Below are positions 1 to 64,000 of a DNA stretch of 64,000 nucleotides, piece after piece. Source of the stretch: a virus (lineage: Duplodnaviria > Caudoviricetes); the IMG/VR virus record IMGVR_UViG_3300028591_000136, positions 1 to 64,000 of that record, one strand, 5' to 3'. The position numbers were made by a program, and so were the translations under genes. The notes below the pieces were generated by a model, which searched no databases, had not been told where the DNA came from, and saw only the letters and a list, made by a program, of their open reading frames with translations. Each line of letters opens with the position of its first letter. Position 1 is the first letter of the stretch.

Positions 1-1072
1 TCAGTAAATACTTATCTGCCTCTTTACCAAACTATCCATAAGAATTATACATGTCCTTCCAATGTTTGGTAATTCCGTTTGCACTCCAAGCATTTGCCAT
101 TCCTTTATCATACCATCGCTACGCTAACGATAGTCCATTCAAATCTACATTATTTGTAGGATTTTGATCTTTTTGTTTTTCATAATTAAATCTCTCCCTA
201 GCCAATCTATTACTCTAGGCTCGCAAAGCTAATTCTTGACGTTTGTAATAATTAGTATAATCTGCTTTCGGTCCCATTAAATATTCTTCTTGACTGTCCG
301 CTATATCGTGAGCAAGTTGAATATCAATATTCTTCTTAGTAGGATCTATTCCTGCGGCTTCAAGTCTACGTTTAGCGAGATCTCTATAATAATCGAAATA
401 TGGTGTACCATATAATCCAGGAGCTATTCTATCTGCTATATCTTGCAAATGACGTTTAGCAAAACCTGTATATTGTGCATTCGGATCGTATTTCATTCCA
501 AACGACTCTACATCTGCTTTTGTAAGATCTAACGCAGTTCTGTTATTAAATGATTTTTCTGTAAGATCTTTTAGCGACATAGCTTCTAATGGAGAAGTAA
601 CGTTCCATACATTACCACCAGCAATAGTATCAAAATCATCTAAATTATATCCAAGATATCTCTCGTTTAAATCTGGATCATACTTTCCGGCTCTTTGTAA
701 TAATCCTTTATTTTTAAGATATTCTTTAGCATTCTCAGCACTCTATCTCAACTTAGCTATATCTCCAGTAGGCATACTATATATCAACTGTGCTACAGCT
801 GCTCTACCTTCAGCACTTCTTAGAGGATCAATACCATTAGCATATAGATTATTAATAGTATCTCTTACCTTACCAGTAACGTTCTGGTTGTACCAGTCCA
901 TATCTTTTGCAATAGGGCTCATAAAATCACCGTACTTAGTATTAAAATCCTCTAGCTATTTCTACCCTTTTTCATACATATCCTTAGCTGCTGCTATAGA
1001 CATAGCCATGATCTATGTATCATAAAGGTCTTTTACGGGCATTTGCGCCCATTGATCATACGCGTATACCAT
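1..1072 (-). CDS. Virion/cargo-type protein, runs off the window edge (TAG read-through)
   Basis: ATG at 1072 (MVYAYDQWAQMPVKDLYDT...) is in frame with track ORF 215..580. Only TAG interruptions down to position 1. Confidence 0.7.
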
Positions 1073-2885
1073 ACATCTTATTTATTTTATTACGTTCTAG
1101 AGCTAAATCTTGTTCGTATAAATTCATATTACGATCAAATTGCTTACGTTTAAATTCGTTAGCAAAATATTGTTCTAGAGCGTTCTGTATATTATACAAT
1201 CCCATTTGCATACCCTACTGTCTAGCTGCATGGCCTTTAGCATATGTATCAGCATCCCATTGATATGCTTGTTGAGCTCTCTGCGCTTCTTGATAACCGT
1301 AATTAAGTCTAGCGTTAGCTGCAGCTGCTTTCAACTGGTTGTTCATTTGCTGATGTGAAGCAAGAGCATTTGCTATAGCATCTTGTGTGTTATGTTGAGA
1401 AGCAATAAGATTAGTTGCTCTTTGTCCTGTAGATAGACCTCCAGATCTAAACAAAGCCCTCATTGTTCTATCCTATGCAGCTCTCATTTGTTGAAGTATA
1501 GGTAATTGATCTATATGTAATTTATCTAAATCTGCCAACGAACCTAAATATCTATTTTGTTTATATGAATCTGGTTTAAATATATTTTGATTCGCAGCAT
1601 CTCTATACTAATGATTACCAATCAAAAGCCCACTTAATGCTGGTATAAGATTTGTATACCATTCTGCTCCTTTAGCAGCTTTAAATATCTTATTAATTTT
1701 TCTATTTTGTTTCATATCTCTATCTGCAGCTTGTGCTTGTAATAAATCATTATACCACCCTTCTTTAATTGACTTTTCTACAAATGGTGCGTATTTTTCT
1801 GTTATAACATCATCTGTGTCAAATAGATAAGTATAAGCATCATCATTAGGACCGCGTTTTACTTTGTGTACATAATACTATCCGTCTTCCTTATGAACTA
1901 TCTTTTCGTTCTTTTTTGTCTATGCATTAGATGGTCCATACATCATACCGAAGGCAGTGTCATTTAAATGTGACTTGTATGTCGCTCCTGTTTTAGGATT
2001 TATATTCTCGCCACCATCTTCATAAGTATACAATAATTGCTCGTCCTAATCTCCATATTTTTGGTTTTCTAGTTTTCTTGCTTTTTCTGTAAATGCGTTC
2101 ATTCTAGCATCATTATTCAAAGCTTTACTGAGTAACATAGCGTGACGTATTCTCTTCTCTTCTTCTTCACGTCTACTACTACCACCAAATAATCCAGCAA
2201 TACCTCCGAGAACACCTCCAGCTATAGTACCAGCTACAGTACCTACACCAGGTATAACACTACCTAAAGCAGCTCCAGCACTAGCTCCTGTAGTTGTGGC
2301 TCCTATTGTACCAGAAGTGATCTCACTGTTTACTTGATCCATTGCAGGTGATCCGTTTATTTGATTATGACGTTCATAAGATATACCATCACCTATATCA
2401 ACATTAGAAGTACCTGCCTACATCATTAATTCTTCTGGATTTATTTTAGCTCTACTCATTTCGCTCACCTGACCGTAAAGCTACATAGCACCAAGCGCTC
2501 CTTGAGCAACACCTAAAAGTTTTCCACCTACATTTTTAGATGCTTTTGGTGTTGTAGAAGAATTTACTTTTGTTTTTAATGAATCTAATTCTGCTGTAGA
2601 CGGTTTTGTAATTTCATTTACAGGATTTATAGATTTTGAAAATGCTCCTAACTAATCAGGTTCTATTAGTTTTGCCATTCCTGGTCGTGTAGGAATTTCT
2701 ATCGGCAGTTGTCTAGCAAAGTCTGAAGTATCAAATGTCGACTTAAATTGCTCCATAGGCTAGTACTTATATGGCAAGTTATCGTGATAAAGTTTATTAA
2801 AATTATCATATACAGCCATCATAGGACTTCTACCAGTACTATATTTAGGAAGATTATTTATATATTTTCTATCTTTTAATTCCAT
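1056..2885 (-). CDS. Putative ejected/cargo virion protein, ~609 aa, with a Gly-rich hydrophobic segment (TAG read-through)
   Basis: Track ORFs 2046..2342 and 1215..1463 share a frame and join via TAG. ATG 2885, TGA 1056. Contains GAALGSVIPGVGTVAGTIAGGVLGGIAGLFGG. Confidence 0.7.
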
Positions 2886-5800
2886 GATATTCTATATTTA
2901 GTTGTTACGTAATGCAAAGAAAAATCAGAATCGTTGGAACTAGAAGATATTTCTACTTGCATTATCTTACCTCTTAATCTATCACCCCAATCAGCAGTTT
3001 TCCAGTTACCATTATCATCTTGCCCTGCTCTTGGTATAGTTAATCTAAAATCGTATTCCTGATTTACAACTGCTTTGTTTCCATTTGCAATTCCTTTTTG
3101 TTTTAACGGAGTTGTATATATAAACTTAAGTGGAGTTAAACGTGTAGTATTTCTTTCATGTAAACTATCATCATATCCTCCACCATAAAATCTACCGCCA
3201 AACGTTTGTATGTCGAATGTTTTTGTAATATCTGAAGCATTATTTACTACAAATTTTACTTTTGGATGTACTGGCTGATCAAACAACGTAACACCGTCAG
3301 AATCACTACTCGTTCCATATGTATACAAACAATCTTGACTATTATTATTACCGATCATATATAATAGATTGTCACATATTGTATAAAACAATGGAGAGAA
3401 TTTGTATACTGCTGTAAACTATTGTATTGCATCATTATATACGATAGATTCGTCTTTATTTAAAACTTTGCATATCAGTTCATTATGGTCTACATCGTAA
3501 CTTATAGATGGCCAAGATGCTGGTTCTCCATGAGTCAAGTAGTTTCTAACAGTTTTTGCTAAACCTAGTGGTACTACTGAGAATCCGTCTGTATATTGTA
3601 ATATCTCTCTTCTTTCTTCATCCCACCAGTATAAACTATTATTTGTAGCACAACTTGTATAATGATTTGGTTTCTGTCCGTATATCTGAGTAATGTAGTC
3701 AAATCTTTGTAATACAGAACCATCACCAAGTATAATCTATGCATCATCCATAGACTATATAATAGTACGTTCATTAGTACTAATTATACCTGCAGCGTTA
3801 TTCTACCAGAATAGCAACTTATCTTTAAACAGCTTTAGATCTGTTATTTCTCCAAATCTTGTATCAACATCCAAGAAGTTATTCTATTTTATATCAAGCC
3901 AACTATCTATTGTTTCGTTATTCTTTTTCTCCGAAGAATAGAATATACGTGTGTCATATATATTTGTTTCTCCAGCAGTACTGTTATCTGATATTCTTGG
4001 AATTATATTTGTACTACAACTATATCCACTATTATATCTGTAAGAATCGTGTTCCTATACATAACCGTCTGCGTCTCCTTCTATTCTTTTATTCTGTATT
4101 TTATACTCTCCATCAGTATACCCAACTCCATTTCTAAACAATGTTCCAAATGTAGCTCTAAGGTTTACATCACTTTCTATAGCTACATCATATATTGTAG
4201 CCATTTTATTTAATTGTCTATTATATACAGAATTATACCACCAATGTAAAGCATTATATTTGAAATGCCCAAAGAACGTGTCTCCGCCAGTTAATATAAG
4301 ATTTGTTCTTATTATATTATCATTACTTTCTGGGAGTTTTATGTGGTTTCCTACAGAGTAATATTTGCTGCCAAGAATAGCACTTTCATTATATCCGTTG
4401 TAAGGTTTTGCTGTTTGTTTTACATTTGCTATATAAATTCTTGGAGATGTTGGATTAATTGCATCTTCTATATTATATCTATTTATATTTTGTTCTGATA
4501 ATAAAAACAATATTAGATCATCTCCGCCACCTATAGGATACCAAGCTAAATTTGAAACCCAAGCTGCAGTTGAATCTTGATCTTCGTAATAACCATATCC
4601 AGATTCAAAATCACTGTCTATAGTATTATTCCAATATTTTTTTACATATTCTCCAACAGTATTATCAGCAAAACCATAATCGGTTACGTTTTTACCTAAA
4701 TAACCAAGAGACCAATTTATAAAAGAAACGTTGTTTATTGATGTTATTTGATCAAATGCATTTATATTGTCGTTTTGTATAAATTTATCGTGATCTCTAG
4801 CAGTTACAAATCCAATACCAGAAAAATTAGAATATTTTACAGGTGTAAGTAAACTTTTTTGATTGGTGTGCCAATAAGATTCTGTATCTTGTGGATTATT
4901 TAACTATCCAAACCAATTAAAAAATACAACATTTCTATTTCCTGATGTAAACTATGCTTGCGGTATATTATAAGAACCGCCTATTAAATCTCCACGTATT
5001 GATTTTGCTCTACTTTGAAGATTTATAAATCCTGCATTTAACCTTAGATATTTTACATCATTTCCATTTTCTGTCGTTGTATATTCTTTAAATCCTAATC
5101 CAGCATTTAACAAATTTCTATTATCATTATTTGTAGAAGGATACGCATTTACATCATCATATACAGATTGATATGATCTATTTCCGTAATCTGCATAGTT
5201 ATAAGGTACTGGACTATGAACCCATGTATTACTATCGTCAATTAAACGATAAAAGCCACTGTTGTAGTTATCTATGACTTTATATCCAGAAAAAGATTCT
5301 CCTTTTTCTTTATAATAAGAATTTACATCTCTTCTATCGATAATATGTAAACTTACTACATTATTTTTGTTATTTAATATATCCTATACCTACGTTTTAT
5401 TATAACAATATTCAGGACAGGCAAACATTAATAGTTTATTATTCTTTTCTAATGTAGTTGTATTATTTTCTATTATGTGCCATGTTGTTTGCCTGCTATT
5501 ATTATCATTTGCGTCTTCTATAATAGTAGCATTATCGTTTATATCAACATCATCTAATGTAAAAAATCCTGGATTAAATAGATACGAATCACCATATACT
5601 TTATGTGTAGCACCTACAATACCCTAGAACAATGTATATTTATCTTTTTCTTCTCTTTGACATCTTACAATATCATATCCAGATACTCCCATGTCACTAG
5701 GTATATCTACAAAGAACTGTAACCCTATATGATAATTATAATATATCTCTGGATCATTTTGTAGACTACTAGGTTGTAATAATCCTTTATAATAATCAGG

Positions 5801-7630
5801 TATCTAAATGTCAGCTATCCATTTTACAGGAGATTGTCTACCAGCGCTATCGTACAATACAATACCAAATCTATATACTTCTCCAGATCTATATTTAGGA
5901 TTTATGTCTTGTGTTTTAACGTACTTCCATTTTATATATTTACCAATGCCATTATACCATTCTTCTGAATTATTTTTTATAGTATAATAAATATTTTGGT
6001 TATCAAACGAACCTATCCATATACCTTTTAATTGTACATTTTTAATTTTATAATAAGTTTGAAGAGATTCGCTATATCGTGAACCAATACTATCCTATTC
6101 TACTATAAAAGACCTTACTTTATCTTTTATAATTGGAGTTATATTATATGAAGAAGATATACCATGAGAACCGATTAACTAGTTAGTTTGATGTTGTAAA
6201 ACGTTTTCTTCATTTGCACTTTCTACTACATCATAATCGCAAATTACATAAAGATTTGCAATATCTCTAGTATATGAAGAATCAAATTTGACATTTAACT
6301 CAGTATCATCATTTAGTGCAGATTGTATATTTGTAGCTAGTATACAATGTTCATTATCATAATATCCATTATTAGTATCATTTCCGGATATATTTATTAT
6401 ATTTGGATATATTTCCTTCCAATTATCATAATCCCAATCAATATGTTCTCCATCAAACTGATTGTGTTTTAACTTTGATAAATCAGAAAAACTATCAAAA
6501 TTTATATTGTTTGCAGAATACTATCCGCCTGTCTAACTAAATATAGAATTACCATCATACGTATTACCAGTACTATACGATCTAGCATCAAATCCTCCAA
6601 ATCCAGTTATAGTATCAGCAACACTGTCTTTAACATTTGCTAAATACAGAATATCTCCTTTAGATTCTATTATTTTAGGGATTAATCTGGTCTATATATT
6701 AGATAGAAACTCAGCATTAGATACGTCTTCTATAGAATTGCCTACATCTGTTATTTGCAGATTCCCTACAAATTTCTGGTCCGTTATTAATTCTACTACT
6801 GGTTGTTGACCATTTTGTACATATGTTATTCTATATATCTGTATATAAATGTCTCCTGTAGCATTTGTGTTTGTTATAGACAAATCTATTGCTTTATCAG
6901 AATTTTCTACAGTATCATATCCTTGATATGCGTTTTTGTATAAATATATAGGAGCAGTCAATGGAGATATATCTGATGCAGCACCGTTTTGTAAATACAA
7001 TCTATAACAGTATTGCAACATTGCAGGTTTTAATTGACCTGTTGAATCAGATATAGAAGCTGTCAATGTTGGTAAATCCGATGCATTGTACGTAAATGCT
7101 TTCTTAAATACGTCTTTCTAATTTAATTCCGAATGATCTAATACAGAATATGTTTTGTTATATACATTGATTGACATTATTTCGTGTATTCCGTCAGCTA
7201 TATACAGCTTTATATTCTTATCAGACTCCCAACGTAATACGGTAGATAATTTTTTAAATACAGGTTTATCATCGCTATCTACTTCCCATATTCTTTCTTC
7301 GCTAGGACCAAATACATTAACAAAATCTGTAGACCCTTTCTACCATTTTACTATTCTCCATGTATTTTGTTTATACAAAATAGCAACACACAAATCTCTT
7401 ATAGACGTAAGAGCAAGAACCTTTTCTCCATCAAACACAGGATTATCAGATATCTATATTTGATCTGTACCATCTATCATATGGATTTCTCCATTAGAAC
7501 CATCTTTATCTGTAGTTATTCTAACATTTTCAGCAAATCTATACTTACTAGACTCAATAAGGATATCAGATGTATCTGTATCCATACCTTTTACGAAAGT
7601 ATTTGTCTGTTGGTTCTTATTAATATCCAT
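2876..7630 (-). CDS. crAss-like tail stabilization/muzzle protein, ~1584 aa (TAG read-through)
   Basis: N-terminus MDINKNQQTNTFVKGMDTD...YRFAENVRI resembles crAss stabilization proteins. Fragments 6692..7066, 4055..4510 and 2876..3391 are all in one frame. C-terminus GDRLRGK...YRISWN. Confidence 0.75.
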
Positions 7631-8486
7631 TGTAGTAATCGTTATAGATTAATTCTCTCTTATTATCGTTTCTAAAGAATGTATCATCAGACTCAAACTC
7701 AGGTACAAGTCTATTCCATTCATTCTTTATAGCTCTCATATCATCTGCAGTAGGCATCATAGCTTCAGCATAAGCCTAGTTTCTATAGAAGTTCCATTGC
7801 TGTTGTATATATGTATAACTATTAGCAGCATATTTCTGTGCATATTTAGAGTTACCTCCTAAAGAACCATTCAACCATTTTGGGAATGATAACTTCATTA
7901 CAACATACCAATATATTGCTTCTTGGTAAGATGTAAGATCTGGTATAAGTGGATAACCTCTTTCATCTACAGCAATAGCTTTATAAGCTAACTTAACATA
8001 ACCCTATGACTTATTCGTAACTAACCAGCCAGGTTTAATAAAGTACTCTGGTTTGCATTCTCTACCAGCTTCTAAAGTAAAGTATTTACCAACCTATGTA
8101 AACATCTAACCTTGTGTAGTTATAGCTTTTTCGCGCATTGGCTGGTGTTGCTCTATAGGTTTGTTATGCTTTCTATGTGGCTCCCTAAATATACTTGTAC
8201 TAATAGTCATAGGAACCCACGGACCTTTCTTTGAATTTGAATAAGCCACGCCATCTAGAACAACTAGATCACTGGGGAGTGGGACTTGATTGTCTTGTAT
8301 TTCTAACAAAGGGAAGTCTTCTGTACCACCCTCTTTCATGATATACTGCATAGGAGCACCAATCTTGTCCACGGCTTCAAATATCCATTCCTTTATATCA
8401 GTTGTTCTCTATCGAACTTCTGTGGAATCTAAATCAGCCATGATCTTAGCAATGACTGATTCACACCTTGTATAATTGTATATCAT
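7620..8486 (-). CDS. Putative tail ring/tubular structural protein, 288 aa (TAG read-through)
   Basis: ATG 8486 (MIYNYTRCESVIAKIMADLD) is in frame with fragment 8106..8372. TAA at 7620 overlaps the next start. Position in the tail module. Confidence 0.65.
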
Positions 8487-8904
8487 TTATATCTATATAA
8501 TCGTGTTTGTTAAATATTAATTGAGCTAGTCTACGTTTGTTTTGTCTGACTAAACATAGTTGATATTTATATCTATCTGGGAATGTCCTAGGTATCTTAG
8601 ACCAGTATAATCTATATTTATTACCATCAGAATGTTCATTCAAATGATAGATCTTCTTATCATATTCTTTACTAGCTTTGTAATCTACAGACAGAGATTG
8701 TGGTGTAAACGTCTTAGGTTTATACTTACCTATTTGTATAAAACCTAGTCCATAAGGCATTTTAAAGCCTTCTGAGCGTTCTAATACGTGTTCTAGGATA
8801 ACATTACACATCTCGTCTAAAATGCGCTTGTAGAGGCTATAATCAACGTCTACGGGCATTTTACGATACATATCCCTGAATGTAACTGAATTCTTACTCC
8901 TCAT
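8461..8904 (-). CDS. HU/IHF-like DNA-binding protein of crAss-like phages
   Basis: Basic 147-aa protein with an HU-like helix followed by GFKMPYGLGFIQI beta motif. Typical position in the crAss tail module. Confidence 0.6.
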   Translation of the reverse strand: MRSKNSVTFRDMYRKMPVDVDYSLYKRILDEMCNVILEHVLERSEGFKMPYGLGFIQIGKYKPKTFTPQSLSVDYKASKEYDKKIYHLNEHSDGNKYRLYWSKIPRTFPDRYKYQLCLVRQNKRRLAQLIFNKHDYIDINDIQLYKV

Positions 8905-9625
8905 CGTCTTGTGGTCCGTGTGGTTTTACGCTAGCAAGAGTAGCGTTATTACTATCATCGCTAGGACGGTTAAGCATAAACGACAGTTCATTCTTTATAA
9001 TCCTTTCTTTAATTCCAGGAACCATCCATGCTGGTATTTGGACATTGTCTTCATCATCAGCATCATCTTCATCATCCTGATCTACTTCGTATAGACCTAG
9101 AACATAGATGTACTATAACTCTCCTCCATCAACAAGTCCCTAAACGTAAATATGACCGTCGTCTTTATAGTACGCGGTCATGTCTCCAAATGTATACTTC
9201 CTATGGTATTGATAATGTCTACGTATATGATCCATATACTGTATATTCTCTCCTTCTTGATCATGTACAGCTAATACACTACGTGGATGATTATCAAGTA
9301 AATCTAAACCAGCAGCTTCGCTCAATGTCTAGACTGTTCTCTTGGTATTTGATGGACCTGTATTCTCTTCAAGCTCTTCTAGCTCCATAGGACCTGTTTC
9401 CTTCTATACCAGAAACTCATCGTCCAACAACTCGTCCCAATCAATTCTATTAAGCCTAGCGAGTTCTTTCTTTCTATCTTGTTCTTCTTTCCACAACTGG
9501 CGCTTGTATGCTTTTATCCAGGAATGTATCTATGCTCTAGAAAGATCCTCGCTTTCACTTATGTAGTTATTTCTAACCAAAAGAAGTATATCATCTGTTA
9601 ATTCTTTAAGTGAAATCTTCTTCAT
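8894..9625 (-). CDS. Putative tail ring/adaptor protein, 243 aa (TAG read-through)
   Basis: ATG 9625 (MKKISLKELTDDILLLVRNN) is in frame with fragment 9140..9325. TAA at 8894. Confidence 0.65.
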
Positions 9626-9626
9626 G

Positions 9627-10286
9627 TTATTTAGTAGCTTCAACAACTCTTACATCTTCACTCTTAAGTAAGTCGTTGGTGTTTTCTATTTTATACTAAT
9701 ATTTGGTAACTTTCTTAAAATCTAGAGTGAATAATCTCTTAAGGAAGTTCTTTTTGTTTTTATACTCTCTACTAGAGTAAAGGAAGATATATTGGGTGTT
9801 CTTTAGTTTTATACCTACATTTACTGTATCTTTGCCTATAGTATAGTATACTTTAGTAAGATCATTATACTATATACTGTCTGTATATACTGTATCTTTT
9901 AATATCTCGGTTAGGTCACCCCCTACCCCCTTACCCTCATTAACGTATATAATCTACGTTTGAGTTGCTGCTGTATTTACTTGCTTGGGTTTTATCTTTA
10001 ATTTATTACGTACACTATCTAAATCTTGCAGCAATTTATCGTTCTATTGATGGAGAGTTTCGATGTCAAGCCTTAAAACATTATTGGCCTACTAGGATCC
10101 AGCAAGTGAACCCTAATAGGCCTCAATGTTATTCTAAGCCATTTCCAGGCTTTCTGACAGCTTTTTATTCTATTTGCTTAGAGTTATCCCCCAAGCTAAC
10201 AAAAGTCCAACAGAGAGGCCTAAAACGGCCTTAAAAAGGCTTTTACGATTCGATACTATCCAGCTTAGGATTGTTAGTATGTTCAT
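9627..10286 (-). CDS. Spanin-like lysis protein (N-terminal TM plus coiled coil), 219 aa, 9 in-frame TAG
   Basis: Absent from the ORF track. Translates as MNILTILSWIVSNRKSLFKAVLGLSVGLLLAWGITLSK(Q)NKKLSESLEMA(Q)NNIEAY... and overlaps the holin end. Confidence 0.65.
9941..9968 (-). promoter_or_regulatory. Putative ECF-sigma-type internal late promoter GCAAC-N18-CGTTA
   Basis: Minus strand reads GCAAC tcaaacgtagattatata CGTTA, the same motif as the two divergent sites at 46.65-46.73 kb. Confidence 0.45.
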
Positions 10287-10761
10287 CGTTTAAATCTATT
10301 TCTATTCCTGTATAATCTTCACCTTTCTTCTTAAGGAATTTACCAAGTGCTTTCCAAGGGCCATCTGGATTCAAAGTATTCAGATTCTCCAAGATAGACC
10401 ATAACTCAGTCAAAGCTATAATAACTGTAGATCCACCTGTCAGTACAAATACTCCTTGTTCACCAAGCACTGCCAATTCAAGTAATCTTGCTAAGGAGAT
10501 TATTACCATCTCATCAGCTAGCTTTGTTAAAGTACCCTTCCAACCTTTATGGCTTTCAATCTTCTTATTTTGTTTGCAGGCTACCTTTATTCCATAGAAC
10601 ATATCTACAGCGGTAAACGCAAAGCAAGCAACAAGTAAAGCTGCGATTGGAGAATAAAATGCAGTTAGCGCACTACCTACGACTATACCAGCCTTTCCGT
10701 ACCAAGTACCTGCAGAAAGGCCATTAAACATTTTCCCAATTGAGCTTAAAATAGGCATCAT
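10243..10761 (-). CDS. Phage holin (Bacteroidota holin-like, multi-TM)
   Basis: Several hydrophobic segments and the motifs VDMFYGIKVA, S.KGWKGTL.KL and ELWSILENL. Tandem ATG ATG start. No TAG. Confidence 0.75.
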   Translation of the reverse strand: MMPILSSIGKMFNGLSAGTWYGKAGIVVGSALTAFYSPIAALLVACFAFTAVDMFYGIKVACKQNKKIESHKGWKGTLTKLADEMVIISLARLLELAVLGEQGVFVLTGGSTVIIALTELWSILENLNTLNPDGPWKALGKFLKKKGEDYTGIEIDLNDEHTNNPKLDSIES

Positions 10762-10763
10762 AA

Positions 10764-11465
10764 TCAATCCCCCTCATACCAATTAACAGGCTGTATATCA
10801 AAGCTTACAACACCATTATCGTTTCTTCTAAGTCGTATATTGTTGTCGGAATATGAACCAGATACAATATAGATATCTTGCTGAGGCTCTGTATCAGATG
10901 CATTATTAATCTCAATTTGTACAGGATCGTTAATATCGGCTTCGCTAGAACTACTTACTAGTTCAAAAGCATTTTTAAGATCTACAGTAATTGTTCTTAT
11001 GTTTCCTTTAAAACCAGGTTCATAAACGTTAGCAACTATTACTAGATCATATACGCCTAGATATTTCTGTACTTCTGCTGGGAATAGTACTTTTACTATC
11101 TATGGGTCTTGGGTATGCATTACTTCAGCTTGATACTCAAGTACTGGCATTTCTCCAATAGGAAGACACTTGTCCCAATTTGGTTTTACACCAAAGCCAT
11201 TGTACTGGTTATACACTCTTACATGATATCTAGGATTACCATTAGAGTTTATACAGTAAGCATTTGGTGTATATTCATCTACGAAAGGCTCGATAGGAAA
11301 TCTGCCAATAAATCTATTCTTCTTTATATACTCCTTTTCAAGCTTTTCTTTAAGAGTAGTATTTACGAAGATAGCTCTCATAGATTGTATATTAGTGTAG
11401 TCAACTTCATCACCGAGAGAAAGGCTTACCTGAAGCTTAACATCGTTTCCTATTCTTATCTTCAT
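10764..11465 (-). CDS. Hypothetical structural protein, 233 aa (TAG read-through)
   Basis: Track ORF 11100..11465 continues through one TAG to TGA at 10764, next to the holin start. Confidence 0.65.
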
Positions 11466-11475
11466 AGTATTAAAA

Positions 11476-11510
11476 TAAAAAAGCCGGAATGGGCGTAGCC
11501 CACCCCAGCT
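11476..11510 (-). terminator. Intrinsic terminator after the 347-aa structural gene
   Basis: Minus strand AAGCTGGGGTGGGC-TAC-GCCCATTCCGGCTTTTTT: hairpin plus U tract. Confidence 0.7.
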
Positions 11511-11518
11511 TAGTTAAT

Positions 11519-12562
11519 TCATTCTTTTGTGTTGTCAATCTGAGCAGCAACACCTGGATTGGTACCATCACCAGCAAGAACATCAGTGATCATATCGGTA
11601 TCACCAACCATATAAATCTCAACAGACTGCTTCGTCTTGCGGAACAAATCATCGGCAGTGCGGTACATATTCTCAAATTCGAGAGTAATCACATTGTAAT
11701 GATTGTTCAAATTGGTTTCCATAGCAGGCTTGATGATTGGCCATGTGCCCTCACCACGGTTCAGAATACCTTCGTAACCCATAGCCTGAGCCTCGCGATC
11801 ACGAACAAGCTTAGCAGAACCAACGTGAGTCTTACCAGGAACCTTGGTGATAGCAACACCCTTGGGGAAGTTCTTGTTCAGAGATTCCCAACCTTCAGCT
11901 GCAGGATCAGTCCAATAGATGTTTGCGTTGAAACGAACCTTGTTGTACCAGTTAATAGTATCAACAGACTCGTCATCGTCATACTTCATAGCAGTAATGA
12001 CAACCTTCTCAGAACCTGCAGTAGTAGTAGCGGCTGCAGTTACACGAGCACGCTTCCACTCTTTGTTGATCATATTAGCGATTGCTGTAGCGATAGTAGC
12101 CTTCGTATCACCCTCATTAGTAACATACTCATAACTCTCAGTCCACTTACGGAAGCGATGAGGCATATCCTTGAACGTCAGACGAACAATGATACGCTTA
12201 CCGCCCTTAGCAAACTCTGTGAGAACAGCAGCGTCAAGGCTGTGAAGATCGATCGTAACAACGTCCTCGGTGTCAGCAGCATATGGAGCTACTGTCCAAC
12301 CCTTGATGTCGGCAACGTTGATAAAGTTAGACCACTTGATATTGGGCACATTAGTAACAGCACCGGTATGAGGATTGATCTGCTTATCGGTCTTGCCGGT
12401 AAACATACCGATCTTAAAACGTGCTGAAGTATCATCAGCTGCCTTGTTCTGGTCAAAATCCCAGATAATAAACTGGCCCTTGTTGCCACTGCTGAGGCTT
12501 GATGCAAGAGCTGAAGAAGTGCTGTCATTGCTGACAAACACAGTATTTACGTATGTAATCAT
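11519..12562 (-). CDS. Abundant virion protein (auxiliary capsid protein-like), 347 aa
   Basis: TAG-free, with the same C-ending codon bias as the MCP and its own terminator. Located downstream of the MCP/ring genes. Confidence 0.6.
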   Translation of the reverse strand: MITYVNTVFVSNDSTSSALASSLSSGNKGQFIIWDFDQNKAADDTSARFKIGMFTGKTDKQINPHTGAVTNVPNIKWSNFINVADIKGWTVAPYAADTEDVVTIDLHSLDAAVLTEFAKGGKRIIVRLTFKDMPHRFRKWTESYEYVTNEGDTKATIATAIANMINKEWKRARVTAAATTTAGSEKVVITAMKYDDDESVDTINWYNKVRFNANIYWTDPAAEGWESLNKNFPKGVAITKVPGKTHVGSAKLVRDREAQAMGYEGILNRGEGTWPIIKPAMETNLNNHYNVITLEFENMYRTADDLFRKTKQSVEIYMVGDTDMITDVLAGDGTNPGVAAQIDNTKE

Positions 12563-12639
12563 AATTAAATTAATTTATTCTACTCCCCCTATATTTCAAT
12601 GTCTAGACCTAACTAGCTGGGGTTTCCACGTTTAAATTG

Positions 12640-13407
12640 TTATTCTTGTGTGAGTACTTCTTGTGATAGAGTTCTATAGCGAGGATCAGACTAGTTTTCA
12701 ACATACATCTGAGCTGCTATTTTAATAATCTCCATCCATATATTGTCCTCGAAATCCGTGTACTCAGCATACGGATCTGTTGGTTTTATCTCGGTCGGTA
12801 CCTTTAGATAACCTAAAGAATACCTATGTATTTTATATTTCTTGTCGGTCAACAGTTTAAAGCCGTCCTTAGTTCTAACTCTCAACGGTCTCGCTCTGTG
12901 ATAACGATAATGAAAATCGGTAAGAGAATTGTTAATACGATACATGAAATTATCAGCCGTACATTCGAACACACAAGTGTCCATAAGGTAGTCATCATTT
13001 AAATCAGATATTACAACATCTTCATTTAATACGTATAGCATATCATCTGGATAATTGCATTCGTAACTATCATAGTTGTAATGATTGTTTTCGTAATGCC
13101 ATCTAGATTCTTTACCTGCAGTACCATCAGAAAGTACAACAGGGAAATAGTCTCCCATTCTCCATGTTGTATCTTCATCTGTATTTATCTCTACATTTAC
13201 AAGTAGATTAATCAAGTCTCTTGTACGTTTTTCATTTTGTTCATACGAAGTACGTTTAGGAGCATTGCCATTAAATCTGTCCTTAACAAACTTCATCACA
13301 GCTTGGTTGATCCAATATACTGAATCATCTGTGACCGGCTTTTCTAATGCATCATCCAGCTTATTAATTTCAAGCTCAAATGAAGCTATTAAGTCAATGC
13401 ATCTCAT
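12640..13407 (-). CDS. Ring/neck protein paralog, 255 aa (TAG read-through)
   Basis: Track ORF 12691..13413 extended through TAG to TAA at 12640. N-terminal F...INK...WIN.A and C-terminal EII.IAA motifs are shared with its neighbours. Confidence 0.65.
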
Positions 13408-13409
13408 AA

Positions 13410-14240
13410 TCAATCTTCGTCTTCGTTATCTTTCTTATTCTACTTAGCTTGCTGTCTCTAAGCTTCTTGTATTCTACGTTTATTAGCTTCAGCACCAGCT
13501 ACATACTGCACATATAGATCTACAGCACCTGTAACAAGATCATCAAAAGCGTCCATAGGTAGCTCACAATCTTGTCCTGTCATAGGACTAAATTCCTTTG
13601 GTTGTGAATAATACATAACTTTCACACCAACTGGAGTAGTATATTGATCGTATATTACATTTAATGTTGGAACACTTTTTGTTTCTCCGTCGATTTCAAA
13701 TTCCTTATATTCTCCGATAGTAGCAGCAGGATATCTAAGTATTCTTAAAGAATTATGTGGAGTTTCAAGTAGTCTCCATACATCAGATTGAGATACAAGT
13801 TCATTTGGTAATACTCGTATTGGTTGATTATCTTCCCCAGATGTTTTAAAAGAATATGTAGAAGATACATTAGATACGCTTCTTATATACATATAAAAAT
13901 CTGGTTTTAATGGATATGTAACAGATCTTCCATTTTCTATAATAACCTACCCATTATTATCTGTTACGTTTTGAGTATTATTTTCTGCTTCATTTATAGA
14001 TATAGTCTATGTTTTAAGCATTTTTTGTAATATTGCTTCAACGTGAGCAGAAAGCTTTGATCCTGACTTAATCTGATCAAGGTTGCGATATATATCATGA
14101 ATATACTTATCTTGATATGAGTTGAGATAAGCATATATTGTATCTGTATCAAGTTTGTCAAGATACTCCTTTTCTGGGATCATGGTCTGAACTCGTCTTT
14201 CAAATTCAATACCAAGTCGTCTAGTTTGTGATTCATTCAT
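13410..14240 (-). CDS. Ring/neck protein paralog, 276 aa (TAG read-through)
   Basis: Fragments 14007..14240 and 13458..13892 are in frame. TGA at 13410. Motif CELP...DDLVTGAV. Confidence 0.65.
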
Positions 14241-15070
14241 GCTTCAAGTCCTCTCATATTAAGTTTAGAATTAAGTCTCTAAGATTCTACGTTCTCCAAA
14301 GCAAACGCTACTGCCAAGCTAATCAATTCTTCTGCCATTGTATCGTTACACTCAAAAGTATAAGCACTTTTTAGTAAATCTTCAGCCTAACCATTGGTAA
14401 TTACCGTATTTTCTTGCGGATCTTTAAGTTCGTATGAAAAATAACCAATTGTGTCTATTTCATCAAACTGTGCCTAAGTCATGCTAAAATATTCTTTATT
14501 TCTTATATCTTTAACAAACTTATTAGGTGTTTTTATATACGTAATATCAATCGTCGACCCGTTTGATATCTATGGACTATTCATAGAATCGTATACAACA
14601 TATAAATTATTATTTTCTATATAACAGACAGGTGTTTTAATCCATGGCATATTATATTCAGAAATAATAAACTTATCTGCTATTTGGTGACTTACAAGTT
14701 TTATAGGAAGTGGCCTTGTTGCTTTTCCGTCATACGGTGTACCATTTGTTGTTGTGTGTAATAACTATCCAGATAAAAAATATAACATTTTGTTTGGTTT
14801 ATTACAATAAACAACGTTTATTCCTTCTTCACTCTAAAGTTCCTTACTTTCTGTTTCTATCAATGGAGCTATATCTGATATACTCTTCAAATCACCTTCA
14901 AGAGCTACTCTACGTACATTGTTACCTGTAACCTTCTGAGCAATCAGAGCGTGGTATGCTTTATCTAAGACTGTTGCGACCTCATATTCTGTTAACGATG
15001 GATATGACGAAGTAACATTTGCCTTGTCATACTCTATCATGAATTTTGTGTATATGTCTTTATGCGTCAT
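14237..15070 (-). CDS. Ring/neck protein paralog, 277 aa (TAG read-through)
   Basis: Fragment 14834..15070 continues via TAGs to TGA at 14237, overlapping the next ATG. Motif FECNDTMAEELISLAVAFALE. Confidence 0.65.
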
Positions 15071-15096
15071 ATCTCATTGTGTTTAATTCGTAAGAA

Positions 15097-15849
15097 TTAT
15101 TTATTTTCGGTTTCGTTAATTATAGAAAGCTTAAGGTCTTGATTCTTCTTATTATCCAAGTAAGCAATTGCATCCTCGAGAGAATCTGCAAACATATCAG
15201 ATCCATAGAAGTAGTGTGTCTTATCCTTGCGAATAACACCCTTAGCAATAGCCTGTTCAAGTAAGAACTCTGTATCCTTAGTCTTGTTATTAACCCACTT
15301 GTCAAAGAATCTCTGTGGCTGCTTATCAACCATACTAAACAAAGTAGATTCAACAAGTTCATTAGACATTCTATCAGCTTTAACACCAAACAAACGCAGA
15401 CATTTACGCATCTGTTCAAGCGTAAGCTTATCAAACTCCTTAATAGCCTCTCTACGCTGCTTATTAATCTTATTAGCTTCAACGGCTTCTGCTTCTCTAT
15501 TAATCAAAAGGTAATCTTTACCAGCAGTAAGTTTATCGAGTGAAGTAGCAACGCGCTTATGACCACTGAGGAATTTAATGATCATCTCCTGACGGGGAAT
15601 AGAATCATCAAGAATAACACCTCTAGCACCAACTTTTACACAGAAGGTATCCCAGAAACTGCTAGTCTTTGACAGATGTCCTTCCTCATAACCTAAAACT
15701 TTCTCGTAATATTTTTCATCTTCGGGCGTCAGTCCCGTATATATCGACCCAGACCTTGTGAAGTAAGGAGCAATGTAATCAAAACAACTCTTATATTTTA
15801 CTAATCCGGCCCAGGGATTCTTTTTCTTAATCTTTAATTCAACTACCAT
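15097..15849 (-). CDS. Conserved crAss-like head-module protein downstream of the MCP, 250 aa
   Basis: Intact TAG-free ORF in the position following the MCP. Confidence 0.65.
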   Translation of the reverse strand: MVVELKIKKKNPWAGLVKYKSCFDYIAPYFTRSGSIYTGLTPEDEKYYEKVLGYEEGHLSKTSSFWDTFCVKVGARGVILDDSIPRQEMIIKFLSGHKRVATSLDKLTAGKDYLLINREAEAVEANKINKQRREAIKEFDKLTLEQMRKCLRLFGVKADRMSNELVESTLFSMVDKQPQRFFDKWVNNKTKDTEFLLEQAIAKGVIRKDKTHYFYGSDMFADSLEDAIAYLDNKKNQDLKLSIINETENK

Positions 15850-15875
15850 AATTGTATAATTAGTATGTTGTGATG

Positions 15876-15905
15876 CCGGTCGGGGAGCCGAAGCCCCCCT
15901 CGGTC
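15876..15905 (-). terminator. GC-rich hairpin just downstream of the MCP (terminator or mRNA stabiliser)
   Basis: GCCGGTCGGGGAGCCGAAGCCCCCTCGGTC, an imperfect inverted repeat in the intergenic gap. Confidence 0.5.
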
Positions 15906-15929
15906 ATCAATATATCTTTTTTAATGAGA

Positions 15930-17438
15930 TCAAATACCTTCGTTGCTGATTTCTGTATCTTCAGCATCGCAGTACAAGATACCGCAAGACAATGGGTTGC
16001 GAAGCATGATACCCATCTCACCCAGGAAGTGAACCTGGTAACCATCACGGCTGTTAGAACGCAGTGTAGTGATGCTGTTAGCATAACCATTAGGAGCTAC
16101 AGAACCACCGGTGAACCACTGTACGAACTCACGACCCTTACGGCAAACCTTAACGACGTTAGCCTGACCATCACGCTGACCAAGATCAACGAACAGGAAA
16201 GTATAAGACATCAGTGGCTTACCAGTCAGAGGATGCAGCTGACGGAAGATCTCCATGTTATCGAAGAGAGCGCAACGCTTCAGAGTCAGCTCAATACCAT
16301 TCGTCATTTTGTAAGTCGTGAACTGACCACCGAGAGTCAGGTTCTGACCAGTACCAGTTACGAATACAGTATCAATCATATTGAAGCTAGCAACCTTCTC
16401 CTTCAGGATGCGGTCGAACTCACGAATACCCATCTCACCAGTCAGGGCGATGAACTTACGCTCATTAGTACCCAGCAAGTTGTAGCACAGATCGAAGAGG
16501 AAGTCCTCGAGCAGCTCAGCTGTCAGGTGAGTGTAGTAACGAACGTTAGCTGGGCTAATCTGCTCGAACAGACCAGACATCTTAGCAACGTAACGACCAT
16601 TCGTACCCTTCAGGTTATAAGTACCATCCTGCTGACGGTTACCCTTAGCGAAGAGCAACTCCTTCTCCTCACGACGCTTCCACTCACGAAGAGCTATCCA
16701 GTACTGATAGTCAGACCACAGATAAGAAGTCTTACCAGTCTCGGGATCCTTCAAAGCGATAGCAAGAACAGTGCTATATGCGTCGCCAGTGATATCGTAA
16801 GACAGACGGAGAGTCTGCAGCTGGTTGCGCATCTTAAATGGAGTCTGATATCCGATGATATCTGCCTCATCACTGTACTCCTCGTAAGCAGAACCCATAC
16901 GGCTTACCTGACGACCAGGCAGCAGGAACTCACCAGGAATATAAGCAGCATTGCTCTGATCAACTACATAACACTCGTATACCCAAGCGCTACCATCCTG
17001 ATAAGGAGTACCGCTTACACGAACCTGGAACTTATAGTCATCGAAAGACAGAATAGCACCAGGACCAAACCAACGCTCTTCGAGTGCAAGGAAAATAGGC
17101 TGACCATTAGCACCAGCAGTAGCATTTGGATAATTAGTAGCATTAATCTCAGAACCATTAGCCTTAGCCCAACGGATGTTGACTGCATGCTCGCTATCGA
17201 TCATTACAGACCATTCGAACTCACGGTTCTCAATGACCATCGTTTTGCCCAGACCACCAGTGATCAAATCGATAGCAGTTGATACACCGTCGTCCTTAGT
17301 ACCGAATACCAGTGAAAGCAGACCAGAAACCTCATGAGGCTTAGTCAGCAGGGCGTTAGAAATCATGTTCTCATCTACCAGGTCGCTGAAACGACGTCCG
17401 CGATACAGCTGGAGATTATTAAGTAAACTATTATTCAT
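15930..17438 (-). CDS. Major capsid protein (crAss-like), 502 aa
   Basis: Size, position after portal and scaffold, motifs (EFEWSV, YEEYS, GLFEQI, SRDGYQVHFLGEMGIMLRNP) and strong codon bias. No TAG. Confidence 0.9.
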   Translation of the reverse strand: MNNSLLNNLQLYRGRRFSDLVDENMISNALLTKPHEVSGLLSLVFGTKDDGVSTAIDLITGGLGKTMVIENREFEWSVMIDSEHAVNIRWAKANGSEINATNYPNATAGANGQPIFLALEERWFGPGAILSFDDYKFQVRVSGTPYQDGSAWVYECYVVDQSNAAYIPGEFLLPGRQVSRMGSAYEEYSDEADIIGYQTPFKMRNQLQTLRLSYDITGDAYSTVLAIALKDPETGKTSYLWSDYQYWIALREWKRREEKELLFAKGNRQQDGTYNLKGTNGRYVAKMSGLFEQISPANVRYYTHLTAELLEDFLFDLCYNLLGTNERKFIALTGEMGIREFDRILKEKVASFNMIDTVFVTGTGQNLTLGGQFTTYKMTNGIELTLKRCALFDNMEIFRQLHPLTGKPLMSYTFLFVDLGQRDGQANVVKVCRKGREFVQWFTGGSVAPNGYANSITTLRSNSRDGYQVHFLGEMGIMLRNPLSCGILYCDAEDTEISNEGI

Positions 17439-17467
17439 ATGTATATTTAAATTGTTTAATTAATCAA

Positions 17468-18646
17468 TCAGAACGCACCTGCAAGTAAGTCCGTAACTGA
17501 TTTCTGTTTATCATCGGCATTATATGTTGTATGATTTTTAGTTGTATGCCTTAACATTTTTCTAAGTTTATCAGCAGCGGATGACTCTCCCTTTCTTTCT
17601 GCACCAGAGATCAAAGTGTCGGCTTTCATCGTAAAGTACGCAGATTCAATGAGGTTCTTTGATAGATTTTCATTAAAGTCTTTCTGATACTGCGACATAC
17701 CATTTTGATCAACTTTGAAAATATAATCAAACAAGGCTTTACGATCTTCCTTAGGAATAGCTATGCCACGAATGTTAGTCAAGGAATTGATGTCCTTTGT
17801 AACTGAATCAAAGAAGGCTTTTGACTGCTCTTCTTGCATTCGGGCATACTCTTCCTATTTACGTGTAGCCTCTTCAAGCTCCTATGTCCTGATCTGCTTC
17901 AATCTATCTAGTGCATCCTCGGATTCCTCAAACAACATATCATTATCTTCATATCGAGCTATCTTCTTATTTATCTGCTCATCTGAGTAATTATTATGTT
18001 TAAGGAGTTCACGAATGACTGCTTTTTGATTTGTTTCATCTTCCATGTCGATATCATCGAGCGATAGCTTATCAGACTGTCGCTGATAGAAGTCTTCAAA
18101 CTTACCTCCATTCTTGACATATTCATCAAGTTGCTGTATACGATCATCTGCATATTCTGGCTTTGAATTTTCTTTAATTACTTCAGCCCAATATTTAGTA
18201 AGATCTTCTACATTCAGAGGTCTATCTTTCTCATCAATATCTGCCATGTTCCAACCAAGTTGCTGTCCGATAGCATCGAACAAAAGCCCCACTTGCTGAG
18301 CTTCCACTACATCGGCATCAGAAGGTTCTGTTTCTTCTTCTGTCTCCTCTGTATTCTCAACTTTAGTTGTCTACTGTGTATCAACGTTCTTTGTATCTCC
18401 GTTGAGTACATCTTCTGGAATATCACTGTCGTCCTCGTGTGAGTCGTTCTTAGTGTCATCCTCTGTCTTCCCGTCCTCAGTATTCACTGGCGGTTCCTTC
18501 TTATCTTCTTCATCTTCAAGTGGAATTTCTATAGTAGAATCAAGAGTATTCATATCTGTTACACCCTCATGTCCTTCTACGTTTGAATAGATGCTACCAA
18601 GAACATCATCAAAACCACTTGGTATTGTATTCTTCTTTTTTGCCAT
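17468..18646 (-). CDS. Putative capsid scaffolding protein, 392 aa (TAG read-through)
   Basis: Three in-frame fragments joined by TAG. Very acidic N-terminus and helical C-terminus, directly upstream of the MCP. Confidence 0.75.
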
Positions 18647-18714
18647 ATTGCAATATGTGTTTATAAATTATATTTATAATTCTTATTTTATTCAGACTTC
18701 ATTGTCTGTATATG

Positions 18715-20382
18715 TTATTCTATCATAGGATCAAAGATTTTTATATTTCCTAAAGCATCAATCCCTATATTTTTCTATCCTAAATCAGTTATTGTATACG
18801 GAAAATTGTCAATGGTATAGTATCCAGGTCTACCAACAATCGGTTTATATCCAAGTGGTTCAAATGCTTTCTTCGAATCCATTTTTCTAATTGCAGAAAG
18901 TTTCCCCTACGGTTTTTTACCGTTTGGTAACACGTATTTTTTCGTAAATGCTTCGAACGGATCAGCCACTTTTTTTATTGGAGTAACCTTGTCTTGAGAA
19001 AATACTGGCAAATAACGATTTCCATCTTTTATAAAACCCTCGTAAGACATCTTTGGTACACCCGGAAGCTGATTTATTGCCAACGACTCCTGTATATAAT
19101 CGGGGAGTTCGTTTACATTCGTTATTTGTACATTTTCGGCTCCACCGTCTGTTATCTTTAATACTCTGTTGCTATTTCTTAAATCTTGATACACAGTCCG
19201 CTCAGCGCCTTTCCCAATATAATCGCCAAGCATATCGTCCAACTAATAATCAGTCAACTAGTCTAATTCTGGATTATTGTAATTTGGTTTTATTCCGTAA
19301 TATTTATATTCACCTGGAGTCATTCCTCCACTCTTATACACATATCCGTCTTTTGATAACTTTTTCCTTAGCTGCACACGATTCGATCTCATAAAATTTC
19401 CAAACCCCTGCAGATCTTTGTTGCTTCCTAGAATAAGAGCGTTATCAGGTTCAAAGAAAGCTATTTCTCCTCTAGCAGAGGCTATCACAGCATCATTATC
19501 TGCAAGAACGGTACTTCTAGTTTTAGGAGATATTTTAGTTACATTTACCCCATTTTTAGATATACCTCCAAAGAATTGGTCTGTAATAAATGGGTTCTTA
19601 CTGTTTAGTAGTACCGGATATACATCTCCTTTTGACCCATAATTAGCAGCAGTTGCTCTCTCAGGAGCTAAGTACATACCTACGGAACCTTTAATAGGCA
19701 TGTTGGAACCTATAGCATCTGTAGAGAACGATTGTAAATCTTTTATTTTACTGCCGTGCCACAAAATATCTTTCGTCTTTGAGTTTGGAAATACGCCATC
19801 TAAATATGTTTGATAATTCCACAAATCACCTAAATCTTTAGTGGCAGGATTTCTATTATACGCCGTTATAACAGGGTTTTCCTTTATGGCTGTTTTAAGG
19901 GCATTTTTTACTGCAAAATTTTTATACGATGTTTTTACTACATTTGGCACGGTATTTTTTAAAAATGACCCACCACCAAGCACTAATGCGTCAGTAACTA
20001 ATCTTCCGGCAGTACCTAAATCCTAACCAGTAGCAGCTTCAATATAAGTAGACGGAGAAATTATTTTCATCATCTATTCTAAACCTTCTGCACGCTTAGC
20101 ATCATCTTTAGCTTTTTGATACTGCTAATTAACGTACTGTTTTGCTGCTTGAGATTGTTTACGTTGGTAAGAGCTTCTAGTGTCTGGACCAATAGATTCT
20201 GTCATATGCTTTTTGGTAGCTTCTGCAACAAAATCTCTTTTGATTGGCTAATAAACAGGTTCTTTCTTTACAGAAGTATTATCGGATTTCTCTACAATCT
20301 TTCCTGCATCATAAACCTATTCTCCGTTTCTCCAACGAGCAACACGTTCTCTCCATTTAGCACGTTCATCTTCCGTAAACAT
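18715..20382 (-). CDS. Polyvalent-type effector: ADP-ribosyltransferase-like domain fused to a kinase-like domain, 555 aa (TAG read-through)
   Basis: ATG 20382 to TAA 18715 in one frame. ART-like motifs LWHGS / GMYLA / VYPVLLNSKNP / GEIAFF. Kinase-like motifs IGKGAERTVY / VLKI / TDLG(Q)KNIG / IFDP. Confidence 0.65.
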
Positions 20383-20539
20383 ATGTATTTCCCTCCATCT
20401 TATTAGCTACTAAATTAGCAACTATATTAGTCATAAAGTCATTAGCTTCATCATGCTGTACTAAGCGAAGTATAGCTCTTAGAAGCTCATTGTTCTATCT
20501 TGTAAGCTCTAAGAGCTCTTGTTCTTCACTTCTTGTCAT
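20366..20539 (-). CDS. Small hypothetical protein, 57 aa (one TAG)
   Basis: MTRSEEQELLELTR(Q)NNELLRAILRLVQHDEANDFMTNIVANLVANK...; fills the gap and overlaps both neighbours. Confidence 0.55.
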
Positions 20540-23022
20540 TTTCCACTAGATGTTTTATTCTTTAATGCTGTGCGTGCTTTAATCTTCTCACGTTCCATTG
20601 CAGCTTCATCTTTTTGTTTCTGCAACTCCATCTCATGCTTCATACGATCACGCTCAAGATCAATCTTCTTATCTTCAATCTCTTTCTTTTGTTTAGCTTC
20701 GTAACGCTTAGTATATTCGTCAGACAGAATCTTACGCTGTTGTGTAGCATCTTTAGCGATCTCCATAGGATCAGGTATACCATTCATATTAGCATCCTTC
20801 TCTTCAGTACCGCGATATGCACTAATCTCAGCCACAGCAATCTTAGTCTGGTTGTCAGCATCAATACGATAACGTTCAAGATCCATCTTAGCTTCCTCAA
20901 GCATAAGTTCTTGTTCACGCTGTTCGTTCTGCATCTGCTGGAGTTGTATAGCCTGTTGCTGTTCAGCTTCTTGCTGCTGCTTCATAGCCTCCTCCTGACG
21001 TTGCTGCATTTCCTGAAGCTTCTGTTTAATGATATTGAAGTTATCATTTGTAAGTACCTCAGCGGCCTCTAAGAGGCTGGCTCCATTCTGCATAGCCGGC
21101 TGAATAAGCTGCTGCAACTTCTAAATGTTCTCCATGTCTTTAGAAGTGTCACTTACAAATACATCCATATCTTCGTAGTAGAATTTATCAGATATATCAA
21201 TATAAGCACGCTCACCATTATCGAAGATATAGCTAAGCTTCTTCTTACCTGTCTATGCCCAAGCACCTTTAGCAGTATTTAAGAGCATGTTAAGAGCGTG
21301 ACGTTTACACTGATTATGTGCCCAGAACAGAGGCTCTGTAATGTGTGATGATTGTACAACACTACGTTCAACATTTCCTACTAGTTCACGCTGTGATATA
21401 GCACCTTGACGTTGTTCTGTGATACCCGATATTGTACCAGCTAACTACTCTATCTTGTCCATCAACTAGATGTATTCCGCGATGACGTTCGACATGGTAA
21501 GATCCAGAGCAGTGATTTGATTAAATGTAGCAGGCTTTCCGCCTTCTCTACCTGGTACGTTCCAACCTTCTTCATAAGGATTAATAAAGTTTACACCTAC
21601 TGATGATAAGTAGTGCATCCATCTTTCTGGACTGATATTCATAGACTTAGGAATCTATGTAATATCCATATTCACTACTTTTCCTTTGTCTCTTGCGATT
21701 GCTAATTCTAGTCTGTACCAAAGTACAATGTACATATATTGGAGAGGCTTAAGAATGCTAACCAAGGACCTAGGGCGACTATTGGTATTAGAATAAATGC
21801 ATCCACAGTAGGGAAGTTTTTGAGAATTAGGGTTATCAATTGATATGTGCTAATACTCAACAGGCTGTATTCCAAAATAAAGATCACTTCCTGCACGATA
21901 ACCCTCCCATACCTCGATGACCCAATCTGGTTCAACAGAGAGCTCAAGTCCTGTTTTTTTGTATGATTCATCTGCTATTTCTATTTGAGGTTGTCCTGCT
22001 TCATCTAAGTATGTTACATAGTATATCTTTTTGAATGACTTCCAGCAACAGTGCCATACATTTATAGCATATCTACTTCTCTGATCGTATATAGGATTAT
22101 CATAGATATGTAGCTGTATACCACCAAAATTATCTACCATATCCTTATCACCCATATCGTTTGAAGGTCTACCAGTAAGCATTTCTTCAAGCTTATTAAG
22201 GTCTTTCTCCTTGAGTTTATTGTAGTATCGATCATAGATTTCCTACATAGGAAGCCTCATTCTACGGCAACACCATGCACCGTCTTCAATAAACTCCAAG
22301 TCTGGACTCTTATCAAATGAGAATTCAAGAGGATTAACTCTCTCTAAGTAAGGTTCATCGTTTAGAACACCTACATAGTATATCTCTTCACCTGCAATAA
22401 GAGCATCTTTCCAACCTTTAATAAATTCATTGTCGAGAGTAAGTTTCTCTCTTAAATATGTCAAAGTGTGGTAAGCAGCATTCTCTACCACATCTTTGTA
22501 ATCTTTCTACATATATTTAGCAATAGCTTCTGGAGGCATTATTTCTCCATTCTACATCTACTGCTAAAACTATTGTGCTTCTTCAGGACTCATACGAGCT
22601 GTGATAGCAGCCATTATATACTGCATCAACATCTCCTTTTCTTTCTCCATCAGTTCTGAAGCAGCTTCTTGAGACGTTCTAACTACACAGAAGTTCATTG
22701 GTCTTTTAGTCTCTTCACCAATCAATAAGTCTATCTTAGGACGTATGATATTAAAGTCCTGTGGTGTAGCTGGGAAACCGTCTTCTACATGGAATGGATT
22801 AGTTATTCTCTTAAAATCTTTTTCGTCGAATATACTATTATACAGATTATAATAGGTCTACATCTCTCCGAAGTGAGTCTTATTCATTCCACCTGATACT
22901 ACATTACCCTCACCGATAATATAGTTTACGCAGTCATGTTGCCACTTCTCATCTTTCTTTGATAGTGGAAGTTTTTGCTGCGGGAATGTAGCATTGTATA
23001 AATTATCTTCTACTCTAACCAT
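20536..23022 (-). CDS. Portal protein, 828 aa (TAG read-through)
   Basis: N-terminus MVRVEDNLYNATFPQQKLPLSKKDEKW, motif FNIIRPKIDLLIGEE and a long C-terminal Gln/Glu coiled coil. Fragments 22243, 21850 and 20536 are in frame. Confidence 0.85.
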
Positions 23023-23039
23023 TATTGTATATTTTTAAA

Positions 23040-24041
23040 TTAAGACTCTACATAATCTGTAATTGTCCATCCTGTTGGTACTCCACTAGTTGATGTAGCC
23101 CAATCAGTTTTTGACGCCGCTTTTCTAAATATACCACTACCGTTACCTGCATTTGTTAACCAGTTGTTTGTACATGATATATTACTAGTTGTAATCAGAC
23201 AAGTTACTTCATTAATATTACCATTACCTTTAAACATCTCTTCATAACAATTTGTAGCTGGAGTAGCAACACGTAATATTGGACCCTTAGTCATTCTAGG
23301 TGTTGTAATCTTACTATTTCTATTCATACAGAACATTCTCTTACAACATGCAGATGCCATATCAGTCAAATTTATTTCTGGAGCTACTTCAAGATTTATA
23401 CATCCTTCAAACATTGAACTATAGCAGTCTGTAGCTGAATATAATCCAGGTAACTATGGAGCTGTTGTAAGATTGGTACATCCTCTAAACATTCCATTAT
23501 AACAACCTGTGGTACATGTAGTTGCCGGAAGTATAAGGTTACTAGTATCTATCAATGTTGTAGTTCCGTAAAACAATCCACACAGGTTGTGTGTAGTCCC
23601 ACTGGTAAATTCAGAATTACTTGTAAAATTATTACCAAATAACAATGACATTACGTTACCATAAACCTTGAAATTTTTACTACTTGAAAACCTCCAATAA
23701 CGATCCCATGAAGAAGATAAACAAGAATTAACACCTTTAAATAATATTTTATCGCCAGTGTTAATAGTACTTATTGAAGTGTTATTTGACAATGTTATAT
23801 CTACCCATGTTACTCCATTGTCTAATGAATACGACATGTTTTTATCTCCAGGACTATTACCTGACCTACTAATACCTATTCCATTATTATCTTCTAATGA
23901 TTCTATTGTAAAATAGTCTAAAGAATAATCGTGTTGCTGAGGTGTCGTTGGCCATATTTTTGTACTACCTATATACATAGCAGTAGCTTCAGTAGTACCT
24001 AACATTATTTTGCTGGCTGCTGCAATTTCTGTATTTGTCAT
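23040..24041 (-). CDS. BspA/LRR-like repeat protein (tail fibre-associated), 333 aa (TAG read-through)
   Basis: Repeats CY..MF.GCT.L..AP. Two fragments in frame. Confidence 0.7.
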
Positions 24042-27000
24042 GATATTATATATATGGTATTAGAATCGTAATTAGGACTTAAAGCAGTATATTGAGCCTA
24101 ACTACCAGTCCATATATTAGCTTTATTGTTCCATGTATATTTTTCTCCAGTAGTTACAACAGAAAGAGTAGAGCCTCCAGAAATGGCTGTTTCGTTTGAC
24201 GGTACTGTTGGAATAGTTGGTTTATTTGCAATATACGCCAAAGAACTAGAATCAGATACACTCCAATCAGATTGCACAGGAGCTGCTGGAATGGTTGGTT
24301 TATTTAGAATATAAGCAAGAGATGTATTATCGGTTTCATTCCAGTTAGACTATACTCCAGAACCGGATCCAGATCCCGCTGGACCTTGTGCGTGGACCCC
24401 TGTATTAGTAGTTCCAATGAACCAGTTACCAGTAGTACTATCAATATGAGGAGTAATACCATCCTGACCTTCTGCTACTATTCCTGTATCAGTAGAACCT
24501 ATCATCCAATGTTTAGAAGTAGAATCTATATGAGGAGTGACTCCATCTGTACCATTTGTTATCGTAGGCTTATTTTTGATGTAGTCTACTTGAGTATTAT
24601 CAGTCTGATTCCAATCAGCTTGTATCTGTGTAGCTGGAATTGTTGGTTTTTCTGACAGATCATTATAATTTCCTGTAAAAGCCACTGTTGAAAAATCATA
24701 AATTATATCTAATACTCCTCTTATATTACATCCACCAGCTCTTATACTATGACTACTAAAATGTTCAGCCCCATACTAAGTTTCATAAGCGTACAAAAAA
24801 TAAGCTTCTTCTGAAGAAGAACCTAATTGTTTTGTCCAAATTTGAGTTGTACTTGTTTTACTAAAAAAATTCTAACCGGAAACATATCCGTTGCAAGGAA
24901 AAAATAATTCTTTTGAAAGATCAGTTTTATCCTTAAATATAAGTCCAGGAACATTGCTATCTTGATAATCAGTTGTATAATATACATATGTAGCTCCAAC
25001 TAATATATCTATTTCTTCTTTCGTAGGCATTCTCCAACTACCACCCCATGCTGCTTTTACTGCATCATCGGTGGTTTCTAATACAGTCTTACCATCAGTA
25101 CTGTTATACTTCGTCATGACAGAACTTGTACCATCACAGTACTTGTAATCAGACCAACCAAAATACTTCTACCCTTCACCACTACCTATTTGTGAATCAG
25201 TATATCCTTGAGTATCTCCCCATTGATAATAAAGACCAGGATCTGTTATACTATTTGCTCCTAAGTTCATAGTAGCCCATTTGATGCCACCTATTTCTAC
25301 ATAATCATGATTATTTGCATTATCAAAATATTTAGGTTTGTTAGCTATATATGCTAAAGAGGAACTGTCTGATTCATTCCAATCTGATTGTATAGGAGTC
25401 TCTGGTATTGTTGGCTTATGTTTAATGTAATCTAATTGGGTATTGTCAGTCTAATACCAATCTGATTGAACAGGTGCCTATGGAATAGTGGGTTTATTCT
25501 TAATATAATCTGCTTTAGTATTATCAGCCTAATTCCAGTCTGATTGTATCTATGCATCTGGAATAGTAGGTTTATTATATAAATCATCATAAGACCCAGT
25601 AAAACATATTTCTTGTAATCTACGATGTTGTCCGTCTGAATTATTTATAACAGGCCTAATTGAATTTAAATTGTCTCTAGAATAGATAGTATATCTTCCT
25701 TTACTATACCCAGGACCGTATGCAAACTATTTTCCATCACTATCAGAAGGTGTATTATATTCTCCTTCTTTTAACCAAATAGAAAAATGATAACTTTCTT
25801 CATAAGACTATATATAATAACTAGTACTTCTAAAAATGATATTGGTAGTAAGTGGAAAATAAATATATTTTTCTGGGTTTAATGTGGATGTAAGTTTTAA
25901 AACATTAATTCCTTCTATTTGAACAACTTCTTTTGTTGTATAAGTAACTAATTCTTTAGCTTGATTTTCTGTCGGAACTTCCCAATCTCCTCCCCAAGTT
26001 TGTCTTGCAGCATCTGATTCTATAGGAAGTATTTCTACATTCTGACTATTATATGGAAAGGATTCTTGATGTCCATCTATCTATTGTAATGTGTATCCTT
26101 GCAATCCTCCCCAAGTATACCATAATCCTTCATCCTAAATACTAGAAGCTCCTAAATTCATAGAAGACCATAAAGTACCTGATGGTAAACAAAGATCTAC
26201 ATAATTATGATTATTACTATTTACATTATAAGTAATTTCTTCATTTTCATCTGTAAACCTACTAGAACTATTAGATATATTTGCGCTCCATTGCTATTCA
26301 GTTAGTGGAGGATTATCAGTAGTAGTATCAAGATATGATTGATATGCAGATTTTCCATTAATACCATTTTGTCCATTAGTACCATTCTATCCATCTTGCC
26401 CATGTAATGATTCTAACCACTATTCAAGAGTTCCTTCATATCCTTGTTCAACGGCAAGTTCATAAGCCGACTTACCATTCTATCCATTTGTACCATCGGA
26501 ACCATCTTGACCATCGACACCGTGTAATGATGCAATCCACTATTCTTCTGTTAACGCAGGATTGTCTGATGTAGTATCTAAATAAGACTAGTAAGCTGAT
26601 TTTCCATCAGATCCTATCATATTATATAATACACTTATTGTATAAGATCCGTTATTTTCTGTTATTGCTACTACGTCTCCAGCCTGTAAAGATCCACTAT
26701 AGTTAACTGAATTTATAGTCCAATTATATGAAAATGCTTGAGGAATTAAACATGTTTTCTGTCCAGTGTTTTCTGCAAATATAAAATCAGATGCCCAATC
26801 GCGAAGATTATTGTTTCCGTATATGGTTTCCATAGGGTCTCCTTTAGGCCCTTGTGGTCCTTGTAAACCAGTTTCTCCTTTTAAAGCTGCAAGTTGTTCT
26901 TGAGTAAAATCTGCATATGTGAAAGCCGCACCTTGAGGTCCAGTTTCTCCCTAAGGTCCAGTCTCACCTTGAGGTCCAGTTTCTCCTTGTGGACCAACTT

Positions 27001-27550
27001 CTCCTTGTGGTCCTTGATCTCCAGTGTCTCCTTTTTGACCCTGTGGTCCTTGAATACCTTGTGGACCTTGTATACCTTGATCGCCCCTATCTCCTTTAGG
27101 TCCTTGTGGTCCTACGTCTCCTTTATCGCCCTTATCACCTTTTTCTCCTTTTGGGCCTGTTATATATAAACTCTGTTTAGTTACTTTATAACAGTCTTCA
27201 CGTATAATAGAGTTCTTAGGTATATTTGCTTCTGCGTTTGTATTTACTATAGTAAAGATAGCTGCCTTATCATAGAATCTCCAATCATCTCCATTGTATT
27301 TACCGGTTACTTCAAGAGAATAATCTCCATTTTTAGTCTTTTTTCCGTCCCAATGTATATCAATGTGATTTGCGTCTATAATTTGGAAATCTTGTACACG
27401 ATAAAACTCTTTATAAACTTTACTATTTATAATAAGATTTGTGCAGTTGTTTAAATCAAAATCAGTTATCTCTTCACCGTTGTATTTGTACGCCCTGATT
27501 TCAATTACAGTATCAAATGTATTTCCTTTAACTATTTTTAATTTGCTCAT
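24038..27550 (-). CDS. Tail fibre / receptor-binding protein with collagen-like and modular repeats, ~1170 aa (TAG read-through)
   Basis: ATG 27550 ([12 protein letters not shown]) to TGA 24038. Gly-X-Y repeats, GKSAY repeats, QSDW...YI.NKPTIP repeats and two copies of an H.YV....W..MNLGA domain. Confidence 0.75.
26840..27155 (-). repeat. Collagen-like Gly-X-Y coding repeat
   Basis: [34 protein letters not shown]... Confidence 0.85.
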
Positions 27551-27551
27551 A

Positions 27552-29597
27552 TTAAAAGCTAAATAATGGCGTATCTTCGTGCGTATTGTTTTCTGCATCA
27601 AACCATTTTGCTCCAAACAACGGTAGCTCGAAGAGTTCAACCTGTTTGTTCTTTTCTTTTGCAGCGGCCACTTTAATCTAGAATAGTTCTTCTCTATATA
27701 TCATTACCATACACAATGCTATAACACGGTCTACGTTCTTTACACCATCTGTATTGATCAGTTCTTCTATAAGTGGTTCGCTGTATACTCTCTCTATATT
27801 AGGGTGCCCAGGTTCATATTCTTCCATCAACCATTCAAGAATAAGACCTTCTCCGTACGCCCTAATCTATTTTGTCATATGACAGCCTTTACGTCTTTGT
27901 ACTTTGCTGTCCTTAAATATCTCTGTTATTATTTTGTCTGGCTAGTCAGCTAACAAATAATCGCAATGTTTATTTGTAAAATATGGATAAATACCCTTAC
28001 GTTCATTCTCGAATAACAGCCTAGCATTATAGAACGTGAGTAGTTTTCTCACATTCTCATAATACTCTTCTGCTGTATCTGGACGCCCTGTGTATTCAGC
28101 CACGATCACGTCATTCCACGCTTCACCTGCTCTAACACGCTTAAATATGAATGTCGATCCTAATGAGTTAGTGAAGGACTCGTCGTGATCATATGGGTCA
28201 CAACCTCCAATGTATAAGCCGAATGGGGCGTCTGGGATAGGATATTCCCATATGACTATAGATCCTCTTGGCTTATCATCTCTTTTTAATGGGTAATTAG
28301 TTATATCACCAGATTTTTTCTCTATTGCTTTTACTTGACCATTATCCCAAGTTAAGTCTACTATATGCTTCATATTCTTAAGCTTAGTACTTGTTCTTAT
28401 CTTAGTTAGCTAGTCCATTAAAAGCTTCTTTGGGAAAATGTTCTTTCCCAACTCTAAGCACGCTTCTTGAGGTTTAATTGGTCTTTCTGATATAAATCTA
28501 TCTATTGCTTCTTGTGAAGCTCCACCCTCACGTACTTTATTTCTTTCTACGATAAGTCGTTCAATAGCTTTCTCTTTTAAACTATTGCCGTCCTTATCCA
28601 TGTATTCTTTTTCTTTACTTTCAAGGTTTAGATATGCTGGTGCAAAGAATCCGCATGTAGTTTGTTCTGCATTATCATCCCAGATATTAGGAAAACCTAA
28701 TACATTAAATGCGTCTGGATGATAGAACATCTTCTTTAGACCATCAAATGACGCACCCTCTGTACCACCTGTACCAAAAGCTATAAGTAATCCGAATGCT
28801 ACACCATCGTCGGTTTCTACAGCAGGACGTTCAATTTGCCATGCTGTTTCTAGACCTGGAAACTTACCACCTTCTTCAAATAGTACCAGCTTGCCACGAG
28901 TACCACGAAGACGTTCTGGGTCATTCTTAAGTGTTACACCAGTTATTGCTGAGAGATATCCTTGTTCTGTTTGCTTACCGAATTCATCAGTAACCTTAAA
29001 GCCGGATACCCTCTCCATTCTTGTAGAAGTAAGGCGTTGCTTGGACCATGCTGTATTCTTATCAATAAAGTCCATGATCTACCAGGCTTTGGTTAATATC
29101 CCATCGCCAACAAGAAACTTTTGCTCACTAGCCACAGCGAAATTTTTGCTTCCTGGGATAAGTTCATAATTTCTGACTAACATTGAAGCTCCTTTAAAAC
29201 TGTATCCTCTCTGTCTACATTTAAGAACGGCCATATGCTTTCCTTGCTATTCAGCTTCTTCTATTGCATGAAAGTAATAATAATCTGAGTCCCAGAAGTT
29301 AGGAAAGTCAAATATACGTTCACGTTTAGTACGTTTTACGCCATAACGGTCTGTATACTCTTCTTCCTTAAGTATCATTATAGGACTGTAATTTAAGTAA
29401 AAATAGTGGTACCCAGTGATAGCATCGCCATCAGGCGCCACATAACCATTTAAACATCTATTAGTCTCCTGCTCCCAAAACTATATATAGTCGGTAGTTC
29501 CTCTGGGAGCAAGAGTATAACATCCGTGTTCCTAGAAGAACAATGCGCTCTATCTGAACTTATCGCTGTTATAAATCTTTTTGTTAAAGTCTACCAT
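27552..29597 (-). CDS. terL: Terminase large subunit, 681 aa (TAG read-through)
   Basis: Walker A-like KCRQRGYS, Walker B VLFEEGG and nuclease motif GGCDPYD. Fragments 29247, 28410 and 27942 are in one frame. Confidence 0.9.
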
Positions 29598-29601
29598 ATA
29601 T

Positions 29602-30165
29602 TTACATTAACGAATTTAGTCTATTCATCCATCCTTTAAGCCATTTCTTCTGGGATGGATTCTTTTTAACTATTGCTTCGAAGTAGGCCTTTCTAGCATT
29701 ATATACCTTTGTCTTAATATCCTTAGCGTTGTTCAAAGCAGTAACAGTCTTAGGACCTACTATACCGTCTGCTGTAACACCAAGTAATGTTTGTACCTTC
29801 TTAATAGTAGCAGCTCCTGAGTGCCATACCCAATCCACAACCATATTCGCTACAGATTGATCTTGTATGGTATCAGCCTTCCACTTATTCCAGTACATAC
29901 TGTATACAACATCTCTCCATACTTTGTACGGCATATTCTTAAGATCTTGTACGCTAGGAGTTCTCTGTCCCTTATATCTGCAATACGATCTATATGCACC
30001 GATAGTTACGCCAACCATAGTAGCGCCGCCAGTATCATTAGGATCATTAACAAATCCCCTTTTCGTAGCTCTTTTATACGCATCTTCTAAAGACTCTCCT
30101 TGTTTTACTATTATACTTGCTTCCCACTGTAATAGAATGGGAATAAACTTATCTATTTGTGCCAT
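29602..30165 (-). CDS. Endolysin, glycoside hydrolase family 108 with peptidoglycan-binding domain
   Basis: Motifs WEA...GFVNDPNDTGGATMVGVT, ADGIVGPKT and KWLKGWMNR. Confidence 0.85.
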   Translation of the reverse strand: MAQIDKFIPILLQWEASIIVKQGESLEDAYKRATKRGFVNDPNDTGGATMVGVTIGAYRSYCRYKGQRTPSVQDLKNMPYKVWRDVVYSMYWNKWKADTIQDQSVANMVVDWVWHSGAATIKKVQTLLGVTADGIVGPKTVTALNNAKDIKTKVYNARKAYFEAIVKKNPSQKKWLKGWMNRLNSLM

Positions 30166-30683
30166 TATCTTACTGTTTCATATAAACCTATAGTACCGCC
30201 ACCTTTAACTCTACCAGCTTCAACTTGTTCAGCTTTAGCTTGTTTCATAGCTATATCTAATGACTTTACTATGTTACCTACATCCTTTAATATCCTTGTA
30301 ACCTTTATAGCAGTATCTATATCCATTAGACCACTAGAGTAATCATTTAGAGCTGCTATAAGTCCTTCTGCTGCTGTCTAAGACGCTGATAATAATCTTG
30401 TACCAGGTGTTTCCTGAAACTCTAAGAATCGTCTTGCAAGCTATTGTACTTCTTCAGAAGGTACGTAATGTTCATCTTTGAACACGTCTTTGGCTACTAT
30501 AGATGCTCTCTCATTAATGGGGTATGCTTCATAGGGAGTATTCCATCTATGTAGCCAGATTACGTATTCAATTTCTTTCAATGCTTTCTGTTTATCTTTA
30601 GCATTGTTGTAATGATCTTTAAAGGGAGGTATAGCTAAGTCATCAGTAGACAACTTAATTTTATCCCCTTGAATATCAAACAT
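30165..30683 (-). CDS. Conserved protein upstream of lysin/TerL (candidate small terminase), 172 aa (TAG read-through)
   Basis: Fragment 30441..30683 extends through TAGs to TAA at 30165. Helical, with C-terminal RVKGGGTIGLYE. Confidence 0.5.
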
Positions 30684-31068
30684 ATTGTCTTATTATCTTT
30701 GAAAACATTTTGTACATTCTCTATACTAGATAACCTATAAGATAAGCAGCATCTTCACTACTTTCAGGTATATCGTAATAAGAACATACATGAGATTGGA
30801 CATGCTTAGCTTCATGTATAGCAGTATTAACAAATTGACTTATATCTGAAGAAGGACCTATACATATTATACTCATCTTATAATCTGAGTTACTAAAAGT
30901 AAAACCTGTATTCTCTTTAGTTAATACTTTTAATGATTTATGTATATCACTCCTAGAACAACCTATCTGTTTTAAGGCATCTTCTACTTCTATAAAGTCT
31001 TCTCTATGTACACCATAATATACTAACACATTCCAACCTGTACCTAATTTTATATATTGTGCTATCAT
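30676..31068 (-). CDS. HExxH-motif small protein, 130 aa (TAG read-through)
   Basis: Motif AIHEAKH...SEDAAYLIGYL. TGA at 30676. Confidence 0.6.
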
Positions 31069-31562
31069 ATCTATGGGCTTAGTCTATTTTCTAATCTTGC
31101 AAGTATATTCTCAATCTTATCCATACGACCAGAGATATTCTCTATAGCTTCGTCACGTTCTTGTTCCTTAGCATATACTGGACTTAGACTCTTTAATATC
31201 TTCTCACAAGCTGTTATATTAGATTTATGTTGCTCTACATTAGATAGTATACTCTTACTATTCTCTAACATAGATGTAACTTCCTAAATCATATTATCCT
31301 TAGATTCACTAAGCACATAGTCTCCATAAGAATGAATGGATGATGTACTAGGTACACCTACAAATTCTTTCTTATCATTGTCTACCTTAACTGTAATATC
31401 AACTACGGTTTGTAGGTTAGCCCCAAAACTTACATTGGGATTATAGTTAGGATACATTGGGTGTGGAGCACTAATACGCTCTACATAACCCGTAACTACT
31501 TTTGGTTCAGAACTCTTATCTAATACATAAAGAGTCTAACCTTGTCGCAATCCTGAAAACAT
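31065..31562 (-). CDS. Hypothetical protein of the GN-rich cassette, 165 aa (TAG read-through)
   Basis: MFSGLRQG(Q)TLYVLDKS... is in frame with fragment 31071..31271. C-terminal coiled coil. Confidence 0.65.
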
Positions 31563-31617
31563 ACTTGTAAACATTATGGCCTTTGCGGGGGCCTAAGCCC
31601 CCTCACAGACCGATTAA

Positions 31618-31926
31618 TCATGCGAATCTACCCATTCTATTTCTACGCATACGAGTACTACGACGATAGCTGTGGTGTGTATCCTCATCTTCGTCATTAA
31701 AGTTACGCATTGCATAGTGACGATTATACTTACTCTTAAAACCAAGATCAGTACCTTCTTCAGACTTCTCGTCTTCTTTCTCGTCTTTAGAATCTTCAAA
31801 ACAATCGTACAGCGTATCTTCGAGCTCACACAGTACCATCTTCTTCTCATGACCGAGTTCGTGTAACTCTTCAACAAGATCCAAAGCTCTTTCCTGTGCA
31901 GCTTCGCGCATTTCTATTACCATCAT
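31618..31926 (-). CDS. Acidic/Arg-rich hypothetical protein of the GN-rich cassette
   Basis: Intact ORF ending RMRRNRMGRFA, followed by the hairpin GGGGGC-CTAA-GCCCCC at ~31587-31602. Confidence 0.65.
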   Translation of the reverse strand: MMVIEMREAAQERALDLVEELHELGHEKKMVLCELEDTLYDCFEDSKDEKEDEKSEEGTDLGFKSKYNRHYAMRNFNDEDEDTHHSYRRSTRMRRNRMGRFA

Positions 31927-31952
31927 AATTCAATAAGTTTTAAATGTTATTA

Positions 31953-32330
31953 TTAAGCTGCAGGAATAGCAGTGGTCATTAACTGCATCAGGTTAGCATC
32001 CTTATCATAATATATAAGGTATACACCAGTACCAGTTATCTGAGCTGCAGTAATTGCAGTTCCACCGATATTCGTCAGCGGTTGTGTAAAATCATTCGAT
32101 GAGAACAACACTGGGAGTGTTCCTGTAGTACCTTCCGGTATAGGCTGGTTCAGACGGAGCAGTATAACTCCTTTATCATTCAACCACCTAAATGATCTAT
32201 TTGGAAGATTAAGTACTACATTCGTGTCTGTCACTGTAACAGACGTAGTTTCCAGCATTGGAATTCCTCTCCTATTAGAGAAATTGAAAGGATAATTAGT
32301 AGTACCAAACATAAGTACCTCCTTTCTCAA
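31953..32330 (-). CDS. Beta-rich hypothetical protein of the GN-rich cassette
   Basis: Intact ORF; the start may instead be MFGTT at ~32312. Confidence 0.6.
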   Translation of the reverse strand: MRKEVLMFGTTNYPFNFSNRRGIPMLETTSVTVTDTNVVLNLPNRSFRWLNDKGVILLRLNQPIPEGTTGTLPVLFSSNDFTQPLTNIGGTAITAAQITGTGVYLIYYDKDANLMQLMTTAIPAA

Positions 32331-33212
32331 TCAATTCCAGAAGCTATTAGAACCCCAACCGTTGTTGCCATAGAATACTCCAGCATAAGGAGTAGTGTTC
32401 ACAGCAGTAACATTAGGCCACTGAACAGGAATTGTATTAGGCTGTGAAGCCTTAATAGCAGCGAGTTCAGCAGTAACTGTATTGAACTTCTCGTTGATAA
32501 ATGCGGTCTGTGCGGCATTGTTTGCATTTGCACGTAACAGAGCATTGTCAGCAGTAAGCGTATCAATCTTACCCTGCAATTCTCTCTTTTCAAGATCGCA
32601 GAACTTATCGTTGATCATAACTGACTGAGCAGAAATAGCATCAACGATATCGCGAGTATTACGCTCAGCTTGAGTAGACAGTGTATTAGTCTACTGACAT
32701 ACAGCTAATTGATCTGCAGCTTGGTTAGCAGCCATCTGAGACTGTAATGCATTAGTCTGATTAGCAATAGCCAAACGATTCTCGCAGCAGCACTGACAAA
32801 TCTGCGAAGCAATAGAAGCATTACCACTCTGTATTGCATTCTGGATCTGCAGTCCGCTCATGCCAACCTGAGTACCTACAGAGGTAATAGCATTGTTCAA
32901 TGTGAATATACCGTTCTGGACTGTATTTATTTCAGTATTCAACAGACCAGCGAGATCACGGATAGCGTTGCCGTTACCCTGAATTGCATTCATCAGTAAC
33001 TCTCTACCGCTATCGTTTGCAATCTGGTTAGATAGGAATCCGTTGTTTCCACCGAAACCATTGCCTCCCCAGCCCCAAATGAGCCAAAGGAACAAAATCC
33101 ATATCCAGTTATTACCACCAAATCCACCGTTGTTGTTCAAAGCCATCAACAGATTTGGATCAATACTATTACCCCCTACCTCAGGGAACATCATAATTTT
33201 TGAACTTTCCAT
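32331..33212 (-). CDS. Gly/Asn-rich membrane-anchored coiled-coil protein, 293 aa (one TAG)
   Basis: Fragments 32691..33212 and 32331..32618 are in frame. Motifs GGFGGNNWIWILFLWLIWGWGGNGFGG and QICQCCCEN. Confidence 0.75.
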
Positions 33213-33270
33213 ATTTTAATTTAAATTAACTGAGACAAATTACACGGCTGTCTCAACACCGTACTTCTGA

Positions 33271-33313
33271 GTGCATAGGTAGGAATCGAACCTACATTAA
33301 CCATTCTATGCAT
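33271..33313 (-). ncRNA. tRNA-like minihelix (acceptor stem plus T-arm, no anticodon arm)
   Basis: Minus strand TGCATAG-aatggttaat-GTAGG-TTCGATT-CCTAC-CTATGCA. Confidence 0.55.
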
Positions 33314-33344
33314 CCTTATTTTATACACTTAAGGTTGTGTTATA

Positions 33345-34670
33345 TTACATATATTCTTCGATAAGTGCTAACGCAGGTCTTCCTGCAGCAATCCAAGCTT
33401 CTTCATTTTGATATCTTGTCAGTTCGCTAATTCCTTTAAATGTAATACCAAGTGTACTCCACTAATTGTCATTCTGATAAGTAGATATAGATGCGTCTGG
33501 AACATATACCTATCCGACAAAACCATTAAATATAGTATTCCATTTTTGATTATTGTTTGTTACATCTACATCAGCCTAATCGTTTTTATTACACAACGTT
33601 GGTGGCGTACTATTATTTATTACAAGTGCAGTTATAGATGAAATTGAAAATGAGGCAGGATATAATTTAGTTAAGTTTTTAAAATACATTGTTTTACAAC
33701 TAGTTATTCTACCAAATGAACCACCATATAAAGTATTATATCCAGCATTATAATAAGAAGTATCTGCATGAGAACTTGTGATTCTTGGAAGATAAATTTG
33801 TCCAATAGTTGAACCACCAAATAACGTATTACTAGCAGTTATTTCGTATACATTTTTTAAATTTAATACCACATTAGACAGGCCTGGACATTTCCCAAAT
33901 GCAGAGCCGCCTAATTTCTAAACGTTTTCTAATGTAGATATAGATGATAACGACAAACAATTTTCAAAACCGGAATTTTTAATTTCTGTTACTGTTTGTG
34001 GTATATTAACTTCTGTTAATGAACTACAGTTAGCAAAACAAAAAACACCAACAGTAGATATATTACCGATGTTTATAATATTTGTAATCTTTGTGTTTGT
34101 AAAACAACCGCTAATATTATTACCTAACAATTCACCAGTTAAATTTGGCGCGTTTATTTCCATCTCTAATGAGGTACAGTTACAAAATGCACGATCTAAC
34201 GTTACCATATTACTTATGTCGATTGTTTTTAAATTAGAACAACCATAAAATGTTTGATTTAATTGTGTACAATTATGAAAAACTGTACCAAAATCACTCA
34301 TATCTACAATGTCTGTATTATTTGTAAATACATCCCCCATTGAAGTAACTCTTGTGGCATCTGAGTCTGTTAGTCCTATACCATCTGAAGAATACCTGGT
34401 AATAGCTACCTATTCAGCATAACTATCTTTAAGATTTACATACAAACTTGTCGCATCTATAAAAAAATTATTAAATTTATTAGTGAGAAAATTTTTCCTA
34501 TTTTCATAGCATGCATGCACGCTAACTCTACCTTGTATAACGCTTGTAGAATCTAACTAACTAGTTATGCCTAAAGTTAAATCTTCATACGCTAATTCAT
34601 ATAATTTATCTATTATTTGTGTAGATACATTTTCAATTCCGCTCGTCGATTGTTTTATTTCTAAATGCAT
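33345..34670 (-). CDS. BspA-type leucine-rich repeat protein, 441 aa (TAG read-through)
   Basis: ATG 34670 to TAA 33345. Motifs FANCSSLTEVNIPQTVTEIKNSGFENC and YVPDASISTY. Confidence 0.7.
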
Positions 34671-34672
34671 AA

Positions 34673-37600
34673 TTAAACAGTTTGATATAATGTGTCAAAT
34701 AATGTAAACCCTCTTACATTAGTAATATTACATCCGTTTAATATAACATTACTAAGTGATGATGAATTTTGTATACTAAAAGTAGTTCCAGTTTCTCCAA
34801 GTACTGTAGGGTTGCTAATAGAAACCGATATTGGAGAACCGAGCTGTAGCGATGAAACTGCACTATTTACAAGTACTATTCCTGCAGATGTTCCGCGCAA
34901 ATCTATAGAAGTAATATATTGTGATGTTGTAAGATCTAATACAGAACCGTTCAGTCCAGTACATCCGTTCAACGAAATTGACGTTAGAGAAGTAATATTG
35001 CTTACATCCAACTAATTGTTTCCAGTAGCCAAATCATTAAGTGTTATCTACGTAAGTCCATCGAGAGTAATGCTTGTGATATACTTCATATACGTAAATA
35101 CACTATAGTTGGTATTTGCAAGCAGACTTGTTACATTGCTATTAGATAAATCTAGAGGTCCATATAAACTCAAAAGTTCTGTTTTATACAGATTTCCGTT
35201 AAATCCTTGAAGGTTATAGTCTGTTGTATATTTTTGAGAAAGTGCTGCGTACAACGGATCTGAGACGCTATAGTTTACAAGAGGATAATTATCGTCCCAA
35301 ACAATTATTGTTATCTGTTTAGTAAATGGACTTCTACCACCAACAGTAATTCTTGCTGTTAATCTATACTTCTTCATTTGCGCAGGTACGCTTATTACCT
35401 GTACTGTCATTCCGCCATTAGAACTGTCTCTAGTATAACCAAGAGTTTCGTCCAAAACTAGCTGGTTAATTGTATTATCTCCGACAGAAAGATCTGTGGA
35501 GTCTATATATCCGCCAGTACTGTTTGTAGGAATATCAATGTCTTGTAGATAATATTCAACCTTCTTTAATGTTGCTGTATATCCACCCCCTCTGTTTATG
35601 GAGAATTCGTTCTTCTGATTTCTATACGTCATTACATACGTATCTGGTAAAGTTGCTAAAGAAGCATATGCCTGTCCGAATAAATCTGCAGCCATGTTTC
35701 TTGTATACACAAACTTACGTACGTTGTTTGGAATTACAAAATCAAAATCTACAGGATATGTCACACCTATTATATTTATCTCAACAGAATCGTGCTGTAG
35801 CCTTTGTGCAAGCGGTTTAGTCATATCTACATAATATACATTAACCCACACGCTGTAATCGCCATAGTCGCCTTCTTCTGTAACAAGTGCCATACCTCCA
35901 TTGTTTCTCTTCTGCAAATATGCTGATTTCTGTCTATTTGAAATACTGCCGTTTTCTGTTTCTGATACTGTCCACAAATACTGGTTCTCTTGAATATTCT
36001 ACAAGTTGTGTTCGTCACCGAGTATATAGTTGTCATATCTATTTATACTCAACGTAAAGCTTGTAGCTGCAAGATTTACAGAATTTGGTTCGTTAATATA
36101 CAGATTACCTGTTTCCAAATCTACATCTGCACCCTTAACGCTAATTCTAACAAATCCACTATCCTGGTCTACAACAAGGTTTGTATTAGTTGTACCAACA
36201 TCAAATACATGCTCACCGAAGATATTTTGCAGTTCCGCTACTTGTATTGCGGTAAGATTTGTATTGTCTGATATAATGACATATCCTCTCAAATTATAAA
36301 GGATACCATCATTACCAATCTTACTTAAACGAATTAGGTCTTTATAATACAGCTTTGTAGTTCCATCACCCCAGTTGATCTGTTCTGCGTATATAACCTT
36401 TGTAGCAAGTACATCCCACAATGCAGCTTCTAACTGGCTTTCTGTATAAGATGGATGTGCAGATCTTATATCTGCTTCGATATTGTTTATCCAGCTTAGT
36501 ACCATGTCTAAAGAACACTGATTTTTTGCAGTAGTTCCTTTGAACTTTATAGTATTTACCGAAGAAGGTATTCCAGACAATTTATTGTATTGTGAAGATG
36601 TAGACGTCAATGCCGTGCTACTCCAGAAACTGATATCCTCCCAAGAACTGTTTACAAACTCCAATGTAGTTACGCTAGCCGGAAGTCTAAGATCTGTAAA
36701 CCTGTTACCTGAATTTGAAGTCTTAAACTCAGTAGCCATATCACAACCCATTGCGTAGAAAGTAGTTATATTCTTTCTATCATAACCTGTGCCAGAGAAT
36801 ATATCCGATAACCATCCAGATACACCTTGTGATGTCTGCTTGTTGTACCAACCAATAACATCCAAATGCTCTAAGTTTTCAAGAGCATCGTTACCATCGG
36901 CCGTAATTGCAGTAATACCGTTCTGACCAATACTCAGGTTGCTTGTGTACTGTGTTTCGTTTGGATTAGTATAGATATTAGGTGTACAAGGAGCTCCAAG
37001 TTTTAAGGTTTTTAGTGATGCACCAAGTACATTGTCGTACGAGTCTTCAAAGCTTATGTCGGTATATCCTCTACCTATGTTGTTGGTAGAACTTGTTAGC
37101 AATCCGCTAAGATCCAAACCTTCTATAGATGACGCTCCAAAAATGAAACATGGTTGCTTGTCTTCGAGCTGAACAAAAGCATCTATCTGTGCTTCTCCGC
37201 CTGGAGTAACGCTTGCTTCTGTCAAACCGTCTCCGAGGACCGTAACTATTTCGTCACCCTTAGAACCATACTATGCTTTAAAGAATGTATCGTTTGTAGG
37301 ATAAATCTTTATAAGGTTATATCCGCTTATATCCTGTGGTTTACTGATACGGAACTATATGGAATGTTTGGTAAAGTCTCCACAAGACCATTTTGCGTCA
37401 TAATAGTTCATTGACTTACTCAACCACCAGTGTCTATGAGACGTTCTAGCACCATTGAGGTATAATCTATATTTCGGGTTTTTAGTAGCATCGATATACT
37501 TATAATGTCCAGATTCGTTATATAAAGTTTCTGACCACTTCTCAACATACTCTTCATCAAACATTTTAGATGCGTTGTCGTAGGTAAGTCCAGCTTGATA

Positions 37601-40600
37601 CAGAGCTTCTGCTACTTCTGGAACAATTGTGTTAGCCCAGTAGTCCCAACATTCCAAGCAATCCCACAGTACGTTAGATTGTGTTGCTGTTCTTCCTGAG
37701 AATGCGTATGTCGTACCTCCAGCTTTGGTGTCACGAGTCAATGGTGGTTCGTATGCAATCACACCATTGTTAGCACAACCAAGTGCAATATCCATATCCC
37801 ATGGCTCATAGTGCCAGTGTTGTCCGTCGTATGTTTTTAACTGTGCATTACGTTCAACCGAGTCAATAAGACCGAATCGTAGGAAGAAAATATAGTATGC
37901 TGCAAGCTTATATAGATCCAGGTGATCATGCGCTTCGTTCATGAATTTTGTAAGCTCGGCCTGTGTAACACGAGCCTGTGATCCAGTTTCACCAAGAACA
38001 GAGCCTGTAGATTTTAACGCGGCAACGTCAGTAATCCAATCCAAGAACTGCATAAACGGTGTAACAGTCTGTTGGAATTCTTCAGGAGAGAAGTTTTCGT
38101 TTTCGTCAACGATATCCTCTTTGTCCGGATATATTAACTCAAAATGTTGTTCCCAATAGTAAGATGTAGCCCTTCCGTTCTGGTCTGTGGTATAAGCATC
38201 GTCGAATCTGTGCTGTTCGCCTGAAGGAATAAGGTTATCGTTTTCGTCAAGCATATAACTGCTTGCAATATTCTTACTAGAATAACTGGTCAACGGCGAG
38301 TTAGGATATACAACTTCTACCTGCAATACGTTTTTGTTATCCCATACTTTGTTTTCAGACTTGTCTTTCTTCTTGTTGTCAATCTTCATGCAGAATGGGT
38401 CTGATGGATCGTCTGTAAGATATATACTTCTTTCACCATACACGAAATCTGACTTCTTGTCGTCCATAAACACGTACTGTCCTAAAAGCGTAAGCTCTTG
38501 ATTTTGAGTAGATGTATCTCTATAGAATACAGTACACGGGAACGAGTCTGCAGCATTTCTTATAGTGTAAGGGAAGTCTACGTTTGCTATTTCTGGCCAA
38601 GTCTTTCCTACGCGATTTGCATTATATCCGTTCTAAGTACTAATTAAATTGTAATATCCGTCTACCCAGCTTCCGTCTTCATTTAGATTAGGATCGTTGT
38701 GCGTAATCTTCGCACCTGATGTAAACAACTGTGGAGTAGTTCTCAGCTTATATTCTCCGTCAAAACTTGCATTATACCACGTATCTTGAATAAGTCTTAA
38801 CAGCGAACCGTTGTGTGCACCAGAAGAGTCGGCATAGTTTGCTTGCAATACGAACTTGTTTGATGGTATTGCGCCATTCTTCATTATATATCTATTCTTG
38901 TTGAGACCAAGATATTGTTGAGAACTACATATAAGCTCTGGAACAACTTCCTATGTAACACCACCGCTTTCATAAAACTTATTACTCTTATTCAACCATA
39001 TCTTCATAGAAGTGATTGGATAGGAAAGAGTAGACTGTCCGTGGTTTCTTATTCTACAGTTTGTTACTGTAAAGTTTTTACTTGGATCAATGTTTGATTC
39101 TCTACTAATATTTACCGTAGCGTTCTCTTTAGCTTGGGCATTGTTTAATATATTATCAAGATCTCCTTCTATCACAATGAGATCTTGTTTGCCCTACATT
39201 CCGGCATATGTTATAGAAGAACTATTTCCGTATACATCATTTCTACTTATCAGGGAAGAATCACTAATGTTATCAAACATGTAGTTATCCAATGCCTGTT
39301 TTGGAGAAATATCCTAACGATAAGCTCTGATCGAGTATACTCTAATGCTACTTCTAGACCCTCCGATTTTTATGTTACCAGAAGCACTGTTTATACTTGC
39401 ATTACCTTTTACAGCAGCCCTTTCGAGTATACCGTTGTTTATTATATAAATAAGATTGGAGTCGTTTGTTATATCAGAATATCTGTTGAATATAAAACAC
39501 AACTTGATTCTCTCTCCAGCCTTAAAATTAGTTTTTATGGTAGGTGTATTTGAATTCTCGTAGAAAGCCGCACTGTTTGGTGTAATGGCAATATAACCTT
39601 TTGTTGTATCACCAATGGTAAGTATGACGTCATCTTCACTATTCACCTGTTCTGGTTTAAAGTCTATTTCAAATGCAGCACCATTGTCCAATATATTGTA
39701 CTAGACGTTTTCCAAAGTTTCTGGGAACGGACAGTAGTTTATGATGGCATAAGAATCCAATCCTTTTAATACAAGACTGTTGTTATCCCAACCGTTACTG
39801 TTGTCAAAAGATACGCCAGAGCTAAATGTTGTTGTAATATTGTGGTCAAAATCTGTCCAGGAATCCTTTGTCTCAGAAGAGTTTGTTTTACCATATGCAG
39901 ACAACTTTAAAGAAAAGTTTCCAGTTTCTGTTACGTTTATAATGTTTTCAGCAATGTTTATTGGGAACTCTTCGACGTCTACTCCGTTAATCCTTGCTAC
40001 AATGTAGGAATTGTCAGTTTCGTATGACAATGCTATACTTGGAATAAAGCTCAACGATGTCGGTTTAACACCCTTTGCTCCAAGAATATTTACAAGTTCT
40101 GTATACTGATATTCTCCAGCAACACCTGTTCGCAAGTACCAGTTTACATCAACCTGTTGGTCGCCAGCGTCTGTATAATAACCCCAATCGAATGTAAACG
40201 GAATGTATTGTGTGGCATGTAATATAACCTTTCCAGAATCCAAATAGCTGTAGTTTGAATTTGAAGCTGAGTATGCACAGTTTACAAAACCGTTTACAAG
40301 GTCTCCAAGATTTGAAGCAACCTCAAATTCGTATACAAGAACATTACTGTCAAACGTTGTCTAGCTTTCAGCATCACTCATCTGACTCTTTATGGTCATC
40401 CTATATTTTCTAGGAGTATTGTAGTCGCTAGCCAGATACGGATTCTGTATCTCAAAACGCTTTGATGGGTTTGATCCAGTATCAGTGTATCTCCAATCTG
40501 CTACCAATGTAGACTGAGATGTTCCTGCTTCCGAGATATATACGTTTGTTGTAACCGGAAGGTTTGTAATACTTCTCTTAACTGCTACATCGAAAGAAAA

Positions 40601-41299
40601 CGCTCTGTTGTTTGATACGCCAGTGTAATATCCTGAGAAATTACTAGATATAGAGAATGTTACCAAGAAAATACTAAACGTTCTAGTAGTTTTGGCATTG
40701 TGGTTATTAGCCACAGCTTTTATTGTAACCTTGTTTTCTCCAGATCTTAAATACTGATATATGTTTTTAGTAACCGAATCACCAGTAGTTATTTGATATC
40801 CTTCACTGTATGTTACATTTTCAGAACTATCTTTTATCGTATATGTTACAGAAACTACGTCTGAGTCTGGTTCGCCGAGAGAATCTTCTAGTCCAAGTGT
40901 ATATGACAATATTGCGTTGTTGGAAGTAGAGTTACCCTCTATTATATAGCGAGCCTATAAGAATGACTCCAAACCCGTAATCTTGTACGTAGCTGGAAGA
41001 TCCATGCTGTACAGTACAAAATCTTCGGCTTTTTCTGGATCATATAAAGGACTGTCTGATTTAGCATATTGCTGCCACAACGTTTTTGCTGCTTCGCTGC
41101 TAAAAAATCTAATCTGTCCAGCGTCATCATCTTTGTCTGTAACAAATGGTGTTTTTAGTTTTTCCTAAAGAAGTTCACGAATTGATTTACCAGAGATAGG
41201 ATGGTCTTGATCCACTCCAGATATAGTATTACCGGTGATACTGTTTACCCCACTGACCCAATCTACGAATTCATTTATTTTTCCTTGATATGTTTCCAT
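34673..41299 (-). CDS. Giant virion/tail-associated protein, ~2208 aa, with LamG-like, CotH-kinase-like and LRR regions (TAG read-through)
   Basis: Fragments starting at 40909, 40243, 39691, 39175, 38884, 38473, 37225, 35977 and 35011 share one frame with ATG 41299. CotH-like motif FGLIDSVERN...YEPWDMDIALG. Confidence 0.75.
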
Positions 41300-41310
41300 T
41301 ATATTTTGTT

Positions 41311-41508
41311 TTAATCAGTCCAAGGTGTGTCATCTGTCCATGGGTATTTATCTATCCAATAACCCATAGCATAACAACTAAGTATCTCTTCTATAATTGG
41401 GGGTATATCTTCAGGCCAGATAAGTTGCCCCCGCGTGTATACGGCGACAATAGGTAGATCTTTATAGTATATTTGATTTACCTTTCTACCGTTTATATAT
41501 ATTCCCAT
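41311..41508 (-). CDS. Small tail-associated protein, 65 aa
   Basis: Intact ORF. The ...VYTRGQLIWP motif resembles the N-terminus of the 23040..24041 product (MYIGSTKIWP). Confidence 0.55.
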   Translation of the reverse strand: MGIYINGRKVNQIYYKDLPIVAVYTRGQLIWPEDIPPIIEEILSCYAMGYWIDKYPWTDDTPWTD

Positions 41509-41519
41509 AATTTAATGTA

Positions 41520-43286
41520 TTATCCAACTGTAGGATTTTCACCAGGGGTTACTTGTGTAACTGCAGTAAATCCGTTACCAACCCATTCTAACTCTTCTTT
41601 ATCAGCAATAGCTTGAGAACTCCAAGGACCAAAACCAGTACCTTTAGCCCAGTTTACAAACATTATAATATCGTTTATACTACAACTAGCAATAGTCTGT
41701 GGAGTATATGTATTAGCTGATATTGTTTGTTCGGCTACAGGTATAACATAATCCTGTACAGTACCATCAGAAGGACTAGCAGTTGTAATAGTAAGTGTAT
41801 TTGTAGTACTATTATTTATACCTATAACTTTTAATACACCACAATCCTTTGGGTTATTCTTTTTTGTGAGTTTATATTGTACCTCTATACCGTTGTCTGT
41901 CTCACCAAAATTGAAGCTAGAACCAAAATCAAGGACACCTCCAAGTTTTAATTCACCACCAGATTCAATCTTAATAGCAGGAGCAGGAATTTCCGTAAAC
42001 GTAATATAAACGCCAGTACCAGTATATATCTTAGTTGTATCTGGAAGTGTAGTAAAATCGCCTTCGTTATATATTCCGTCAAGTATATTTTGTGCTAAAT
42101 CATCATATACCTTTTGAGAAATTGTATCAACTGAAATTACTCCATTGTGATTTTCTGGTTCGCTTGTTTCAGAAACCTAATACGTAACATTAGTAGCAAT
42201 TTCAACGGCACCTTTGTTTGTAATCTTAGTATGACGATCTTTACCACCATTCATTGCATAAGCAGTCTTGATGATATCTTTCGTTTTGCACTGTTCGTCA
42301 GAAGTATCGATAAAATCATAAAAATCGTCTGCCGATTCGTATGTCTTTCCAGTCTGTGTAGCAAGAGCACTATTATTTGCGATAGTGTTCTTTTTGTATT
42401 TTAATGCACCTGTTGCAGGAAGTGCTCCAAGATCACCTTCTATTTCATCTACAATAGTCTTTCCGGAAGGTTCTGTGGTACGATTTGACATCTTCCAAAT
42501 ACCTTCTCTATTGAATCTGTATTCATCAGTAAAGATAGATGTTTTTTCTGCATTGAACGTACCAAACTCAAGACCGTCACCTCCACCGTGTTCAAATTTA
42601 ATCTTATTCATGTTGCCATCAGAATCATATCCTTTTGGCTGAAGTGCAATTCCACCGTGTTTTTCACAGCGAAGATCGATAGCTTGTGCACGAACTTTTA
42701 GGTAACCGCGCTCCTCACGTTCAGAATTCGTGCCAGAATCAAGAGTTTCTCCAGTAAGAATGCGAACATCCATTACCTTTGCATCGTCAGATTTAAACAA
42801 TGGTTCTGCAGAGATATCGCTACCGCTATTTTTATCTTTCTTTCTGGTAGCAGTTTTTGGATTATTTGCAGTACCTACAGCAAGATCAAGTTCTCCAGCA
42901 ACAACTTGTAATTTTACAGGATTGTCGCTACCATCAATGTTTTTAACGACAACTTTATCTCTCTTTTTTGGTTCTCTGTGATGAGAACAGAATTGAATGT
43001 CGTCTCCAGACTTTAGTGCAATATCACCATAGTTTCCAGAATAAGAAGCCGTGTTGTTATCCCAAGCAGGCTCAATGTTTACGTTCTTATTGCTTCCAAC
43101 GGTAACATTTCCTTTTGAACTTACAGAGATTACACCATTGGTATCTATTACAGTAGAAGCTGTACCTCCACCACCATTATTGATAGCATCAACAGCTGCG
43201 TCTACATCTTGAGCTAGGTTATTCCATTCGGTATGGGTTAGTTGGTCCCCAGCATGTTTTTCTGAATATGTAAATTTTTTTGTCAT
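41520..43286 (-). CDS. Putative tail/head fibre protein, 588 aa (one TAG)
   Basis: Fragment 42177..43286 continues past TAG without further stops to TAA at 41520. Confidence 0.7.
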
Positions 43287-43317
43287 ATTATGTTAAATTA
43301 ATAGGGAACGTACCTAG

Positions 43318-43713
43318 TCATTCACCAGCAAGTACAACTGGGAACGTGCCACCAAATGTCCAATTTGTTTTTGCTTCAGGCTCTAATATAAAGTATATTG
43401 CATTGTCTTGATAATTTTGTAAAGCCTGATATTCTTCTAATGTTGTAAATATATGTTTAGTACCGTCTTCACTTATTATAGTAGAACCTGAATGATTATT
43501 TTCTAAATCAGTAATTCTTTCTGTAAGCTATTCTATTAAGTTTAATATATTACCATCTATAGTAATATCTCCCGATACTGCGCCGTAATATTGTCCGTGT
43601 GTCCAGATTAAGTGTTTATCCTATATAAACACAATACTCTATCTGTCTATTTCGGATAATTTACTTTGAAAATCTGTTAAAGTTTTAAAATATAAAAACC
43701 GATATTTAATCAT
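43318..43713 (-). CDS. Hypothetical fibre-associated protein, 131 aa (TAG read-through)
   Basis: MIKYRFLYFKTLTDFQSKLSEIDR(Q)SIVFI(Q)DKHLIWTHGQYYG...; absent from the ORF track. Confidence 0.6.
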
Positions 43714-43841
43714 ACGACGTACTGTCTTTAATTTTACATATTTATATATATGGTTAAAGGGGCCCATTACTGGGTCCCTGAACCTCATGAAGCATTGCCA
43801 GACTTATGTACGCCGCTTCTCAGGCTTTTATTACGTAATTA

Positions 43842-44396
43842 TTATGCCTGCTCAGGGATGCTTTGTTCCCCGCCGCTACCCTCGTTTGCAGTCTCTTGAG
43901 CTTGTTCCTCCTCTATAGCGGGAGACTCAACAGATCCTGTGGGCGCGCTCTCTGTACTCGTCTCATCTGTACTACCAAATCCTTCATTACCACGATCACC
44001 GTTGGAAAGTTCAGAAGTTTCAGTGAATGTGAATTCTGGACAAGGAAGTATCAGCAACTGAGCAAATTTTTCACCTGGTTTGTATACAGCAGGTACAACA
44101 TCTGTAGTTGACCTAAACTTAGCCATTACCTCACCTCTGTAACCAGCGTGTACTACACCTGCATGATTTGTAAGCATAAGTGACTTCTTGTATACAGAAG
44201 ATCTTGGTATAAGGAGACCAAAGTAACCCTCTGGAATCTCAATAGCCAAACCAGTATGGTAAACTAAAATAAGTTGTCCGCACTCATTTACCTCTGTAGT
44301 AATATCAGTGGCAACTAAATCAAATCCTGCGTCACTTTCGTGAGCACGTACCGGAGCTACTGCTCTCTGGTCAAGTTTCTTAAAATTTATATTCAT
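43842..44396 (-). CDS. dut: dUTPase (trimeric)
   Basis: Motifs AGFDL, PRSS, GVVHAGYRGEV, AQLLI and RGNEGFGST, plus an acidic C-terminal extension. Confidence 0.93.
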   Translation of the reverse strand: MNINFKKLDQRAVAPVRAHESDAGFDLVATDITTEVNECGQLILVYHTGLAIEIPEGYFGLLIPRSSVYKKSLMLTNHAGVVHAGYRGEVMAKFRSTTDVVPAVYKPGEKFAQLLILPCPEFTFTETSELSNGDRGNEGFGSTDETSTESAPTGSVESPAIEEEQAQETANEGSGGEQSIPEQA

Positions 44397-44421
44397 GTCT
44401 AAATATTATTTTATTCAAGTA

Positions 44422-44516
44422 CTGGCGGTGGGAGTTGCACCCACTTTTGACTGTATACTATCAATCGCTCTTCAAGGTTTTACGTATACCTATTATCCTG
44501 TCTTGAGTTACGCCAA
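44422..44516 (-). ncRNA. Degenerate tRNA-like element directly 3' of the suppressor tRNA
   Basis: Minus strand TGGCG...GTGGG-TGCAACT-CCCAC-CGCCA: closing stem and T-arm-like hairpin. The interior is non-canonical. Confidence 0.35.
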
Positions 44517-44517
44517 T

Positions 44518-44592
44518 TGGTCCCGGCGACCGGTTCGCTCCAGTTATTTTGGGGTTAGAGCCCAATGTGTTAGCATCATACACCACACCGAA
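44518..44592 (-). tRNA. Amber suppressor tRNA (anticodon CTA), Gln-like body
   Basis: Minus strand TTCGGTG-TG-GTGT-atgatgcta-ACAC-A-TTGGG-CT[CTA]AC-CCCAA-aata-ACTGG-agcgaa-CCGGT-CGCCGGG-A-CCA. Perfect anticodon arm and encoded CCA; atypical 6-nt T-loop. Confidence 0.8.
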
Positions 44593-44845
44593 GGGGTGGC
44601 TCTTTTAACGACTGAGCCAGAAGATGTCTAAATACTCATATTAGATGAGCCCTACTGCAGTCGCGATCTGCTGTACTCTTTGTATGTAGGGCTAGGCCTC
44701 AGCTCGCAAGCTGAGCACGTAGGTTAACTCCTACGTTAGTTATACGGCCTGGGTGCTGTTCTCGTATGTCCAGCCAACCTCCGCGACAACCCGAAAAACA
44801 TGTCGCTACATACTCTGCGGGAAGCATCCCAGGAACTGTTATTTC

Positions 44846-45196
44846 TTACTTTCTACGAATCCAATTCCAGAAGCGCTTGAAGATATTAGGCTTCTTGATT
44901 TTATAGTTACCCTTAGAATCAAAGATGAGTTTCTCATCACCCTTAACTTCAATCTTTGCACCAGGTACATTCATGAATGTATCTACTGCTGCAGCAGCAA
45001 TCAGATCGATACTCTCATAAACTGCATTATCTTTAGCAAGCTCAAGTTCCTCTGTAGTAATTGGTTTGCCTGCACGAACCTTAGCGCTTACAACTTCGTT
45101 GTAAAGTTGTGCTGGAGTAGTGTTATCTACACAGTTCATAATGAACTCAGGTTGTACAGTCTTCTTTGTAGTTTTCTTTGTATCTGTCTTTTTCAT
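44846..45196 (-). CDS. Hypothetical protein, 116 aa
   Basis: Intact ORF ending KKPNIFKRFWNWIRRK (amphipathic tail). Confidence 0.65.
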   Translation of the reverse strand: MKKTDTKKTTKKTVQPEFIMNCVDNTTPAQLYNEVVSAKVRAGKPITTEELELAKDNAVYESIDLIAAAAVDTFMNVPGAKIEVKGDEKLIFDSKGNYKIKKPNIFKRFWNWIRRK

Positions 45197-45217
45197 AATT
45201 GTATATTTATATTCTGA

Positions 45218-45589
45218 TTAACACGACTTACAACAATTCTCGCAATCACAGCAACTAGGACCATCAATGTTCTGTCCCATCGCTTCAGCGTTCTTAAGTC
45301 TAGCTTCCTCCATTCGCTTCTCGTAACTTTCGAGATTCTTGATCCACTCTTCACTCTTTACAACGATCATTCGCTTATCGAACTCGTCAGTATAGAATGT
45401 AACAATAACATCATTCTTCTCTACATCAGCCTCTTCTCTATGTTTACCAGTCTGATAGATTACGTGCATCTGTTCTGGAGCTACATAAATGCGCTGGATT
45501 GCTTCACGTGCAGAAGGAATACTGCTAACTTCATTAGTATCAAAATCTACTGTCATATTGATACCTTCCTTAATAAACATCGTCTTCAT
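45218..45589 (-). CDS. Hypothetical protein with a Cys-rich C-terminus
   Basis: Intact ORF ending SCCDCENCCKSC. Confidence 0.65.
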   Translation of the reverse strand: MKTMFIKEGINMTVDFDTNEVSSIPSAREAIQRIYVAPEQMHVIYQTGKHREEADVEKNDVIVTFYTDEFDKRMIVVKSEEWIKNLESYEKRMEEARLKNAEAMGQNIDGPSCCDCENCCKSC

Positions 45590-45798
45590 GTTGTATAACC
45601 TTTAGATTTATTTTCTTTATATCTACGTTTCAGCTTAAACTTGAATAGTTGATTGAATAGGATGTCTTGACTTGCTTTATCGTCTTTCATCAATTCTACT
45701 GTTTGTATGAATGGATGTTTACATACTACTTCAACTGTTTCTTTATCTATTCCAGTTCTCTTAGAAACTTCTTTTATGACTTGTTCAATATCAATCAC
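45586..45798 (-). CDS. Short HU-like DNA-binding protein
   Basis: IEQVIKEVSKRTGIDKETVEVV...ILFNQLFKFKLK matches the HU fold pattern. Confidence 0.55.
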   Translation of the reverse strand: MIDIEQVIKEVSKRTGIDKETVEVVCKHPFIQTVELMKDDKASQDILFNQLFKFKLKRRYKENKSKGYTT

Positions 45799-46208
45799 TT
45801 CTCAATACCAAGTATATCGTATTGTCTCAGAAGTCGACTGTCTTTAAGCAAATCAAAACGAAGTCCTGCTGCGTCTCTAAAGATTACCGTATCACCAACA
45901 TTTATATGTCTAATAATTGTATCAGCAGACTGTTCATTATAGTATAATGGACACTTGATAACTATTCCTCTACGATAATCAGAATCAACTTCTTTAACCT
46001 CTGTCTCAACATTTTCGAAGTCTTGTGCCTCGACTCCATTTGCATCTTTTGCGGGTGTACCAGTTGCGACAGGTTTACTAAACTCTTTCTTAACTTTAAC
46101 CGGATCCAGGGGCTTTACAAGGAAGAAGTCAAGGAATTGGTATTTAACTCCATTGGCTACACTCTCTGCCAGCTCCGATTGGTCAATCATTTCATTTGTT
46201 TCGTTCAT
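45795..46208 (-). CDS. GroES/Cpn10-like co-chaperonin
   Basis: DFFLVKP...RGIVI...INVGDTVIF...LLRQYDILGI pattern with an extended mobile loop. Confidence 0.7.
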   Translation of the reverse strand: MNETNEMIDQSELAESVANGVKYQFLDFFLVKPLDPVKVKKEFSKPVATGTPAKDANGVEAQDFENVETEVKEVDSDYRRGIVIKCPLYYNEQSADTIIRHINVGDTVIFRDAAGLRFDLLKDSRLLRQYDILGIEK

Positions 46209-46618
46209 TTCTTCAAGCTTTTAAGGTGCTCAAGTAATGTAATCATATTCGTCAGTACTGTCTGACGCTCTACCTTCACACATACTGGAAGGTCGGCCAT
46301 ATCCTGCTCGATGGTCTCCAAACCTTTCTTGTACTTAGTAAGTAAAGAATCAATCTCGTCGAATATATTAACGAAAGACTTATCACTTACTTCAGTAGCT
46401 TCCTCAAGGTAACCCTCTTCAACAAGAGCCTTTGCATATTCTACAGAGATCTTGAATTCTGAGGTGTATGAAGATTTCACATCGTTAGCAGTATCATCTG
46501 CCTTATAGAATTCCTCATTGTGTTTAGAGATATACATCTTCTCTTCATTCGAATATTCGAAGACATCTCCCAAATTCACAACAAGAAATGGTTCAACAAC
46601 TCGTAATATTTTTGCCAT
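46205..46618 (-). CDS. Hypothetical protein, first gene of the late operon
   Basis: Intact ORF immediately downstream of the minus-strand promoter motif. Confidence 0.65.
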   Translation of the reverse strand: MAKILRVVEPFLVVNLGDVFEYSNEEKMYISKHNEEFYKADDTANDVKSSYTSEFKISVEYAKALVEEGYLEEATEVSDKSFVNIFDEIDSLLTKYKKGLETIEQDMADLPVCVKVERQTVLTNMITLLEHLKSLKK

Positions 46619-46652
46619 ATTGTTTAATTTTATTTTGCAAATTACAACGGCG

Positions 46653-46732
46653 TAACGTAATGTAACATAAAGTTGGTTGCAAATACTTATAAAATTTTTT
46701 ATTTTGCAACTTTTTGGGCTATTTTAACGTTA
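46653..46732. promoter_or_regulatory. Back-to-back putative ECF-type promoters (TGCAAC-N18-CGTTA on minus, TGCAAC-N17-CGTTA on plus)
   Basis: Minus site at 46681-46653 and plus site at 46705-46732, lying exactly at the strand divergence point. Confidence 0.55.
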
Positions 46733-46799
46733 TGGGAGAGATAGTAGAGAGGGCGAACATCCCCCTAAGAACCCCCTAATATATATTATATACATTAAG

Positions 46800-47219
46800 A
46801 TGAACAATAATAATAAGACTAAAAAGAAGAGTAGAATAGACACATATGAGACTATATACTACGTAGATTTAGTAGTAGCAAATCAATATACAACATTAGA
46901 AGAACTAAAGAAATTGTATATCTATTCAGATGGAGTAGAACTAGATGAACAAATAATGAATAATATATGTTCAACTAGTACTATAAGACGTAAATCAGAT
47001 GATAAGGATTGTATATTAGTCAAGTATAATGGCTATGTAGATATAAAATTTGTAGACAAAAAGATTGATTTACTTAACACCATAGCCCATGAAGCTGGTC
47101 ATGTTTGTATAGATATATACGATCATATGAGACAGAATATCTGCTCATGTAGTCAAGAACCTTTCTGTTACTTACTAGGTTGGGTAACTCAATGTATATA
47201 CAAAACGCTTAAAAAATGA
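46800..47219 (+). CDS. HExxH-motif protein, similar to 30676..31068
   Basis: Motif TIAHEAGH...QEPFCYLLGW. Confidence 0.65.
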   Translation: MNNNNKTKKKSRIDTYETIYYVDLVVANQYTTLEELKKLYIYSDGVELDEQIMNNICSTSTIRRKSDDKDCILVKYNGYVDIKFVDKKIDLLNTIAHEAGHVCIDIYDHMRQNICSCSQEPFCYLLGWVTQCIYKTLKK

Positions 47220-47755
47220 CGAATATTGAGCTAAATGCCATATTGTTTTACGCAGATTACATGTCTTTAAGAGAAACTTGTCAGCCTGTAACTGACAATT
47301 GTAAGTATTTCTACATACACGGATGCCCTATAAATGCCGCATATATCCTAGATTTAGAACCTGAATACGACGAAACAAACCCTTATTTCATCCAAGCATA
47401 CGCTGAATACAGTGCAATCAGAGATAAATATGGTGATGAAGGTATTGAGAGTTTTATTGATGATATATGTGCTATCAGGGCTTGTGGAAGTGTTGATGCT
47501 AAGTAGATGTTGACTCGTATACATCAGTTTAGTGATAAAAAATCCCGTAAGTTAGCATTTAGCAAGTATTACGAATGGAAAGAAAACTAGTTTTATTCTC
47601 ATGTTACAATCAATGAAGATGGATACCCCCAAGAAACACCGTGTACACGCTATGTGTCACACACTGAGAGAATGCTTAACAGACGAGGAATATTTAAAAG
47701 CACATAGAAGAATGGAAGAAATACAGAAAAGACACCTTAGAATGTTGAAAAATGA
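47216..47755 (+). CDS. Hypothetical protein, 179 aa (4 TAG read through)
   Basis: Track ORF 47216..47506 continues through TAGs to TGA at 47753-47755. Confidence 0.55.
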
Positions 47756-47817
47756 AGATATTGAACCACTAGAATGGGACGATATAGACTTCTAAACAGT
47801 ATTTAACCCCCTAAATT

Positions 47818-48282
47818 ATGGCAAAAATAGACCCAAATGCTAATCTATATGATATTGATGGTAATTTAATATCTAAAGCACCTTTAAAGAATAAAACCAT
47901 CAGTGAAGTAGAGCAATTAGTTGATGATTTAACTAAAAAAGTTGAAGAAAATCCTGATAATGAAGTATACAAAGTATACTTAAATAACGCTCAGTCCTTC
48001 CTATTTGCTATGTATAATAACATGAGTAAGGAAGATTTAATCTCACGTATCTCAGCCCTACAAAGCAGTGTAGAAGCAGCTAAAACTGAGGTAAATGAAG
48101 CAGAACAAAAGCAGTTAGAAGAAACAAATAAGGCATTAGATGAACTTAAAAAGACGATTGAAAGCCAAAATGGAAGCTCAAAAGAGCCAGGAACAGAAGC
48201 AAGCTCAGAACCTGAACAAGGATCCAAAACAGTGACACCTGAGGAAATGGATCAGTATGTAGAGTATGAAGAAATACTATAA
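47818..48282 (+). CDS. Acidic coiled-coil hypothetical protein
   Basis: Intact 154-aa ORF. Confidence 0.65.
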   Translation: MAKIDPNANLYDIDGNLISKAPLKNKTISEVEQLVDDLTKKVEENPDNEVYKVYLNNAQSFLFAMYNNMSKEDLISRISALQSSVEAAKTEVNEAEQKQLEETNKALDELKKTIESQNGSSKEPGTEASSEPEQGSKTVTPEEMDQYVEYEEIL

Positions 48283-48402
48283 ATAGAAAATTAAACAGCT
48301 AGAATACGAAAGATATCTATTATATCAAGAATTATTTACAAGATAGATAGAATCATTATGTATTGAAAGTTATCTTAAATGTCGTTAAAAATAATAAAGA
48401 AT

Positions 48403-48437
48403 ATAGCCCTGGGAGAAATCCTGGGGCTAATTTTTTT
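48403..48437 (+). terminator. Intrinsic terminator ending the plus-strand late unit
   Basis: TAGCCCTGGGA-gaaa-TCCTGGGGCTA followed by ATTTTTTT. Confidence 0.7.
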
Positions 48438-48788
48438 GCAAAATTTTTTATTTTATGAATACGGAAAGGAGAAATTTTATAATTTTTTATTTTATTATAG
48501 GTGCAAAAACACGAAACAGTAATGAACTGACTCCCCATCATCGATTGAAATGGAAACCACCCCCCAGCACAATCTAAGTCTCTTCTAGTATTCAGGCAAG
48601 AACAGTACTTGCCTTAGGCCATCGCAGCGGTAGCTAACGGAAACGTTAGTCTTAGAAGAGTCCGTCTGACATCCGGGGAGAGAAACGCAACGTGTACCAT
48701 ACACTGACGCCTCTCTAGGATCGGCCATGTACATTGCGCTGAGCACAATCTAAGTCTCTCGTAGATAACAACCAAATACACATATATT

Positions 48789-48980
48789 ATGGCACAAACA
48801 TCTACAACCGCATTTTTCTGCACGTACTGCAATCGTGCAGACACTAAGGGAGAGTGGCGCAAATCCCGTGAATATCCTTCAGTTGAGGCACTTTTAAAGG
48901 CAATGACACCATACCTTGCCAAGTACCATAACACACAGGTAACGTATCAGACACGCACAGTGTATTCCCTTCAGCCGTAA
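48789..48980 (+). CDS. Small early hypothetical protein
   Basis: ATG after an AT-rich leader, TAA stop, and a hairpin at the end. Confidence 0.5.
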   Translation: MAQTSTTAFFCTYCNRADTKGEWRKSREYPSVEALLKAMTPYLAKYHNTQVTYQTRTVYSLQP

Positions 48981-49392
48981 GGCTGTTGGGTATACGCTTG
49001 GCTCAAACTAAATATCTCATAGATGACAGTAACAAATACAAGATATTATGGCAGCAAATAAGGCTTATTTAGAACAGCTACTTGAAACCAATAGGTTTTA
49101 TGGTGGCAACAATACTGTTGAACAGTGTATTAGGTTGAACGACTACGACACATCATACGATGAGTCAGGTGTCAGAGATGATGTGCTTGATGCGTTTGGC
49201 GTGTGAGTTAGGGTTTTATACAAAATCCGCTTACGCGCTACCGCACAAGCACAAACTAAATCTCTCCTAGTATTCAGCATACAAACAATAAGGGAATGCG
49301 AAACTGTACAGTGAGGTAGCGGGAAGACCATAATCCTCCGCCTGAGCAGATACGGATTCCCTTAATATATAGCGTAATCAATACAGAACAAT

Positions 49393-49770
49393 ATGAAGTA
49401 CAAATTAATTTCAGCAAAAGAGGTATACATTCCTCATTATGGTTTGAAAACAACAGCCATTTATAAAATGGTAACAGAAAATGCGCTAGTGTTCCCGCAG
49501 CACGTAACGTTTTGGCACAGACATGCTCCAGTAGAACTGGAAGCAGACTTAGTACAAGTCAAATTGGATGTGCCACACGTGTGGATTGGTAATGACGGCT
49601 GTATGATGCGGACAGCAACAGGTCATCTGATGTTGACCCAAAACGAAATACTGTTTTGCCCTAAAACAAAGGAAGGACTGTATTTTATGGGTTACTCTCC
49701 ACAAGAACAAAAAGCACGTCTAATGACACGCTTGTTGCCATGTAAATGGGCAAGACCAGAGGAGGCATAA
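49393..49770 (+). CDS. Early hypothetical protein
   Basis: Intact ORF followed by the terminator GGAGGC-ataaca-GCCTCC-TTTCTTTT. Confidence 0.6.
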   Translation: MKYKLISAKEVYIPHYGLKTTAIYKMVTENALVFPQHVTFWHRHAPVELEADLVQVKLDVPHVWIGNDGCMMRTATGHLMLTQNEILFCPKTKEGLYFMGYSPQEQKARLMTRLLPCKWARPEEA

Positions 49771-49825
49771 CAGCCTCCTTTCTTTTGACAATTCATTTAA
49801 GTTCCACAAATAAAATCGTATTATT

Positions 49826-50362
49826 ATGTTGTACAATGTAGTTTCATTCGTAAAACAAATCGTGCCACAGGGTAAGCAAAACGCAGGCACACAGTATGCA
49901 GTTGTAACCATCGAAGACCCTGAAGATGGTGAACGTCGCGAAGTACCAGTATTTGATGCTGAAGCAAAGCGTTATTTAGACCTTGTACCAAATGCAACTG
50001 TCGGACAAGTAAATCCACTTCCCGATACTGCACCAGACAATCTCAAAGTATGGAAGAATTGTTTCGACAAAGAATTCACATTCCCCGAGACAATGGTACG
50101 AGTTAACGCACAAGGTCAGCCTGAACTGAATAAGTTCAATCAAATGCGTGTACGAAATTCAGTCCTCGTCATGACACGATACAAGCGTGATAACGAGACT
50201 GGAGAACTCGCAATCCGAAGAGGTTGGGACTTGACCACTCGTGGCACAAGTATCATGAACGCATTCTACATGCCTCTTCGTGTATTCAACAACACAGCGG
50301 GTGGTGGTGAAGCACTATCCCTTGAAGAGCAGGCGAAGAAAAACGCAGATTTGCCTGTTTAA
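49826..50362 (+). CDS. Early protein, possibly OB-fold/SSB-like
   Basis: Beta-rich N-terminus and a flexible tail ending ADLPV; the similarity is weak. Confidence 0.45.
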   Translation: MLYNVVSFVKQIVPQGKQNAGTQYAVVTIEDPEDGERREVPVFDAEAKRYLDLVPNATVGQVNPLPDTAPDNLKVWKNCFDKEFTFPETMVRVNAQGQPELNKFNQMRVRNSVLVMTRYKRDNETGELAIRRGWDLTTRGTSIMNAFYMPLRVFNNTAGGGEALSLEEQAKKNADLPV

Positions 50363-50537
50363 TTATCTACGTAGCGTACGTGCGGGGTGTAGTTAAGTCT
50401 ACACTCTGCACACACGTGTAATTTATTATAGGCTTTATCCAGCGCTCTCCGTATACAACCTGCATATTGCTATGTTATACACAACCTCAATGACTTTGTT
50501 ATGACGATTCTAATAATATAATTAAAAAGAAAGAATT

Positions 50538-50753
50538 ATGTGGAAACCAGGTCAAATAAAATGGCTCAGTAGTAGAAGATACAGAATAAAAAAGGCTAAC
50601 GAATATGTAAGCACAAGAAAAAATATATGTAGCTTATGTAAATTGTCTTGCAATTTGAATACACCGTGTGAATTAAAATTTCACCCAGATTGTGTAAGAC
50701 AATTGCCAGTTGACTGTTACTTCAAACTCGATCCTAGAAAACCAAAATTGTAG
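50538..50753 (+). CDS. Cys-rich KPG-family small protein (paralog 1)
   Basis: MWKPG...CSLC...C...C..QLP.DC. TAG stop followed directly by TGA. Confidence 0.6.
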   Translation: MWKPGQIKWLSSRRYRIKKANEYVSTRKNICSLCKLSCNLNTPCELKFHPDCVRQLPVDCYFKLDPRKPKL

Positions 50754-50757
50754 TGAT

Positions 50758-51072
50758 ATGAAAAAATCAACACGAATCCTTGCAATTATTGTGCTTTTGC
50801 TTGGGTTCTTTGTGCTATCACAGCATTTACAAGCACAAAATGTGGTACGTAATGGGAAGGTATTTGTACAATCACAAACATCAGGTGATTCAACAAAGAC
50901 TGACTATGAGTATCAGGATAAAGATGGCAATAAATATGTCATCTATCTCTCATCAAAAGGCAAGGCATATTGCTGGATGAAGTCTAAAAAGACTGGCAAA
51001 TTATACAAGCGATATTTGCCGAAAATAACTGCAATGCTTAACGACATTGATAATGGAAAATATTCTCGTTGA
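50758..51072 (+). CDS. Exported/membrane-anchored small protein
   Basis: Signal peptide MKKSTRILAIIVLLLGFFVLSQHLQA. Confidence 0.6.
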   Translation: MKKSTRILAIIVLLLGFFVLSQHLQAQNVVRNGKVFVQSQTSGDSTKTDYEYQDKDGNKYVIYLSSKGKAYCWMKSKKTGKLYKRYLPKITAMLNDIDNGKYSR

Positions 51073-52202
51073 GTACGCAGGGTTTGATTGTTTAAACATT
51101 ATAACAAATGAAACAGTTAAAACCAAGAGTAGTTCGAGACTTCAGAGGTCAAGACTACGTTCAAACAAGTAATGTATGTGGTAATACCACGTATGTTCGT
51201 AATTATCAGGTTGAATATTAGGTATGTGTGCAAATATATCAATTGACGAAACACTTGGTTTAGAACTCTTAAAACAAATGGCATTTGATTTAGGAATAGT
51301 TTTACCAGAATATGAACAAGAACAAAAAACCAATGATATTTGGTACACATAAACTCTCTCGCACCTGAGCATGTGAATAAACTGCTCACATCTCTATCAG
51401 AGAATGGTAAGACTAATCGATATAGTCATAGAGAACAAAAACATCACATCTACATGTGCTTACAGTACTATCTGGTACGATATCTATAGTCCAACGACTT
51501 GAGTGTCACATTCAAGGATAGATATGAGTCAGATGTGTGATGATACTCCTGCAGTCCTAAAAACCTTAAGGGGACAGAGGTGCAACATGTGCGTAGTATA
51601 CTATGCAGTCAGGTCATGTGAAGAATATATGATACAAAATCCTGGTTTGAGCAATCACCTTGAGCTCATATATTATCTATGTATCAGTCGACAGTTCATG
51701 GATATAACAGGCGTTTAATCGTTGAATTAATGTAGTACGTAAAGCTACAAAGCTCCTTAGGAAAGAGCGAACCTTACATTGTACTGTGTAAGGTAATGTA
51801 AACGTGCGGGGATTTGTGAGGCTTATAGTGCAATCACTGGCTATCGGCTAACCACATTCCCCGCTTTTTAGTCGAATAACCACATCTCCTACATATAAAT
51901 CAGCTCTTTTCACTCGCGAGCTGTAAGGGTCAGCGGATTGTGATCAGGATAACATTCGCGTATTGAACAATTTTCGTTTAGTCTCATCTAGCTGGCCCTT
52001 TTTAATTGATTATGTTAAATATATATATACCAATAGTCATTACGTACGGCGGGCTTAAAGCATGTAAAACAGATATCTACGGAGTATTCAAATTATTTGA
52101 CTGTTCGTCAATATGGATATGGGATGTAGATATTATTTCGCCTTTTAATACCTAGGCAAGGGGGTTGACCTACCAAGTAACTAATTTTAAATCATTATCA
52201 AA

Positions 52203-52304
52203 ATGAAAAAGAGACTTGACAAAAGAGTGAAAGACTTACTATTAGCTGTAAGTATATTCACATTCTTATTTCTCATTTACACAATTATTCTAATATTCCA
52301 TTAA
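52203..52304 (+). CDS. Small membrane peptide, 33 aa
   Basis: Preceded by the ATTATCAAAATG leader; one hydrophobic helix. Confidence 0.45.
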   Translation: MKKRLDKRVKDLLLAVSIFTFLFLIYTIILIFH

Positions 52305-52305
52305 T

Positions 52306-52524
52306 ATGAGTAAGATGAGAGTTGGCCAAAACCTCGAGATTGGCACAAAGAAGTATCGGATAACTCGAGCTAAGAATAAAAACATCCGATGTCGTGTATG
52401 CCAGGAACATAACAAATGTGTTCCTTGCGTGAATCCTGATCCAACAGTAGACAATCCTATTGTATGGACTACTAAAGATTGTCATGAGAAATTACCTGAT
52501 AACGCTTATCCTTATCCTTTATGA
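52306..52524 (+). CDS. Cys-rich KPG-family small protein (paralog 2)
   Basis: MRVGQ.L.I...YRI...CRVC...C...DCHEKLP. Confidence 0.55.
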   Translation: MSKMRVGQNLEIGTKKYRITRAKNKNIRCRVCQEHNKCVPCVNPDPTVDNPIVWTTKDCHEKLPDNAYPYPL

Positions 52525-52703
52525 AGAGTATCAAAGGAATATTCATTGGAACTGTCAAAGCGTGCCTCTATATAGGAACATTAATTGGATTGTATTGGGC
52601 TTTAAATGGTTTTAAAACACTTGCACAAATTGACATTATAGGCATTTTAGCAGTCGGTGCTATAATCAGACATTTTGTAGATAAAGAACAACATTATGAG
52701 TAA
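52521..52703 (+). CDS. Small two-TM protein
   Basis: Two hydrophobic segments; overlaps its neighbours. Confidence 0.55.
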   Translation: MKSIKGIFIGTVKACLYIGTLIGLYWALNGFKTLAQIDIIGILAVGAIIRHFVDKEQHYE

Positions 52704-52860
52704 AATTTGGACTTGGATTAGTGGTTTTGCTGTACTGTTAAGCGCTTTTTGTACGTTAGAACGTGCATTAGATGGTGACATATCAGCTTCATTAGCTTGG
52801 GGAGCATTGACATTATATAACGTAGGTTTTATAATGTCAAGAATTAAAGACAAAGCATAA
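52696..52860 (+). CDS. Small two-TM protein, 54 aa
   Basis: MSKIWTWISGFAVLLSAFCTLERALDGDISASLAWGALTLYNVGFIMSRIKDKA; fills the gap between neighbours. Confidence 0.5.
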   Translation: MSKIWTWISGFAVLLSAFCTLERALDGDISASLAWGALTLYNVGFIMSRIKDKA

Positions 52861-52861
52861 T

Positions 52862-53095
52862 ATGTGGAAACCAGGAAATTTAGTAACGATTCAAGAACGC
52901 ATCCCTATGGATGGTTCATTCTTAATTGTGTCGACAAAGTGCAGAGTCGTACACAACAGTGGACATCACAGATGTTTAAATTGTCCAATGCAACAAAAGT
53001 ATTGCAATATAGACAAATGTGAACAAATGCTCCCACAAAATTGCACACTCAAAAAAGCTCAAATAGATCCTGAGCAAGTAGTGGATCTAAATTAA
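52862..53095 (+). CDS. Cys-rich KPG-family small protein (paralog 3)
   Basis: MWKPGNLVTI...CLNC...C...CEQMLPQNC. Confidence 0.6.
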   Translation: MWKPGNLVTIQERIPMDGSFLIVSTKCRVVHNSGHHRCLNCPMQQKYCNIDKCEQMLPQNCTLKKAQIDPEQVVDLN

Positions 53096-53109
53096 AACAT
53101 TTATCAAAA

Positions 53110-53613
53110 ATGAAAAAGAACGAAATCAGATTTATCTCAACTGAGAATGGTATCAACTGTGAAGGTAACGTCACATTATCACAAGCAGACAGAAAAAAAG
53201 CAGAAGAAATGTTCGATAAAGTACAGGATGCTGCAAAAAACTGTGGTACAACACTCTCGCTGTCACCAGTAGGTATTCAGCTTGGATTTAATGTAGCGTT
53301 ATCTTGTGATACTAAATGTATCAACGAAGCTGATGCACGTATGAAATGCATTATTGAAGAGATGCGTGAATTCATCGGTAAGCTGGAGCCAGAGAAGGAC
53401 GAAAAAACTTCTGAAGACGAGCTTATTGCCAAACAACAGCATGAAGCAATAGACAAGTTCTTCGACGAGATGCATGAAAAATATCCAAACGCCAAACTCA
53501 CAATTGTATGTGACGATAATGATTGGACTGCTGTCGCTAGCAATATGCATCCTATGCATGTGTTACATTGTATGGTTGGAGCAATAGCCAATGAACATGG
53601 AGAAAATCAATAA
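53110..53613 (+). CDS. Early hypothetical protein, 167 aa
   Basis: Intact ORF with the AAACATTTATCAAAAATG leader. Confidence 0.65.
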   Translation: MKKNEIRFISTENGINCEGNVTLSQADRKKAEEMFDKVQDAAKNCGTTLSLSPVGIQLGFNVALSCDTKCINEADARMKCIIEEMREFIGKLEPEKDEKTSEDELIAKQQHEAIDKFFDEMHEKYPNAKLTIVCDDNDWTAVASNMHPMHVLHCMVGAIANEHGENQ

Positions 53614-53824
53614 AACATCACCTCCTCGCCCTAAAAATGGGCGGGAGGTTGTACTCAACAAACCGTGTACTATTTTAAAGAAAGATGGTACAACTACATC
53701 TGTTGCAGGATATGGGCCACAAAAGGCCTGTGAAGCGTTTGTGTTCTCTATGAAGAATAATGCAAAGAATCTTAATATCAAACTTGTTGGTAATTATATT
53801 GTTAAAAAGACAATCATAAAATGA
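53591..53824 (+). CDS. Basic hypothetical protein
   Basis: Overlaps both neighbours. Confidence 0.5.
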   Translation: MNMEKINKTSPPRPKNGREVVLNKPCTILKKDGTTTSVAGYGPQKACEAFVFSMKNNAKNLNIKLVGNYIVKKTIIK

Positions 53825-54222
53825 GGTATCGAAAGGTGGTAAATCCACATTTTGTATCAAATGAAACATCTAAGATATTAAGAACTCTTGATATCGATGA
53901 TGATGAAATTGATGCAGTAATTGACCATATACGCATAAAGTACAATGTACATGTGTATAATTATGCAGCCCCATTTGTGTCAAAAGAAACAGAAACCAAA
54001 AACGTAGTATTATACGGCTTTGGTGTAAAATTCTGCAATCTTAAACATGGATGGAATCATCGTGTATATATTGGTAAAACACCGTGGATTAAAAATATTT
54101 ATGATGCTAAAAGAAAAGCAATAAATATCGCGATTAAGTGGATCTTGAGCCACAAGTCTCAGGAAAAGTGTAAATTTATACGCATAAAGAAAAATGGTAC
54201 CAGCAAAACAAAATCGAATTGA
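53821..54222 (+). CDS. Hypothetical protein
   Basis: Intact ORF in operon. Confidence 0.6.
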   Translation: MRYRKVVNPHFVSNETSKILRTLDIDDDEIDAVIDHIRIKYNVHVYNYAAPFVSKETETKNVVLYGFGVKFCNLKHGWNHRVYIGKTPWIKNIYDAKRKAINIAIKWILSHKSQEKCKFIRIKKNGTSKTKSN

Positions 54223-54285
54223 TCCAGGTTTCTGGATAGGTCTTTTACTGATTGCAATTTTACTTTACTGCACAATTAAATGTAA

Positions 54286-54699
54286 ATGATTATGCAAAAA
54301 GGTCAAATTGTAAGAAAATGTCTCTCAAATGGCACAATAGTCGGTGCTTATTGGATGGTTATAGGAGTTAAACGTCCAAATTTAGTTAATGTACAATCTC
54401 TCGCAAGCGAAAAAATAAGAGAATTTGTACGAAAAGACAGACTACATGTGTGTAAAACAGTAAAATTGATTATCTCACATCGTGTATACGATCGTGTAGA
54501 AAAAGAAGTACAAAACGCCATTATTCATGATTCAACTAAAAAATGGTTGGATTTGTTTGAAAAACAACCTGACATTGTTCAATTACGCTCAGAACTATAT
54601 GAAGAGCGTACCATGTTATTCTGTGTAGATCAAACTATAAAGATCCAAACAGAAAATGGTATTCGAATACGACTAGACTTGGGCGAAAAGATATTATGA
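54286..54699 (+). CDS. Hypothetical protein
   Basis: Intact ORF in operon. Confidence 0.6.
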   Translation: MIMQKGQIVRKCLSNGTIVGAYWMVIGVKRPNLVNVQSLASEKIREFVRKDRLHVCKTVKLIISHRVYDRVEKEVQNAIIHDSTKKWLDLFEKQPDIVQLRSELYEERTMLFCVDQTIKIQTENGIRIRLDLGEKIL

Positions 54700-54893
54700 C
54701 TACAATATTAAAACCAGGACGACTAATTACTCTTAATAATACTGTATATCAGGCTAAATTAGGAGAAAATGGTTGTGAAGGGTGTGATAGAAATAGTATA
54801 AATCTATGTCCAATGATAGTCGATAGAAGATTTGAAGAACCAAGGTATGATTGTAAAACATATGGCGTTATATTGAAACGAATTAAACAATGA
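54696..54893 (+). CDS. Cys-rich KPG-family small protein (paralog 4)
   Basis: LKPGRLITL...YQA...GCEGC...C...DC. Confidence 0.55.
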   Translation: MTTILKPGRLITLNNTVYQAKLGENGCEGCDRNSINLCPMIVDRRFEEPRYDCKTYGVILKRIKQ

Positions 54894-55029
54894 TAGTTTC
54901 ATAAAATTCTGATTTTCTAGAATCAACGGTTCGTGAGAATAGTTGATTCAAATTATTTAGCGCATAGAACTCACCAGATAGCAGGAAACCTCAAGGCCTG
55001 CCAGGTTACGCTCCACCAAAAATGACAGT

Positions 55030-55530
55030 TTAAGTCTGAAGAGAGAAGGATGGTCGCGAACAGGTGTAACCCAATGAGGAGAGGGTGCGCGCACGGCATG
55101 TATACAGGAATGGCAGAGTGTCCGAACTGCCTATACATGCCTTATTGGCCAAAAGGCCCCTAATTGATGGGTAAAATCTTTCAAGTGACGGCTCACAAGG
55201 CGCGAATAGTCACAAGTCAGACGCAGGGCTGACACAGTTGTGAAGAATTATACAAGTGAATCAGACTCCATGGAAATTCCTAGGGATCTAGTATGATTTT
55301 AGCAACCCCACAGTCGTGTCATGACCACTCATTTGAGAAGCGCCTATTGATAACGTACGCCGTGAGTGCAACTGTGGGAACAATATACGTCCGAGGTGGT
55401 TTGGAGGATCCCGAAATCAAGCTTGCAGAGAATAGGGAGTGTAGGACGTTATTTTATGAGGTTTAGTGCTGTACCGTATGACGATTCGGGAAACGTCCCA
55501 AAGGTTATAATGGTTGCCTTTTATGCTTGC
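55030..55530 (+). ncRNA. Large, highly structured non-coding RNA candidate next to tRNAs
   Basis: GC-richer than its flanks. Many helices: 55095-55104/55132-55141, 55307-55314/55371-55378, 55326-55331/55363-55368, and crossing pairs TCCCGAA/TTCGGGA with GGACGTT/AACGTCC. Strand inferred from context. Confidence 0.55.
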
Positions 55531-55546
55531 GTCAAACAGCACACAC

Positions 55547-55618
55547 GGCCGCATCGTCTATCGGCTAGGACGAGAGATTTTCATTCTCTAAAGAGGAGTT
55601 CGACTCTCCTTGTGGCTA
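55547..55618 (+). tRNA. tRNA-Glu(TTC)
   Basis: Cloverleaf with anticodon arm AGAGA-TT[TTC]AT-TCTCT and T-loop TTCGACT. Confidence 0.85.
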
Positions 55619-55752
55619 CAAATTATTAAAACGGATGCTGTGGTATGGATGTTACGAAACCGGGGTCGCGCAAGAAGCAGCTTATAAATCATGACCCGCT
55701 GCTAGGAGATACAGAAGTATCCACAGTTGTCGCCAGACGTCTATAGGCGACA

Positions 55753-55825
55753 GCGTTGTTAGCTCAGTTGATAGAGCACCGGCTCAATAAGCCGGAGGTC
55801 GTTGGTTTGAGTCCAACACGACGCA
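55753..55825 (+). tRNA. Aberrant tRNA (loop TCAATAA: AAT in the canonical register, CAA in a shifted register)
   Basis: All stems intact, but C at position 33, D-loop GA instead of GG, and T-loop TTTGAGT. Confidence 0.6.
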
Positions 55826-55864
55826 CAATGCAATATTGCAGAAAATGATCAAAACATTATCAAA

Positions 55865-56224
55865 ATGGCAAAGAAACTTGTTTTTGCAAGCAACGACGAG
55901 TGCAAAAAAGCATCTTCAATTCTAAAACAAAACAACATTGAACATGTTCTCGTCACCTACAAACACGAAAAGAACGAAAAAGTTTTTATCGTTGTACGAA
56001 ATGTGATTCTGAAAGATGTAAATCAGATAAATCTTCGGATTTCACGAGTAAAATCTATGCGACACTTTGAGAACACGGCTAATAAGCATAATTACTTTGA
56101 GCCACAGTTTGTATGCAAATGTAGAAACTGTGGCAAAGAGTTTAAACATCGCATAAAAGAGGCTGTGTGGTGCTCAAAAGAATGTCATAAAGCGTTTAGA
56201 AACGCAAAACGACAAGTTAAATAA
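55865..56224 (+). CDS. Protein with a C-terminal zinc-finger-like motif
   Basis: Motif CRNCGKEF...WCSKEC. Confidence 0.65.
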   Translation: MAKKLVFASNDECKKASSILKQNNIEHVLVTYKHEKNEKVFIVVRNVILKDVNQINLRISRVKSMRHFENTANKHNYFEPQFVCKCRNCGKEFKHRIKEAVWCSKECHKAFRNAKRQVK

Positions 56225-56293
56225 GGTCTATTCCAAGTCTTCCTCAAAGACTGGATGTTAACTAAAGTTTAATCTCAAAAATTATCAAAGTTT

Positions 56294-56836
56294 ATGAGAA
56301 AATTATTAAGCTTAATGCTTGTAGCAGCAATGGGAATTATACTTCTCGGAAGCTGTGAACGTTTGGGTATCAAAAGTCCAGGAGACAACTATGATACCTC
56401 TGATTCTGCACAAGTAGCAGAGTATGTAAATCATGCAGTAAATCCATCTATTATGGATATTGCAGAAGCGCTCTCTCTGAAGCAACAAATGCTTGAAAAA
56501 CAGTCTATCGACTCTGCGTTTGTATCTCTTTCTGATGCTACAATAAGAAATGTTGCATCTGTGTTACTGAAAAAGAACAGTTTTATACACAAGAAAGATA
56601 TTATAGACGAGTATCGACGATGTCAAAACGTATACGACAATCTTCCGACTGACATAAAAGCAACTGCCGTTGATAAAACTGCTACTGATTTAGGCACTAG
56701 GCAGTCTGGAGGAAATGATTCAACTGATCCTGCTAGTTCCAGCAATGTTATTAGCAATAACCTTAGCTTTAGGACTGACACTATCGCTGGCAAGCCGACT
56801 AGAGTCAAAATTCAAACGATAGAAAGTTATGAATAA
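56294..56836 (+). CDS. Lipoprotein
   Basis: Signal peptide ending in the lipobox LLGS-C. Confidence 0.7.
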   Translation: MRKLLSLMLVAAMGIILLGSCERLGIKSPGDNYDTSDSAQVAEYVNHAVNPSIMDIAEALSLKQQMLEKQSIDSAFVSLSDATIRNVASVLLKKNSFIHKKDIIDEYRRCQNVYDNLPTDIKATAVDKTATDLGTRQSGGNDSTDPASSSNVISNNLSFRTDTIAGKPTRVKIQTIESYE

Positions 56837-57488
56837 GCACGCTATAGTAATATTATATTCAGGCGCAGATCGTGATCCTGGGTATGATGTGATTGAGAGT
56901 ATTGCTAGTGTTATAACACAAGCAGGATTAGCTGTACCTGAACTGATAGAAATTAAACATTTCAACTCAGATTCTATTGGTAAAGCATTGCTTACGAAGA
57001 GCGCTGAAGATTCGAAGATCTCTTTTACAAAAAATCTTGATGCAAAGAAAGTATGCATTACACTTGATACACAAGATTGCGAAAACAAACTCCAAGTTGT
57101 AAAATGTATTAAGGAATTCCTTGATTGTGGTCTTAAAGAGGCAAAGGATATGTTCGATTGTGGCAAGGTTTATATTCCTAAATCCTGGACCGATAACAGA
57201 ATCTATGCCTTTATAGAAGACCTTCACATCCACAAAGCCGCTGTAACAAGCGGCATAGAAGACATTGCTATGATACAGGCAGCTATCTTCTTGAACGGTA
57301 CTTATCGTACAAAAGACAGTATCATTTTCGTGAGAGATTTTGCTGCAGCAACGTATCACTTTCATACCAATGGTGCTAATGAAGAAGAACGAGCGTTGTT
57401 GACAGCTGTTGAATTGGTTAAAAACAATCCAAAAAGCGCCGTTAGGTGGGTATCATCAGAGTTAGTAAACGTAATCAACTCGTTGTAG
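56829..57488 (+). CDS. Protein containing a ribosomal bL12 (L7/L12) C-terminal-like domain
   Basis: NKLQVVKCIKEFLDCGLKEAKDMFD matches the bL12 CTD signature K..VIK.VRE.TGLGLKEAKDLV. Confidence 0.7.
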   Translation: MNKHAIVILYSGADRDPGYDVIESIASVITQAGLAVPELIEIKHFNSDSIGKALLTKSAEDSKISFTKNLDAKKVCITLDTQDCENKLQVVKCIKEFLDCGLKEAKDMFDCGKVYIPKSWTDNRIYAFIEDLHIHKAAVTSGIEDIAMIQAAIFLNGTYRTKDSIIFVRDFAAATYHFHTNGANEEERALLTAVELVKNNPKSAVRWVSSELVNVINSL

Positions 57489-57658
57489 TATGTGTTGGCA
57501 TCAAGATTATCGTACGGGTAAAACAGTTCGTTATAAGGCGTCTGACAAGTCAAAACACGCTAATGCTGTTCCCTACAAACGTGCTGAAAAGCATAAAATG
57601 TCCACTAAGGACTATGTTCAATAAACTTTAAGTTAAACAATTAAAACATTTATCAAAA

Positions 57659-58315
57659 ATGACAGACAAAACAAAAAAGGAGACAAAACCTGTAGTATTA
57701 ACACAAGACAACGTCATCGAACAGGCTAAAGCTGGTAACATCATGACCACTGACATGGTCAACAAGATGAACGAAGAGTTAAAAGATGAGCAGAACAAAC
57801 AAGTAATTGCTGAAACCAAGCGTCGTTACACCAAGATTGCATATGTTCGCAGCATGTCTTTGGTGCACAAGCGTAAGTCATCAGACTATGATAACATGAG
57901 CACGTACAATATACGTCAGCTCGGTCGTCTGGAGAGATTCTTGTGTGGTTTTGTAGTAACCGACATCATCGTCGACGAGTTTGCTCGTACGAAGGATGAT
58001 ATCCTTGAGCTGGAGGTGCTTGATGAGAAGAAGAAGACTCTTACCATCAAGATTCCTAACGCTGATGGCAAGCGTGAGGCTAAAGAATTCAAAGTCGGTG
58101 ATAGCGTTCCTCCTGTGATCAGCTATATCGAGTTCGACGAAGCCGTCGAGAAGCTCGAGAAGAAGCTGCGTGAGAAACGCACGGAAATCGAGAATAAGCA
58201 CACCGAAGAGGTTAAGACCATCAAGCAGGCAGCTGGTGAATACTACTGCAGCGACTGGTCATACAACCTTAAGATTGTGACTATGGACGGTTTCCAGAGT
58301 GCTCGTGGTTGGTAA
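57659..58315 (+). CDS. Probably highly expressed hypothetical protein, 218 aa
   Basis: MCP-like codon bias and the AAACATTTATCAAAAATG leader. Confidence 0.7.
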   Translation: MTDKTKKETKPVVLTQDNVIEQAKAGNIMTTDMVNKMNEELKDEQNKQVIAETKRRYTKIAYVRSMSLVHKRKSSDYDNMSTYNIRQLGRLERFLCGFVVTDIIVDEFARTKDDILELEVLDEKKKTLTIKIPNADGKREAKEFKVGDSVPPVISYIEFDEAVEKLEKKLREKRTEIENKHTEEVKTIKQAAGEYYCSDWSYNLKIVTMDGFQSARGW

Positions 58316-58335
58316 CCACAGTGATTCACTTATCC

Positions 58336-58790
58336 ACACAGTTCGAGCCTAGAGCCAATACTGTGTAAAACAGAGAATGCAGACTACGTTATGGATAATC
58401 CGTATAATACAGTGAAGTGGGTATTGCACCGTGATTCTTCCAAGCATTAGTACGGTAGGGTATCGACACTCGCATTCAACAAATTGTAGAATTAACTACA
58501 CATACTAAAGAGCCTAGAGCCATGTATGGGATAAAAACGCCGTCCACACGGTGTAAAATATGTGGTCATTTGATCAAAATCACGAATCATGTTGAGCCTT
58601 GAGCCAACATTATGTTGCATGATGATTTCAAGAATGCAGATATGACCTATTTCCGAGCCTTGAGCCAGCATTTAGACCACCATATCACCTAATTTTAAGG
58701 TTTCAAGAAAAGCCTTTCTAAGCGTTTTTAAAGCTTGAGTGGATTAGCTACCCACGAGAGTAGAGAAAATGTCTCAGAGAGCCTAGAAAT
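58336..58790 (+). repeat. Array of GAGCCTWGAGCCA motifs, mostly enclosed by sequence-variable stems
   Basis: Copies at 58345, 58510, 58594 and 58655, plus a partial copy at 58779. Confidence 0.8.
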
Positions 58791-58839
58791 GGCCTTAAAT
58801 CGAATGTTTTGACTGATCATCTTAACATTCACAACAAGA

Positions 58840-59115
58840 ATCTTAGCGTGTCCCAGGATACGTCGTTCGGACGGGGGTTCGATTCCCCCCAGGTCCACCT
58901 GTACGGTTCTTTTACGTAGCGACCGATGGGTACAGCCGGTGAATTTTCTACCTAAAAAGAAAAGCTACAATCCGGGCTTGAATGGTTTAGACGGCGACAG
59001 AAAGTAAGACATTAAGCGCTTTGATATAAAAATTAACTGGCAATATTAAAATTGCAGACTACACGGGTCTCAAGGAGGCAGCGTGAAGTCGGTGTACAGG
59101 CTACCTAAGTGCCTG
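58840..59115 (+). ncRNA. ssrA: Circularly permuted (two-piece) tmRNA
   Basis: The 3' tRNA-like half (GTCGTT..GGGGG-TTCGATT-CCCCC-CAGGTCC-A, 58862-58897) precedes the 5' half (GGGCTTG-AATGGTTTAGAC-GGCGAC, from 58974). The acceptor stem has the G3.U70 pair. Resume context TAACT-GGC; tag GNIKIADYTGLKEAA-TGA at 59039-59086. Outer boundaries are approximate. Confidence 0.85.
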
Positions 59116-59123
59116 TGAAACGA

Positions 59124-59198
59124 GAATGAGTTGAGTGAGAGGATAACTGTCCTGCAGCTTTGCCGGATCACGTGGGTTCGAATCCCACACTCATTCCA
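59124..59198 (+). ncRNA. tRNA-like element with canonical acceptor stem and T-arm but non-canonical D and anticodon arms
   Basis: GAATGAGT...GTGGG-TTCGAAT-CCCAC-ACTCATTC-CA. Confidence 0.55.
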
Positions 59199-59297
59199 AG
59201 CGCGAGAGCGTGATTTGGTATCCTTTGGCATAATACAACAAATTGTTTTTTTAGTTATTTAAGGAATGATTTCTAGCCCTACGGTGGTAGGGCATCT

Positions 59298-59371
59298 GGA
59301 CTTGTAGCTCAGCTGGTTAGAGCACATGACTCATAATCATGGGGTCCCAGGTTCAAACCCTGGCTGGTCCA
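59298..59371 (+). tRNA. tRNA with CAT anticodon (elongator Met or lysidine Ile2)
   Basis: Cloverleaf with CATGA-CT[CAT]AA-TCATG. Confidence 0.85.
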
Positions 59372-59470
59372 CGAGTTTTATTACCTATTCTCATTAAAAC
59401 AACGGGTAACTCTACATTTCGAGGGCAAAATGCGCGTGGCCACATTCAAGCGAAATAATGTGGCATGCTT

Positions 59471-59544
59471 GGTTCCTTAGCTCAGCTGGATAGAGCATGA
59501 CACTTCTAATGTCAGGGTCAAAGGTTCGAATCCTTTAGGAATCA
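59471..59544 (+). tRNA. tRNA-Arg(TCT)
   Basis: Cloverleaf with TGACA-CT[TCT]AA-TGTCA and T-loop TTCGAAT. Confidence 0.88.
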
Positions 59545-59546
59545 CT

Positions 59547-60080
59547 ATGAAAAAATTAGGATATCGAGAAATGTTACGGGACAGATGTCCCAAAGTTGTT
59601 AGTCATGCTCTCAAATGGCAAAAAGCCAAAGAGAAATGGATTGACCATGTGTATTCTTATTTTGTTAAAATACTTGGCGATGAAGTCGACATTGATGATA
59701 AGATTGTAAAAACAGCAAAAGATAACAAACGAACTGTTATTAGCTTCTTATTAGGAATGAAGAAAGGAAAAATCAAGAATTTTAACTTTAAGAATACAAT
59801 TGATTGGGACAACTTATCAGATGAAGAGACTAAATATTGGGAAACGGTCTCAACATGGGTAAGATGGTTCAGTACTAAGTATGGGTATATAGAAAACCTA
59901 TACGATATCTCTAAAAAGGTAGGTAAAGATGAAGAGACTATTAAAATCGAAATCATCAATAGCTATCTTGGTGCACTAATGCCGTCTCGCGACGCACCTG
60001 AGGAGGAAAAACAAGCTAAATATAATTATGTAGATAGATTTGTTGAATTCTTAATTAGGTGTTTTGAAGGAAAAATATGA
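59547..60080 (+). CDS. Hypothetical protein, 177 aa
   Basis: Intact ORF starting immediately after tRNA-Arg. Confidence 0.65.
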   Translation: MKKLGYREMLRDRCPKVVSHALKWQKAKEKWIDHVYSYFVKILGDEVDIDDKIVKTAKDNKRTVISFLLGMKKGKIKNFNFKNTIDWDNLSDEETKYWETVSTWVRWFSTKYGYIENLYDISKKVGKDEETIKIEIINSYLGALMPSRDAPEEEKQAKYNYVDRFVEFLIRCFEGKI

Positions 60081-60502
60081 TTAGTGTATATTCCCACTAT
60101 TTAGACCCCATAGACGGGGAAACTGATGCATTTGAAAAACCTAGTACTACAATATGCAGGCTACGTAACGCATACAATCAAGGCGTAGAAGGTATATTAC
60201 AAAATGCTAGAGTTTTTGCATTGAACGATGGCGAAATTGATGATGAAATTTTATATGAAGTTTGGAGGAATGAATATCTTCATGATATACTAATGTGGAT
60301 AAACAAGAAAATTGTAATCTTATTAGATATTGCTGATTATCGAACCATAGGTGTTCGAATGCGTATTGCGATCGGTAGACTAAACAAATTAGTCTATGAA
60401 GGTAAATTATCTGAAAAATTGAGTAGAAAAATTCACTACAATTTCGTGACTACAATTAACGGAGAAATCTCAGCTATAAATACTGAAGATTTACCGTTTT
60501 AG
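60077..60502 (+). CDS. Hypothetical protein ending EDLPF
   Basis: Intact ORF. The TAG stop is backed by TGA two codons later. Confidence 0.65.
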   Translation: MISVYSHYLDPIDGETDAFEKPSTTICRLRNAYNQGVEGILQNARVFALNDGEIDDEILYEVWRNEYLHDILMWINKKIVILLDIADYRTIGVRMRIAIGRLNKLVYEGKLSEKLSRKIHYNFVTTINGEISAINTEDLPF

Positions 60503-60705
60503 GGCTGACAACTTAATCTGGATTAGTATTCCAGCAGCCCGCAATACTTGACGAGGGTGGGTGGAATAAATCTCTCACACAGTACTGAGAGGCAGTAGGC
60601 ACCACTATGGTAGGTAGTACGAAAGTGGAGTGTAGTCAAGTAAACTTATACAGCACCGTCTGTTACGCGAGTGACACGCTAATAACCGGTAAAATTGTTT
60701 TGATT

Positions 60706-61263
60706 ATGAACCCACGTATTACCCCAGAGGAGGTTGGGATAATCAAAAGAGCGCAAGCAGGTGATGAACTTGCTTTTAATGCACTTTATCATAGGTACAA
60801 AGGATTCGTGGAAAATCTCCTTTTTCATTATCTTAAAGATATGGATGAGGCCAAGGAAATTGCAAATGTAGTTTTCTTAAAAGTGCATGAGAAACTCTCT
60901 AAGTTCACAGCTTATGACTCCTTTGGAGGATGGCTGAGAATTTTAACAAATCGAACTGCTATCGATTATCTTCGTAGTATAAAGAACAAGCAAACAGCTT
61001 CTGACGTGAAAGAAGAACGACTTACTTCTGACATTCAGGGTTCTACAGAAAATGATCTAGTCAATCATTTGACCTATAAAGCTTTGTTGCGTGAATTCTT
61101 AACGTTTCCAGAGGTCACTCGTAAGATCTTTGAACGTTTCTACATTGATAATATGACAGTAGAAGAGATTAGTGAGTCGTTCAATCCTAAAATCCCAACT
61201 GGAACTATTAAGTCAACGTTGTCTAGGACTAGACGAAAATTGAAAAAACGTTTAAAACTCTAA
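60706..61263 (+). CDS. ECF-type RNA polymerase sigma-70 factor, 185 aa
   Basis: Region 2 (GDELAFNALY...AKEIANVVFLKV...FGGWLRILTNRTAIDYLR) and region 4 (EEIS...PTGTIKSTLSRTRRKLK). Likely start MNPRIT at 60706. Confidence 0.88.
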   Translation: MNPRITPEEVGIIKRAQAGDELAFNALYHRYKGFVENLLFHYLKDMDEAKEIANVVFLKVHEKLSKFTAYDSFGGWLRILTNRTAIDYLRSIKNKQTASDVKEERLTSDIQGSTENDLVNHLTYKALLREFLTFPEVTRKIFERFYIDNMTVEEISESFNPKIPTGTIKSTLSRTRRKLKKRLKL

Positions 61264-61267
61264 GAAA

Positions 61268-61678
61268 ATGACATTAGCTTTGTTCATTTTTGCGATTGCA
61301 CTTGCTCTTGGTATAGCTCGCTATAACAATAGCAACAAGCTATTTTGGACGTTATTGACGTGCTTTATACTTGGCATCGCATGCACTAAGATTGTCCATG
61401 ACACTCTTAGTGAGAAGGAACAGAGTGAACAGTCGCTCGATCAGGCGTATCCCACACAGGGGTTAGCAGTTACGGGGAACACATTTATGTTGTTCACAAA
61501 TCCCGATAACTGTTTAACAGACGTGAAGGTAACTTCAAAACCTGTGAGTCAGGCTATTACGCCTGATTATATCGAGTTACTGAACACTCTAAGTAATGTC
61601 TCTGGGGTGACTCAGGGATTATATCTTCATACCCTACCTAACCCACCAAATAAGGTAGAACTCGTAGATACATCATGA
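61268..61678 (+). CDS. Two-TM membrane protein directly after the sigma factor
   Basis: Two N-terminal hydrophobic helices; 4-bp gap from the sigma gene. Confidence 0.6.
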   Translation: MTLALFIFAIALALGIARYNNSNKLFWTLLTCFILGIACTKIVHDTLSEKEQSEQSLDQAYPTQGLAVTGNTFMLFTNPDNCLTDVKVTSKPVSQAITPDYIELLNTLSNVSGVTQGLYLHTLPNPPNKVELVDTS

Positions 61679-61761
61679 AAATATCTATATGAAGAAAATA
61701 TAGGTCACAGTTAAGTAGTTTGACCGGCTACAAGTAAATAATTCTAAATCACATTATCAAA

Positions 61762-63186
61762 ATGGGAAATAACAAAAAATCTGCAGCTCAGAAGGCAGCA
61801 GAACAGCAGGCAGCTGCACAGCAGGCTCCTGCAGAAGGAAAGGTAGAAATGCCTACCACAAATGTAAACCCTCAAACAAAGGGTCTTACACAGGGCGAGA
61901 AGGTTGCTTATCTAGGTGCTCTCCAGACGGAGCGTGCTTATATGATGAACAACATAGAGAAGCCCTCTAAGGTGTTTATCGATGGTCTCACTATGCTTGC
62001 TCATGCAACTATCATCGATATTGGTATTGGTGAGATAGCTACTGGCTGTAGCGCAGTTGGTTATATCTCAACCATCAACGAGCAGAATTACGGTTTCTTC
62101 CGTGATATGGCTGCTGAGATGGGTGTGAAATTGCCAGAGTTCAAAGCTCTACCTGCTCCCACAGAGGAACAGTTGCAGAAAGCCGGTATCGCTGGTATTT
62201 TGCCCAATGCTAAGATGATTACCATTGGCAAGAATAACGTTGAAAAGAGCGTTATTGACAAGAAGAAGGAAGAAATTCGTGCTACCGAAAAGGCCGTCGA
62301 GAACCCAGCCGACGTAAAGAGCGATGAGCAGCTGAAAGCCTCTCTTACAGCTATGCTTATCAAGCCAGTAGGTAACGACGAAGCAAACAAGAACAGACCT
62401 GATCCTCGTGTTCAGCGTACTATCAACTTCTATAATGGTTATCTGACTATTCAGGCTAACAACGCCGAGAATAAGGAGGAAGCCTTGAAGAAGGTGAAGG
62501 AGAAGAGCCGCATTCAGCTGCTCACTGAGATTTCGGAGATTGTAGGTCCATGTCCGTTCGCTCTGAGCGGTATTGCCAAGTTTCTTCGAAACCGTGCCTT
62601 TGAGACCGGTTCTCCTATCTCATCTTACTGCTTCTATCGTCGTTGTGCCATTGAAAAGGGTAAGGATGCCGATGATCAGTACGTGGCTGACCTGGTTCGC
62701 ACCATTCTAGTATGGTCTTGTAAGAGTAATATCGCAGAGTTTAATAAGCTTCTCGAGACTCAGGAAAAGAACGTAAAGAATGAGAAGGGTGCTGCTAAGA
62801 CAGCTACTGAGTCCGCTATTCGTTACAATAAGACTCAGATTGAGGAGATGAAGCGCATCATCGATGAGGTTTCTGAACCTAACTTCGATTGTGTTGATTC
62901 TCTGATTGAGGATTATAACAGCGATGAAAAGAGCGAGAAGTACAGATTGTCTCATCGTGTTGTAGATGATATTATGAAGACATATTATCCTGAGGTGGAT
63001 CGCACCAAGGTTGATGAAATGTCTATGCTCGCAGCTGTTCAGCAGCGTGCTGGTATCATCATCAATATGTTCCGCAGTCCTCTCAACCAGAATCAGGCAT
63101 ATTGTGAGGCTAATCTCAGCAATATTGTCGAGAAGAAGGTTGAAGAGAAACCTGCAGAAAGTGCTGAGGGTGAGTCAAAAAACTGA
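61762..63186 (+). CDS. Probably highly expressed hypothetical protein, 474 aa
   Basis: Long ORF with strong codon bias and the CATTATCAAAATG leader. Confidence 0.75.
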   Translation: MGNNKKSAAQKAAEQQAAAQQAPAEGKVEMPTTNVNPQTKGLTQGEKVAYLGALQTERAYMMNNIEKPSKVFIDGLTMLAHATIIDIGIGEIATGCSAVGYISTINEQNYGFFRDMAAEMGVKLPEFKALPAPTEEQLQKAGIAGILPNAKMITIGKNNVEKSVIDKKKEEIRATEKAVENPADVKSDEQLKASLTAMLIKPVGNDEANKNRPDPRVQRTINFYNGYLTIQANNAENKEEALKKVKEKSRIQLLTEISEIVGPCPFALSGIAKFLRNRAFETGSPISSYCFYRRCAIEKGKDADDQYVADLVRTILVWSCKSNIAEFNKLLETQEKNVKNEKGAAKTATESAIRYNKTQIEEMKRIIDEVSEPNFDCVDSLIEDYNSDEKSEKYRLSHRVVDDIMKTYYPEVDRTKVDEMSMLAAVQQRAGIIINMFRSPLNQNQAYCEANLSNIVEKKVEEKPAESAEGESKN

Positions 63187-63264
63187 TTAAGGTCCTCATA
63201 GACTGGTTTAAGGATATGTGGGACCGATACTACTGGCTTCATTGGTAATTTAAATCTATCAAAG

Positions 63265-63711
63265 ATGAAATACGTAATGACAATTTTGTGTTCCTTTGCA
63301 TTTGCCATCGCTGGTATATGCTTAGCAATACAGAATAATAGTAGCAGTCCTGGTTATAATCAGAATGCTATTCACGCATCTACGCTTCCCAAATATGGGA
63401 CGCCAAAGTTGCCACTTGATCTCCAATTGGATTTGGAGAAGAAGTACTCTAAGACAGACACTGTGTATTTGCCTTCTGACACGGTGTTTGTAACGAAACA
63501 ACAGAAGGCCAAACCTAAAGTCCGTAGAGCGCATACACTCAAATCGGCTTCGATGAGTCGTCAGAGTTTACGCAGTCCAGCGTATAATCCTGACTCCATT
63601 GTGAAAAACAAAGTATGTGGGGATCGTGAGGAGCATACCCCAGACACTATTGGACTTCCTAAAAGTTCCATTATCCTCGTTGTCGACGGCGAGGAAGTCT
63701 ACAAACGTTAA
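63265..63711 (+). CDS. Membrane-anchored/exported hypothetical protein
   Basis: N-terminal hydrophobic segment; the start may lie slightly upstream. Confidence 0.55.
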   Translation: MKYVMTILCSFAFAIAGICLAIQNNSSSPGYNQNAIHASTLPKYGTPKLPLDLQLDLEKKYSKTDTVYLPSDTVFVTKQQKAKPKVRRAHTLKSASMSRQSLRSPAYNPDSIVKNKVCGDREEHTPDTIGLPKSSIILVVDGEEVYKR

Positions 63712-64000
63712 TAGCTCCGCAGGGGGACAGTATGAGGATTTGTACTGTCCCACCCCGTTGGGGACCTGGTCAGCATTCGTCTAAGGAATTGGTCCCATTA
63801 GCCATAGAATGCGAAATAGTACAACTTGATCCGAGAATATGTCAGCCTTCTCAAAAGGTGAGAAACCCAAAAGGTAGGATGAAATGCTGCATTGTATACG
63901 TACTATATACCGAAAAGTTTGCAGTAAGAGGACAGAGCGTTTGTATCAAGTCCTTTGGCCATTGAGAACCGTCTGGAGAATGGGTGACCATAAAAACGCG

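Follow-up and report, generated by a model that had tools for sequence, protein, structure and literature searches.

A mini-hairpin module shared by a tmRNA-adjoining leader RNA and replication-gene start codons in crAss-like phages of the Oafivirinae

Introduction

RNAs of the CsrB/RsmZ type present one short loop motif on many hairpins with variable stems and, being non-coding, act by titrating a single reader, CsrA or RsmA; their motif is GGA (A(N)GGA), and 7-22 sites are found per RNA. Bacteriophage T4 controls the translation of its replication genes, DNA polymerase included, through RNA elements at start codons, as in the RegA regulon, the hairpin operator of the gp43 DNA polymerase and the pseudoknot leader of gp32. 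The coat-protein operators of the RNA phages MS2 and PP7 are single sites at a start codon, in which a protein reads a bulged purine two base pairs below a small loop. Phages also carry large ornate non-coding RNAs such as GOLLD and ROOL, which lie near tRNA or tmRNA genes and have no assigned function. Crass-like phages are among the most abundant human gut viruses, and to our knowledge next to nothing is known of the post-transcriptional control of their gene expression. Two long intergenic RNAs without assigned function rank with the most abundant early transcripts of the crAss-like phage phi14:2 (bioRxiv 10.1101/2020.03.07.982082).

Here we describe a structured non-coding RNA domain, hereafter the leader, in a 64,000-nt stretch of phage DNA (the window; positions 1 to 64,000 of IMG/VR record IMGVR_UViG_3300028591_000136). 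Scans were extended beyond the window to the whole genome, that of a 101,107-bp crAss-like phage with cr273_1 and cr272_1 (Crassvirales, Suoliviridae, Oafivirinae, Buhlduvirus) as its nearest named records. The leader resembles CsrB and RsmZ in being a non-coding RNA with several hairpins, one short loop motif and variable stems, in a motif that overlaps translation starts (four sites 0-14 nt before an ATG, kept in relatives) and, if our reading is right, in the titration of one reader. It differs in that the motif is a bulged bipartite mini-hairpin, GARYC-N2-3-GARYC or GUAUC-N3-GUAUC, in that only four sites are present, and in that these sit within a larger pseudoknotted fold, most likely fused to the transcription unit of a tmRNA, in a phage genome in which a CsrA homologue was not found. 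With the T4 operators it shares the association with start codons of replication genes; the T4 systems are not known to include a multi-site decoy RNA, and the module is unrelated to them in sequence and shape. The resemblance to the MS2 and PP7 operators is one of shape alone, and GOLLD and ROOL differ from the leader in size and architecture. A full-text literature search found no published description of the element.

Results and Discussion

Genomic Context of the Leader

The minus-strand late genes of this phage occupy 1-44.4 kb and 80.4-101 kb, and their long frames (up to 4,951 aa) exist only if TAG is read as sense. In-frame TAG is nearly absent from the plus-strand block at 44.6-80.3 kb and was not found in the plus-strand genes flanking the leader, so that recoding is confined to the late genes of the minus strand. 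Taken together with an amber suppressor tRNA that Rfam detects and ARAGORN misses, the TAG-sense late frames confirm the setting assumed by the original prediction, which had proposed that a stem-loop array in a TAG-recoded phage sequesters the phage's own suppressor tRNA.

The array was also said to lie just upstream of the tmRNA, and both ARAGORN and Rfam family RF04321 indeed place a permuted, two-piece tmRNA directly 3' of the leader (Table 1). The RF04321 match begins at 58838, which leaves the leader outside the model of the tRNA-like domain. No credible open reading frame was found on either strand of the gap at 58316-58805, and a hidden coding region was therefore rejected; nor does Rfam return any match at E up to 1 within these limits. 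No terminator-like site was found between leader and tmRNA, and the two are most likely co-transcribed. Pfam and PHROGs scans of the neighbouring and early ORFs identified DNA polymerase, a DnaB-like helicase, AAA_24, a Toprim primase and an ECF-type sigma factor, the last encoded 2 kb downstream of the array, as well as a borderline bL12 C-terminal domain. Immediately 5' of the genes for polymerase and primase lie tRNA-like T-arm elements that look like processing signals.

Table 1. Positions of the features discussed in the text, numbered from the first nucleotide of the window.
Feature	Position	Strand	Remarks
Amber suppressor tRNA(CUA)	44521-44592	minus	Rfam 32.3 bits; missed by ARAGORN
Conserved ORF	57659-58315	+	Always 5' of the leader; 148-218 aa in relatives
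Leader	58316-58805	+	Structured non-coding RNA domain of ~490 nt, between the conserved ORF and the permuted tmRNA
P0, 5' strand	58330-58335	+	TTATCC; pairs with GGATAA; region of the previously proposed DnaA box
P0, 3' strand	58529-58534	+	GGATAA; long-range helix partner of TTATCC
Hairpin A	58336-58366	+	Stem ACACAGT/ACTGTGT; module GAGCC-TA-GAGCC-A at 58345-58357
P1 hairpin	58485-58500	+	TGTAG-AATTAA-CTACA; near-invariant AAUUAA loop
Hairpin B	58501-58528	+	Stem CATAC/GTATG; module at 58510-58522; helices 2 and 3 of the covariation test
H-type pseudoknot	58537-58565	+	S1 ACGCCG/CGGTGT; S2 CCACA (58544-58548)/TGTGG (58561-58565); linker GUAAAAUA
GAUCAA box	58572-58577	+	Near-invariant, single-stranded; in 15/16 aligned sequences, GCUCAA in L008
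Hairpin C	58586-58623	+	Module at 58594-58606
Conserved UUUCAAGAA box	58626-58634	+	–
Hairpin D	58639-58686	+	Outer stem GATATG/CATATC (58639-58644/58681-58686); module at 58655-58667
Leader module copies	58345, 58510, 58594, 58655	+	Strict scan
790-loop-like hairpin	58739-58755	+	GUGG-AUUAGCUAC-CCAC; belongs to the tmRNA module
Previously proposed partial copy	58778-58787	+	Not a module copy
Permuted (two-piece) tmRNA	58806-59177 (ARAGORN); 58838-59086 (RF04321)	+	Directly 3' of the leader; Rfam 65.5 bits
Giant-RNA module copy	65770	+	Hairpin CATCC/GGATG, at the 3' end of a 2.2-kb non-coding stretch (giant RNA)
DNA polymerase start module	69844	+	0 nt before ATG; phrog_1252, E 1e-139
Module at 188-aa ORF	71893	+	6 nt before ATG
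Module at 197-aa ORF	74663	+	14 nt before ATG
Module at 146-aa ORF	79840	+	1 nt before ATG

Fold and Conservation of the Leader RNA

Relatives were fetched through a conserved 17-mer located toward the 3' end of the gap, supplemented by named records, and 16 distinct leader sequences were aligned. The leader is conserved in all 16, which belong to the Oafivirinae (Suoliviridae), and always lies between the conserved ORF and the permuted tmRNA. A common layout is evident, with hairpins A to D, each capped by the motif, standing about 350, 250, 160 and 75 nt upstream of the 17-mer. For the covariation test we used a core alignment of the 16 sequences comprising 21 pairs, which belong to an H-type pseudoknot, to the hairpin with the AAUUAA loop (P1) and to hairpin B, mini-helix included. 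In this core 87.7% of the cells are paired, as against 24-40% when the partners are slid by one to three columns, and compensatory changes are seen in 17 of the 21 pairs, among them pairs of the pseudoknot; none of 500 shuffles reached the observed values. Taken singly, P1 has compensatory changes in four of its five pairs across the 16 sequences, and the pseudoknot (helices 4 and 5) in nine of ten, with 88-94% of cells paired. G-U pairs occur on the plus strand only, which identifies this as the folding strand. The covariation thus demonstrates both the fold and the strand that adopts it. The folding z-score of the whole leader is only -1.7 for the plus strand versus -3.2 for the minus strand.

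The two strands of a long-range helix, P0 (Table 1), covary through eight different sequence pairs (homologous arms include TCATCC/GGGTGA, TTTATCTTC/GAAGATAGA, GCGTTG/CAACGC, GTGTTG/CAACAC, AAATCC/GGGTTT and TTCTTCTTCT/AGAGGAAGAG). Hairpin A has a folding energy of -9.5 kcal/mol and a z-score of -3.2, with a GC/GC mini-helix predicted in its loop.

A Bipartite Module in the Hairpin Loops

The motif GAGCCTWGAGCCA has four exact copies in the window, two in a TAG form (58345-58357, 58510-58522) and two in a TTG form (58594-58606, 58655-58667), all on the plus strand, where they had been predicted, and all in hairpin loops. When up to two mismatches are allowed, the window holds five matches versus 1.21 expected, a number that none of 100 shuffles reached. 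The view of the region as an array of RNA hairpins that carry a conserved loop on varying stems is likewise supported, and the proposed enclosing stems ACACAGT/ACTGTGT, CATAC/GTATG and ATGTT/AACAT hold good; the fourth, AATGC/GCATT, gives way to the GATATG/CATATC stem that relatives conserve instead and that covaries, reading GATACG/CGTATC at the same place in relative L023. A partial fifth copy had been suggested at 58779, but this sequence is part of a separately conserved 3' segment, which reads GAGAGGCTTTAAATGGCC or AGAACGCACAGAAATGGC in relatives.

Comparison among relatives shows that the motif consists of two pentamers 2-3 nt apart that are not simple repeats. Its consensus is 5'-G1 N2 [N3 N4] C5 U N(N) G N9 [N10 N11] C A-3', in which the bracketed dinucleotides pair: position 3 with 4' as G:C, A:U or G:U, and position 4 with 3' as C:G, U:A, U:G or A:U. 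Examples of pentamer pairs are GAGUC/GAACC, GAACC/GAGUC, GAGAC/GAUCC and GUAUC/GUAUC; at the position of hairpin C relatives carry GAACC-ATC-GAGTC, GAACC-AGA-GAGTC or GTATC-ATT-GTATC. None of the positional homologues in relatives breaks either pair of the mini-helix. Since the inner dinucleotides are complementary, each loop folds into a mini-helix of 2 bp closed by a loop of 5-6 nt, with the second base bulged. A strict scan for GA[GA][CT]C-N2-3-GA[GA][CT]C with complementary inner dinucleotides found nine sense (plus-strand) and no antisense sites in this genome; in the loci of 14 relatives the counts are 75 sense and 0 antisense. Scans of viral contigs with a single pattern yielded mostly chance singletons, and only loci with three to four clustered matches were informative.

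These properties bear directly on the proposal that the UAG and UUG loops pair with the anticodon arms of the suppressor tRNA and of an odd tRNA at 55753, sequester both, and so gate the TAG code switch. The complementarities that inspired it are literally present over 7 nt: UAGAGCC matches GGCUCUA in the anticodon arm of the suppressor, and UUGAGCC matches GGCUCAA at 55781-55787 within tRNA 55753, in a genome that is TAG-recoded, though only in its minus-strand late genes. We matched each motif against all tRNAs of six genomes, using cross-genome pairs as the control, and the best match within a genome spans 5-8 nt where the cross-genome mean is 6.0 and 31 of 95 cross pairs reach at least 7 nt; same-genome matches are thus no longer than the controls. 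The spacer that forms UAG or UUG here varies among relatives (TA, TT, TTA, TTT, TCA, AT, TAA, ATC, AGA, CA), and the bases supposed to contact positions 30-32 of the tRNA are paired in cis to the first pentamer, with which they covary, while pairing at tRNA positions 30-31 would require the anticodon stem to melt. The closest relative, G001, is TAG-recoded yet has only UUG loops and a best tRNA match of 5 nt, and in relative G005 the suppressor arm GUCUCUAAA mismatches the loops of its own leader. Finally, the GUAUC form of the module has U opposite the universal U33, so that a target tRNA would need A33. Motif and tRNA arm do not covary across relatives, and we consider a suppressor-sequestering role extremely improbable.

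Module Copies at Start Codons

The motif is not restricted to the array. Without its final A it has five further plus-strand copies beyond the window, one of them in the giant RNA and the others at the starts of four replication-block genes, DNA polymerase among them (Table 1). Positions within 15 nt of such a start make up 6.3% of the plus-strand block, and the probability that four of four sites would fall 0-14 nt before an ATG is therefore 1.6e-5. The orthologous start-codon sites are kept in G001, at 77-83% DNA identity, and L017, L019 and L026 retain the copy before the polymerase gene, where its halves have changed places without loss of complementarity. The association of a shared module with start codons is thereby demonstrated, and the occurrence of the same loop structure on the start codons of replication genes makes the leader look like the decoy component of a previously undescribed circuit for translational control, rather than a tRNA sponge.

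At the DNA level, the array had alternatively been proposed as an iteron-type origin with a perfect DnaA box. The repeats are indeed clustered within non-coding sequence, an ECF-type sigma factor encoded by the phage might use them as promoter or operator, as might another DNA-binding protein, and oriented DNA sites can be strand-asymmetric too. The box TTATCCACA is present at 58330-58338, but it consists of one strand of P0 and the foot of hairpin A; its TTATCC is a strand of a covarying helix, and it is not conserved, relatives reading TTATCCAAC, TTATCCGGT or TTATCTTCA. Cumulative GC skew reaches its minimum not at 58.5 kb but at the switch in gene orientation at 46.6 kb. G-U pairs and a pseudoknot are part of the covariation and occur on one strand only, which counts against a DNA site, as do pentamers that covary as complements and not as identical repeats; their spacing is 2-3 nt and not 16-17 nt, and a distance of 0-14 nt to the ATG is unlike fixed promoter geometry. 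An origin or other DNA-level site is therefore very unlikely.

Concerted Change of Alleles

Some relatives carry the module in a different form in every copy. The four GUAUC-type genomes (cr7_1, G006, G007 and G008) each have exactly seven GTATC-N2-3-GTATC sites, all seven sense and none antisense, where a back-of-envelope estimate gives a chance expectation of ~0.2 sites per strand. Each genome has four sites in the leader, one in the giant RNA and at least one at a gene start. In G007 the gene-start site precedes the DNA polymerase ATG by 2 nt, and in cr7_1, G006 and G008 it precedes that of a RecA-like ATPase by 0 nt; a further site in cr7_1 covers codons 2-6 of the sigma-factor gene, and two more in G007 (62299 and 99346) are without an ORF start nearby. 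A third allele, GAAUC, is found at giant-RNA or sigma-start sites of some GAGCC-type phages. Beyond the freely covarying mini-helix, what distinguishes the GAGCC from the GUAUC allele is the bulged base and the final loop base, A versus U. The set of genes that bear the module thus differs by lineage (polymerase, RecA-like ATPase, sigma factor), indicating a fluid regulon. In the GUAUC-type phages all copies have switched together, in non-coding RNAs and mRNAs alike, as a single sequence-specific reader acting in trans would impose. That the switch is concerted across copies is plain from these counts.

This observation also bears on the possibility that the reader is the ribosome itself, with the module as a cis element that positions the 30S subunit (or S1) on the mRNAs of a non-Shine-Dalgarno host, and the leader as a ribosome-directed 5' extension of the two-piece tmRNA that replaces the lost pseudoknot ring. 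Several features favor such a reading. Lying 5' of the P2b strand, the leader holds the exact topological place that PK2-PK4 would have in a permuted tmRNA, and it contains a pseudoknot; it lies immediately 5' of the tmRNA on the same strand, in the place of a clade-specific protruding 5' region, and such regions are deliberately omitted from the Rfam model of two-piece tmRNA (PMC11915505). The boundary between leader and tmRNA is, as described above, free of terminator-like sites, and boxes of the leader resemble UAUCAAA, which is found just before the AUG of at least eight early genes. There is, moreover, a near copy of the 790 loop of 16S helix 24: the E. coli counterpart of the phage sequence is CAGGATTAGATACCCTG, and between the E. 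coli hairpin, CAGG-AUUAGAUAC-CCUG, and that of the phage the stem is compensated and the loop differs by one change. The exact 17-mer of this hairpin occurs in 22 viral contigs, unrelated phages included, 50-110 nt before the tmRNA T-arm. However, phages with the same hairpin and tmRNA type exist that lack the hairpin array, and the module also occurs in the giant RNA, far from any tmRNA. Above all, rRNA and ribosomal proteins are too conserved to explain why every copy has changed from GAGCC to GUAUC in certain lineages, which argues against the ribosome as reader. We regard this explanation of the module as rather unlikely; nevertheless, the pseudoknot, the UAUCAAA-like boxes and the 790-loop-like hairpin suggest more than one function for the transcript.

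The Search for a Reader

A complement to the pentamers could indicate an RNA reader. GGCTC is absent within 1.5 kb on either side in this genome and in L018, as is GATAC in L050, and L008 has a single distant GATAC site (-1479). With no complementary RNA nearby, a protein is the simplest reader. In the 101-kb phage genome neither CsrA (PF02599) nor T4 RegA (PF01818) has a match at E up to 1, and Pfam scans of 26 early ORFs, like PHROGs scans of early ORFs, returned no RNA-binding domain. Comparison of the proteomes of this genome, G005, G007 and cr7_1 gave no clear outlier protein that tracks the allele.

The product of the conserved ORF upstream of the leader was considered as a candidate. 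Its AlphaFold model (pLDDT 80) shows a coiled-coil hairpin, a beta insert and a basic helix; the model has no fold match in the PDB at E up to 0.001, and searches with peptide patterns yield no relatives of the protein. Given the missing fold match and a basic helix that does not differ between a phage of GAGCC type and one of GUAUC type, it was rejected as the reader.

The protein reader could also be a nuclease. In T4, RegB cuts inside the ribosome-binding sites of early mRNAs, and the module could similarly be a cleavage or processing signal for an endoribonuclease specific for sequence and structure. Such an enzyme would cleave polycistronic transcripts of the early and middle classes where genes start, and would also cut the leader and the giant RNA into pieces. 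The sites do lie at gene junctions, right at start codons, this genome already uses processing-like elements (the T-arm elements upstream of polymerase and primase), and a concerted allele switch suits any single protein reader. On the other hand, four clustered sites in an elaborate fold with a pseudoknot and a long-range helix exceed what a cleavage signal needs, and the Pfam and PHROGs scans of early ORFs revealed no candidate enzyme. Cleavage is in our judgment an unlikely function of the module.

A Possible Operator and Decoy

We instead propose, at about even confidence, that the module is an operator for a trans-acting factor and the leader a multivalent decoy, following a logic like that of Csr/Rsm. 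The module would be the recognition site of one such factor, most likely an RNA-binding protein encoded by the phage, which when bound at a start codon would block, or otherwise set, the initiation of translation. At a distance of 0-14 nt from the AUG, a bound factor would keep the 30S subunit from binding, and we therefore infer repression by default, in preference to activation. The four-site leader, as decoy or reservoir, would titrate the factor and set its free concentration, and the single site of the giant RNA might titrate it likewise. A protein as reader, repression of translation as its effect and a sponge role for the leader are presumed, the last two by analogy with CsrA-CsrB/RsmZ and with the RegA and gp43 operators of T4. 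Against this reading weigh the folding z-score of the whole leader, the change of module-bearing genes between lineages, and the negative searches for CsrA, RegA, RNA-binding domains and an allele-tracking protein. Of the original prediction, it is the likeness to CsrB, together with its first-listed alternative of a protein sponge, that survives.

More tentatively, and with considerable doubt on our part, these elements may form a self-contained circuit of the Oafivirinae, in which one phage protein reads the mini-hairpins at start codons, and a four-site decoy made together with the tmRNA, along with the giant-RNA site, times the translation of replication genes; the mimic of the 790 loop on the same transcript would link this circuit to manipulation of the ribosome.

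Conclusion

The analysis removes a tempting but wrong tie between the leader RNA and stop-codon recoding. In its place it defines a testable regulon, which comprises an RNA module, a set of target genes that includes DNA polymerase, and a multi-site RNA. The difference between GAGCC-type and GUAUC-type phages provides a natural switch of specificity, which can be used to find the reader and to prove its identity.

Recurrence of leader elements elsewhere in the genome

The module of the leader, the structured non-coding RNA directly 5' of the tmRNA, in which two pentamers enclose pairing inner dinucleotides, is also found outside it, with one copy at genome position 65770 beyond the window, where it lies in a hairpin near the 3' end of a 2.2-kb non-coding stretch. 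It is followed by GTAAAATATTTTCAAGG, which is similar to the linker of the pseudoknot and to the UUUCAAGAA box in the leader. In other lineages the allele at the equivalent site is GAAUC or GUAUC.

A further shared element is the box (T)TATCAAA(A), which stands immediately 5' of the ATG in eight or more early genes. The leader contains boxes like it, TTGATCAAAA and TTTCAAGAA, which are conserved there as single-stranded linkers.

The leader also holds a hairpin resembling the 790 loop of 16S rRNA. The Escherichia coli hairpin, CAGG-ATTAGATAC-CCTG, differs from that of the phage by one change in the loop, and the changes in the stem are compensated. The exact phage 17-mer is present in 22 viral contigs, including those of unrelated phages, with a tmRNA T-arm 50-110 nt downstream in every case. 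A second, looser look-alike, CTGG-ATTAGTATT-CCAG (window 60519-60535), was seen upstream of the sigma-factor gene.

Positions of leader-related and tRNA-like features
Feature	Position	Strand	Remarks
2.2-kb non-coding stretch, start	window 63712-64000		continues beyond the window
(T)TATCAAA(A) boxes before ATG	window 53095-53109, 55850-55864, 57644-57658, 61747-61761 and others
TATCAAA-like box inside the leader	window 58570-58579
790-loop-like hairpin GTGG-ATTAGCTAC-CCAC	window 58739-58755		close match to the '790 loop' hairpin of 16S rRNA helix 24
Amber suppressor tRNA(CUA)	window 44521-44592	-	head of the minus-strand late block
tRNA with anticodon loop UCAAUAA	window 55753-55826		C33 replaces U33; ARAGORN call Ile(AAU)
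Second tRNA-like element	window 59125-59196		Rfam tRNA, 33.9 bits; downstream of the tmRNA tag frame
tRNA-like T-arm/acceptor elements	genome 69790-69830 and about 76390-76420		beyond the window

Genes upstream of the leader

An ORF at 56829-57488, with the tRNA genes on one side and the leader on the other, gave a borderline score for the C-terminal domain of ribosomal protein L7/L12, 25.8 bits where the cut-off is 25.9. Another ORF (57659-58315) is conserved immediately 5' of the leader in all relatives, at lengths of 148-218 aa; its product is rich in K, E and R and has a basic helix, with LRARRRE in many. AlphaFold models the product as a coiled-coil hairpin with a beta insert (pLDDT 80), the predicted insert being carried only by this phage and the related locus L018, and a fold search with the model gave no match.

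tRNAs and tRNA-like elements

ARAGORN made no call for the amber suppressor tRNA(CUA), and in the TAG-recoded nearest relative, G001, a CUA suppressor was detected by neither ARAGORN nor Rfam. The odd anticodon loop of the putative Ile tRNA is conserved, since the orthologue in the related genome G002 (loop UCGAUAA, anticodon GAU) has the same C33. The second tRNA-like element combines a good T-arm and acceptor stem with an aberrant anticodon region, and its equivalent in cr7_1, a relative of the GUAUC type, is annotated as a tRNA-Cys overlapping the tmRNA. Immediately upstream of both the DNA polymerase and the primase genes lie tRNA-like T-arm and acceptor elements, an arrangement also seen in front of the polymerase gene of G007, a relative likewise of the GUAUC type. 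These elements before the two replication genes may be processing signals for RNase P/Z.

Follow-up and report, generated by a model that had tools for sequence, protein, structure and literature searches.

A circularly permuted tmRNA gene in a TAG-recoded crAss-like phage and its possible origin from a one-piece Bacteroidota gene

Introduction

Permuted tmRNAs are known from alphaproteobacteria and from some cyanobacteria and betaproteobacteria, and Bacteroidota normally have the one-piece form. A locus with the permuted order in a phage of Bacteroidales raises three questions: whether it is a tmRNA gene in two pieces, what the phage would gain from it, and where its order came from. The locus lies within the window, by which we mean the whole stretch of 64,000 nucleotides that was analysed, i.e., positions 1 to 64,000 of a virus record that is 101,107 bp long and rated as complete. 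A preliminary description, made from the letters alone, had read it as a circularly permuted two-piece tmRNA of a recoded crAss-like phage, had taken the permutation to be an independent one, and had suggested a role of the tmRNA in the code switch.

The phage and its genetic code

The phage encodes major head, portal and terminase proteins of the crAss type, and its nearest labelled relatives belong to the Suoliviridae, subfamily Oafivirinae. Its major capsid protein is ~85% identical to that of cr272_1, and the window represents a separate genome. When TAG is read as a sense codon, the coverage by open reading frames of at least 150 aa rises from 29 to 52 kb, and this rise is confined to the late block on the minus strand. 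At the head of this recoded block lies a gene for tRNA(CUA) (Table 1), whose anticodon loop, CUCUAAC, reads UAG. Three G.U pairs occur in its 7-bp acceptor stem, and its CCA is encoded; Rfam detects this tRNA with 32.3 bits, while ARAGORN misses it even at relaxed settings. The coverage, the tRNA(CUA) and the crAss-type proteins together bear out that this is a recoded crAss-like phage.

In-frame TAG codons are found almost wholly in the minus-strand late genes (1-46000), with up to 20 per gene, as against the plus-strand part at 46000-64000. The gene for the major head protein (15930-17438) has zero in-frame TAG. The tmRNA sits in the early-strand block, that is, on the other strand block than the recoded late genes. 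A search of the complete 101-kb genome found no gene for SmpB; thus, a tmRNA of this phage would need the SmpB of the host.

Gene order and parts of the tmRNA locus

ARAGORN reports a permuted tmRNA (tmRNA*) at 58806-59177 of the plus strand, and the Rfam model RF04321 (tmRNA_permuted) matches positions 58838-59086 from end to end, with a score of 65.5 bits (gathering score 47; E 2e-10). From our reading of the sequence, the acceptor (3') piece comes first, then a spacer, and last the coding (5') piece (Table 1), and the same order is found in >40 independent phage genomes, many of them with terminal repeats. The acceptor piece (~58840-58899) and the coding piece (58974 to ~59116) are predicted to pair through a 7-bp acceptor stem of the alanine type and helices P2-P5, so as to rebuild the tRNA-like domain. 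CCA is partly encoded at the acceptor piece: CC is present, and the final A is absent from the DNA.

Table 1. Features of the tmRNA locus, with its neighbouring tRNA-like element and the tRNA(CUA) gene; positions are those of the window.
Feature	Position	Strand	Remarks
tRNA(CUA) gene	44521-44592	-	head of the TAG-recoded late block
Conserved hairpin GAATGTT/AACATTC, loop TTGACTGATCATCTT	58802..58830	+	upstream of acceptor piece; 96% of helix cells paired
Acceptor piece (3' part of a normal tmRNA)	58840..58899	+	sequence reading, Rfam, covariation
3' strands of helices P5/P4/P3/P2	58840-58867	+	within acceptor piece
T-arm GGGGG-TTCGATT-CCCCC	58873-58889	+	within acceptor piece
Acceptor 3' strand CAGGTCC	58890-58896	+	within acceptor piece
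Discriminator A73	58897	+	followed by CC at 58898-58899
Intervening spacer, 74 nt	58900..58973	+	not conserved
Coding piece	58974..59116	+	acceptor 5' strand to pseudoknot
Acceptor 5' strand GGGCTTG	58974-58980	+	gives G3.U70 with CAGGTCC
D-loop analogue AATGGTTTAGAC	after acceptor 5' strand	+	coding piece; sequence reading
P2 5' strand GGCGAC	58993-58998	+	pairs with GTCGTT, 58862-58867
P3-P5 5' strands	59008-59025	+	coding piece
A/U-rich linker, 13 nt, no PK1	between P5 and resume codon	+	unpaired
Tag reading frame GGC...TGA, (A)GNIKIADYTGLKEAA*	59039..59086	+	ARAGORN
Resume-codon hairpin, 5-bp	59040-59055	+	covers resume codon
Helix 5 (GACT/AGTC, ACG/CGT, GTCTC/GAGGC)	59057..59090	+	minimum-free-energy fold
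TGA stop	59084-59086	+	in 3' strand of helix 5
Single H-type pseudoknot	59091..59116	+	S1 GGTG/TACC, 59091-59094 with 59102-59105; S2 ACAGGC/GCCTGT, 59096-59101 with 59111-59116
tRNA-like element	59125..59197	+	directly 3' of coding piece

Conservation of the two-piece structure

A pattern scan of IMG/VR yielded 22 contigs with the same arrangement, almost all of which ARAGORN calls as tmRNA*. Covariation was analysed in a 22-sequence alignment of the upstream hairpin, P4, P3, P2, the T-arm and the acceptor stem. Across the 22 relatives, these helices are 94.7% paired, and changes on both sides, i.e., compensatory changes, are seen in 20 of the 33 pairs; none of 500 shuffles was as high on any measure, and pairing fell to 35-56% when partners were slid. 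The acceptor helix is 99.4% paired with three compensatory pairs, and the T-arm 95.5% with four. In the upstream hairpin, four of seven pairs have both-side changes, for example GGTAT/ATACC in cr273_1, and this hairpin may be a leader or processing element. The G3.U70 wobble is present in all 22 rows, GTCCA-C is invariant, and G3.U70 together with the discriminator A73 provides the identity elements for alanine. A tRNA-like domain with a T-arm of the GTTCGAnTC loop type and a 7-bp acceptor stem built from two ends can thus be recognized.

These results, with the two program calls, uphold the circularly permuted two-piece gene of the preliminary description, including its alanine-type acceptor stem with G3.U70 and its helix GGCGAC/GTCGTT (P2), which is conserved among the relatives. 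A further helix that had been proposed, TAAGA/TCTTA, must be rejected: it is paired in 21 of 110 cells among the relatives, and its place is taken by the conserved helices TGTC/GACA (83/88 cells) and AGCG/CGCT (85/88). The spacer had been described as 76 nt long and structured. A spacer is indeed present, 74 nt in length, but it is no more structured than shuffles (fold z = -0.29), and its sequence and length vary freely among relatives.

Trivially, the permuted order could result from a faulty assembly, or the contig could have taken up a scrambled piece of host ssrA. The recurrence of the order in the >40 independent genomes, which come from different samples and records, the compensatory substitutions, and an independent sheep-gut library with contigs that match the window exactly all speak against such an accident, and its likelihood is negligible.

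The stretch from the tag to the pseudoknot folds far above shuffles in a minimum-free-energy fold (z = -4.17). This fold and the ARAGORN tag agree with the earlier view that the tag ends in AA and that its TGA stop lies in a hairpin, here helix 5. The resume-codon hairpin is paired at 5/5 positions in all 19 rows of the Oafivirinae type, with five sequence variants, and in the Burzaovirus type helix 5 is rebuilt with other letters (TAGACTA/TAGTCTA). Variants of the pseudoknot, read by eye from sequence listings and, for S2, without a tool count, are CGTG/TACG and AGTG/TACT in S1, and TTTCC/GGAGA, ACAGAC/GTCTGT and ACCC/GGGT in S2. RNAalifold, run on 24 aligned sequences from the tag to the pseudoknot, returned no pairs, since the two types of tag do not align properly; helix 5 and S2 were therefore judged from the listings.

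The usual build of a tmRNA has PK1 before the tag and further pseudoknots after it, and PK1 is important in the tmRNAs that have been studied. In the phage gene, PK1 is absent: P5 and the resume codon are separated by 13 unpaired nucleotides, and one H-type pseudoknot follows helix 5. The pseudoknot region is thus very reduced, as had been noted before.

Flanking elements, processing and expression

The tRNA-like element directly 3' of the coding piece scores 33.9 bits with the Rfam tRNA model against a gathering score of 29. Its 7-bp acceptor stem and its T-arm are perfect, whereas the anticodon loop has 8 nt and lacks U33; ARAGORN needs relaxed settings to call it, as tRNA-?(gctt) with a four-base anticodon. 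A tRNA or a tRNA-like T-arm is found 3' of the pseudoknot in nearly all relatives. This position is taken by a genuine tRNA in some relatives and by a mini tRNA-like element or a decayed copy in others. In cr114_1 (NC_055897; sequence L159, 1679-1751), a tRNA-His gene lies inside the tmRNA spacer. From the downstream element and this tRNA-His, we infer punctuation of the tRNA type by RNase P and RNase Z, and the tRNA-like element of the window is likely to be the RNase P/Z signal that would define the 3' terminus of the coding piece. The whole tmRNA gene belongs to a tRNA cluster in which ARAGORN calls tRNA-Met and tRNA-Arg.

Scans for sigma-70 promoters and terminators around the locus gave nothing above shuffles. 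In the non-coding sequence upstream of the tmRNA (58340-58790, plus strand), there are four copies and one half copy of GAGCCT(A/T)GAGCCA, and at least two of the copies appear, by eye, in hairpin loops. The GAGCC motif is also present on relatives' contigs in RNA libraries, with raised depth there.

In gut RNA libraries of sheep and cattle, which stem from different studies and can hold DNA, and whose assembled contigs cannot show ends or levels, relatives' contigs have a depth of 150-550 over 58969-59115 versus 13-68 in the flanks; the depth in a DNA run is flat at ~8.5. The raised depth is a weak hint of tmRNA expression. The sheep-gut RNA library also contains contigs identical to the flanks of the window. 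Contig ends near 59115 had been considered as an RNA end, and this was rejected: they occur in the DNA run too and therefore mark where the likeness of the relatives ends.

Distribution in crAss-like phages and existing records

RF04321 matches 18 of 19 complete IMG/VR relatives whose capsid protein is at least 82% identical to that of the window phage. In a survey of 21 labelled Crassvirales records, the tmRNA was found in four subfamilies: in all five records of Oafivirinae, in cr114_1 of Uncouvirinae, in cr50_1 and cr10_1 of Boorivirinae, and in cr52_1 and cr60_1 of Loutivirinae. The permuted tmRNA is common to most Suoliviridae. The unrecoded phage cr118_1 (NC_055872, ~60709-60872 of the record) has an intact coding piece with the tag GNNVNFFDYTLKVA and a ~16-nt spacer, whereas its T-arm lacks the 5' half; this copy is probably a pseudogene.

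Checking against existing tmRNA records revealed that the Crassvirales form is already on file. The RefSeq records of cr273_1, cr7_1 and cr124_1 that we inspected carry a tmRNA feature named "transfer-messenger RNA, SsrA"; the RefSeq coordinates of cr273_1 and cr7_1 equal the permuted calls of ARAGORN, and cr272_1 has a match under the same label. In Table S1 of Buchholz et al. (2022; PMC9004378), 13 genomes named "CrAssphage crN_1" have the entry "Permuted", and cr106_1 has the entry "linear". A tmRNA database paper of 2025 screened RefSeq viruses and counted 79 phage tmRNAs. Because of the SsrA labels and the entries of Table S1, the tmRNA is not new as an object. In the literature on tmRNA in crAss-like phages or Crassvirales, we found mentions in methods, and no paper analysing the permuted gene. 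With the tmRNA of the window, a phage family that is annotated though not described gains a new member.

The tag frame belongs to this family as well. Among 26 credible distinct tag ORFs, the frame is kept and indels come in threes; 13 end with TAA, 13 with TGA, and none with TAG. The tags form one family of the type G/D-N-x-x-hydrophobic-(T/V/A)-D-Y-T-x-(L/I/V)-...-A(A), and the conserved frame (GN..DYT..A(A)) spans Oafivirinae, Boorivirinae, Uncouvirinae and Loutivirinae. In the window, it comprises 15 codons from the resume codon on, with its stop in helix 5. The sole TAG-ended tag called by ARAGORN, VAADVTVP* in the relative L112, looks like a miscall and was excluded.

Possible functions of the phage tmRNA

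On the basis of its sequence features, the locus is quite probably a working tmRNA (ssrA) gene of the phage in circularly permuted form. It would be transcribed as one precursor within the tRNA cluster. Cleavage by RNase P would take place at G58974 and where the downstream tRNA-like element begins, with the spacer lost if two separate pieces result. Trimming after A73 would form the 3' end of the acceptor piece, the CCA-adding enzyme of the host would complete CCA, and host AlaRS would charge the two-piece RNA. With host SmpB and EF-Tu, the charged RNA could then enter stalled ribosomes of the infected Bacteroidales cell, where nascent chains would get the phage's own tag and the ribosome would be released at TGA. 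The likeliest benefit to the phage would be that ribosomes are kept available during mRNA degradation in infection; a changed fate of the tagged proteins may be another. The phage tag ends with EAA or VA, unlike LAA of the host, so that targeting to proteolysis is uncertain.

Another role had been proposed for the tmRNA, namely to rescue ribosomes that stall or mis-terminate at UAG, or that stall on cleaved mRNA, during the switch to the code in which TAG is sense. The window is indeed recoded and has a tRNA(CUA), no credible tag stops at TAG, and a tmRNA is present in 8 of the 11 recoded Suoliviridae sampled (cr273_1, cr7_1, cr124_1, Bohxovirus, cr130_1, cr114_1, cr52_1 and cr60_1). However, cr50_1 and cr10_1 are not recoded and have intact permuted tmRNAs with tags of the family type, the recoded cr56_1, cr6_1 and cr113_1 are without the gene, and the unrecoded cr106_1 of Steigviridae has a one-piece tmRNA. 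Besides cr118_1 with its decayed copy, the sample includes genomes with neither tmRNA nor recoding (cr55_1, cr1_1, Azobacteroides phage and three Steigviridae). In this small sample of related genomes, Fisher's test of tmRNA presence against recoding gives p 0.16-0.6. Thus, the tmRNA gene looks ancestral to Suoliviridae and not tied to the code switch, and the survey weakens the idea of a tmRNA that serves it; we regard this role as unlikely. For recoding in these genomes, the portal matches are informative: they contain 4-16 in-frame TAG in the recoded genomes and none in the others. The portal match of Bohxovirus (PV686213.1, 45608-48037) has 4 in-frame TAA in addition to 12 TAG.

The RNA might also act as a decoy, in which the tRNA-like domain titrates SmpB or AlaRS of the host and blocks host trans-translation, with the tag frame as a vestige. 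There is a precedent in the RNA of mycobacteriophage DS6A, which consists of the tRNA-like domain only and for which such a block has been proposed (PMC4131195, PMC11915505). The strongly reduced set of pseudoknots with its missing PK1 and the lack of a phage SmpB would also fit a decoy. On the other hand, the tag frame, the context of the resume codon, the stop hairpin and the alanine end are conserved in four subfamilies, and only in-frame indels occur. Such conservation is not expected of a vestige and counts against the decoy, to which we give a still smaller chance than to the code-switch role. Tagging and release of stalled ribosomes stays our preferred reading.

Origin of the permuted gene

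Three Rfam models represent the known permuted lineages, and the phage gene fails with all of them: it scores 24.7 bits with the alphaproteobacterial model RF01849 (gathering score 50 for the full model with its lineage-specific helices; model positions 77-179 only), 35.9 bits with the betaproteobacterial model RF01850 (gathering score 84; positions 81-162 only) and 33 bits with the cyanobacterial model RF01851 (gathering score 70; positions 56-120 only). In each case, only the tRNA-like core of the window gene is aligned.

For comparison with the host side, 68 one-piece tmRNAs of Bacteroidota were collected by their GE(N/T)NYALAA tag. TTTGAC is present in 59 of the 68, versus UUCGAC in both Rfam consensuses, and the phage family has TTTGA(C/T) or TTAGAC. 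Glycine as the first tag codon after ATTAA(C/T)TG is common to the Bacteroidota and phage tmRNAs, and CCA is mostly not encoded in the one-piece Bacteroidota genes, like in the phage gene. A GGGC/GTCC acceptor stem is found in some Bacteroidales, and that of Bacteroides sp. GD17 is identical to the window. Moreover, a profile of the Bacteroidota 3' end matches the acceptor piece at 58837-58898 (E 4.2e-8), and the alignment extends past the T-arm into TAAGC(A/G)TGT. The nhmmer profiles of the host 5' part and of the pre-tag region gave no significant match in the window (E 0.74 for the former and none for the latter).

Two further matches were seen with such models. The Bacteroidota 3'-end profile has a second, weak match at 50220-50286 on the minus strand (E 0.001; GGCATGTAGAATGC...), with no T-arm apparent; it seems to lie inside a plus-strand ORF (49814-50362) and is probably due to chance. 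Just past the end of the window, at 64253-64296 (+) of the record, an element resembling a T-arm and acceptor stands at the start of a large non-coding stretch, and the beta and cyano tmRNA models match it weakly (E 0.14 and 0.001).

Since the three lineage models fail and the phage gene has traits of the Bacteroidota type, a separate origin of the phage permutation can be proposed. The independent permutation suggested earlier is accordingly plausible as far as models and Bacteroidota-type traits are concerned, and the host 5' and pre-tag profiles add nothing significant to it. Alternatively, the permuted form may have been captured horizontally, either from a two-piece tmRNA of the alphaproteobacterial, betaproteobacterial or cyanobacterial type or by way of a phage with such a gene, and have diverged afterwards. 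In favour of this, marine and aquatic phages commonly have two-piece tmRNAs (PMC9004378), the gene is broken at a topologically equivalent point, and RF04321, which was built from these three lineages, detects the phage gene. Against capture stand the sub-threshold scores of the three lineage models, which align only to the universal tRNA-like core, the Bacteroidota-type TTTGAC, Gly resume codon and pre-tag motif of the phage gene, and a host-like one-piece relative in another crAss family (cr106_1 of Steigviridae). We consider capture improbable. Descent from a one-piece Bacteroidota gene is the likelier course, judged from few and short characters. The phage gene would most likely have arisen by permutation of a one-piece Bacteroidota tmRNA with loss of PK1 and of elements of the PK3-PK4 type, separately from the alpha, beta and cyanobacterial two-piece lineages.

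In its fullest form, our proposal is that the Suoliviridae tmRNA represents a fourth, independent two-piece origin, in which a one-piece gene of Bacteroidota was permuted within the phage lineage and cut down to ~200 nt, losing PK1 and keeping one pseudoknot. The resume-codon hairpin may replace PK1, tRNA-like punctuation may set the ends of the pieces, and the tag with the phage-specific DYT core would be added to host and phage nascent chains. For this scenario as a whole, the chances seem to us evenly balanced.

With the window, a family already labelled in databases grows by one genome, and the parts that are worth following up are the separate, Bacteroidota-derived origin and the minimal build. 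If the separate origin is true, abundant gut phages have re-invented the two-piece tmRNA. If the functional reading is true as well, trans-translation works with about half of the usual RNA and no PK1, which would offer a natural minimal tmRNA for structural work, and crAss-like phages bring ribosome rescue under their control, using their own tag.

Comparison with known tmRNAs

The closest counterparts are the tmRNAs of Suoliviridae in RefSeq (cr273_1, NC_055904; cr272_1, NC_055903; cr7_1, NC_055895; cr124_1, NC_055899). They belong to the same family, have the permuted order and occupy the same tRNA-cluster position in the early-strand block as the window gene, with which they share 75-83% DNA identity in parts of their length; the tag of cr273_1, GNINVVDYTGLQEAA, is of the same family as that of the window. 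All four phages are among the 13 that Table S1 gives as permuted. The RefSeq records only label the feature: their annotation makes no mention of the permutation and contains no analysis of structure, origin or function.

The two-piece tmRNAs of Alphaproteobacteria, a betaproteobacterial lineage and cyanobacteria (RF01849, RF01850 and RF01851, with the merged tRNA-domain model RF04321) share with the phage gene the upstream acceptor piece, the intermolecular tRNA-like domain, G3.U70, the tag frame and the stop in helix 5. Unlike them, the phage gene has one pseudoknot, no PK1, no fully encoded CCA and Bacteroidota-type traits, and it is found in a phage of Bacteroidales. Marine phages such as OM43 phage Melnitz, pelagimyophages and cyanophages also encode a permuted ssrA without a phage smpB. 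Their tmRNAs resemble the alpha- or cyano-type two-piece genes of their own hosts, and Melnitz adds a glutamine riboswitch, whereas the hosts of Suoliviridae have one-piece genes; thus, the permutation is here a feature of the phage lineage.

The one-piece tmRNA of Bacteroidota (~395-400 nt; tag GENNYALAA or GETNYALAA) has the D-loop analogue of the TTTGAC type and the TAAGC(A/G)TGT motif before the T-arm in common with the phage gene. Colinear in order and equipped with PK1-PK4, the host gene has twice the length of the phage gene, which is permuted and ~200 nt in its mature form, and the phage tag, with its DYT core and an EAA, VA or LAA end, differs from GE(N/T)NYALAA. An instructive case is cr106_1 of Steigviridae (NC_055871; sequence L165, 1579-1882), which carries a one-piece tmRNA of 304 nt with the tag DNTYRVAA. 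It shows the Bacteroidota-type traits GGTTTTGA and GTAAGCATGTG and the pre-tag ATAACTG, and it is shrunken like the Suoliviridae gene; in this other virus family, however, the gene is colinear, and in Suoliviridae it is permuted.
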